A stretch of 52,164 nucleotides of DNA from Dicyema japonicum (lineage: Eukaryota > Animalia > Dicyemida): assembly GCA_011109175.1 (NCBI GenBank), contig RDEW01000039.1:540053-592216 (forward strand). The letters run 5' to 3'. This document shows, piece by piece, positions 1 through 52,164 of this stretch. The position numbers and the translations under genes are program-made. A model generated the notes under the pieces. The model ran no database searches and was not told the origin of the DNA. It worked only from the letters and a program-made list of their open reading frames with translations. How positions within the stretch are numbered: position 1 is the stretch's first letter; the number at the start of each line of letters is the position of its first letter.

Positions 1-12
1 TTTACAATCTAG

Positions 13-1323
13 GTCGTCGACTGGCAATACAACTCCAAGTTTGATTTTGAGTGGATCTCATTAACTACTCGTCTTGAAGATTTAAAGTTCGATATAATTT
101 TAAAACAGATTGAAAATTTCACAAAATACAAAAACTTCGCTGATTTTCAAAGCAGTCGAGAATTCGACGGCTTCTCTTGATCAAATGGAAATAAAAATTG
201 CTCAAGTTTAATTAGTCAAAATTTCATTTTAGAACCGAATTGTGGGGTCATTTGAGATTTTACAAATGCACTTTAAACTTTTTGACCAATCACGTGCTGA
301 AACTGTTTTGAATGAGTTACTTGCCACACTTTTATCAATTTGGACAGTCTTTGTTAATTTTGAATGTGAAAAGGTGCTTTTCGATTTATTCGTAGAAAAA
401 CGGTTTTTCATGTGAAAATAGAACATTCCTCAAGTCTTCGATTGATTCAACTATTCTTATTGTCATGAAATTATCAGAATCCAGTTTTAGGCCGTTCTTT
501 ATGGAGGTTTTATTTATCCTTAACTCTTACTAGGTTTGGTCATGGGCTCTTAATGACCAAGAAGTTACTGAAGAAAACTTGATTAGAATGCTTTACTTTT
601 ACAGATTTTGTCGCAGGTTTCTTATTTGAAAATATAAATTAGGCTTTCGGCTGAGTTGAAAACGATTTTTCTTATATTTGTAAATATTTTCCACGACAAG
701 TATGATTAATCTGCTTTTATTTGGACTTGAAAAAATAGGTACTTGTATATCTTATTGTGTTAGATAAGTTTAGCGATATTCATAAAGATTTGTTTTCTTC
801 GATCTTTGACACTCTATTTTTCTGTTTCGCTAATTCAAATCCTGATTTGTTGATCAGATCTTTCAGTTTGACTCAGATTGGTCGAATTATGATAGATTAT
901 GTTTTTTTTAATTTTCATGATAGATCTTTAAATCTGATGAAATTGGAGACGCTGTTATAAAGCAGAATTTGATCCCTGCAATTTCTCAATATTTTTCTAC
1001 TTATGACGATGAAAATGAATGGCAAAGTATTTCTCAGTATCTTCTAACAAAAGCCAAAGAAAATTTTTCTGAAGTTTATTTTTTGTTTTTCATCTTAGAA
1101 AAACATTTTCTTGACTTTCGATGTATTGGAGTCCATTTGTCGGAAATTATCTGTTAGATTTACAGTCATTCTTCCTCCAATAGTTCCCTTTGTAGCAGAA
1201 CGAATGGAAGGTAGTTTTATAATGTTAAATTAAGATCGCAATGAGATTATCTCAAACAAGTGTAATAACTTTGCACTTTTGGTTGAGGATATTTGTGGTG
1301 AATCGCTCTCCAGTTATTTTTAA
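13..1323 (+). CDS. HEATR1: HEAT repeat protein 1 / U3 snoRNA-associated protein 10, 3' part (gene starts before the window); 9 micro-introns of 22-27 nt
   Basis: Spliced translation gives VMKLSESSFRPFFMEVWSWA (BP28CT-type motif) and the C-terminus VILPPIVPFVAERMEDRNE...EDICGESLSSYF*, matching the UTP10/HEATR1 end (LLPExIPFLAELMED...LGEPLQSYF). One apparent +1 frameshift near 690. Confidence 0.93.
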
Positions 1324-1784
1324 CTTTTATTAAATGTAAATTGTCATATTATTTTTGACTATGAAATATTCTTAATTTTACTATTCTTTGTAAACTTTTT
1401 ATTTTACAAGTTAAGTTACTACATCATCACTGGTAAACTACACATAACATAAAGAGGAAAGGGACTCTTGTCGGTATCCTAGTTATTTAAGGAAAGTCAA
1501 TTCCTTAAGATCATTGAGATGTGTCTGTCTTAATGAATTGGTGACTGGTAGACATGGCGTTTTCTTAATTTTTAACGCCAATCGTACACGGAATTTTTTT
1601 CATTTAAAATTAGTGAAGAAAACGATCTTTTACTCTTCCATTTTTAATACCGGAAGAACTTGTCAAATAAATGAGAGCAACGAGAATTCATTTTATCATA
1701 TAAACGAGGGAAATCTCTATTTTTTAAACTACATAAGTTACAAATTTTTATTATATTGTAATGACATAAAATTTGAAAAAATAA

Positions 1785-2529
1785 TTAAAATAAAATCTCA
1801 GTAAGCCAAATTAAGAATTCGTTTTCATTTTGAATAGATGATTCGTCGTAATTCAATAATTTGTTCAAATTATATGGCGAAAGTAAGGAAGCTGATTCAA
1901 CAATTCTAAGCCCTTAGTGATAATCAGTTATTGCTACCGTTTCCTCTTACAATACTTAAAGCTTCCCTTAACGAATCGATTAAACCCTTATAGGTTTCTT
2001 TAGATAGTTTATTCTTACTTAAATAATAATAAAGTTTTCTTCCGGTCGACATGTATTCTATCGTAAAATAAATTTAATCACCTTTTAAGTTTAAAAGATT
2101 CAAAATCGATGCAAAAAACTCATCGTAACTAGCATCGTCATTTAATTTTACACTTTCTTTTATTTTTTGAGGAAATTCTCTAATATCATTATACTTAATT
2201 TATAACTGATATAGGACAGAAATAAACTTGAGAAATAAATTTCGTTCTATATAATGTCCATCGTCTTAACTATAAATACCAATCACTTGATAATAATTTA
2301 AAAGCTGTCAGACAATTCAAATTCATTCGGTATTCATCGTTGTTAATTAAATTAATATGCCATAAAGCTAGCTTAAAGTTATCATTTTCTACAAGTAGAG
2401 CAAAACTAAAAAAAATATAGCGAAAATAAACTGTTCTGTCAAAAACCGAAAAGGACTTGTCGGGCGTTTTTGAAGTAATTCATCTACTGCTGTATCTAAG
2501 GTAGTTTGTAATTCATCATAATTATTCAT
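1785..2529 (-). CDS. TPGS1: Tubulin polyglutamylase complex subunit 1; 5 micro-introns (22-27 nt)
   Basis: Spliced product MNNYDELQTTLDTAVDELLQKRPTSPFRFLTEHF...LALWHINL...NLNCLTAFKLL...EYMSTGRKLY...LIDSLREAL...RIVESASLLSPYNL...ENEFL is colinear with TPGS1 motifs (RPEEPIAFLAHYF, ALWHLRL, LEAGSRLGP, EEFL). Frame is open after splicing. Confidence 0.82.
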
Positions 2530-2669
2530 AATCGGTTTGGGAAGTTAATATTTGTTTCTTAACAACAAGTTTATTAATGTTGCCAATCAAACTGTTTTTA
2601 AATTTTATAAATTTATTTTAATAAAAATACGATTTTTAAATATAATTATACGGCTACTTTTACATTTAA

Positions 2670-4136
2670 TACAATCCGACCCCGAGACGGGGTAAAAATT
2701 CCCCAATATTGATGTTTTCCCCAAAAATGCGGGTCTTCTTAAAATGCTAAATAAAAATATAGAAAAAAATTATTTTTATAATATGTATTAAAAAAGACGA
2801 ATCATTAGTAAGTCTATTTAAATTTCTAATGATTCATTAGATTTTTATTTTTTGAAAATAAATCTTTCATTTTCATGTTATTTTGTTCTTTTTTCGTTCT
2901 TTTAAGAAAATTTTCAGGAGTTTCTCATTTTATTACATTAAAATGCATAGTGAGGGCACGTTCCATATCTTTTATGACGTCATACTCTAATTATCTCGTC
3001 TATTTTTATTACTGCTAAGATCATCATAAAATGTCTCTAAATTTTCTGATTAACTGGGCTGTTTTAGTTATCATGTTGTTTTTCTAGTATCATAAAGTTC
3101 AACTTCCAAGCACTTTTCAAAGCAATTTCATATTGCTGATTTATTAATTTTTCCCCGGTCAATTTTAAACATGATATTACATGTTGTGATCCATTTTATA
3201 GCTTAAACCACAGGATTTTTATCATAATTTTTTTATCATCCAATGATTAAAATTTTTAAAAGCTTGATCACATTGCTATATTAAAGAAGTCGTGTTTTTT
3301 GGAAAAAATATCATGTCGATGTTTGAATATTGGAACAAGTATACAAGTTGCATTATCTATGCCTTTTTTGCAATTTTACAAGCAATAAGTGTTAATGCTG
3401 GTTCATTTATCGAAAAACTTTTGCATCTCACAGAACAAAAAACTTCATAAACTTCTGTATTTAATTGGTGCCCATTTACTCAATAAAGTAGAGCAGACTT
3501 TACATATGATTTCTTCCCTTTTCATTTTCAGTTGGTATAGACTAGTTTTAGAGATGCCATTTTTTACGAATAAATGCATAATTTTACAGATCTGACTGTA
3601 TTTCCTACACATTCTAATTTTTTTCATTTTGATTTACGAGTTAGTAAGAGTCCTAGAAGAACACGAACAAGATAAGTATTCGGATTTTACCGAAACTCCA
3701 AAGTCCCTTGTACTATGAGACAAATTTCTGAAGGTATTTTTAGAAAAGCATTGTTGTTATGCAAGATTTCTCTAAATTTGTTCCCAGCATTAAATGAGCA
3801 TGCTATTTCGTTACTAAACTGCTACATAGATGTTGTAGAGCTTGAGCCCAAAGAGTATGATGAGATTGATGTTATGATACGTGGAGTACTCAAAGAAAAC
3901 CACGTTCATGCGCTGGCAGCCAAGAAGGAGACTTTACCTCGTGAGAATTCCACAAAATCTAGGTTTCCAAGCAGGTTATGTATCCACAAAACGAGGTCGG
4001 GCTGTATTTCGTTACTAATTTTCCCATTTGGAGGTTTATTACTAAAAGAAATTTCATTATTACTATTAAAATGATGAACTCTCCCTAAAATGCAGGTTTT
4101 TTGCGCAGTTTAGGTTTCCCCAAAATGAAGACTGTA
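2670..4136 (-). mobile_element. Highly decayed pogo/Tigger-like DNA transposon remnant containing a LINE fragment
   Basis: Ends TACAATCC... and ...GACTGTA with repeated CCCCAAAATG-like subterminal motifs. Minus-strand 3300-3630 gives HTH/CENP-B-like remnants (ISKTSLYQLK, KYRSL, IFKHRHDI). Weak match. Confidence 0.35.
3640..3990 (+). mobile_element. R4/Dong-like (RLE-type) non-LTR retrotransposon fragment, post-RT region
   Basis: NLFPALNEHAISLLNCYIDVVELEPKEYDEIDVMIRGVLKENHVH...KETLPRE resembles the NxxxAINxxA...ERLYLPR motif of this clade. Confidence 0.7.
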
Positions 4137-4174
4137 TTTAGAAAATGCTGCATAAATAATAATTGAATTTGCTC

Positions 4175-4560
4175 TTCTTGGCTGAACTTAACGTCTGATT
4201 ATATCGGATCTGACAGTCGTGGGTTCGAATTCAAAAGATAGACTTTTCATCGAAGGTCAATTCTCGTTAAACAGATTTCACCTGTGAGGAAACGAGTCCT
4301 TATGTTGTTGGAAGGGATTTCCTACCTTCTACCTGGCAAAATCCACTAATGAAGATTACCATTATGAAAACTCTTCCGCCTAAGAATTAAGTGATGTCTG
4401 CGACGGTAGGACATGTGAGGAAAATGGAAGAGGTTGGACCCACTTCTCTACCTCTCTTCCGAAGCAGAAACCTGTAATGGACTATTGGAGGATGTTTATT
4501 CTTTGAAATAATTACTTGTAACTGTTTGTGCTGTGCCTATTAAAAATTGTAATAAATAAT
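4175..4560 (+). mobile_element. Degenerate tRNA-derived SINE-like element with a possible pseudoknot core
   Basis: B-box GGGTTCGAATTC at 4221-4232, a GC-richer body and an A/T tail. Pairings CTCGTT/AACGAG, CCT/AGG and GATTT/AAATC at 4263-4343. Confidence 0.5.
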
Positions 4561-4844
4561 GGGATAAATAAATAATTTTTAATCCATCGTGCATCGGTTT
4601 AATCAGTACTACCTATCACCAGTTTTTCCATCCAATATTAATCTAATCGGGTGCAATTGTCATTTCCGTTCTTTAATGCAAAACGTGACTTGAGAATAAA
4701 TATTAATAATCAGATGATAAAGCCCTTCGTATTTCATCTCCTTGGCCTTCTAAGAGAAAAAAATGAGTAAGGCACAAGATGTCTTGCTAGCTGCATGATA
4801 AACGTGAATTAATCCATTAATTACAATATTTCACGTTTTTATTA

Positions 4845-5070
4845 ATAATAATAATATCAACAATACCAGAGACCACGATCACACAAACTAACTAATCACG
4901 TGATCCCAGCACGCTCTAGCAGGTCCCTCATCTAGAGCATGCCGCCGGGAGACAGTTTCCTCGGAGGTGGATGTCTAATGGTTCTCTTTGGAGGAGCATT
5001 AGGTGCTCTCTGGGAGTTACCAAAACTTACAGAATCGGTGAACCACATAGCGCCACGCTACTGCTTAAAA
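4845..5070 (-). mobile_element. Short non-autonomous retroelement (GTGGCGCTATGTGG head, LINE-like 3' end, (TTA)n tail)
   Basis: Head shared with elements ending near 10090 and 48930. The 3' motif GCTGGGATCAC...TTAGTTAGTTT is shared with the LINE 3' end at 33250-33280. Confidence 0.6.
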
Positions 5071-5199
5071 TTAGAAAACACAAAACGACTTGTTCGTCGG
5101 AAAAAATCAATTAAATGTTTTAAATGAAATGTATTTTTTAATAAAAATAAAATTAATTATTTATTTGAAAACGGAATTCTTACTTTCTTTGTGTACTTT

Positions 5200-5832
5200 A
5201 TGCTTAGAGATTTATTTTTATTAACGAGAGGTCCATTTCGATATAGAAAATTCTCATTTTTTAATATCGTTTCTAATAAAGAACAAGAATATAAAGAACG
5301 CCGTTTATTAGGGTTTGCAATTAAAACTTAAAATAAGATACAATAAAGAACAATTATATGAAATAGCTGCGAACGTAAAAAACTACCCCCATTTTGTTCC
5401 CTGGTGTCATAAAGTCGTTGTGATTCCCGAAACTGATTCGAAATTTAAAGCTATTATGGAGATTGGCTTTGGAAATGTAACGACCAAATATTTATCTACG
5501 GTTACTACAGAAAAGCCTAATTTTGTTGAAGTTCATTATTTTTTAACTTTTTAAAGTCTCACTGCAATGATTCTGAATTTTTAATAAGTTAAATTGTGTT
5601 TGGAGATTTGACGACGCTAAGAATGAGAACCAATGTTATTTAGATTTCATGGTTTGATTTAACTATTTACTATATTTTTATTTTTTAATTTATATTTAAG
5701 GTTGTCTTCCATTTCAGATCGGCCTTACATTCGAAAATTTCATCAATCTTCTTTAATGAAGCTAGTAGTAAAATTGTCTCTTCATTCATAACTAAAGCAA
5801 ATGAATTGTATGGACCTCCTGCTAAATTATAA
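5200..5832 (+). CDS. COQ10: Coenzyme Q-binding protein COQ10 (START/polyketide cyclase fold); introns of 25, 26 and 49 nt
   Basis: YKERRLLG|YNKEQLYEIAANVKNYPHFVPWC...MEIGFG...KYLSTVT...VVFHFRSALHSKISSIFFNE...FITKANELYGPP. The N-terminus is Arg/Phe-rich like a mitochondrial presequence. One T appears missing from the homopolymer at about 5580. Confidence 0.93.
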
Positions 5833-6319
5833 TTCTAACATATGATTTTTATTATAAATAAAAATTTGAATTTTGTTATAATTTACTTTTATGGCCATGG
5901 GAAAATTACCTTTTGTACTTCTAAGATGCTTGACTACCTGTTTGTCGGATGAACAAAGGAGAAACTCCACATTGCCAGAGTGACTAACGTAAGAGATTCG
6001 CGATGCTATAATTATCAACCCTTCGGAAACATGTCATGTTTTTTCAAAGTAAACGGAGATTTCTCTGTTATCATGGTTTTCCAATAACTCAAGAGACTGG
6101 ATACAGAATATACTTCGTGAGAGATATAAAATATGAACATACTAGCGGACGCAAGAGAATTTTAACTACTACCAAGCCAAATCATTTTTTCCCAAATTCA
6201 TGCATGATGTCTCTTGTATAGTGTTAGAGGCAAGTCCTCTGAAGTTGAAAGTTACAATTGTAAACGAATTAGAATAGACAGATTGAGATTACTATAAAAC
6301 ATGTACATTAGAGAAGTCT

Positions 6320-6641
6320 TAGTGGTTAGGTGTCGGGCTTAAGTGGCTTAGGCTACGGGTTCGAATCTCGCTGCTGTTCACCTGGTGGAAGGTTCCACGC
6401 ATCTACGATGCAGAAATGGTTTGACGAGTGACGCCGTCATCAGTGAATACTCACTGCGGAACTGGATTTGTCTAGAAAGGACACTCACACAAGAAAAAGA
6501 AAAAAAGAAGTGAAGATCATTCCTTGGTTCTACGATTAGTTAAAATTAACTGTTCTTTACTTAAATAAAGTGTGTGTCCTGCCTATGCGGAGCTATAAAA
6601 TACTATGGCTCTCGTGAAAAGGCTTTATTATTATTATTATT
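6320..6641 (+). mobile_element. tRNA-derived SINE, copy 1 (slightly 5'-truncated), (TTA)n tail
   Basis: Partial A-box TAGTGG and B-box GGTTCGAATCT. 13-nt TSD ATTAGAGAAGTCT at 6307-6319 and 6642-6654. A second copy is inverted at 39171-39485. Confidence 0.9.
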
Positions 6642-6783
6642 ATTAGAGAAGTCTAAACCACTCAATCAACAATAAGTATTCACAACAAATCATTTAAATA
6701 TTCTTATTTATGGTTTAACATCGAATTAATTTTAATCAATTTAAAAATAATATTAATTAAATTTAAAATGTTATTAAATAAAT

Positions 6784-7282
6784 ATGAGTTTAACTGGTAC
6801 TAATGGTGATGAAAGTAATTGACGATACGGTGACGATAGAAAATTATAAATATAACTTTTCAGAATCTTTAAACAAAATGTTAAATGAATCAAACGAATT
6901 AGCAAAAAATAGTACAAGATTACATGAATCTAATGATGCCATGGAGGAATCATTTAAGGATGAAGAAGTATCATACAAAAAATGCAGTGGGATACTAGAA
7001 AATAATTTTCAAAATATCTACAAAATTCCTGAATATTTAACTAAAGTTGAGAAAATCTCAAAATATATTAAAGAAATTCAAAATACTGTTAAAGATTTAA
7101 AAGCTCGTACAAATGTTTTATTGGCCAACTCTGAAAATAACACTGAAAAAATAAAATTAAGTCAAGAAATGGAAAATAAGAAAATTCAGCTAAAACAAGA
7201 AATGGACAGAGAACATGATATTTCGATTACAATTATTCCCGAAAAACAAGTAAACTTTAACCTTAAAAATAATCAAAAATAA
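6784..7282 (+). CDS. BLOC1S6: BLOC-1 subunit 6 (pallidin; Snapin/Pallidin coiled coil); probable 25-nt intron near the 5' end
   Basis: LHESNDAMEESFKDEEVSYKKCSGIL...EYLTKVEKISKYIKEIQNTVKDLKARTNVL...EMDREHDI is colinear with pallidin (LTQNQ..LEQEISKFKECHSML..HYHAKLVNIRKEM..LKKRALKL..EFEREKQL). ATG 6784 joins the ORF through intron GTAATTGACG...GATAG; ATG 6803 is an alternative start. Confidence 0.7.
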
Positions 7283-7537
7283 TTTATTTTTAATAAATAA
7301 CCGTATTTCTTAATTAACTGATTATAAAAACAAAAATATAAATAAATTTTCCCTTGTATTGCACAGAAATTGGGACCGTGATGAAGAATTTGTTCCTTCT
7401 TAACATTAAAAGTACAATATTGGAAAGTAGCTCTTATTCAATGCTAACGCTTTAATGTCTCGCTAAAGTTATATTTGTTTCAAATAACAGTTGGATAATT
7501 TATAAAAATGAGGTCAAGAAAGAATTAAAAATTGAAT

Positions 7538-7895
7538 CCTATCCTAGTAGTTAATCGACATGAAGGTTAAAGATGAAGACTTATCTCTATTGGACTAAAT
7601 GTCTATTTTACTTCACGGTGGATAAAAAACCTTGTCTTAGTTCTTCTCTTGCGAATGGAAGTCCGAAGTTCTCTACAAAGAACTTGTCAATCACATAGGG
7701 TTGTAGTTCGAATCTAGTCCATTCCAAAAAATTGGAAGATCACTTATTCTATCCCTGTAGTTAATGGACATAAAGGCTTAGGTGAAGATTTATCTCTATT
7801 GGACTAAATATCTATTTAATTCATGGTGGATAAAAAACCTTGTCTTAGTTCTCTTCTTGAGTATAGAAGTCCGAAGTTCTGAACAAAGGACTTGG
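7538..7895. repeat. Diverged direct duplication (two ~150-nt copies, period ~210)
   Basis: 7538-7686 and 7747-7895 share blocks such as TTATCTCTATTGGACTAAAT and GGTGGATAAAAAACCTTGTCTTAGTTCT. Confidence 0.85.
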
Positions 7896-8199
7896 AATAT
7901 CAATTTTCAAAACCTGTTTGGTTTTCGAGAAAATATAAAAGACTAACTTTATTCTCGATTAGTCTTTTTAGTGATATTGATTATCAATAGAGCGTTTGAG
8001 CATTTATAAAATAACTATAATTCTCATGTTTCATTCAAAGCGAACGATTTAATTCAGCTCCTTCGAATTTTAGACTGTACAAGAATCGATTTCTAAATTT
8101 GCTACATAGTTCTGTAGCTCTGTTTCATAAGTCAACCATTTTTATACAAACTATAAAAGTACAAAAAGTCATATAAATATTAAAAGATATTTTATGCAA

Positions 8200-8700
8200 T
8201 GGAAATACGTCTTTCCATCCTTTACAGCTTATTTATCTGGCTGACACTCGACTATTCAAGTACTCCATGGAAATGGACATCTCTAGTTTTTCCCAATAAA
8301 AGCTATCAATCATCCAAGACGCCACCAACAGAATTTCGACTCTACGTTTCTTGAGCAGTTCTAATAGAACGACAACGAAAACTAATAAGGAACCAAGATA
8401 CCAAGCATCCTCCTATAAATTCTCCCTCAAACGCCCTAAAATCTCCAAAACAAGGCTGATGCTATGCAAAAAGTACCTTAGTCTTAACCGGATTCGGTTT
8501 CCCAATTATCAGTCTGGGATTCTTTCTCAAAATGAATATTCTTATCTTTCTATTCCAGTGATCCTAGGGATATAAAATAGTTAGTTACTCCAGTCACACT
8601 AACGAGTAGCAGGCCAGTTGTCTTCAGATACCCAGCAACAATTGGTGGACGCTCTCATATATCTCTCAAAGACAGTGGATGTCAAAGTCTGATAAAACCT
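8200..8700 (+). mobile_element. Decayed LINE fragment (post-RT region)
   Basis: GC-richer island with a broken frame resembling a LINE thumb region (ATNRISTLRFLSSSN); many stops. Confidence 0.35.
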
Positions 8701-9274
8701 TCCAAGCAGAGTAGTTGCTTGTAAGCGTTGGTTATATATGAATCCGAATTAATTTTACTTTGAAAACTCCAGAGCGAATCTGGGAAAGAAAAAACGTAGT
8801 TCTTTTCCTTGACTAGTTTTAGAAGATTGTATTTTTGGAGGAGTAAATCAAATAAAACGTTGTGATCCGGCGAACGAATCGCACTAATATGGTTTTAGAT
8901 TTTTTGATGTCAGGTAGAGAAGGCGGAATACTATGAAGTTGGTTAAATGGTGATGATTTCATATATTGATTGACTGAAACAATGATGACCAATGGTAAAA
9001 AGAAACGAAAATTTCACCCAAAAGCTAAATAACTAGTTGAAAAAATTTTCGAAAATGATCATGTGAAATATACGACGCACAGCCAAAGATACCTTAGTGT
9101 AGTAAAAAGTTGTGAGACTAGTAAAATTCAACCCCAAGCAGTTTTGGAATCTTACGAATGGTAGTTTCACCAAGAAAATACAAATGGAAGTTGAACTGTG
9201 CGGTCCGTAGTAAAGAGTGTGACGCTGGACTTTGAAGGAGAACTAATGGTAGGGTAATACACGTAGCAGTTCGA

Positions 9275-10165
9275 CATTATTACTATTATAAGCAACAACA
9301 TAGAATCGTGTCGCGTTTACATGATCCGAGATACTAGTCTCTCCGACCATCTCGTATTTGATGCCAGACTCCGCAGACTGCTGAGGTCTTCACTGTTCCT
9401 TAGTGTTCTGTTTACTGGTCTCAAATCTCCATTAAGGACTTCGGGAAGCGTTATACGTGGACGGTCTCGGAACTTTTTACCAGACATTTCCAAGAATTCT
9501 TCCATGATGTTTGTTGGCGTATCTCGCTCCATTCTTATAATATGACCAAATAGTTTCCAGCGCATCCTCATGATTAGGGTGCTCAGAGGTCGAGAGGAGC
9601 ATCTTTTGACCAAATTTTTCACTCCTTACATTTAATCCCAAGAGAGACAGAAATTGATTCCTATGAAATAAGCCGAGCCTTTGTCCGTCGGTTTTTGAGA
9701 ATCCCCAAGTTCCAGAGTTATACGTAAGCATCAGTTTCACGAAAGCCTCATACAATCTGACTCGGAATTTATTTATTTATTTATTAACCCCGGATACACC
9801 GAGAAAGAAGTTAATGTAATTAAGTGTATCCAGTTTCCACTTCTACAGAAACAGAGTCCATCCGGAATCAGCATAAAGGGTAAGACGTCCATTACATGCA
9901 GTTGTGGAAACCCCTCCAGTGGAGTGGGGAAGAGCAAATGATCCTTTTTCATGCCGGCATGGCACTGGGCGTCGCCTAGACAGGTGGATCACATGACGCC
10001 ACTTTATTAGGAGGAGAGAGGAGGAACAGACAAGCAAGCAGAAAATTTAAACCAATTAACAACACAGCACCACATGGCGCCACGCAGCATCACATCTATA
10101 AAATTAATATATCCTGACTCGGAATGATTGGCAGACTGGATGTCTTTGGATCCATCCTTTCAAAA
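9275..10165 (-). mobile_element. 5'-truncated RTE-clade LINE 3' end, interrupted by a short element
   Basis: YEAFVKLMLTYNSGTWG...RWKLFGHIIRM...RPRITLPEVLNGDL; degenerate (TAA)n tail at about 9275-9290. Confidence 0.85.
9769..10113 (-). mobile_element. 345-nt non-autonomous retroelement with pseudoknot core (copy A), (TAAA)n tail
   Basis: 12-nt TSD CTGACTCGGAAT at 9757-9768 and 10114-10125 inside the RTE fragment. Head GCGTGGCGCCATGTGG; core at 9939-10000. Confidence 0.85.
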
Positions 10166-10245
10166 GCTGTTAGAAAAATTATTTTAAAGCAAAATTAACA
10201 TTTGTATTTTTAATTATTTTAAATTTATATATTTAACGTGTTGTT

Positions 10246-10819
10246 ATGATTGAGGAATATCAATTGGACGAAACATCACCTACCTACTATATTTCTTATA
10301 TTCGTGGATTAAAGGATCCAATAAATTTATATGAATTAATGAACGAAAATCTAGTTTTGATAAAACCAGAATTAGTAATATTTTTATGACAATTAGATTT
10401 ACAACAAATTTCAACTTATAATAGCTTGCCTTTCAGCTTCACTAAGGAAAAAGTCGTCAAAATTAATTACAAAGTCATTTTCAAGAGAGGTTTTGGTGAA
10501 CCTGTCGATTAAACGTAAAGTAGTTCTTTATAAATTTAAAAATCAGATTTTTGATGCAATCAAACTATTTGGGTACGAAAATAGCGACAACGTCCTTATA
10601 TGCTCTACTAATAAGAATTTGTTAATCAATTGTCTCAGTACGATCAAAGGAGATTATACGTCGACTGATAAATTGAGACAATTCTGTTCGTTGACAGAAA
10701 TTTATAAAGTTTTTTTTATGTTTTAATTTAAGATCTACAATATCGACAACTATGAAGCTATGGATGAAAGGGATATCTCCTCCTTGATTTTATCGAAAAT
10801 TGCTATTTTTAATTTATGA
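10246..10819 (+). CDS. TPRKB: EKC/KEOPS subunit CGI121/TPRKB; introns of 22, 27 and 24 nt
   Basis: LIKPEL|IYNKFQLIIACLSA...KLITKSFSREVLVNLSIKRK|IFDAIKLFG...EIYK|IYNI...LILSKIA matches the CGI-121 pattern (FQILVA, TRTLSTEIIFNLS, ISEALKKFG, KKIYKL). Frame is open after splicing. Confidence 0.9.
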
Positions 10820-10869
10820 TTATTTGTGTGTAATTGATTCAAAAGATGGATTTGGTTTTATCACTTCAA

Positions 10870-11760
10870 TTTTTTTTCAATTCAAATTTATTATCAGAAA
10901 AATGAAGCGAATCATACACCAGTTGCAAAGAGAAAGTGAGCATCATCAAGAACAATAGTAATTCCAAAACGTTCACGGAACCGGATCTCCCAGTCTTGAC
11001 GAGATTGTACTTTTAATCTCTTGGAGAACACTTATAGTAGCATTTCCACCACACCAAAGTCTCAAACGAAATTGAGACGAAGGGCAAATGGTCCCGAAGT
11101 GCAGAATATTTATCCAACTTCCTCTGTTCTGCAGAGTCAGCGGCAGGACATTCTGAGTTTGTAGTCGAAATCATATTTGTCGAGGAAAGAAGTATCAACA
11201 CAGGTTACATCCAACACGATAGAGCGTCCTTATGCGAATGGAAAGATCGTCAAGTCCAACTGGTTCGATGATGGAAGAGAAACCAGCAGCTTCATGACCA
11301 CGTTTAATATATTATTTAGGGTCACGGTCCTTGGAAAATTTTCCAGGGTTTTTCTTGAATGAAAGGGGATGAATTCCTATCGATCAATTATCTTCCCACG
11401 TTGGCATCTGTGAGCTTCACAAATAGTCAAACCAAGGCGATATGAATTGCCAACGTGAAGACTCTCATTGTCTACCAAAGAGATTGGGGAGGCATCCAAC
11501 CAACAATCGCTATCATTCATGCATGCTGAACGAAAGCAAGTCAGGAGTTGTGGTTATAGGATTTTTCTGAATTCCAAATAGATCGGGAGTTTACCACTGC
11601 CTCCAGCCTTGACTGTTGAACCGAACATTGAGAAAATTATCTACTAAGGACTTTAGGTTGAATTGCTGATGTTTATGATGTCCCAGCCCAAGAAGAGCGG
11701 CGAGCATCCTAGAACGAATAAAAAATTTTTAGCATATAGAACGCGATATGTGAATCAAAT
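10870..11760 (-). mobile_element. Decayed CRE-clade non-LTR retrotransposon, 3' part (restriction-like endonuclease)
   Basis: AADSAEQRKLDKYSALRDHLPFVSISFETL and upstream WLDASPI / LEPVGL remnants. Confidence 0.75.
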
Positions 11761-11878
11761 ATCCTCAGTTTCTTGGATAGAGAACGGAACAAAGGGTCCT
11801 TAGACCCTCGTCAGCAGAACGAGCCCCGAGAAAAGTTGTCCAAACGATACCCCAGGGAAGACATTCATTATAATTTAA

Positions 11879-13510
11879 TTACTAGCAACGCAGTTCTCTT
11901 CGCTCAGATCAAGCTAACTCTTCTAAACAGTGACATGCTCAGCTTGTCCCTGACCCAGTATTGATCCCAAACTTTTATTTTAATATTTCGATCTATTCTA
12001 ACTCAAGGACCCACCCACATGTGAACTATCATGTCTTGGAGGTCCTCAACCTTACTTTATATCAAGTTCTCACTTTAGCTTATTTGGAACCATCCATAAA
12101 AATTTCCTTATGCAACGAAATCGATTGCAGACAAATGGGCACGATAATACACTAACTTACTAATTTATAAATAAATTATTAGCAAAATACATGTAATTAT
12201 ACCAACTATCATCCTATACAGCCAACTTCTGAATCTTGATTCACCAAATTCTTTTAATTTTTCTCTGATAAAATTCCTACGTGCCTCAGAACCTCGGGTT
12301 TTCGGTATCTAAAATTTCCTTCCCTCAGAACTTCGGATTTTTGATGTCTTCTGAATTTGTCGCTTCTTCTATTTTCACAAGAAGAAAGATAAGATTCCAT
12401 CTTTAAATTTTGGTTGAAAATTATTCTGACGATAACTATCAGTTAATTGACTAAAAAAGAGTTGTGTTAATGGCATCGGTTTTTTGTATTAAATATCCTC
12501 ATTGTCTCATAGGGAATTCAGTTTAATACACATTGGTGAAATTTTCAAGCTTGAATCCTTAGCAGTTTAAAAACCTTGAAAAACTCTGATATATCAACTG
12601 CTACATGGTGACATCATAATTCGGTAGTTTGAAGAATGAGAGACGAAGATATTAAAATTTAGTCTCTTACTCGGTAGGACTAAGATTTTTAAATTACTAA
12701 CACGAGTGTTTTGAAAATTAGTTCTTAGTAATTTCAATAAGAAATGTTAAAATATACCAGTAATCAATGAACGGAAATGCGTTTTCAATTGAGAGCGGAT
12801 ACCCTTGATTTATAAAAACATTTAGCTTGTTAACTATTCGTGTTAAATAATATGGGGACAAACAAATTATTAGTGATAATAGTACAACAATAACGTATAA
12901 TTAATAAAATGAAGTCAGAAAGGCAGCGCGATAGCGAAAATCACCCGAATGCGCAGAAATCTGACCTCCTCTAAGTCGATTCAGAATAGGAATTAAAGTT
13001 AATAAATATAAAAGAATTCAAAACTTTATTCATTTTAAATTACATATTATTATTATAAGCACGTACGCGATGCCAAGATCAAGACAAAGCATGTGCAACA
13101 CGAAAAGTTAACAATCTAATTAACATAAGGCACTTTCCAATCCTCCTGAGATCTTCATCTAGGATTACCGGCAGTGTTGTCATCGGCCGGCGCGGAAACG
13201 CAGAGCCTCTAAGATAAAATACTCCTCCATTGCTATGTTGGCAAGGGTCCCCATTAAATTACATATTTTTAACTAATAAATAAAATATGTAAGTAAGGTT
13301 AATATAATTATAAAATGTAATAAAAAAATTCACAATATATTGGTCGGTTAGTAAAAAACTCAAAGCCATAAAAAAATTCCTGATCGACCGTTTTCATTTT
13401 TTTGCAACTTCAAAAAAATTTACTTTTCATTTTTAGAAGAATTATTATTTTAATATAAATTCTAAAATTTAATTATATGATGCTCATTCTAAATACTTAA
13501 CTTTCAAGTA
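11879..13510. repeat. Unclassified dispersed repeat, copy 1 (inverted partner at 38770-40072)
   Basis: Reverse-complement blocks such as GTGAACTATCATGTCTTGGAGGT, TTCTTAGTAATTTCAATAAGAAATGTTAAAATATAC and TTCCTGATCGACCGTTTT. Confidence 0.85.
13049..13254 (-). mobile_element. Short RTE 3' end insertion
   Basis: RPMTTLPVILDEDL motif, (TAA)n tail and 13-nt TSD TAAATTACATATT (13036-13048, 13255-13267). The partner repeat has the empty site at about 38985-39000. Confidence 0.85.
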
Positions 13511-13547
13511 ACATTAAAAAAATTTTACGTAGGAAAGCACTGCAGTG

Positions 13548-14355
13548 CTTATTGATTTCGTCTGCCGGGATATGGATACGCTGGAAACTATACTAAAAGT
13601 GATCCCTCAAAGCTTGGAGGACTGGCCCCTGGTAGTAAACTCAGACAAAACAAAAAGAACTAGCATATCCCGTTACACGACGCGAAAAACAATGGAGAAC
13701 ATGCAAGAAAGTTGGATCTCTCTTAGGGGACTCTGAGGACGTTATTCACAGAAAAGTTCTGGCGGTTGCTTCTTCAAAAAATTGTGGGCGATTTGGATGT
13801 GATGAAAGTACATAGGCACTCGCCTTCGAATTAGGTTGTACAACTCTTTTATCGAACCAATTCTACTTTATAATGCGGGGACCTAGGGCTTAACTACCAA
13901 AGAACTGGAAAATCTCACTCTTTCCACAGGAAACAACGGGGACTTCTTCTGGGAGTCTACTGGCCAAAACGGATAACCAACGACGAGCTATATAGAATTA
14001 CTCAAACAACAAAGATTGGGAATAAAGTTACTTGTGTAAAATGGCAGCTCTTTGGACATATCCTAAGAGCTTCGAAACTGGCACCGGCCAATCAGGCCAT
14101 GGAATCATACATTTTTGTATTTAACAAGACAACGTATCGAGGTCGACAAAGAACAACGTTTCCGTCGACGCTCGACAAAGAACTCACTTGCATGAAAACA
14201 GGAAAGGATCTGGATGATCTGAGGGCGGTTGCCAGAAACAGAGGAGGGTGAAAAACGACTCACAGCGCGTGTCCAGAGATGCATGTCAAAAGTAGAATCT
14301 CAAATTAATCAACTTTTCTGGTTCCGCAGACATTGAAATAATAATAATAATAATA
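13548..14355 (+). mobile_element. 5'-truncated RTE-clade LINE
   Basis: LYNSFIEPILLYNAGT...KWQLFGHILR...YRGRQRTTFPSTLDKEL; (TAA)n tail; 14-nt TSD AAAGCACTGCAGTG (13534-13547, 14356-14369). Confidence 0.9.
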
Positions 14356-14582
14356 AAAGCACTGCAGTGTTGGTTCAAAGACAATAGAAACCTTTCGAAA
14401 GATTTTCGGCAAACAACATCATCCACTTCGCTGCAATTTCAAATATGGAAATTTCGAAAGTTTGTTAGAAAGCAGTTTTAATTCACTTTAGTTTAATCTT
14501 GATATATTTTATGATAAACATTTATCTAATTTTGTCTGCCAATTACTGTTATTACACAAACCGTATGCATTCACTGGTATTA

Positions 14583-15935
14583 TGTCGCGAGCGCAATGAG
14601 CGACCGAGCGCTACGTGCGACCAGTCAATGTCAATCAATCAAATTAATGTCAATCAATCAAATTTTTTTCAAGATTAAGAATAATTATTTTTAACAGCTA
14701 TTAGTGACTACATTCAACTTCTTAAGTCTTTTGAATGTATTTTCATTACCGATCCATCACTATTTTCCACATTGACAAAATTGTTAGACAATTTTGCAAA
14801 AATAGTAACTGGATCCCCATACGGATGTTCGAACTTTGTTAATTAGAAGGATTCGTCATAATCTTTTGAATGCGAGCCTTTTAAGTAATTAAAAATTGAA
14901 TACAATATCTTCAACATCCAAAACATATTTTGAGCGATGTACTCCCATTTTCCTATTCATTTTCTTATAATATGAGACTCCAAATTAATTTTAGGAAAAT
15001 TAAACTCAAATTCATCTAAAAATATATTTGAATACAAAACCTTTTCTAAATGTTTCTATGTTGTCTCGTTCAGTATTGTTTTTTTACTAAGTATTAATCC
15101 TGGAATCCCACGATATCTTTGGAACGGACTAACTCCTACGAAAAAATATAGGAAACAATTTACCTGTAGATAAGTGAGGCGTTTGATTATACAAAAAACA
15201 GCTTTTCGAATGTATCTCACCAACTCCTTTTCATTATCCAAACTCATCATTTTTGACAAGCTTCTTGTGATCTTCTGGTTAAATATCTCCACAAACCCTT
15301 GACTTTGGGGATTGTTGGGTCTTCCATGTATTTGCATAACTTTGTCATATGACAATTTTTGAATTCTGTACCATTGTCGGATTGTAAATATTCCATAAAA
15401 ATTTCTTCTAGTTTATGGGCCACTTCATTTCCACTTTTATTCACAAGATTTTTCGTAAAAGCACATTTGGAATAAACATCAACAACAGAAAGCAACCAAG
15501 AGAAATGATTATTTTGATCTTTAAATCTATAAAATAACATAAACTTTCAGACCTTTTAAGATCAATCAGATCGACTTGAAATTTCTCATTAGGCGCATCG
15601 GAAACAATATGAGTTGAATCATCATATTGTTTTCGTGGCACTGAGAATTTTTTTTTCCAAAAATATTAAAATTTTTTTGGAAAAAAAATTAATAAAATTT
15701 AAACAATAGAAGTCAGGTAGTTGCCGCCCTCACTGCGTGGATGTTCCCTCTCAAAATTGCGAGCGAAATTCGCTCAAATAGCCAGCGGCGTTCACGGGGA
15801 TCTCTGTTCACGGAGATTTTCTTTCACAAATGTCCGACTTAGAATTGGCAAATATTGTGTGATTTTTGACATATGACATTAATTGACACATGATTTGTTG
15901 CGGGTTGTGCATGGTTGTGCGTTGTGCGCGCGACA
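14583..15935 (-). mobile_element. Ginger2/IS481EU-like DNA transposon with decayed rve (KRBA2/SCAND3-type) integrase
   Basis: NEKFQVDLIDL...WLLSVVDVYSK...LQSDNGTEFKN...HGRPNNPQSQGFVEIFNQ (D,D,E catalytic motifs). Inverted ends TGTCGCG(A/C)GC at 14583 and 15935. Confidence 0.8.
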
Positions 15936-15965
15936 TATTACGAGGTAGACTGGAGGATATTTAAT

Positions 15966-16178
15966 TTTAGAACATTTTCATTAGATCCATCCCCACGTGG
16001 AACATATTCCGAATTAAAAAGTTTCCTTGAACAAAGTGAAAACAACTTTTGAAGACTCTTTATGACACAACGTCGTGAATTTGCCAAATTACGAATTTTC
16101 AAATTGGCCTTTCTTAGGGCAAAAATAATCGAGTCGACGTGGTCATTAACGGATATTAAATTTTCATTTAAAATTCTT
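15966..16178 (-). pseudogene. Inverted ~210-nt duplicate of an internal TEDC1 segment (source about 26573-26785)
   Basis: Near-identical reverse complement, for example ATATCCGTTAATGACCACGTCGACTCGATTATTTTT and TTCCACGTGGGGATGGATCTAATGAAAATG. Confidence 0.93.
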
Positions 16179-16799
16179 GAATTAGCAACAGATCAATGTG
16201 ATTTTCTTTCACAAATGTCCGTAGTTCGAGTATCTTGTTCCTGATTCCATTTATGTTTAGTTAGACTATTATGGCTGGTCAAGGGTTTGCCTCAACGTCT
16301 CCGCAGCGGCGCAGGCCTTTCCTTATTGGTCCACCGTGAAGATAGGGGAAAGTGTGGTTTTTTTTCCAAATGCCAGCACGTCGTCGGCGAGCCACATGAC
16401 ATTTTTTTCCAAATGACAATTTTACAAAAACTTATGTAGTTGTAAAAAGATATTGTTGAAAATATGTACAATACCCCTTTACCCACAAAAAACTCAATCT
16501 GCAGGCCTTTTAAATATCGCATAATAATGTCTGCTTTATTCTCCGTCATATTAATTAAACACGACCATCAACAAAGCAAAGAAACATACTCAAACCTTTA
16601 TTTTAAATTTAATAATAATATTGTATCATTAATATAAATAATTTATTACTGAGCGTATGTGAATTTCATGACACCCTGATAGTTGGGTCAAGTGTGTTTG
16701 CTAGGAAGCATGCCATAATAACGACCGAGAAAACACGGGCAACTCACCTAGGCACTATCAGACCTTTTTTGTCTGCTAAGATGTCGATGACGGTGTGCT

Positions 16800-17650
16800 A
16801 ATAAATGTGAGGGCGTTGATCGAACTACGAATTAATAATTTGTATGAAAGGATCAGCTTAAAAAGTTTTCATAAGGTCCTCTTCGGAGCATTGGATAACC
16901 CACACGTTGACCTTAAGTCGTCGACAATTTGACTAAAATATGGTGACAACTCACCTTGATCGGAGGCGTTGTACACGTATATGCAAGACCGCAATATTTT
17001 TTTGGGGTGATCAACAAATACGTGTCCCCATTGTAACTCAAGGAGCATGTCGGTTGATCATTTAGTCATTCGGTGTAGACCCATGCTCTGCCACGATTAT
17101 TTATACAGTCATAACGAGTAGTGCGGAGTATTCATATTCTACCATGCAATAAGTATAGTATTATCCACACCAGAAAGTTGCGGACTCATAAGGTGGAGTC
17201 TTTAGTAGAGAACATCAGGGTCCAAATCAAAGTAGACAGTGTTATACGAACCTTGGTGCTAGTCAAGCACAATAAATCTGACATTGTGGTACACGATAAG
17301 GAGTCTGCCAAAATCCTTATAATATAAGTTGGTATTACGTCCAAGACATTTGCAGACTGTTGAGGCGAGGAAAAAAAGGAAGTATGACTTGCTTGCAAAC
17401 GAGATGAGTCAGATGCTTGGTTGCAAAGTTCTCGTTATTTCAATAGTAATGACGTGGGAAGAAATTCCAACAAAGTACGACAAGGGTTATCTAAAACAGT
17501 TAGATAGGAGCTTCAGGCCTATATACAGTCCACTTTTTTAAAGCAAACACTAGAGATCCTTACACTGGAATATAAGAGGCAAAGCTCTGAGGGCTCAATT
17601 GGACAAGGCGCTCTCGGAGCTGTTTCAGCAACCAGAATCGAACTTGCCTT
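16800..17650 (+). mobile_element. R4/Dong-like non-LTR retrotransposon C-terminal fragment (zinc knuckle plus RLE)
   Basis: MQDRNIF...CPHC...VDHL; HNKSDIVVHDK...VGITS...LQTVEARKKRKYDLLANE...IVMTWEEIPTKY...YIQSTFLKQTLE. Confidence 0.85.
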
Positions 17651-17849
17651 AGGTGACAGACGAGGAAAATTGTTGATATATTGACCATATGGAAACATCA
17701 CGGCGCTTTTAATAACAGTCTACTGCAGAACCTTTACCAATATGGTCGTACTTCCCTGGACTGAGTAGTCGCTTATGTCAACCGCACTATCTTGGATGAT
17801 TATTATCTGTGTCTAAACGCCACTTAACTACGCCGGATAATATGGAAGT

Positions 17850-18730
17850 TTGGTCCTAGCTAAAGAAAGAAATTGACTAAAAAAGTATGTCCGGTTAACT
17901 CAGGATAAAAAGCTCCGTCTGATGAAAACCTCTAACGGGCATGACAAAATCCAAATCTTCCTAAAGATTCTTGGTGATTATGGAATCTCCGTTGATTAAA
18001 ATACAACAACCACTTAATCAATAAAAATTCTATCCCAGGCTTGTGGAAATTTGCACTCCTCCTTCCAATTCTGAAACCCGGAAAGACGAAGAAGGACCCA
18101 GCTTCATCGCGTTACATTGTTCGATATCGAAAATCCTTGAGAGGTTGGTACTCTCTAAAATCAAAGACTTTCGGTAGTGACATTTCAATATGGATTCAAA
18201 AAGGAGAACTTTCTACATTAGTCAGACATCTGAAAACCACGATGCTTCATTGACGTCCACAAGGTTTTCAACACACTGTCGAGGAAGATTCTTACTTGGA
18301 AAAAATCAACAAGAATCTTCGGAAAGCTTAAAGACAGTCAAAATATTTTCCCCGGTTTTTTCTTAATGATGTTCCCCAAGGATCTTCATTGTCCCCATTT
18401 TTATTCAATCTATTCATGTTCGATCTCCATACACCGGAATCCGAAAAGATATTCTTCTCACTTATGCTGACAACATTTCATAGCTTCACACGATCGAGAC
18501 ATCCAGACTGCTATTCCAAAATTGGAACGGAATCTGGATCGTCTTAACGAATGTTTATTGAAGAACCGTTTGTCGAACAGTACTGAGAAGTCCGCCACAA
18601 ATCTTTTCACATAAGACAAGAGATTGGGAAGGCAGAAAGTCGAATTAAAAGCGAATAACGACGCTATCCCATTCAGCAGGTCTCAAAAGATCTTTTGGCG
18701 ATTTTTGACGCGCAAATTCATTCTTGATTT
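17850..18730 (+). mobile_element. Decayed I/Jockey-like LINE reverse transcriptase fragment
   Basis: WKFALLLPILKPGK...DPASSR; VPQGSSLSPFLFNLFM; TYADN. Confidence 0.75.
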
Positions 18731-19149
18731 TTGAAATCGCTACTTGCAGCCTCTGATCCATTGGTAAGAAGATTTTACATTCCTTCCCAGCATTTTCTTC
18801 TGACCAGTAAGTCGATCACTCACGGGAGATCTGATTCTTAACTTTATATTTATTTGTTATTCCCCCTTCTCGGAATTGCACCGGAATTTTGATGATGTTG
18901 TTTGCTGGAAATCTTTCGAAAAATTGTTGGCGTTCTCAAATTAACATAACTGCTAGTGTCTGTTGTCCAGACCCTCACTTTAAAGTGGGACCTGGTTCGA
19001 CGCCATTCCAAGCAGAGTACTCTGGACTTTTATTTACGACGACTCAATTCGAATCGTCTCTCATTGCGACTTGGACTGAAGATCTATGTGCCACATCATT
19101 GTAGATGCGGTGATCATATATGACAGTTTTGAACTACGTCTACTGCTGT

Positions 19150-19500
19150 GATAGAATAGCACCAGCACGGTCCCCTGACGCAAGGTTTTAAAGGAAATCA
19201 TTCAAAGGGTTTTGAAAACGGAGGATTTTCTCTCAGTACTCGAACCCAAAGGGACGTGTAGACGAGATGGGAAACGTCCTGGTTAAATGAACATCTTTCC
19301 AGTTGTTGCCAAAAAAAATCTAATCTTGGAGCGAATGAATTTTTAAAGAAAAAAATTCGGTAACCTAATCTCAGCATTTTCAGAAAATTTTCTCAAACAA
19401 TGTTAGCTATTCGAATGGATTTTCTTCGCAATCCTGAAGGGGAATAACCGCGCAGTTAAGGCTAATTTTTTTCATTTCGCTTTATAATTTTATTTCCTTT
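19150..19500 (+). mobile_element. Decayed CRE 3' fragment
   Basis: LEPKGTCRRDGKRPG and LFEWIFFAILKGN remnants. Confidence 0.55.
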
Positions 19501-19589
19501 TGTAATAATTAAATTCTCAAGATTATAGAAGCAGAGTTTTTCAAATATCACATATAAGTTCATTCAGAACAAAGGGGAAGGGAAGAACA

Positions 19590-19715
19590 CTTCCAGTTTT
19601 TTTCAGTTATGGGAACACCTCCAATGAAGTGGGGTAGGGGAACAAATGATCCCTTTTCGACCATCCTGGCACTAGACGTTATCTGAAACAGAAAGATAAC
19701 TTGACTTCACTTCAG
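19590..19715 (-). mobile_element. Decayed copy of the pseudoknot-core short element
   Basis: Aligns to 9910-10005 (GGATCATTTG...CCCCACT(T/C)CA(T/C)TGGAGG); stems eroded by substitutions. Confidence 0.6.
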
Positions 19716-19859
19716 TAAAACAAGAGAAAATAAAAAACAGAGGAAAGAAAGACAAACCTTTAACCAAGTAATCAGTGGGATAATCGAATCCAGGACCAAT
19801 CGTAATTGCAAAGCTATTTTTAACTTTATCAATATCATTAACATTATCATAGGAAAAAA

Positions 19860-22300
19860 TGTTTAATATTCTAATTAAGTTCCCACATGTGCACGAGACT
19901 ATCATCCAGCCATTCACACGATAAGATATATGTGATTGATGATGTATATGAGTATTAAGAATACAATGATAAAGAAGATACAAAATATGAAGAAATTCTT
20001 TATGGCGAATCCTTTCTGAATAGAAATCAATATTTCGGTGAAAAACGTAGAAAATAATTTTAAAAAAATTAGACGATTTGAGTGTAGCCGAACTTGAAAA
20101 AGTTGTTGGATTTCTTAAAAGTGACAAAGTTCGAGATATTATGTGTCTAACAATCTCAAAAGAACGAAACTATCCTGAATGCTATTGTCAACTATTGAGG
20201 ACGTACTCGGAATACGAATCTTCGTCGTTGATATTTATTGCCGGGGACTTTAACGCTAAAGTTGGGATGCGACGCAGTGGAGAGGAATCGTTCATCGGCA
20301 GGCATGGACGGGGTGGAGAAACACCCCGGGAACACTACTGGCCAATTTCTGTCAAGCGAATGATCTTTTCATAGGAAACACTGCCTTTATGCACCCAGCT
20401 CGCCACAGGAGCACATGGACTGGCCATAGAACGAACTCGGAAAACAAAAGTGTCAATATTTATAATCAAATTGATTACATCATTTGTCGGACCAAGGACA
20501 AACACCTACTGAATGATGCCCGTTCTTATGGAGGGTCGATGATAAATAGTGACCATAAAATGGTTATTGGCAAGTTCTCCTTGAAGAAATACTACATTGG
20601 CAAAAGAACCTGAGTCTAAGCAAAACGCTACCACCTTACCATACCCATGTATATATGACTGAGAAGCTCTGGTCTCAGCTGCTGCTGGTGACAAACTACC
20701 AAAAACATATAGAGAACCACCTATATACATTGCCAGCTAATTATGACTATACAAGACCTATGGGATCAGACCAAAAGCATTATTTGCCTTGCCGCAAACA
20801 CCCACCTTGGAGTGAGACGGCAGACAACCGGAAATATGTTCACTTGGCCATCCAGACTCCTTATTACTGGCAAAACAACAACGAGAAATATGGATTACGA
20901 AAAGTTCTTGCATCTGTTGCTTTGGACCGCTTAAAACATCCTGCAGGAAATTACCTATCAGCATGCCATAGTGGATTTCGTGAAGGAAGGTCGACAGCGG
21001 ACATTCTGTGGAGCCACAGGTGGCGGTGTGCAACGGCTCAAAGATACAAAAATGCCACGACCATCCTGGGCATCGACATGTCAAGAGCTTTCGACACCAT
21101 TAGCCGACACAAGCTAATGGTTGTCCTTCATCAATTTGTGGACCAATCATTGCTACGGATAATCAGAGTACTTCTCTCAAGTACTGAACTGTCAGTCCGA
21201 ATTGGGAGAACTCTATCCCGACCATTCAAAACTACAATCGGCACTCCTCAGGGAGACTCCCTCTCCCCCTTACTATTTGTGATATATCTCGAAGCTGCAC
21301 TAAAGGATCTAAGAACTTGCTATGAAGGAAAAATAAACGAAGTCGTATACGCGGATGATGTGGATTTTATATCCGAGGATACAGAAGCTCTCACACATCT
21401 GCTGGAAAATGCACCGGACAAACTGGGGGAATGGTTCCTCATCGTTAACCGGGCCAAAACGGAAATCACGGAAATCAAAAGAATGGACAACATCCTTAAT
21501 GAACGTTGGCGACATGTTAATAAGCTTGGATCCCTACTGGGGGACACAGAAGACATCATCAAAAGGAAAACACTTGCAGGAGTAGCAATGCGAAAACTCA
21601 AAAAGGGATGGCTGAAAGGACTAGATGTCAATCTGCGGATACGCATGTACAATGCATTTGTGAAACCGATACTGACATACAATGCTGGTACTTGGGCCTG
21701 TACAGGTGCGGAATCAATGGCTCTCGATGGGTTCCACAGAAAACAGCTTAGAGTATTATTTGGCATGCAGTGGCCAGCCAGAATCTCGAATACCGGTATT
21801 TACAAAAAATGCAAGAGTAGGCCTCTAAGCCTGGAAATCACTGACGCCCGGTGGAGACTGTTTGGTCACGTACTACGCATGGATCTTGCTGCCCCGGCTA
21901 ATGTGGCGATGGAGGACCATTTCATGTTCGAGGGCAAATGCTTCCGTGGCAGACCAAGGATGACCCTACCTATCATGCTGCACAAAGACCTCCAAAGGAT
22001 GAAGAAATGCCTAAAGACGGGAGACGATCTGGACATGCTGAGATCGACTGCGTGTAACCGTGGAGGATGGAAGAGGCTAACTAATAACATTGTTTCTTGT
22101 ATTGCACATGCTTTGCTATAACTATTATGGCAAGGCGATAAGTGCTGTAATAATAATCCTGAATGCGTAGAGATTGGCACATTTTTATCTCATTGTCATC
22201 TGGCTGAGTGAATCAGTCTTCGAACGATGTTTTTATTAAATGTGATTTACATACACTAAAAATATTAATGACAATGATATGATCGTAAATAAAATTGGCG
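19860..22300 (+). mobile_element. hAT transposase C-terminal remnant split by an RTE insertion
   Basis: Removing the RTE rejoins ...KERNYPEC|VEIGTF...FERCF, resembling the hAT dimerisation domain (YP...ERxFS). Confidence 0.4.
20183..22155 (+). mobile_element. RTE-clade LINE (partial APE endonuclease plus RT), 5'-truncated with an internal deletion
   Basis: IAGDFNAKVG, NQIDYII, SDHKMV (APE); GFREGRSTAD, IDMSRAFDTI, GTPQGDSLSPLLF, YADD, RWRLFGHVLRM, GRPRMTLP (RT). (TAA)n tail; 11-nt TSD ATCCTGAATGC (20172-20182, 22156-22166). Confidence 0.95.
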
Positions 22301-22829
22301 AAGGTCAGTTGTGGATTGTTATGGAGATTGAGTTTATCGTTTCTATGATTTATTTTTATATTTTTAATTTAATAATTACTATCGGAAAAATTCGATCCAA
22401 TTTCTAATTATAATTTGATCCAACCAGCAAGAGAGTTCCCAATGGACGGCACTTCCTTCAAGTACGAACATGCAAAGACTTCTGAAGGAGGACGGGATCA
22501 CCTGAATTTTTTTCATTCTGATGGTGGTTTTCTGGTTCAATAATTTTAATTTAATCGTATCTCTTTAATTATTATCTAGATCTTTTAATATGGATGTGAC
22601 CTCTCGTTTCACTTCTAATGTTGATGGATGAAATGATGAACTCAGGCGAATTTGGATATACAAAGTTTCAGAACGAAGAAGCTTAGGCTAGAGTGTGCTA
22701 TGAGATACACTAACTTCATACACTAAACTTGGAGGATCATCTATTAGAAGATACGAATATATAATGATCGCTGCTGTGATTCTATGTATTTTGCTAATTA
22801 TAATTTGAAAAAAAATTTCAAATATAACT

Positions 22830-23010
22830 AAGAACGTCTGGTTCTCTTACGCCTGCGATTTTGAGTCGTCTAGGGAATCGGATTTCTACACTAACAGGAG
22901 ATACCCTTGAGCGCTTCTGGATATTTGAACGAACCTCACTCGCCATCACAAGAGAGAATAACAGGGCGCCTACTGCATGACCTTTTTGTTTATTTTATTC
23001 TGTTTTAATT
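22830..23010 (+). mobile_element. CRE 3' end fragment
   Basis: Homologous to the reverse complement of 32020-32140 (GTCGTCTAGG.AATCGG.TTTCTACAC...TGAGCGCT.CTGG.TATTTGAACGAA). Confidence 0.7.
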
Positions 23011-23092
23011 AATAAAATGTAAAAACTAAGAATTGACAAATTTCTAAGCGAAATGTTAAATCTTTATTATTGTAAATGTCAGTTTTTTTTAA

Positions 23093-24392
23093 TTATTTGC
23101 TCATTTTATTCCATTTATTTTTTGTTAATTTTAAAGAGACCTATAAATAAAATAACTATTACAGTAGCGATTCCTGCCTTTCTTTCACAATCTTGACATT
23201 GTTTTGTCTTTTCTTTAAGTTCTTTAGTTAATTTAACATAATCCATTATATCAGGAACGATATATTCTTCTAATTTATTCGTCATTTTTTCATTGAGTGT
23301 TTCAGCATTATTTTTTTCCTTTCAAAAAGTAATAAAGGCCACCTTTATTGTCTCTGTGATTTCATGTTGCACTTTATTTATGATTTCTTGTTTCTGTGCA
23401 ATTTGTTTCTCTAAATTTTGATATTCGTCTGCAGCTATTTTTAATTTTTTCTAAATTATTCAAAACTTAATTACTCTGTAATTATTGAGATTGTGTAAAG
23501 TTTTTCCACTTAGAACTTTGAGATATAAAAGATCTTGATTTTTTTCATCGATTTTATTTAAAAATTGAGAATTTTCAATTTTTAATTGCAAAAAGTCAAC
23601 TTCTTGTAGAACTTCACCAGTTTCTTCTTTCTAATTTTATACTAATTTTTCGACCTGTCGCAGTTGTATTAAGAGTTTGTTACATTGACTTTTAGCAGAC
23701 GATTTTTTTAATTTTATTTTATCTATTAAAGTAGACTTGATTTTATTTATGATATGAAAACCTTATTTTTTATTACAGAATTGAAATATTTTATTATTTT
23801 TTCTGCTGTTAATTTTTGAATTTTTCCATTAACATTTACTTCATTTGCAGTTTTTTCCAGTGACGTGTTTTCAGCCTCTAATTCCCAGTCGTACTTCGCT
23901 TGCTTTTATGTTTGTCTAAATTAAAGATTAAAAATATGTACGAAATGTTTTGTAGAGTATTTCTAAATTTCTTCCGGTTTTTCTTAACATTGGAAAAAAC
24001 ATTGTCAAATTCTGCCAAAGAAATTTCATATTTTTGTTCAGTAGTCAATCGATTAAGTCTCTCTAATGTACTGCTTCTTGATTTTGAACGCCTTTTTAAG
24101 CTTCCCTTCAAGGACAATGAGTCACTCTTATCTGCGTTTTTATCACTTCCTTCTACTCCTTTCTCTTCATTACTAGTCCAATGAAGTTCTTTATTAGTTA
24201 TTTTTGTTAAATAGCGTTCAAACATGTCTAATTCGGTTTCCAAATATTTATTATTTTCCCTTTAAATTAAAAATTAAATCACTTTAAGGTTTCAATTTCT
24301 TCTTCTAATTTCTCTATAGAGCATTGCTCAACATTTATGTCACTCTCGGTATCTTTGTACGTCGAATTACTCCTCACTTCTGAACTAGACAT
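23093..24392 (-). CDS. CCDC113: Coiled-coil domain-containing protein 113 (CFAP263); 7 micro-introns (22-26 nt)
   Basis: ETELDMFERYL...KRRSKSRS...LTTEQKYEI...KEETGEVLQEVDFLQLKIENSQFLNKIDEKNQDL...YIVPDIMDYVK...ERKAGIA (DUF4201 signature VDFxQLKIEN). Local frame problem at about 23885-23945. Confidence 0.93.
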
Positions 24393-24619
24393 TGCCAAGC
24401 AACTTAAATAAATTTCATAGCATTTAAAAAATAAATTAATAATTACGAATTTAAAGTTTAATCAAGTAATCTTGTCAATTAAAAAATTATTTTTACATAA
24501 AAACAGTTATATTTGGGAAACATTATTTATTAACAGAAGTTAAAAACAAGCAAAAATATCTTTCAATTATGTTTGGTTTCTCAAAAATCGAAAACGCATT
24601 TCTACTCACGATTTGTGTT

Positions 24620-25260
24620 TAAAGTGCCAGATCCTTTCTCTCTAAACCCTTTTTTTTTTCGCGATAAGCAATTCAATGTGGCTCAGCAGGATTAGTGGTT
24701 CCAATGACTTTTGATGTTTCGACGACGATTAGTTCAAAAATGAAATGTCCACCGAGACTTTTGTATCAAATTTTTAAAGGGTTTCGGCTTTTTCTTAGGC
24801 TGATTCTGGGTGAGTTGCCATCAGTGCAAAGTTGACGGAGAGACCATCCACACAGGTTGCGTCCCATGCGAGGAATCTATCACTTTCCCATGGGAAAAGA
24901 GTTATCTAGTCGGGTCTTTTGTTGTTGAGTTCTGTCGGATGAAGTCAAATAAATCCGGAGTCCAAGGCTTCCAGTCCCCACGTAATAACTCAGTTGATTT
25001 TGACACCTTCAAGCACTCCTCCGACCGGAGAAAGTATGAAGACCCTTCATGTCGACCGTCTTTCTGCATCTACAACGGTGGGCCACAAAAACATCTAACC
25101 TGAGACGGACGCAGACCATCTATTCTTGTCTAACTGTCATCCAATAGTGTCCCAAGAGAAGTGCATGGTATAGCTCTGAGCTAGCGGCCTTTATTTTGTC
25201 GATGCAGAAGCAGGTATGCAAAAAATGGTCAAGTTCTGAATTTATTCCATCAATAGTTTT
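24620..25260 (-). mobile_element. Decayed CRE 3' part
   Basis: KRPD*ITLFPWESDRFLAWDATCVD, the CRE-type RLE motif. Confidence 0.75.
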
Positions 25261-25559
25261 GGAACATAACATTTCGTCCCAGTCTCGTTGTTTTTTTAAC
25301 GTTTTTTGGTATCATACGATCACCATATCTGGCGTATGAGACCGGTAGAAGTGTTAGCTCAGAGAGCGATTTTAAACACCAGTGCTTGGCTGAAGTCATC
25401 CACTATAATAGAAACGTCAATGAATTCGCATTTGGTTAGTAAGGACCTTCAGTGAATATTAGAGTGTTCCCCAAATCGAAGGAGTAACAAAAGTAAAGTC
25501 TTTAATGTGGCTCGGACGTAGGCCATCAAGGCCAACACTACTGCTTCCTGGAAATAATT

Positions 25560-25700
25560 AAATAAATCGATGTCGATCGAAGATAAACTTGACATGCGCT
25601 GATTTGACATCGAAGATCTCAAATATGTTTGTATCTGTTTTAACTTTGAAAAAGAACGTTCACAGCTACCCATTGATTAGTCAAAATCTTCAACGCTGTC
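25560..25700 (-). mobile_element. hAT dimerisation-domain fragment
   Basis: SCERSFSKLKQIQTYLRSSMSNQRMSSL. Confidence 0.8.
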
Positions 25701-26112
25701 AATAGAACACGCAGATCACTAGCAGTTGATCTTGTTTATGATGAAAAAACATAGAGAAAAAGTGTATAGCTAAATAACGTGAACTTTATGAGTTGGATCT
25801 GCTTCCCCCTACAGCATGCTTGGACTGGTTGCCCTGACAGTAACAGAAGTAATTAGGTGATTCCGATTTCCCCTATCCTCCATGCCATTTTCATTCCGTC
25901 ATATCGAAAAACCCAGCTGCTCTCTTTAGCATCTGCGCTTGTGTCAACGCAGGAAGTCGACGTGTGATATGAATGAATATAATTGATTCTCTGTCTCTTA
26001 ACAGAACTGGAGGATCTGCAGCTATAAACATTAATTTTACAATATAATTTATTTTTAAATTTTATTATTTTAAATAAAATTATATTTTATATTTGAATCA
26101 TGTGGTATAGTA

Positions 26113-27439
26113 ATGGCAAATATTAAAGAAACACTTCAAACTTTTTGCAGAATTCTAAATAATGCAGGCTTTATAAAATTAACACCAGAGGATTTTAGAA
26201 GAGCCAAATTTGGTAACGATGATGAAATTCTGGTGAATTAAATAATTGAATATTCTAGAGAAATTCATTGTGGACTTTGCTTATTCAAATATTTTTATTC
26301 CACCAAAATCGTAGTTTTCCAAAAATTTTATTGGATTTTGAAGAAAAAGGTCTTTTTATAATAAATTTCAGAAAAGTATTTGAAAATGATCAAAATATAT
26401 TTTAATATGAATCAAATAACTACTTTTAATAATTTCACAGTTGAAATTTCAAGTTCCAACTTACTTGTGATGATCGGGGCACTAATGATTAATCAAAAGT
26501 TTATGGAAAATATTTCCCTTTCTTTCATAAATTCTACATTAAGTCTATCATCACAGAAGTTTCAAAATAATGAAGAAATCTTAAATGAAAATTTAATATC
26601 CGTTAATGACCACGTCGACTCGATTATTTTTCCCTAAGGAAGGCCAATTTGAAAATTCGTAATTTGGCAAATTCACGACGTTGTGTCATAAAGAGTCTTC
26701 ATAAGTTGTCTTCACTTTGTTCAAGTAAACTTTTTAATTCGGAATATGTTCCACGTGGGGATGGATCTAATGAAAATGTTTTAAAGCAAAAATCCGCGAA
26801 ATTTGATAAAAATTTTTATTCAGTTATGAATTATTTGTCCGGAATACTTTCAAGGTATAAATTTCACTTATTTAGGAAAATTTGGAAGTTAATAGTCAAA
26901 TTATTGAGGATTTAACTTTCTGGTATACAAAGGGAGAGAAAATATTTTGGAAATGGATGGAAAGTGTCTTGGAATTTTTTATTTCTAACAAAAATGGCAA
27001 CGTTGAGCAAGATAATGATCATATAGAAGAGTTGGCTCTTCAGGTTTCCTCAGAAAAATTGTTGAGTCTTGCTAAGTTTTGTTTAGCTTTTTCTTCCTAC
27101 CAAGTTTTTCTTTATCAGTTATGTAGACTGGACTCGATAAGGTGATTAACGTGAATGTCTCTTCTAAAAAATCTGAATTTTTTGGAATTTCTAATAATTT
27201 TTCTATGCCTTTGTTTTTTGAAACTAATTTGAATTTGCCCTTCAGTAAAATGGTTAAATTTTATTTTATTTCAGAATTTGAATGGAATTGAAGATACTAA
27301 CAGAACAAGTGAAGAATCAAAAAATAAATTTGAGAGGATAGATAAACTTTTTGATGATGCTTTAAATAAGATTGTCAATTCAGCATTCCCAAAATTGAAT
27401 GAATCAGCTTATATAATGACAAAATCATTTCCTACTTAA
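26113..27439 (+). CDS. TEDC1: Tubulin epsilon and delta complex protein 1; about 5 micro-introns
   Basis: LTPEDFRRAKFG...SLWTLL and EKIFWKWMESVL match TEDC1/C14orf80 motifs (PEIFRRAKFD..ALWQLL; FWRWMDTVL). At least two apparent 1-nt frameshifts; the one at about 26630 is restored by the extra G in the duplicate at about 16120. Confidence 0.85.
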
Positions 27440-27689
27440 TAATTTAAACTTTAATTAACTTTGTAAAAATATTATAATTTAAAAATGATTCAATTGCTAA
27501 CAGAATCACTGTTTTTTGAGAATTAATTATCACTATTGTGAAGAACGATATATTTTTACGAACATAAATCTACGACCCTCAGATCTCGGACTTAAACTTA
27601 CTACAATTAATTTTCAGCATTCCCACTTTTTTGGATTATTTTGGTAAATTTTTAAATTACTTTACGAAGATCCTGCCCTATGACCCCAA

Positions 27690-28200
27690 ATTATTCTGTT
27701 TTTCTGTATTGAAGAACTTATTTATATGTGGCGACCTCAATGAGAGACACATTTTTTGGTTAAATTTAAAGTCCCCTGATGAAAGAGGCGACCTCATCAC
27801 AAGTTGTCCTAATAATATGATCGCCTTGAATGACCTTAAAATTTTTACTAGAATCTCATTAAGGAGTACTGATTGGTGCATGTCTCCTGATCTAACAATA
27901 TATTGCACTACATTAACAGGAATTGATTCGTGGAGTGTGAATTATCATTTTTTCGCGACCACAACCCAATGCATTTAATTTAAGAGGATCTGAATGGGGT
28001 CTCGTTCATCATCTGAAGTCAAGAGATTCAAGAACTATAGGAATGCAAATAAATTTGGTTTCAGTAATTCGTTGAGAAAGAATAGGCCACATGACTCTCA
28101 TCACAAATGCATTCGATTGATTAGGCCACGAAAATTATCAGTACGGTTACTCAAAAGAATGACAATGTGCTTATTGCAATCACTTCTGTGAGAAAAGAAA
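27690..28200 (+). mobile_element. LINE APE endonuclease fragment
   Basis: FICGDLNERHIFW...DERGDLI...IALND...SPDLTI. Confidence 0.7.
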
Positions 28201-29038
28201 ACACACTTGAGGGAATCAAAATTATTTATTACAAAGAGCCTGCAAGTGTTTTGAGTCGGTTAATAAGGAGACTAATTAATTTAATTTATTATCGCCGGAA
28301 CCACAAGAAAAGGAAGATTTATCGTCTAAATTAAATTCACTCAGATAGACCACCCTCAACGTCTTTTACATCCTATTTATTCTGAAACACGAGCTCTTAT
28401 TCAAACGGGAAATAAACTAAGCAAAGTTAAAAGACGCTCAGTTGATGTCGGTGAAAAGATATCAAAACTAAATAAAGAAAACATGTGTCCTGACCATATA
28501 ATGAGGCCTCCACTTTTTTAATGATAAATGTCTCGTCTGAAAACTGAGAATCCGGGTTTAGTTTGAAACTAATTGGCTGTCGTGGGTTTAGTTTCGTCTG
28601 GTAAAAAAGAACTACATCTATTGAATGTCTAAAGTGAAAGCATTGTAATTCGGTAATTCTTGTTGAATTTCATTTATGTTAACTTTCATTATGATTAAGG
28701 CTGATCCGTGATTTTTTCGACGTCTCCATATGAAAGCAAAATACGGCAAACCCTTGATCCATGGTTGCGGAATAAAGAACTTTCTATACTTTTTCATCAT
28801 TTTGAAGTGGACAATGGAACCACTTAGTTAGTCACAAGACATTTTTTAGTCAACTTTGATAAAATTGTCAACTTTGAGGATACCAATAAAAAAAAGACCT
28901 AAGTAAATAAAACAGAGTATATAAATTCATTTTAGTTAATTTTTAAAATTAAATAAAAATAAAATGAATTATATTATTCAAACAAAATTATTCAGTTTTT
29001 CATTATTTTAGGTTAATTAGTATTCATAATTCATATTA

Positions 29039-30732
29039 ATGTTGAAAATGTATTGTAATTATAATTTCAGTTTAATTTGCGGGGAAGTTGACGGTGAATT
29101 CGAACGTTTATTTGAGAAAATCAACAAAATCAATGCCAAGTCTAATATGATGTATTAAAATTAATTATCATAGCTTCTCATTTGTGTAGGAACTTTTTTA
29201 GCGATTATAAATCGTTAAATACATTTGACACCAGTTTAGGTTTCATTATAACAAAATTCAGTTAATATTGATACGTATATTTTCTGTCCTCAGGAACCAC
29301 CGATTCCCTTCGATTCACCAAAATCAAATACTTTCGAAAATCACAAGTTTTTGATCTTCCTAATGGAGTGGTCCTCGCTTACAAAGAAGAGACGACAAAT
29401 TTTCCTGGAAAAGATATTGATATTCTCATCACTCCAAAATTGCCTTATGGCGTGTTAAATATGTCGAGGATTCTGATGAAGTTAGGGTAATTATTTTAAC
29501 AATTGTAAGAACAATAATTTACATCTTTACGTCGACTTTGGTTGTCGTGATGCTGCCAGAGCTGTCCGCATGTTGAAGCCTAGGTACCATTTCTCATTGA
29601 CTGAGAGATGTTCGTATGAAAGGCCACCTTTTAGGTTAAATATTATTTCATTTTTTCAGAATTGTCAATTCAATGGGAACTGAGTTGCTATCTCATTTTA
29701 TATCATTGACCAAAGTGGGAAATTTTAATTTTAAGGTATCCCATGATTTTAACTGTTTAGTGGTTATACGCCTTATCGATTAAACCGGTCAACCTCTCTA
29801 GTCCAGATGAACTATTTCCCGCTGTCGATTATACTGAGAATCCTTATATTGAACAGTTTAAAAATGACCCAACTGATGACAAAAAGTCAACAATGAAGTC
29901 ACATAACAATCCGCACTTTTTTTCGGAACAACTTGGCATATTCGAAGAATCATCCCAAAGTGCATCTGTGTGTCAATTTAGGTACCGAGATCGAATGTAT
30001 GTTTTGTCCTAGGTCTTCAAACATGGAAAAACATCTCATCATAGACGTATTTGATCGCGTATCTTCAATTATTAACTACTAGTGCTACCTGTCATTAGCT
30101 AAAGGCGGCATTGATCTTTATCACGTTGTAATCTCACCAATTGACCACATACAATCATTCGTTTGTTTGGACTCTGAAACAAAATGATTTCAATAGGTTC
30201 CTTGATTTATCATTGTAGATTTAAATATCTGATCGGCCGATTTTATGCTCAATTTGAACGAGTTCCGTTTATTTTTGAATGTAATTTCCACAATCATCAC
30301 CTCCAATTGCAAGTTTTGCCAGTCTTATTTTAGGTTGTCGCGATTCCAGTCAACTTGGTTGATTTTATTGTCGAGACTTTGCATTCTTATGCTCGTAATC
30401 TTTTTGGTGGTATCCGAGTTGTCTTCTATGGATGACCTCCTTGAAGTTTGGATGATTTCATAAAATTTAGGTTGCCGGTTCTAATCAGCCGTATTTTTAT
30501 GCGGAGATTGGCACCGTAGGAAGGTACTTTATTTCATTGAACAATGTTAATAGCTTTCCTAGTAATTTTGGAAGGTACTCTCTTATGGTTTTTGTAGGGA
30601 AATTGTATGTGATGTACTTAGATGTGGTAATCAGATAAATTGGAGAGTCTGCATTCTTGAGGAGGGCTGAATGAAAAAGGCTAATGTTGAGAGTTTAGAA
30701 AATCGCTCAGACATTTTAGTTTGGTTAAATAA
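29039..30732 (+). CDS. CWF19L1: CWF19-like protein 1 (Drn1), copy 1; about 12 micro-introns; several frameshifts (pseudogene or consensus errors)
   Basis: MLKILICGEVDGEFERLFEKI..., DIDILITP, LKPRYHF...YERPPFR, TENPY, CMFC...EKHLII, LAKGG, HHLQLQV, PYFYAE, FPSNFGRE. Confidence 0.85.
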
Positions 30733-31339
30733 ATTTAATTTCTTTAATGTCGATTATAGGTAAATAAATTATACTCCTTCATTAATAATCACTAATTTTC
30801 TTGCTCTTCATAAAAGACGATACTTTTCAAGGTTCTATTGATTCAGATAGGATTCAAGTTAGAATCATTTGTGCTTCCGGCACTTATTAATAAATTATAA
30901 AAATAAAAAAAAGCTCAAGTATTGTAACGTTTAATTTATTGTAACCTATTGGCATGAGAAATTCAGATATAATCCTAAATTAAAACAAAAAAGACCATTA
31001 GTCAACAATTATCCAGAGGAGTTCTCTTGGACGACATTCCTTCACTCCGACTGAATTTTTTCATTCTGGCTATGACGGTGGTTTTCTGGTTCAATACAAT
31101 TAATTTAACGATGTGCCTATGCCAATGGTCTCAAATGAATAAAATGAACTTTTTTCCAAAATTTATTCCATTTTGAGTAATCATATTCTTCACAACCTTA
31201 AAATCAATATCGCTTGGTATACTGGTCTACTAGGACCAATGATATGTCTCGACTGCTACCTAATTTTGAAAAATTGGTGTAATCGTTTATTAAAAATCTA
31301 AAAACGTTTTTAGGGAAATTTATTTTGTTTTTTTGTAAA

Positions 31340-31900
31340 AAGATATTTATTTACCCTTGGTCCCTTCAAATGAAGAATATCGGTTCCTAAAGTCACAACT
31401 AAGAGCTGAGACTGCAGTTGTATTTGATGCATCGCATAACTCGAAAGCGGATCCTGACAAGAGAAAAGGTGGCCTTCTCTGGTTGTTTAAAAAGTGAAAG
31501 GAGCAAAACGAGGACGTAGATTCTCCGATTCTGTGCAAATAAGAATGTAAATCCATATGATGACCACAGAGGATTTGTTCCAAGTGGACACGAACTTGAC
31601 GCTGTATGGAAGCTTTGTTTCCGTCAATGTTTGATGGAAGACGTCCCAGGAGCCTGTTGATACAATAACTTCAGATGGCATTAGTAGAAACTCAATAGTG
31701 GATCATTTTAAAGCTCAACTGAGTGGGTTCAATCTCTGGGATTGTTCGAAAATGCAAACTTTGTAACGAGGGTAGCCCGATTCTCCTTTTGTTTGTGGAA
31801 AGCCAAAGCCAGTGAGTCGGATGGCCTAGTGCTTTCAGTTTAGGTGGTTTTTAAACAGCAGGTAATTATACTTAGAGCGGAGTTTCAAGTCATTTGTATA
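31340..31900 (-). mobile_element. LINE C-terminal zinc-knuckle fragment, duplicated together with CWF19L1
   Basis: LCGHHMDLHSYLHRIGESTSSFCSF (GH..L.SYLHRI....S..C..C). Paralogous copy at 51630-52164. Confidence 0.7.
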
Positions 31901-31974
31901 TTTCAAGGTTTGTCATTAATAAACAGGGACCCTAAACAGGAACACCATGGTTCATCGTTGTTTTGATAATTTTT

Positions 31975-33860
31975 TTTAAATTCAAATAATTTATTAAAGA
32001 AAAAAATGAGAAAATGGTTAATATAGCGGCCGCCCTGACGTCGCTATTCCCTATAAGGATGGTGAGCAAGATTCGTTCAAATAACCAGCAGCGCTCATGG
32101 GGTTTTCCTGATCGTGTAGAAACCCGATTTCCTAGACGACTAAGAATTCCAGTGTTGCAAGGGAACCAGACGTCTCAACTGCGTGTAGAACGAACAAAAT
32201 CATTGGGTAGGACCGTGTACTTTGCCAGTTTCAACCTCTCGGTCTTCTCAGCGGTAGAACAAAGGCACTCTGGAGTAGGTTGCAAGAGGCAAATGTGTCG
32301 GTGTAGGTAACGTCCCAGACAAGAGGTTTCCCGATTTTAAAAGGGAAAGTTGTCATCCCATCTGGTCGTTTTCCGTCACGCTTGTAAAAACCGACTGGTT
32401 CGAGCATGGAGGAGTGTCCGGCTGCGTCCAAAGCTGGCCTAATGACTTTGTTTAAGGCCATGTGTCAGGGAAATCTGGCTGCACTATTCCTACAGGAGAA
32501 AGGTTGTAGGCCAATACAGTCGTTCTGGTCTCCACATTGGCACGGATGTGGAACACAGACTTTTAATCCCAGTCGTAATTAGATCCCAATACAAAAGCAT
32601 TCATCATCCACAAAGGTACCCAAAACTCACGGCGATGTTCGCTAGATGAGACTAGCAAACCTTCAAAAAAATTCGGGCATATAGCATCGTCCAGGCCCCG
32701 CTGAAAAACGCTGAACAAGGAAAGCTGATAAGTACAGCTCTAGACCTTACGAGCATAGCCAACGTCCTGGTCAATAGCGAATTCAGGGAGGGAGTGTAGA
32801 ATCCTCTTAACAAGGGTGTTACAGGCCATTAGCGATGAGAGATATGTAGGGAGACAAACGTCTACAGGGTTGCAAATTCCAAGCCCTTTGAGTCTAACTG
32901 GCACCGTGGCTTGCTTCCATAAGTAATCCTCGAACCGGACGTTGAAGATACCATTTCAAACGGAAGATCCCTTTAATTTGTGTGAGTTGGTCACACTGTG
33001 TGAAACAAGGAGCAGTCCTCGGGACCTATGCAAGTCTCTGTACGTTGAGACTGTTTTTCAGGAGGAATAATGAAGTATGCAGGTTAATAGACACAAGCGG
33101 TCGAGTCTCTCCGAGTAACAGTTGTTTTTTACGTATATCTCTCCCCATTGCATTTGTGGTGATTGGGGATCCGAGGAATATAAAATCTTTGTCGGGTGAA
33201 AATTTATTTATTTTATTTATTTGACTCCAAGACCACCAAGAAAAATAGGTCAAAACTAACTAATTAGGTGATCCCAGCCTCCAACAACATCCGAACTCTC
33301 TTCGCCTGGTTTTTTGATGACCCAAACGCATTCCATAAGCGTCTTCTCTTCCTTCTGCATATGAATTCAATCGGCGTGCACTTTTTTATAATCGACCGAA
33401 TTTCCTCTGCATGGGCCACCTTTTCCTTGAATGAGTTTCCCAGTTCCTTGCAAAAGCGTAGGAAACACTGGCCATTCTTCAACGTCGCCTCACCAGAGCC
33501 GAGGCCGCCAATGGAGATGTCAGTGAAGTTCATAATTTTCCGCCTGAGAGAGTTCAAGCGATCAATTCTCGAAGAGGGAATGGCAAATCTCCAGGCGGAG
33601 CAGGCATATTCAATAGCAGGAACAATGACTTGTTGGTAGACCTTGCTGATGCAAGCATCAGGGAAAAAGGGGCTCTTCTTTATGATCGCTTTTAAAATGT
33701 TTCAGAATAAACGGATTAGCGTGGCGGCATGCGGTTCACCTATTGTTGTTGTGGCACCCGGTGCAAGTTTTGCATGAAAAAAAACCGTTTGAACTTCTCC
33801 ACCACTCTACGTCTTTTAGAAGAGTGGCCTACCAATTTTGTCGGGTGTGCAAATGCTTTC
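31975..33860 (-). mobile_element. CRE-clade non-LTR retrotransposon, decayed, with a nested LINE fragment
   Basis: FLGSPI; QATVPVRLKGLGI; ALNKVIRPALDAAGHSSMLEPVG...DGKRPDGMTTFPFKIGKPLVWDVTYTDT. Confidence 0.85.
33203..33690 (-). mobile_element. I/Jockey-like LINE 3' end nested in the CRE element
   Basis: YQQVIVPAIEYACSAW thumb motif; ORF ends ...LLEAGIT*; short 3' UTR and (TAAA)n tail at about 33203-33222. Homologue at 48350-48630. Confidence 0.7.
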
Positions 33861-33930
33861 AGGTAGTAAATTATTATTATCCCAAGAACACCAATAGTTA
33901 ATTACTAAATTCATTAAGTGATCTCAAAGG

Positions 33931-34545
33931 CGGTTCACGGCTAATTCGTCTAAAACAATTCGTCTAATTAACAATTCGACCAAAATCGTCATGTTTGTCT
34001 AATAACAATTCGCCTAATTTGCACGTTCGATCTATTTAAATCCAAAGTTTATCTCATTTTTTACGGAAATTACCAATTAAGACCTACTTAATTAACCTAA
34101 ATGCGTAAAAGTATTATTTATAACTGTAAAATTAGATATTTTATTACATTTTAAAATGATCCCTCAGTTCATTGAATATGAAAAAGGTCAAAAAAATTAA
34201 TTCTTAACGAATATACTTATTACAAAAAAAACAAGAATAAAAATGTAGTATGGAAATTATCGAGTGTCTAAAAAAACAAAATTTGAATGAATCATTATTC
34301 GAACAATTTGTAGCTGAAGAGAAGTACAATCCCCAAAAAGTGTTTTCGCGAAAGTGCTTCACGAATAAAAAGAATTGTTGAAAATTTTAGATTTGACAAT
34401 ATAAAAGAACATCTAAGAAGAATAGGTCACAATATTTCTTCTTAAATATCTTGAATAAAATGATTTAATTGTTATTAGACAAACATGACAATTTAGACGA
34501 ATTGTTTTAAATAAATTTTCTTTAGATGAATTTTCTGGTTAGGTC
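33931..34545. mobile_element. Internally deleted MULE-like (or similar TIR) DNA element
   Basis: Long imperfect inverted ends built from AACAATTCGTCTAA units (CATGTTTGTCTAATAACAATT at left, AATTGTTATTAGACAAACATG at right). Superfamily is inferred. Confidence 0.6.
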
Positions 34546-34549
34546 TCTA

Positions 34550-36500
34550 TCAGATTTCTCATTTTCTCCTCGTGCGTTTTCTTGGATCCAACGCAACTTC
34601 TCTGTGGCGGGGTGGTTTGAGAAATAGGATTGGAGAGGGGTGATGTATACCCTTCTCTTAAGGCACATCGTGGCTGTGTATTGTGGAGAGTTGCATTGTC
34701 TGCACTGGGTAGCAATCCCTTTCTATTTTGTCGGATAAGTTTTTCAAGTAATGAGGGTATTAGTTTTTCAAGTTTCCAGAGATTACTAATAGTAGTGGCT
34801 GTTATGGTCTGAATGTCGCGGATTCTTTGTTTGTTTGTTCAGGACAGATTGATTCCCCATGACGTACAGGCATAGCTGACAGATGGCTCGATGAATTGTT
34901 TGTACAACAATTTCAAAGCTAGGAAAGGGGTTTTAATGCCACCGAAAATAGTTTTGATTATCCCTAGCTTTCTTGAGCAGCTTCCAGAGATGCCGTCGAC
35001 GTGAGATGAAAAGGACATGTGTGTGTCGAAGGTGGTCTCTCAAGATTTTCAGTTTCTTCGTGAAAGGTATTTTTGTCTTGATAAATATATCCACTGTCAT
35101 TTGTACAACTCGTTTGTCTGAGGAAAATAAAGACGAAGAAGTTTTTCAGTAGATATATCAAGCTGGTTATAATTTAGCCAAATTTGAATCTTGTGAAAGT
35201 ATTCTTGTAGTCTTTCTGATGCCTTTTAAGAGATCTTGATCGCGAAGTTCGATTAATAGGTCATCAGCGTATGATAGGAAGAAATCGTCTATATTATCGG
35301 GTTGTGGTAAATCGGACATGTATAAGTTAAATAAGGCGGGTGAAAAAGGGGAACCTTGTGGGACACCATTGGGTAGTAATCCTGAAACTGATTTGGTCCC
35401 ATCCATGTATACTTGGGCCCTTTACCCAACTGAGGAAGTTAGCAAGCCAAAGTTTTATATTGGGGTTGACGGAGAGGCCAAACAATTTCCGGGTTAGGAT
35501 TTTCCTTGAGACAGACTCGAAGGCCTTTTGTAAATCGATCGAGCAACGACTGTTTTGAGGCGGCGAATTTGTGTTAAAGCCTTCTAGGATAGATTGGTTG
35601 AGGGAAGTTAGGTAGGTAGAAGTTGAATACCCCTTCTGAATCCATGTTGTGAAGGTGAAAAAGGATGGGACGGGGTTATAAACTTAAGAATCAATTTTTC
35701 CAATAATTTTGATAAGGTGCATAGTAAAGAGATTGGTCGAAATGATGCAGGATTGCCCTTAGGCTTCCCAGGCTTAAGGATTGGGCGTATATAGGACAGT
35801 TTCCAGATAGTTGGAATTGTATTTATGTATATTGAATAGTTAAAAATCACTGTGTTTGCATCAATCGCAATAAGTCCAAAATGTTTTAGTAAATACCAGA
35901 TAGAATCAGGCCTCAGATGAGGGAAGAATTCATCCTCTTCAAACCCTCACTGACAACTGAATGTGAAATAAAGTTATTGGTGGTTCTCTTCGGTCTCATA
36001 GAGGATAAAGAAGACCCATCCATGAGGATAAAAAAAGTTTTGTAGGGCTTATACTGGCGTAAATTTCAAAGTTAGACTCTGCTGATTGCCTGCTGTCTTT
36101 AAAAATCCTTTTGGACCAAATTATTTAATTTCTCTCCATGTCTCATCTGAAAACTAAGTATCCAGAAAGATGGGAGTTCATGGGTGTAGTTTTCGTCAAT
36201 TAAAAAAGAGCTACATCTATTGAATGTCTAAAGAGAGCATTGTAATCGGTAATTTTCGTCTGAATTTCATCAATGTAAACTTCCATTATAATGATGCTGA
36301 TCTCGGATTTTCCTTGACGTCTCAATATGAAAGCAAAATACGGCAACACCCTCGATACATGATTGCGGGATAGCGAACTTTCGACTCTTTTTCACCATTT
36401 CAAGTGGACAATAAACTAATTAATTGAGTCAAAAGACATTTTTAGTCAACTTTGATGGAGCTCAAATTTAATGTTTCCTTTGATTTTGCATTCTAGAGTG
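34550..36500 (-). mobile_element. Decayed I/Jockey-like LINE (linker, RT and thumb)
   Basis: IPTIWKLSYIRPILKPGKPKGNPASFRPISLLCTLSKLLEKLIL, QHGFRRG, DLQKAFESV, GVPQGSPFSPALFNLYMSDLP, SYADD, YKQFIEPSVSYA. Confidence 0.88.
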
Positions 36501-36653
36501 ACAAATAAAAAACCTAATTAAATAAAACAGACTATATTAATTCATTTTAGTTAATTTTTAAAAATGAATAAAAAATAAATAGATTATATTATTTAAACAA
36601 AATTATTGATTTTTTCATTATTTTAGGTTAATTAGTATTCATAATTCATATTA

Positions 36654-38349
36654 ATGTTGAAAATGTATTTCAAATATAATTTCAGTTTAATTTGCGGGGA
36701 AGTTGACGGTGAATTCGAACGTTTATTTGAGAGAATCAACAAAATCAATGCCAAGTCTAATTATGATGTATTACAATTAATTATCATAGCTTCTCGTTTG
36801 TGTAGGCAACTTTTTTAGTGATTGCGAATCGCTAAATACTTTTGACACCAGTTTAGGTTTTATTATAACTAAATTCAGTTAATATTGATACGTATATTTT
36901 CTGTCCAGAGGAACCACCGATTCGTCTTAATTCACCCAAAATCAAATACATTCAAAAATCACAAGTTTTTGAACTTCCTAATGGAGTGGTCCTCGCTTAC
37001 AAAGAAGGAACGACAAATTTTCCTCAAAAAGATATTGATATTCTCATCACACCAAAATGGCCTTGTGGTGTGCTTAACTATCTCGAGGATACTGATGAAG
37101 TTAGGGTAATCAATTTAAAAATCTAAGCACAATAATATAAAATATTTCGTAAAATATGGATGTCATGATGCCGCCAAAGCTGCCCATATGTTGAAGCCCA
37201 GATATCATTTCTCAGTGGGTGAGAGATGTTCATATGAAAGGCCGCCTTTTAGGTTAAATATTATTTCATTCTTTTAGAATTGTCAATTCAATGGGAACTG
37301 AATTACTATCTCATTTTATATCATTGATCGATGTTGGAAATTTCGAATTTAAAGTTTCCTTTGATTTTAACCGTTCAGTGGTTATACGCCTTATCGATTA
37401 AACCGGTCAACCTCTCTAGTCCAGATGAACTATTTCCCGCTGTCGATTATACTGAGAATCCTTATATTGAACAGTTTAAAAATGACCCAACTGATGACAA
37501 AAAGTCAACAATGAGTCACATAACAATCCGCACTTTTTTTCGAAACAACTTGGCATATTCGAAGAATCATCCCAAAGTGCATCTGTGTGTCAATTTAGGT
37601 ACCGAGATCGAATGTATGTTTTGTCCTAGGTCTTCAAACATGGAAAAACATCTCATCATAGACGTATTTGATCGCGTATTTTCAATTATTAACTACTAGT
37701 GCTACCTGTTATTAGCTAAAGGCGGAATTGATCTGTACCACGTTGTAATACTACCAATTGACCACATACAATCATTCGTTTGTTTGGACTCTGAGACAAA
37801 AGATGATTTCAATAGGTTCTTAGATTTCTGATTGTAGGTTTAAATATCTGATCGTCAGTTTTATGCTCAATTTGAACGAGTTCCGTTTATTTTTGAATGT
37901 AATTTCCACAATCATCACCTCCAATTGCAAGTTTTGCCGTCTTGATTTAGGTTGTCGGGATTCCAGTCAACTTGGTTGATTTTATTGTCGAGACTTTGCA
38001 TTATTATGCTCATAATCTTCGTTTGGTGGTATCCGAGTTGTCTTCCCAAGATGACCTCCTTGACGTTTGGATGATTTCATAAAATTTAGGTTGCCGGTTC
38101 TAATCAGCCGTATTTTTATGCGGAGATTGGCACCGTAGGAAGGTACTTTATTTCATTGAACAATGTTAATAGCTTTCCTAGTAATTTTGGAAGGTACTCT
38201 CTTATGGTTTTTGTAGGGAAATTGTATGTGATGTACTTAGATGTGTTAATCGGATAAATTGGAGAGTCTGTATTCTTGAGGAGGCTGATGAAAAGGCTAA
38301 TGTTGAGGAATTTAGAAATGCGCTCAGACATTTTAATCTTATTAAATAA
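36654..38349 (+). CDS. CWF19L1: CWF19-like protein 1 (Drn1), copy 2, about 470 aa; 11-12 micro-introns; 1-2 apparent frameshifts
   Basis: MLKILICGEVDGEFERLFERINKINAKSNYDLLVCVGNFF...DIDILITPKWPCGV...LKPRYHFSVGERCSYERPPFR...WLYALSIKP...TENPY...CMFC...CYLLLAKGG...HVVILPIDHIQS...HHLQLQVVGIP...FPSNFGREIV...RINWRVC: metallophosphoesterase-like N-terminus plus CwfJ C-terminal domains. Confidence 0.93.
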
Positions 38350-38769
38350 ATTAATTTCTCTTATATCGTTTATAAGTAAATGAATGACACGTGTTCAAGA
38401 ATAATTAATATTCATTTGTTTTTACATAAGGAAAATGGTATTTATTAAAGTTCTTTTGATTCTCTGAATTCAAATTATATCTCTTACGTATTTTATTTCA
38501 AAACCTCACTATTCGATGTTTTATGAGTCCTTCAATGTTAAGGATTCAGCATGATTAAAAATAATACGAGTGAAAGCATACGGCTCTTGTAGTAACAGTA
38601 ATTGGAAGACAAAATTAGATTAAATATATCAAGATTTAGCTAAAGTGAATTAAAACTGCTTTCTAACAAACTTTCTCTACCCCCATCTCTGTAATTACAC
38701 CGGACTGGATGATTTTGTTTGCCGAAAATCTTTCGAAAGGTTGCTGGAGTCTTCAAATCAACACTAGTG

Positions 38770-40072
38770 CTTTCCTAGTTAAAATTCTTTAACGTTATTT
38801 GAAAATTAAAATAATAATTCTTCTAAATATAAATAATAAAATTATTTTGAAGTTGCAAAAAAAACGGTCGATCAGGAATTTTTGTGGCTTTGAGTTTTGT
38901 ACTAACCAACCAGTGTTTAATCAATTTTTTATTTAATTTTAAATTATATTAACCTTATCTAAATATCGGATTTATTAGTAAAATCTGTAATTTAAAATGA
39001 CAAAAGTTTCGAATTCTATTACATTGATTATCTTTTTAATTCCATTTCTGAATCGATTTTAATGGGTCAGATTTCCGCGCATTCGGGTGATCTTAGCGAA
39101 CGTCGCTAGCCATTCGGATTTCTCCAGTTAATTAATTATACGTAATTATTGTTATATAATCACTAATAATAATAATAGCATTTTCACGAGAGCCATAATA
39201 TCTATAGCTCCGCATAGGCAGGACACACACTTTATTTAAGTAAAGAACAGTTAATTTTAACTAATCGTAGAACCAAGATCTTCACTTCTTTTTTTCTTTT
39301 TCTTGTGTGTGAGTCCTTTCTAGACAATCCAATTCCGCAGTGAGTATCCACTGATGACGGCGTCACTCGTCAAACCCTTTTGGCATCGTAGATTCGTGAA
39401 ACCTTCCACCAGGTGAACAGCAGCGATAATCGAACCCGTAACATAAGTTACTTTAGCCCGACACCTAACCACTACGCCACCCGGCTAATCACTAATAATT
39501 TGTTTATTCCCATATTATTAAAACAAATAACTAACAACTAACTAAATGTTTTTTTAATCGATGGTATCTGCCCTCAGCATTGAAAACGCATTTCCGTTCA
39601 TAGATTAACTAGTATATTTTAACATTTCTTATTGAAATTACTAAGAACCAGTTTTCAAAATATTTGTTAGTAATTTAAATATAGAGTAAGAGACTAGATT
39701 TTAATATTTTAGTCTCCCACGTTCTTTAAACTACTGAATTATTCTGTCATATATTAGAGCAATGTATAAGTTAGTGAATCATTGTGTGTCCTTTTGTCTG
39801 CAATCAATTTTTAAGCATAAGGAAATTTTTATAGATGATTCCAAATAAAGTAAAGTGAGAACTTGATATAAAAGTAAGTTTGGGTACCTCCAAGACATGA
39901 TAGTTCACACGTGGATGTGTCCTTGAGTTAGAAGAGATCTAAATTTTGGAATTTATATTGATGTTAAAATAAAAATTTGGGATCAAAGTCACTAGGTTAA
40001 GGACAAAGTCAGCCGTGTCCGATTAGAAGAGTTTAGCTGAATCTGAGCGAATGGAACTTTGTTGCTAGTAAG
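38770..40072. repeat. Unclassified dispersed repeat, copy 2 (inverted relative to 11879-13510)
   Basis: See copy 1. It carries the SINE, lacks the RTE insert and lacks about 12170-12600 of copy 1. Confidence 0.85.
39171..39485 (-). mobile_element. tRNA-derived SINE, copy 2 (apparently full length)
   Basis: Head GCCGGGTGGCGTAGTGG (A-box) and GGTTCGATT (B-box); (TTA)n tail; 14-nt TSD TAATCACTAATAAT (39157-39170, 39486-39499). Empty site at about 12860-12880. Confidence 0.92.
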
Positions 40073-40129
40073 TGAATACTGGATCACTAATACATTTTAG
40101 CTTTCGATAACAATAACTTAAATTCTTTC

Positions 40130-40640
40130 TCTATTGACGCAGACTATGAGGGAAATATTATTCAGTTAAGCTGAATGTCTAAACGTCTTTAACAATGTCA
40201 GATGAGATCGCCTACTTAAAGCTTCCTCTCCCCGGGTATCTAAGATCTGGAACTGGGTGCCCTGGTGTATGGTTTGGACAAAATTCTTGTCTTTGAATAC
40301 AATAATGACCTTTCTCAGACCGGCGTTCAGCAAGAGGATCTACTTGGACCACTCCTTTTAGCTCTTATTGTCGATGATGTTGCACGAAATGTGAGTTTCC
40401 AATTCAACACATGGTATCTAGATGGCGCTACAATCAGAGATCTTCATGACTCATTTAAAGAACCTCTATATCATTGTCTTTGATGGGTTTGATTTGGCGT
40501 AACTACATCGAAGACTTAAATTATCAACATCTTTCTGTCCGATCCAATTCAATGTATTTGTGCTTTCGGCGCTTATTTTGCTTCAAAACCTCACTTATTC
40601 AATGGTCCTGAGACCATCTTTTATTCCATGTCGCAAGAGC
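40130..40640 (+). mobile_element. CRE reverse transcriptase fragment
   Basis: SQTGVQQEDLLGPLLLAL...NTWYLDGATI, matching CRE-type GVQQGDPLGP and WYLDD motifs. Confidence 0.75.
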
Positions 40641-41779
40641 GATACCATTAAGAGATGAAGTCATTCTGTTCTATATTTTAACAGTAATTAGCTGTATTTA
40701 AAATATTGTAGCAACTAGATGTTTGCTGTTCACTTATTTTTCGCTATATCCGGGGTTTTTACTTATTTTTTTAAATGAACGATTTATCCGGGGATAATCA
40801 ATTAAATTAAAAAATCTGATGATTCATACACTACATAAAAATCAATAATTTTCCTGAATCTTTCAAAATCTCGAATCCTCCAGTTATTTAAAGTCATAAA
40901 AATAGCGGATTCTAGAAGATTTAGTAAACATAGTATTTAATGTAATGTCCAATTCTAAGACGTTATTAAGAAAGACCTCATACGAAGCGTCAAGGCCACA
41001 ATGTAGAACTCGGATTAAATATCGTCCAGTCTACCTCGTAATATGTCGCGCGCACAACGCACAACCATGCACAACCCGCAACAAATCATGTGTCAATTAA
41101 TGTCATATGTCAAAATCACACCATGTCATTCGATAGTAGATTAGATAATATAATAGCACTTTCGCGAAAATATTCGTAAATTTAAGGATGCCAGCATACA
41201 GAAGTTATATAAAATGTTATGAGGAATTTGAAATAATCGAGCGCATTATTAAAAAACCAAGTATTTCCAAGTACCAACAGGTATAATAAATTTCGTCTTC
41301 TACAAAAAGCAAGAAATTTCATGATGATCAACGACAAAATGTATCTCAGAATAGAAATCACAAGCTTGTCATTTGGATTGATAATGAGATAAATGTTTTA
41401 ACCTAAGCACTCCATAACAGGCTCATATTGGAATGAATAAAATGGTGGATCTCTGCAATAAACACTACTTCCACATTAAAAGAAGTGTTATCCGCAGAGT
41501 AATTAATTCCTGTGAAAGCTGTAAGTTTTCTACTCCTTTAAAAGTTTGTTTTTTAGTAATATTTTAATAAATAAGTAAGAACATCATACCAATGCGTTAA
41601 AACCAAATGAAAGACATTTATTAAAAATTTCGGATTAATTTATTTCGTTTTTATCATACATTCAGATGAATTTACATTTAAATTTAAAGTACCAAATTGT
41701 TAGAAAAAAGTAATATTTGTGAAATAAAAATACATCAAATATGACTCTCAGAATTATTCCATATTTGTGAAATAAAAAT

Positions 41780-43006
41780 GAACCCTTATTTGGGAATTTA
41801 TACACTTTCAGAAATTCTAAAAAACCGTGAATGTTGGAAAACTGAAACTACGATTAACAAGTCAAGACAGCCAAGTGGTAAACATCATCAACTTTATAAT
41901 TCACTTGTTGAATAGATGAAATTAATGGTTTCATTATTGAAGATATTATCATTTAATAAGCTAAAGTATTTGGTGAAAAGCTTGGAATCAATGATTTTGA
42001 AGTTAGTAAAGGCTACACAGATTTAAAGGAAGATTTTATCTTAAACTAAAAGTTTTTCATGGTTGAGCTAACAGCTTAACACAAGATGAAATTAATTAAA
42101 TAGACAAATATGATTATTTAAAAGAAGTGACCACGTATTGGTAAAAATGGATAAACTAGACTTTTTTCAATCTTACACTTTTAAAACAATTTCATCTAAG
42201 ATAAAAATGGCATAAAGCAATCAAAAGTGAGGATTACTATAGCTCTTTGTGCTAATGAAACTGGAACAATAAAAATTAATCTTTTTATTGGCCATAATAA
42301 AAGACAAGATTTTTAAATGATTTTGACTTTGAAAATTATTGTACTATGTAAATAAAAGGGTTTGAATGACAACATAATTTTTTATTGTTTTCATCAGTCA
42401 TCATAGTGATGAATTAAAATGTTACAGAAAAAAGTTCTTTTTACTGATTGATAATGTTCCATCTTTTAACGAAATTTTTTGAAAATTGAAATTCTATTCT
42501 TCCAAAACCACAACTGCACATCTTCAACCATGGATGCAGGAATAATTAAAAACTTTAAGCATTATTATAGAAAAGGTTTATTTTAGATTATATACCTTGA
42601 TTCGGAAAAATTTTTTGTGAATTTACGGAAAGCCATCATTATGGTATCTCACACACAAGTAAAAGAAGACAATAAAAATTGTTTTAAAAAGACTGAGGAA
42701 GTTAAATGTCTTGATTAATTTGCTAATGAAGATATAATGCAAGATCCTGTTTTGAATGAGTATCGAAAGAACTGAAATTGCTAATGAACAAGAAATAACT
42801 CAAACAGAAATGCTCACGAGAACGAAAACGTCATTCTTTGTGAAGATTATAATGTCGACGAGGAAATTATTGATGCTAAAATGAAGAGATTATTATTATA
42901 TGTGAAAACATAAATATTAACTACAATTAAATTAATATATTTATTCCCTTCACAATCCGAAAGGCATCCAAATTTTTTTAGTTCGGATTAATGAGGGTTT
43001 ACTGTA
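41780..43006 (+). mobile_element. Decayed pogo/Tigger-like transposon (DDE_1)
   Basis: KKVLLLIDNVPS...MDAGIIKNFKHYYRK; right TIR ...GGATTAATGAGGGTTTACTG followed by TA. Left TIR not found. Confidence 0.75.
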
Positions 43007-43094
43007 TTTAATTTAGGTTTCAATAGAAGTAAAAAGCATATTCTATGAATATGAATTTAATATTACATTTACTAATGAATTTCATTTACTAATG

Positions 43095-45540
43095 ACGATC
43101 TGGACGCGATGAGACATGGAACAACTACCGACTGATTCTCTTCCCAACTGAATGCAAGCACTATGGCATGGGATTTGCCTTACACATGGATTACCTCGAA
43201 AAACTACATCGCTATCGGAGAGGCAACGACAGAATATGTGTCCTACAAGTCAAACTAAATGATCTATGCCCGTCCAAGAGTATATTAACTGTCATAAATG
43301 TCTATGCACCACATTGTAGACGAGTAATCAAGAAATCCATTGAGCTCGATGAACTCTACTCGGAACTAAAAAGCACATACTCTGATAATAATGCTTCCTC
43401 GTTTCTTGTCTTTGTTGCTGGAGATATGAATGCAAAGGCCGGAATGCGAATGGGGCCCGAAAAATCCTCTATTGGAAGACACGGGGACGGAAGGAGAAAT
43501 GCATCTGGAGCCTCTCTGGTGAACTTCTGCGGGGCAAATACCCTATTTCTGTACAACACGGACTTCACGCACTAAGCTTGCCACAAGACGACATGGCACG
43601 GATAAAGAAAAAACTTTGTCGAGAAGACCGTGAATATATAATCAAATCGACTACATTATCTGCCGAAAGTCTGATAAACACCTGCTAAATGATGCACGTT
43701 CTTACCAGGAGACAACAACTGATAGCGACCACAGGATAGTCATTGCAAAACTTTCTTTAAAAAAATACCTGACTGGGAAAAATACATTGAAAACGCGAAG
43801 AAGGCAAGACAAAGGCCCAATATATACTTTCAGACAGAAAAACTGTGGTTAGAGCCCACTGTAGAGGTAAATATCACGAACAAATCGAGACTCTTATGGA
43901 GAAAACCGCACCGGAATTGTCAGTACGAACTCTGTGGTATCAAACAAAGCAGGTAGTCTCCAAGTCAGCCAATATATGCCTTGGAGTCCGAAATCATTAC
44001 GCCCTAAAATTGGATCACCACCCAAACGTGCCAGATATGGCAAAGCATTGCAGAGAGCTAAGGCTAAAAAACGGCAAACACGTCAGACAAGAGTATAAAA
44101 AAGAGCTTAAAATCCAACAAAGGGAACTAAAATAGAAAATCAAAAATATGAACAGAAAACACTCACGGGAAATTATTACATCCCTATTAAAAGATTTGGA
44201 ATATTTAAAGGACAATTCAAGGATGTTTGCGGCTGCTGCAGACAAAAAAAACAAAACGCCCTTCACATCAAAGAAAAAAGATAGAAAATTCGTGGGTACC
44301 CGAAGAAGAGTTCTGGGTCGGACAACATAACCCCTGAGCTCCTAAAATATGGGAAAAAAAAACATAGCGACACAATTGCAAAAACCCTAAATGACATCTT
44401 TGAAACTAATACCGATCTAGGACTTGGAAATGGATTATTAATACCCATACAAAACCGAACAAATCAAAAGGACCAGTAGAAAATCTCCGCCCGATAATAT
44501 TTCTGAATTCGATGCTGGCAAACATTGCACTAAGTCGGATGAAAGGTGTGGCGGATCTAGGTATAGACCTATCAGCAAGTCAAAGTGGGTTCCGTGAAGG
44601 GAGGTCTACGGCAGACATTGTATGGATCCATAGATGGCGCTGCGCAACGCACCAAAGATTCAAGAGCGCAACGACCGTGTTGGGAATAGATTTCTCCAGA
44701 GCTTTTGACTCAATAAACAGACAGAAACTGATGAATGTGCTTGAGCAAAAATTGGATGAATCGTCGGTTAGGATAATCAGACTACTACTTGCGAATACAA
44801 GACTATCTCTGATGACAGATGGAGCAACTTCCCGCAGTTTCAAAACAACGATTGGGACACCCCAGGGTGATTCCTTCTCCCCTTTACTATTCACCATATA
44901 CCTTGAATCTGCACTCCGCGACCTTCGTAAATGCTATATAGGAGACATAGAAGAGAAATCTTATGCGGATGATGTGGATTTCGTATCACGAGACGCGACC
45001 GCACTCCAACACCTACCAGAAAATGCACCTGCGGCGCTTGAGAAATGGTTTCTCAGCGTAAATGTAAACAAAACTAAAATTACGGAACTCAAAAGAGATG
45101 ACGATATTACTCATGAAAGATTGATGTGTGCGGTAATCAAGATTAACTGGCCTATAAAGATCTCTAATGCAAACCTTTATAATAAATACAAATCCGTCGT
45201 ACTGTCAGATGATATTTTCAAATCAAGATGGAGCCTCTTTGGCCACGTGTTGTGCTTAAATGACCAGTTCCCCGAAAATGTCGCAATGGATAACTACTTC
45301 GCACACACAGGAGCCGGATTTCGCGGAAGGCCAAGAACTACACTTCCGACTATCTTGAACGAAGACCTATCGGCGGTTGGTATGAGACTAACTTCGGCGG
45401 ACAATCTGGACTACCTAAGAGAACTACTGCACAACAAGAAGATCATGGTCGAGGTTGACGGAGAGGATGATTAGGAATACGGCACAAGGGAAACTTAACT
45501 AATTTGTTTTCTCGGAGTGCTTTTAATAATAATAATAATA
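43095..45540 (+). mobile_element. RTE-clade LINE (APE plus RT), frameshifted, with a deletion in the thumb region
   Basis: INVYAPH, AGDMNAK, QIDYII, SDH; GFREGRSTAD, GTPQGDSFSPLLF, YADD, RWSLFGHVL, GRPRTTLP; (TAA)n tail at 45525-45540. Confidence 0.93.
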
Positions 45541-46500
45541 TCAACTGGTGGAAAAAAATTATTCCAATGCACATGTTCAAAAAAATATAATTAATTTTGA
45601 TGTAAAAAATTGTCTCTAAATTATCTTATTTCAGTAATTAATCGTGATATTGTTTGTCATGATTTCGACATATGACATGATTACACATGCGCGTTGTGCA
45701 TGGTTGCTCACAATGCGCGCGACATATTAATTTAAAACTGTATTATTGATTTCGAAAACCATTTTTTAATAAATTGAGTTATTTTTTAAACGTTATAATC
45801 GAAGGAGACATCTGAAACCATAAGTTCTGAGTAAAAAAGTGCGGATGCACATAGAATCTTTGTTCGAATATCTTCGAACGACCTGGAAGTATAAAATCAT
45901 ATTAAAGTGAATAAAATTAAATAAAATCAAGAAGACACTAGAGAGAATGCGTGTAGAACATAACTATCGGCCAATCAGGATAGGAGTCATGAGAAACTGA
46001 TTAGACATTGGACTGAGTATCCGGAAAAGGCGGGAATTGGCTGTTGTGGGTTTAGTTTTGTCTCATGAAAAAGAGCTAAATAGAAAGCATTGTAATTTGG
46101 TAATTTTTGTCTGAATTTCATTGATGTCAACTTCTATTATGATTAAGGATGATCCGTGATTTTCTTCGACGTCTCCATATGAAACCAAAATACGGCACCA
46201 CCCTCGACCCATGATTCCGGAATAAGGAACTTTCGACTCTTTTTCACCATTTCAAGTGGACAATGCAACCACATAGTTGAGTCACAAGACTTTTTTAGAC
46301 AACTTTGATGGAATCTTAAATTTAATGTTTCCTTTGATTTTGCATTCTAGAGGTGACCAATACAAAAGACCTATTTAAATGAAACAGACTATATTAATTC
46401 ATTTTAGTTAATGTTTCAAAAATAAAATTAATTATATTATTTAAACAAAATTATTCACTTTTTCATTATTTTGGGTTAATTATATACATAATTCATACTA

Positions 46501-48193
46501 ATGTTGAAAATGTATTTTAAATATGATTTCAGTTTAATCTGCGGGGAAGTTGACGGTAAATTCGAACGTTTTTTTGATAGAATCAACGTAATCAATGACA
46601 AGTCTAATTATGATGTATAAAAATTAATTATCATAGCTTCTCATTTGTGTAGGCAACTTTTTTAGTGAAACCGAATCGTTAAATACTTTTGACACCAGTT
46701 TAGGTTTTATTATAACTAAATTCAGTTAATATTGATACGTATATATTTTGTCATCAGGAACCACCGATTCCTCTCAATTCACCCAGAATCAAATACATTC
46801 AAAAATCACAAGTTTTTGATCTTCCTAATGGACTGGTCCTTGCTTACAAAGAAGAGACGACAGATTTTCCTCGCAAAGATATTGATATTCTCATCACACC
46901 AAAATGGCCTTCTGCTGTGCTTAAAAATCTCGAGGATACTGATGAAGTTAGGGTAATCATTTTAAAAAATTTAAGCACAATAATATAAAATATTTCATAA
47001 AATATGGTTGTCATGATGCCGCCAAAGCTGCCTACATGTTGAAGCCCAGATATCATTTCTCAGTTGGTGAGAATTGTTCGTATGAAAGGCCGCCTTTTAG
47101 GTTAAATATTATTTAATTCTTTTAGAATTGTAAATTCAACGGGAACTGAATTGCTATCTCGTTTTATATCATTGATCAAGGTTGAAATTTCGAATTTAAG
47201 GTTTCCTTGGATTTTAACCGTTCAGTGGTTATACGCATTTTCGATCAAACCGGTCAACCTATCTAGTCCAGATGAACTATTTCCTGCTGTCGATTATACT
47301 GAGAATCCTTATATTGAACGGTTTAAGAATGACCTAACAGACGACAAAATGTCAAATGAGACACATAACAATCCGCACTTTTTTTCCAAACAACTTGGCA
47401 AGTTCGAAGAATCAACCCAAAGTGCACTTATATGTTATTTTAGGGACCGAGACGAATGTCTGTTTTGTCATAGGTCTTCAATCGTAGACAAACATCTAGT
47501 CATAAAAGTATTTGATCGCGTATTTTTTAAATTATTAACTACTAGTGCTACCTATCATTAGCTAAAGGCGGAATTGATCTGTATCACGTTGTTATACTAC
47601 CAATTGACCACATGCAATCATTCGTTTGTTTGGACTCTGAGACAAAAGATAATTTCAACAGGTTCCTAGATTTATCATTTTAGATTTAAACATCTGATCG
47701 GCCGATTTTATGCTCAATTTGAACGAGTTCCTTTCTTTTTTGAATGCAATTTTCAGAATCATCACCTCCAATTGCAAGTTTTGCCAGTCTTATTTTAGGT
47801 TGTCGCGATTCCAGTCAACTTGGTTGATTTTATTGTCGAGACTTTGCATTATTATGCTCATAATCTTCATTTGGTGGTATCCGAGTTGTCTTCTAAGGAT
47901 GACCTCCTTGACGTTTGGATAATTTCATTAAATTTAGGTTACCGGTTCTAATCAGCCGTATTTTTATGCGGAGATTGGCACCGTAGGAAAGTACTTTATT
48001 TCATTGAACAATGTTGACAACTTTCCTAGTAATTTTGGAAGGTACTTTTTATGGTTTTTTGTAGGAAAATTGTATGTGATGTACTTAGATGTGGTAATCG
48101 GATAAATTGGAGAGTCTGCATTCTTGAGGAGGCTGATGAAAAAGCTAATGTTGAGGAGTTTAGAAAATGGTTCGACATTTTAGTTTGATTTAA
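46501..48193 (+). CDS. CWF19L1: CWF19-like protein 1 (Drn1), copy 3; 2-3 apparent 1-nt deletions
   Basis: Same exon/intron layout and motifs as copy 2 (MLKILICGEVDGKFERFFDRI...PKWPSAV...LKPRYHFSVGENCSYERPPFR...CLFC...FPSNFGR). Confidence 0.9.
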
Positions 48194-48349
48194 TAAATTT
48201 AATTTCTCTTATATCGATTATAGGTAAATAAATTATACTTCTTCAAAAATAATCACTGAATTCCTTTTTCTTCACAAAAAACGATAGATCTTTTCAAAGT
48301 TCTTTTGATTCATATTGGATTTAAGTTCGATGTATTTGTGGATCCCCGA

Positions 48350-48630
48350 GAAAGAAAGACAAAAGAAATTTCAACTAGTTAGGTGATCCCAGTTCCCGTA
48401 GCCAAACGTGACGTCAACGCCTGTGCGTCTCCATTGTTCTCACTGCCGAACGGAAATGTTTTCTTGATCCTTACAGAGGAAACTGATTGGGGATGGAAAT
48501 TTTCCTGCCAACCGATTTTCTTTTGCATGAAACAGTGAGAGGCTGAATATGTGTCCATCTTCCTCGCAAATGCGGAGAAATCCGGAACTACATCTACGAG
48601 TTGTAGATTCCGTCAGCAGGGGAGGTATTT
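48350..48630 (-). mobile_element. I/Jockey-like LINE 3' end fragment
   Basis: FLRICEEDGHIF...HAKENR...PISFLC parallels FLRFCKELGNSF...HAEEIR...PIEFIC at 33264-33480; same CTGGGATCACCTAA 3' motif. Confidence 0.65.
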
Positions 48631-48694
48631 TGTTCTATATTATAGGTCCCAGCATACGTATTGTTTTCCTTTGCAGTTAGTCGTATGAATACAA

Positions 48695-48945
48695 CTTAAA
48701 TTAAATTTATTCCAAAGACCAAGGGTAACCAAACTAACTAACTCCTTGATCCGGACTCGTTCCAGCGTTTCAGAACTTGTCTCCAGGTAATCACAATTCC
48801 CCGGGGAAAAAATAGTGGATCCTCTTGTTGCTGGCCAAACATTGGGCGTCACCTCAGTAAGGTGGATCCAATGACGCCATCAAAGGGAGGGAAAATAAGT
48901 ATTGATATACTAGCCACATAGCACCACATGTAGCCGCCTTATTTA
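48695..48945 (-). mobile_element. Short non-autonomous retroelement with pseudoknot core (copy B)
   Basis: Head GTGGTGCTATGTGG; core at 48817-48878; LINE-like 3' end GGATCAAGGAGTTAGTTAGTTTGG...GGTCTTTGGAATAAA. Confidence 0.75.
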
Positions 48946-49129
48946 GTAATTGTAATTGACAGATAAAATTAAATTAATTTTAATCTCAAATCTCCCATTT
49001 GTTGGATATTATTAAACTAAAATGAAATATGTCACAGTCCAATGCTCTGTGGCTCCAACTTTAGTATGTTGCTATGTGGCTACTTGAATTGAAGATTTGT
49101 GTTTGTTTCTTCTGTTCCTTCTCTTACCC

Positions 49130-49400
49130 TTTGACTCCAAGAAGTAGAATTGTTAGAGTGCGTCATATCGAATGCCATAACGGTTACAGTGGTGAATAAG
49201 GCCACTTTATTAAATATTAAATAAAAAAGATGATAAAGATCACTGAACCTGTTGAACGATATCAGATCGCTCACCGCAAGAAGAATAATGATTAAGAAAA
49301 AGGAGTTGGCTAATTGAACGTATTTACTCGCAAATCGTCAAGGGAAATGCGTTCTCGGTTATGAGAGCAGTCAGTAATTGCTAACTGTTAATTTTTGTCC
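49130..49400 (+). mobile_element. Decayed CRE 3' fragment
   Basis: WLIERI...IVKGNAFSVMRA, resembling the CRE C-terminus. Confidence 0.5.
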
Positions 49401-49589
49401 TTAATTGGCTTAATAAATTTTAAAAAAAGTAAATAGAGGTCAAGTAATGTAACGTTTATTTTATTGTAACCGATAGGCATGTGATATTCAACATCTCTGG
49501 AAGCGCTAGATATTATGCCAATGGTCTCAAATGAATAATATGAATTTTTTCCAAAAAAATAAATTCTCTTAAAAAATTATTCCACTTTT

Positions 49590-51452
49590 ATTAGGAGTGA
49601 TAAAGTTAAATTTAAATATAATATATTAAAATTAAACAAATTCTGTTTATTCATTATTTTTAAACGTTCTACCTTTATATTCTAAAAAATTATAAAGTTA
49701 GAAAGTTAAAAAATAAATCGTAAGGTTAAATTTTTTTAACTTTATTTTTTAAATTATTTCAAAAATTATTATTTTACTATTAAATAAATATTAAACAGTA
49801 TGTAGTTTACACGTTTTTTGCCACTTATTTCTAAGTTTTCTTTGACTAAAGCAACATTAATTGTTAACGAAATTCCATGAGAATTTCAATTACATAATAA
49901 CCATGAGTTATTTTGTACACTATGCTTAACGACAGTGAATTGCTTAAAAAAGCACTTTGTTAACCTTCACAGGCCAAGAAACATAAAAATTCCGTTGGTA
50001 AGATTTTTCGATGATATAGATAGATCGTTTGACCACATTTAGCTAACAAAAATTAAATTAATCTGAATTGGAAACTTGGATTTGAAGGTGACTAAGGCTT
50101 TTCTGAAATGTGCCATTCCGCTTAACAAATTATCAACGCCTTTGTTCATTGATCTTTTCAAATACAACCAAATTTCCCTTCCTTCGAAATCGCAAGTAAG
50201 GAACTGTGCCAAATATGTTACAAAAAATACATAGCTTCGTTCAGGGTATATTCAAGTATTTTATCAAATTTTATTTTCTAGAGAACAAAAAATTTTTGCG
50301 ATAACCGATGAAACTCGAATCCGAAACAAACGATGTGTCGCGGTTTTGATGGGATTAATCAAACTTCCTAAAATTACTTATTTGGTCTCATTCAAGCCAA
50401 TTGAGTCTTCACCTACAAAAATATTATAGCACAGATTGTTGATGATTCGATCCGAAATATAACGGGATAATTTTATGCTTTTTATTTCTGATGCTGCAAG
50501 GTATGACAGCCGGTATTGTTTTAATTCATTTATGATTTAGCTGGGAAAATTTAATAAAAAATTATATCCTAATATTTTCGTGTCAATTGCGCCGCCCATA
50601 ATTTGCAAAATTGTTCTATGGAAATCAGAAAATCTTATCCAGAAGTAGATGATGTGATAGCTAGCGTACAAACTTCTATTAGGAAGAACAAAAGCGAAAA
50701 TTGTTGTTTTCCGAAATTGGAATTCCTACCAAAATTATTCGTTCCTTATATATTGTCAGTCATCCTCTGCATCTGTCGAAAGATGTTTTTCCAAATTCAA
50801 GAGTTTTTTGAGGACAAACAGAAACTTTTGTACACGAAATCTGGAAAATTACGTAATGTCCATTTTCAATAAATATTCTTTAAAAAACATTTGTATTTTA
50901 TTGTTTCATATCTATATTTTACAGGTTTAAATTGAAAATAAATAAAGTTAATTTTTTTCAAATTTTAAGGTTAAAAACTTGGTTTATAGGTTAATAAAGT
51001 TAACCTTTTAAAGTTAAATTTTTTTCAAATTTTAAGGTTAAAAAGTTTGGTTTATAGGTTTATAAAGTTAACCTTTTAAAGTTAAATTTTTTCAAATTTT
51101 AAGGTTAAAAAGCTTGGTTTATATTAATAAGTTAACCTTTTAAGTTAAATTTTTTCAAATTTTAAGGTTAAAAAGCTTGGTTTATAGGTTTATAAAGTTA
51201 ACCTTTTAAAGTTAATTTTTTCAAATTTTAAGGTTAAAAAGCTTGGTTTATAGTTTAATTAAGTTAACCTTTTAAAGTTAATTTTTTTTCAAATTTTAAG
51301 GTTAAAAAGCTTGGTTTATAAGTTAATAAAGTTAACCTTTTAAAGTTAATTTTTTTCAAATTTTAAGGTTAAAAAGCTTGGTTTATAGGTTAATAAAGTT
51401 AACCTTTTAAGTTAAATTTTTTCAAATTTTAAGGTTAAAAAATGTTTGCCTT
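49590..51452 (+). mobile_element. hAT-related (DUF659/CGGBP1-like) transposon, decayed, with a subterminal tandem array
   Basis: KAFLKCAIPLNKL, ITDETR, FMLFISDAARY, LYPNIFRVNCAAHNLQNCSMEIRKSYPEVDDVIASV. The boundaries come from the empty paralogous site TTATTCCATTTTG|AGTAATCATATT at about 31163-31188. Confidence 0.8.
50944..51442. repeat. Tandem array of about 7.5 copies of a 64-68 bp AT-rich unit
   Basis: Unit about AAAGTTAAATTTTTTCAAATTTTAAGGTTAAAAAGCTTGGTTTATAGGTTAATAAAGTTAACCTTTT; TAACC recurs at 51001, 51069, 51133, 51199, 51265, 51333 and 51400. Confidence 0.97.
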
Positions 51453-51629
51453 AGTAATCATATTTTTCACTACCTTAAAATCAATATCGCTTGGTATACT
51501 GGTCTACTAGGGACAATGATATGTCTTGACTGCAACCTAATTTTTGAAAAAATTGGTAGAATCGTTTATTAATATATAAAAACACTTTTTAGGAAAATTT
51601 ATTTTGTTTTTTTTTTGTAAAAAGATATT

Positions 51630-52164
51630 TATTTAGCCTTGGTCCCTTCAAAATTTCTAAACATGTTCTTTTTCTTTTCGTTATGAAAGGCATCTTTTTC
51701 TTTTATGATGCAAGAACCCGTTTCATGTTATATTACGACTATGACATCACCTATTTGACTACGCGGCGGTCCTTCAAGTGAAGGATACCGGTTGCTAAAG
51801 TCACAAATAAGAACTGAGACTGCAGTTGTATTTCATGAACCAAATAACTCGAAAGCGGATCCCGAAAAGAGAAGAGATGGCCTTCTCTGGTTGTCTATAA
51901 GGCGAAAAAACAAAATGAGGATGTAGATTCTCCGATTCTGTATAAATAAGAATTTAAATTCATATGATGACCACAGAGGAGGTGCTCCAAGTTGACACCA
52001 ACTTAACGATGTAGGGATGCCTCGCTTCCTTCAATGTTTGGTGGAGGACTTCCCTAGAGCTTTATGATACCATGACAGATGGCATTAGTATAAACCCAGT
52101 AGTGAATCATTTTAAGGCTCAAATAAGTGGGTTCATTCTCTGGGATTGTTAGATAAATGCAAAA
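51630..52164 (-). mobile_element. LINE C-terminal zinc-knuckle fragment (paralogue of 31340-31900)
   Basis: LCGHHMNLNSYLYRIGESTSSFCFF; aligns with 31340-31760. Confidence 0.7.

What the first reader, a model, noticed from the sequence alone, without database searches (positions are those of the whole stretch)
9939..10000. Covarying pseudoknot with HDV-ribozyme-like topology inside short retroelements
Seen: in element-sense orientation, copy A (10000->9939) reads GGCGUC aug UGAUCC ACCU gucu AGGC GACGCC cag UGCC augcc GGCA ugaaaaa GGAUCA. Copy B (48878->48817) reads GGCGUC auu GGAUCC ACCU uacug AGGU GACGCC caa UGUU uggccagc AACA aga GGAUCC. Both are 62 nt with strand order P1-P2-P3-P3'-P1'-P4-P4'-P2'. 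Differences are compensatory (P2 U-A vs G-C; P4 UGCC/GGCA vs UGUU/AACA) while loops and flanks diverge. Established: this strand order is that of HDV-like ribozymes, which process R2, RTE and L1Tc transcripts. However, the HDV L3 UCC, the P1.1 GG and the catalytic C in J4/2 are absent, and the motif is 60-110 nt inside the element rather than at its 5' end. Inference: a conserved structured RNA, either a non-canonical ribozyme or a SINE core domain for RT recruitment or nuclease resistance, which I cannot assign to a known family.
Basis: partly seen in the sequence, partly recalled or inferred. Interest (0 to 1): 0.78.

Follow-up and report, generated by a model that had tools for sequence, protein, structure and literature searches.

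The report
Disarmed ribozyme-like knot heading retroelements
This is a real, conserved RNA knot at the front of several abundant jumping-element families; it has the outline of the self-cutting hepatitis-delta ribozyme but lacks its cutting core, so it likely protects or marks the element's RNA instead of cutting it.

Summary
The motif is real and more widespread than reported. The window holds five copies (A, B, plus C 19708-19646, D 5054-4978, E 33723-33788); a model trained on A-C finds E and D as its next two hits. Across the five, 83 of 95 stem cells pair and 7 of 21 pairs change on both sides. Contigs from public runs show A and B are high-copy families, also present in a second organism. 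HDV-ribozyme tests fail: L3 varies from 6 to 15 nt, P1.1 is absent, no J4/2 C is fixed, and elements do not start at G1. Best reading (0.5): a non-cleaving 5' module of a LINE and its two-part derivatives, likely promoter plus protective pseudoknot, paralleling trypanosome Pr77/SIDER2. Earlier scan notes describe ribozyme-headed RTE SINEs on other DNA, not this motif.

The parts
9938..10000 (-). Pseudoknot copy A: P1 10000-9995/9973-9968, P2 9992-9986/9944-9938, P3 9985-9983/9976-9974, P4 9965-9961/9955-9951, A-rich J4/2 9950-9945
   Evidence: family variants
10065..10089 (-). Partial duplicate of the module (leader, P1, J1/2 and P2 5' strands only) forming element A's 5' head; family 5' end at about 10085-10089
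   Evidence: weak hit, E 1.4; weak hit, E 1.6; loose ends at 10085 in X1 (36), X5 (7), X6 (2)
9769..10089 (-). Element A, about 320 nt, non-coding, high-copy, ending in (TAAA)n
   Evidence: summed depth 0.4-4.6 million against 358 on the unique flank in X1 (order of magnitude only)
9783..9835 (-). A's LINE-derived 3' tail (last codons plus stop, and a stem-loop)
10114..10125 (-). Upstream copy of A's 12-bp target-site duplication, inside an RTE reading frame
9757..9768 (-). Downstream copy of A's 12-bp target-site duplication
48816..48878 (-). Pseudoknot copy B
48696..48935 (-). Element B: partial-duplicate head, linker, knot, LINE-type tail
19646..19708 (-). Pseudoknot copy C (old, decayed A-like copy)
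   Evidence: 72% identity to A over 110 nt, E 2e-8
4978..5054 (-). Pseudoknot copy D (15-nt L3, different P4, compensated P2), 6 nt from the 5' end of element D (about 5060-4850)
   Evidence: leave-out model, E 0.028
33723..33788 (+). Pseudoknot copy E, within a tail-less 119-nt piece (33717-33835) inverted against a LINE 3' fragment
   Evidence: leave-out model, E 1.4e-4
33205..33705 (-). 3' fragment of the partner LINE (145-aa ORF at 33264-33701, stem-loop, (AAAT)n tail)
33837..33847 (-). Upstream 11-bp target-site duplication enclosing inverted E plus the LINE 3' fragment
   Evidence: word occurs twice in the window; null 0.017
33188..33198 (-). Downstream 11-bp target-site duplication, right after the LINE tail
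48340..48600 (-). Second 3' fragment of the same LINE lineage (same terminal codons)
   Evidence: tblastn E 1e-4; 19 of 20 nt shared at the tail

Best explanation
The 62-82-nt motif is a covarying four-helix RNA pseudoknot at the 5' end of short non-coding retroelements that share their 3' end with a non-RTE LINE; it is likely that LINE's own 5' module, likely descended from an HDV-like ribozyme that lost its catalytic core, and it is predicted to protect or mark the RNA 5' end without cutting it. Shown: homology of five copies, covariation, high copy number, LINE-type tails, and absence of the HDV core. Inferred step 1: the module is the LINE's 5' end, and A, B, D and the E-LINE RNA are two-part (5' end + 3' end) internal-deletion derivatives moved by the LINE protein. 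Inferred step 2: the first ~20 nt act at the DNA level as an internal promoter, so the RNA starts about 6 nt before P1 and no cleavage is needed; these nucleotides persist as a head in A and B even after their pairing partners were lost. Inferred step 3: P1 and P2 cross, the A-rich J4/2 would pack against P1, and the compact fold would slow 5' decay or be bound by the LINE protein, so copies with an intact fold re-amplify while L3, P1.1 and the catalytic C drift.
For: Leave-out covariance model (A, B, C) ranks E (E 1.4e-4) and D (E 0.028) 4th and 5th of 22 hits at E<=10; a D+E sequence HMM finds A at E 0.0015. 83 of 95 stem cells pair; 7 of 21 pairs show more than one Watson-Crick type; the true 5'/3' strand matching ranks 1 of 120 permutations. 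Covariation score 0.35, reached by 0 of 500 shuffles and above all six slid controls. Common family variants keep pairs through sense-strand G.U: 9972 33%, 48849 19%, 9951 G-C/G.U, 48839 C-G/U.G. Tails of D (24 of 26 nt), B and A align to the LINE end at 33264 and fold as hairpins. E plus the LINE 3' fragment lie inside one 11-bp duplication, in the layout described for twin-priming 5' inversions (PMC2912911 passages). D, E and the A-family head share a leader upstream of G1. No tRNA, no B box, and T4-T6 runs inside 4 of 4 elements checked argue against Pol III. Precedents, passages read: Pr77 is both promoter and ribozyme, SIDER2 has two tandem copies, and some copies lost activity (PMC3383444, PMC4035085, PMC4748587); an HDV fold is proposed to protect R2 template RNA through structure, not necessarily activity (PMC11331408).
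Against: No full-length LINE was available, so the LINE 5' link rests on one insertion (null 0.017). HDV ancestry rests on topology, position and ACC/GGU P3 strands only; Rfam finds nothing. Five related copies are few, and the tool warns that relatedness inflates covariation. G.U versus A.C cells are only 8 versus 5. Nested folding gives P2 a probability of 0.06 in A, 0.00 in B and 0.01 in E, with competing folds. In A and B the knot lies 60-90 nt inside, which weakens a pure 5'-end shield. In PMC11331408 a C-to-A active-site change greatly reduced template function, so a core-less fold may protect poorly. Several contigs stop matching at 10001-10003 and 48874-48881, close to G1 (table 8). 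No RNA data were obtained.
Confidence: 0.5

Rival explanations
1. The pseudoknot is unrelated to HDV ribozymes: an independently evolved H-type pseudoknot with two inserted hairpins that serves as a LINE-protein binding site or translation element, its topology matching HDV by convergence.
For: None of the HDV core nucleotides is conserved. L3 behaves like a plain hairpin loop of 6-15 nt. No Rfam hit. The P3 base pair next to P2 is A.A in 98% of contigs laid on B.
Against: Exact HDV strand order with a 3-bp P3 directly continuous with P2 and P1'. G1 is paired in 5 of 5 copies. The location at a LINE-type 5' end is where HDV-like ribozymes are known for six LINE clades (PMC5786205 section 22).
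Confidence: 0.25
2. It is an active self-cleaving ribozyme with a non-canonical core, at least in some families or in the autonomous LINE.
For: 61% of depth laid on A has C at 9951 (4 of 4 depth in X6), giving CGAA if the outer P4 pair opens. B and D have a C followed by purines before P2'. Natural HDV-like ribozymes tolerate a 1-bp P1.1, a 6-bp P1 and altered L3 spacing (PMC3185411, PMC3774820 passages). Some contigs stop matching near G1.
Against: That C pairs with the G opposite and is an A-U pair in the B family, so it behaves as P4's outer pair. The 39% U subfamily and a UAAAAA subfamily amplified without it. Cleavage at G1 would remove the conserved leader of D/E and the head of A/B, yet both are retained. 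L3 lacks the C-G whose G was needed in R2 ribozymes.
Confidence: 0.15
3. The conservation is at the DNA level (promoter or protein-binding inverted repeats, or a Pol III A-box-like head), and the RNA pseudoknot does not form.
For: The first ~20 nt are kept without partners in the A/B heads. B's P2 arms are a palindrome. The leader resembles a tRNA A-box region (recalled consensus, no call). A structure-only score is not above shuffles.
Against: Both-sided changes occur in all four helices, including crossing ones that cannot coexist as a DNA cruciform. G.U-type variants favour the sense RNA strand. No B box, and T runs are present.
Confidence: 0.1

Closest known systems
Pr77 hallmark / L1TcRz of trypanosomatid L1Tc/ingi LINEs and their derivatives NARTc, RIME, SIDER1/2 (PMC3185411, PMC3383444, PMC4035085, PMC4748587; passages read)
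   Same: HDV-topology module of similar size at the 5' end of a LINE and of short derivatives that share the LINE's 3' end; tandem duplication of the module (SIDER2 versus A/B); GGU as P3' directly followed by P1' (from the printed L1Tc primer); a promoter role for the same bases is shown there and inferred here.
   Different: L1TcRz cleaves at +1 and keeps L3, P1.1 and the catalytic C. Here elements begin 6 nt or more before G1, the core is gone in families that amplified strongly while the stems still covary, it is the upstream duplicate that has decayed, and the host is likely an animal. No sequence homology was shown.
HDV-like ribozymes of R2, R4, RTE, Baggins/LOA retrotransposons and CPEB3 (PMC3774820, PMC6326823, PMC6765202; passages read)
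   Same: Strand order P1-P2-P3-P3'-P1'-P4-P4'-P2', 6-bp P1 starting with a paired G, 3-bp P3, purine-rich J4/2.
   Different: No U-C-C..C-G loop, no P1.1, no fixed catalytic C, J4/2 of 5-9 nt against CRRA, and the element end is not at G1.
Bipartite non-autonomous LINEs (RTE, Ingi, Vingi, R2 SIDEs) and SINE bodies derived from LINE 5' UTRs (Kojima 2018, PMC5786205; outline and sections 15 and 22 read)
   Same: Short ORF-less elements made of a LINE 5' part and a LINE 3' tail, flanked by target-site duplications.
   Different: Kojima suggests that SINEs avoid the ribozyme-bearing LINE 5' end because cleavage would cut off the head; here the ribozyme-like fold is kept downstream of a head, apparently disarmed. 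There is no tRNA head, and the partner is not RTE.

Membership tests
HDV-like ribozyme | Strand order P1-P2-P3-P3'-P1'-P4-P4'-P2' with covarying helices | tested here: met
   Five copies; 83 of 95 cells pair; 7 of 21 pairs change on both sides
HDV-like ribozyme | G1 paired with a pyrimidine at the base of a 6-7 bp P1 | tested here: met
   G-C in 5 of 5 copies, 6 bp; criterion from PMC6326823 and PMC3774820 passages
HDV-like ribozyme | Conserved 7-8 nt L3 with U...C-G reverse wobble | tested here: not met
   L3 lengths 6, 7, 7, 15 and 9 nt; none has C-G; first U in 4 of 5. A canonical-loop scan gave 3 window hits, none at these copies
HDV-like ribozyme | P1.1 (L3 C-C with G-G after P1', 1-2 bp) | tested here: not met
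   J1/4 reads CA, CA, UA, CAGA and CG; no consistent partner in L3
HDV-like ribozyme | Invariant catalytic C in a CRRA J4/2 | tested here: not met
   J4/2 is GAAAAA (A, E), CAAGA (B), GAAAAG (C), 9 nt with C (D). The 61% C at 9951 covaries as P4's outer pair; C-less subfamilies are abundant
HDV-like ribozyme | Element 5' end at the cleavage site (G1) | tested here: not met
   D and E share 6 nt upstream of G1; A-family ends cluster at 10085. Some contigs stop matching at 10001-10003, which is not decisive
HDV-like ribozyme | Mg2+-dependent self-cleavage | not testable with these tools
   Needs an in vitro assay
Bipartite non-autonomous LINE | 3' end shared with a LINE of the same genome | tested here: met
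   D versus LINE 33264, 24 of 26 nt (E 4e-5); A and B align by MAFFT; hairpin tails
Bipartite non-autonomous LINE | 5' end shared with that LINE | tested here: inconclusive
   One insertion joins inverted E to the LINE 3' fragment within an 11-bp duplication; no full-length LINE was seen
Bipartite non-autonomous LINE | No ORF, simple-repeat tail, target-site duplication, many copies | tested here: met
   No ORF of 100 aa or more in A, B or D. 12-bp duplication for A; none convincing for B, C or D. High depth
tRNA-derived SINE (SINE2) | tRNA-like head with A and B boxes and no internal Pol III terminator | tested here: not met
   ARAGORN 0; no Rfam tRNA hit; no B-box match and T4-T6 runs in 4 of 4 elements (box consensus recalled)
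RTE-dependent element | Tail matching the RTE 3' end | tested here: not met
   Tails match LINEs 33264/48400; that ORF hits no RTE copy of the window in tblastn. A short likeness to the RTE end at 45490 exists by eye only
Ingi/Vingi clade (partner LINE) | RT phylogeny and domain layout | not tested
   Only recalled motif likeness in the related RT fragment 35946-34545. Searches gave no clade name
Described SINE core domains (CORE, V, Deu, Meta, Ceph) | Sequence match to the domain consensus | not testable with these tools
   No Repbase or SINEBase on hand. The short Ceph/CORE words quoted in PMC5786205 section 15 are not evident in A (by eye)

The most novel reading that the evidence does not exclude
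This LINE lineage carries a new class of catalytic or nuclease-blocking RNA built on the HDV scaffold but with an entirely different core (free-length L3, no P1.1, no fixed C): either a ribozyme that cuts about 6 nt upstream of P1 and so defines the shared leader, or the first natural exonuclease-resistant pseudoknot derived from an HDV ribozyme, kept by selection across tens of thousands of copies in two organisms.
Probability: 0.2. Interest if true: 0.85.

Novelty: new variant of a known kind. Interest (0 to 1): 0.53.

Why it matters
HDV-like ribozymes at retrotransposon 5' ends are thought to do more than cut (protect the RNA, bind protein, aid translation), but activity and fold have been separated mainly in engineered R2 templates. 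A natural, highly amplified family in which the four helices still covary while the catalytic core has drifted would make the non-catalytic role directly testable. It would show one way a headed element can keep a LINE's ribozyme-bearing 5' end without decapitating itself, and it could offer a compact non-cleaving 5' module for RNA-templated gene insertion. It also shows that descriptor searches that require the HDV core miss such modules.

Tried and rejected
No whole genome is held for this window, so copies could not be collected genome-wide; family information comes from contig tables that were cut (60 and 87 variant rows not shown). No RNA holder was listed, which says nothing about expression. 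Rfam: whole window 2 hits at E 3.3-3.7, A region 1 hit at E 8, D region 0; all chance. Pattern scans: viral contigs 0 for two patterns; metagenome contigs 2 and genome contigs 2 matches, all four in GC-rich prokaryotic sequence that reads as coding (ORFs listed for L001 and L002 only) and with no P2 partner seen by eye, rejected as chance. A structure-only descriptor did not separate real copies from shuffles. The opposite strand also has an HDV-like strand order, but tails and G.U variants point to the element-sense strand. C9951 as the catalytic C was first entertained (note), then rejected once it proved to be P4's outer pair. RTE as partner was rejected; A merely sits inside an RTE fragment. 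Twister, hammerhead and pistol were considered from recalled consensus and have no Rfam support. Copy C's rows were off by one base and are not used; one search has the right register. The alignment misplaces B's P2' by one column, so its counts are low. P4 was counted for A, B and E only (C has a deletion, D a different hairpin). Clade assignment of the partner LINE and host identification by protein search failed; P0122 is a spurious hit. Searches of earlier findings by place, sequence and taxon words returned nothing. Nine literature searches showed no description of this motif; subscription journals, Repbase and SINEBase were not searchable, and no supplements were read (those of PMC5786205 and PMC6736024 could bear on novelty).

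Full report
Observation. Both copies are at the stated coordinates and read as described. A core pattern matches only these two places, with 0 matches in 100 shuffles (post hoc). Taken alone the fold is unremarkable: z-scores are -0.36 and -1.25, and a structure-only descriptor scores A and B no higher than the best hits in 20 shuffled windows. The case therefore rests on homology and covariation.

More copies. BLAST found a decayed A-like copy C. Aligning whole elements showed that the 'heads' of two other elements, D (5060->, minus) and E (33717->, plus), are themselves complete, divergent copies of the knot. In a leave-out test, a covariance model built from A, B and C ranks E (E 1.4e-4) and D (E 0.028) right after the training copies, ahead of 17 hits at E 0.41 or worse. 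A sequence HMM from D and E finds A at E 0.0015 but not B or C. A five-copy model finds no sixth full copy in the window.

Covariation. In hand register, 75 Watson-Crick and 8 G.U cells of 95 pair, with 5 A.C and 7 other mismatches; P4 was counted for A, B and E only. Seven of 21 pairs show more than one Watson-Crick type: two in P1, three in P2, one in P3 and one in P4. Matching each copy's 5' strands with its own 3' strands ranks first of 120 permutations. On the MAFFT alignment, where B's P2' is one column off, the covariation score is 0.35; 0 of 500 shuffles reach it and the six slid controls give 0.045-0.29. Relatedness can inflate this. The chance of finding each P2 partner in its zone is 0.008 (A), 0.001 (B), 0.024 (D) and 0.11 (E).

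Family data. Four public contig sets were laid on A and on B. Summed depth on A is about four orders of magnitude above the unique flank (0.4-4.6 million against 358 in X1). Depth is no copy count, but the family is clearly very abundant. Thirteen contigs of a second organism (X6) also match each element. A's P3 mismatch is private (U in 99.5%). Frequent variants keep pairs through sense-strand G.U (9972 33%, 48849 19%, 9951, 48839). Two do not: the P3 pair next to P2 is A.A in 98% of contigs on B, and 48877 (6%) breaks a P1 pair unless compensated. On B the P1-P3 core is covered about ten times deeper than P4, and loose ends show further subfamilies with the same P4 but different J4/2 lengths. 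The variant tables were truncated.

HDV membership. The defining core, taken from PMC6326823 and PMC3774820 (passages), is G1-Y, the U/C/G of L3, a C-C/G-G P1.1 and a CRRA J4/2 with the catalytic C. Topology and G1 are met. L3 is 6, 7, 7, 15 and 9 nt with no C-G. J1/4 offers no consistent P1.1. A C at 9951 is the majority in the A family (61%), but it faces G9965, alternates as G-C or G.U, and is A-U in the B family, so it reads as P4's outer pair. B and D keep a C in J4/2 at different spacings; E and abundant subfamilies have none. The ends are not at G1: D and E share six bases upstream of it, and A-family ends cluster at 10085. Against this, several contigs stop matching at 10001-10003 and 48874-48881, which could be other heads or cleavage-defined copies. 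Rfam finds nothing. It is not filed as an HDV-like ribozyme.

Element anatomy. A is about 320 nt, ends in (TAAA)n and has a 12-bp target-site duplication inside an RTE fragment whose frame reads across the insertion. Its head, like B's, is a partial duplicate of the module's leader, P1 and P2 5' strands without their partners, which explains the 'internal' position. The tails of A, B and D align with the last codons, stop and stem-loop of a LINE at 33264-33701 and a second one near 48400, not with the window's RTEs. E has no tail and lies inverted against the 33264 LINE fragment, the two enclosed by one 11-bp duplication (null 0.017). This is the layout described for twin-priming 5' inversions (PMC2912911 passages), and it implies that module and LINE 3' end were on one RNA. 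There is no tRNA or B box, and T4-T6 runs occur in 4 of 4 elements checked. They are best read as bipartite LINE derivatives in the sense of Kojima 2018 (PMC5786205, sections 15 and 22). The LINE's clade was not established; a related RT fragment at 35946-34545 has Ingi/Vingi-like motifs by recall only.

Host. No genome is held. The best hits of the window's RTE protein, and the one credible hit of the LINE fragment, are proteins annotated in Octopus sinensis on scaffolds under 1 Mb. Dicyema japonicum lives in that octopus and has a 67.5-Mb genome with 49% repeats and many LINE copies (PMC6736024 passages). A dicyemid host is a plausible inference, not shown; a host-gene search found nothing.

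Mechanism. I favour (0.5) a disarmed HDV-type 5' module. The first ~20 bases would work as an internal promoter, as Pr77 does in L1Tc (PMC3383444, PMC4748587 passages), making cleavage unnecessary. The fold would be kept because it stabilises the RNA or is bound by the LINE protein. The authors of PMC11331408 propose such structure-based protection for R2 templates, though their C-to-A active-site mutant lost much of its function, and nested folding predicts competing structures for A, B and E. Rivals are a convergent pseudoknot (0.25), an active non-canonical ribozyme (0.15) and DNA-level conservation (0.1).

Novelty. Each ingredient has precedent: ribozyme-headed LINEs, bipartite derivatives, tandem Pr77 in SIDER2, and inactive copies (PMC4035085 passages). 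What appears new is continued covariation of all four helices, with loss of the whole core, in strongly amplified families. Nine literature searches showed no description; PMC6765202, PMC13708176, PMC6543705 and PMC3185411 were read as passages only, and no supplements were read. Collection scans gave no relatives. Earlier scan notes on other genomes describe ribozyme-headed RTE SINEs and enlarged-L3 variants; they are unchecked leads, and none matches this sequence. Verdict: real feature, new variant of a known kind, interest 0.53.

Noticed in passing
window 10090-10113: 24 AT-rich bases at single-copy depth lie between element A's 5' end and its upstream target-site duplication: a 5' addition or template switch.
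   Followed up: partly
window 9740-10140 and 48670-48960: Family variants are strand-biased: on the + strand G>A outnumbers C>T (31 versus 16 places for A and 19 versus 13 for B in X1), that is, C-to-U on the element's sense strand.
   Followed up: no
window 9783-9835, 48700-48760, 4858-4915, 33218-33285: The 3' tails fold into stem-loops whose arms differ in sequence between families yet keep pairing, as expected for a LINE recognition signal.
   Followed up: partly
window 33870-33925 (-) and 40700-40815 (+): Further LINE-type tails: one abuts the E insertion; the other resembles A's extreme 3' end, is locally duplicated, and follows a different retroelement fragment.
   Followed up: no
window 28528-30873, 36138-38462, 46035-48340: Three copies of a 2.3-kb repeat at 86-89% identity; the one ORF tested had no Pfam match.
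   Followed up: no
window 50876-51521: Tandem array with a 67-nt period.
   Followed up: no
window 11000-11900 (-), 31950-33100 (-), 40200-40500 (+): Decayed fragments that look like restriction-like-endonuclease (CRE-type) retroelements by recalled motifs.
   Followed up: no
window 15852-16175, 26577-26785, 41014-41124, 45647-45729: Young short repeats (96-99% identical pairs), possibly MITE ends.
   Followed up: no
window 20051-22150 (+), 43096-45545 (+), 9317-9770 (-), 13874-14251 (+): RT-LINE copies that look like RTE (label from recalled motifs; Pfam gives RVT_1 for the two long ORFs), apparently 5'-truncated, with no pseudoknot module found near them.
   Followed up: partly
window 6794-7282 (+) and 23878-24261 (-): Host-gene-like ORFs: a weak Snapin/Pallidin match (E 2.7e-4, below the Pfam cut-off) and a coiled-coil piece resembling CCDC113 by recall only (one search found no hit).
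   Followed up: partly
protein P0121: An Octopus sinensis-annotated protein starts with 42 residues 50% identical to the partner LINE's ORF and continues as an RTE-like sequence, suggesting the same LINE lineage in that assembly.
   Followed up: partly
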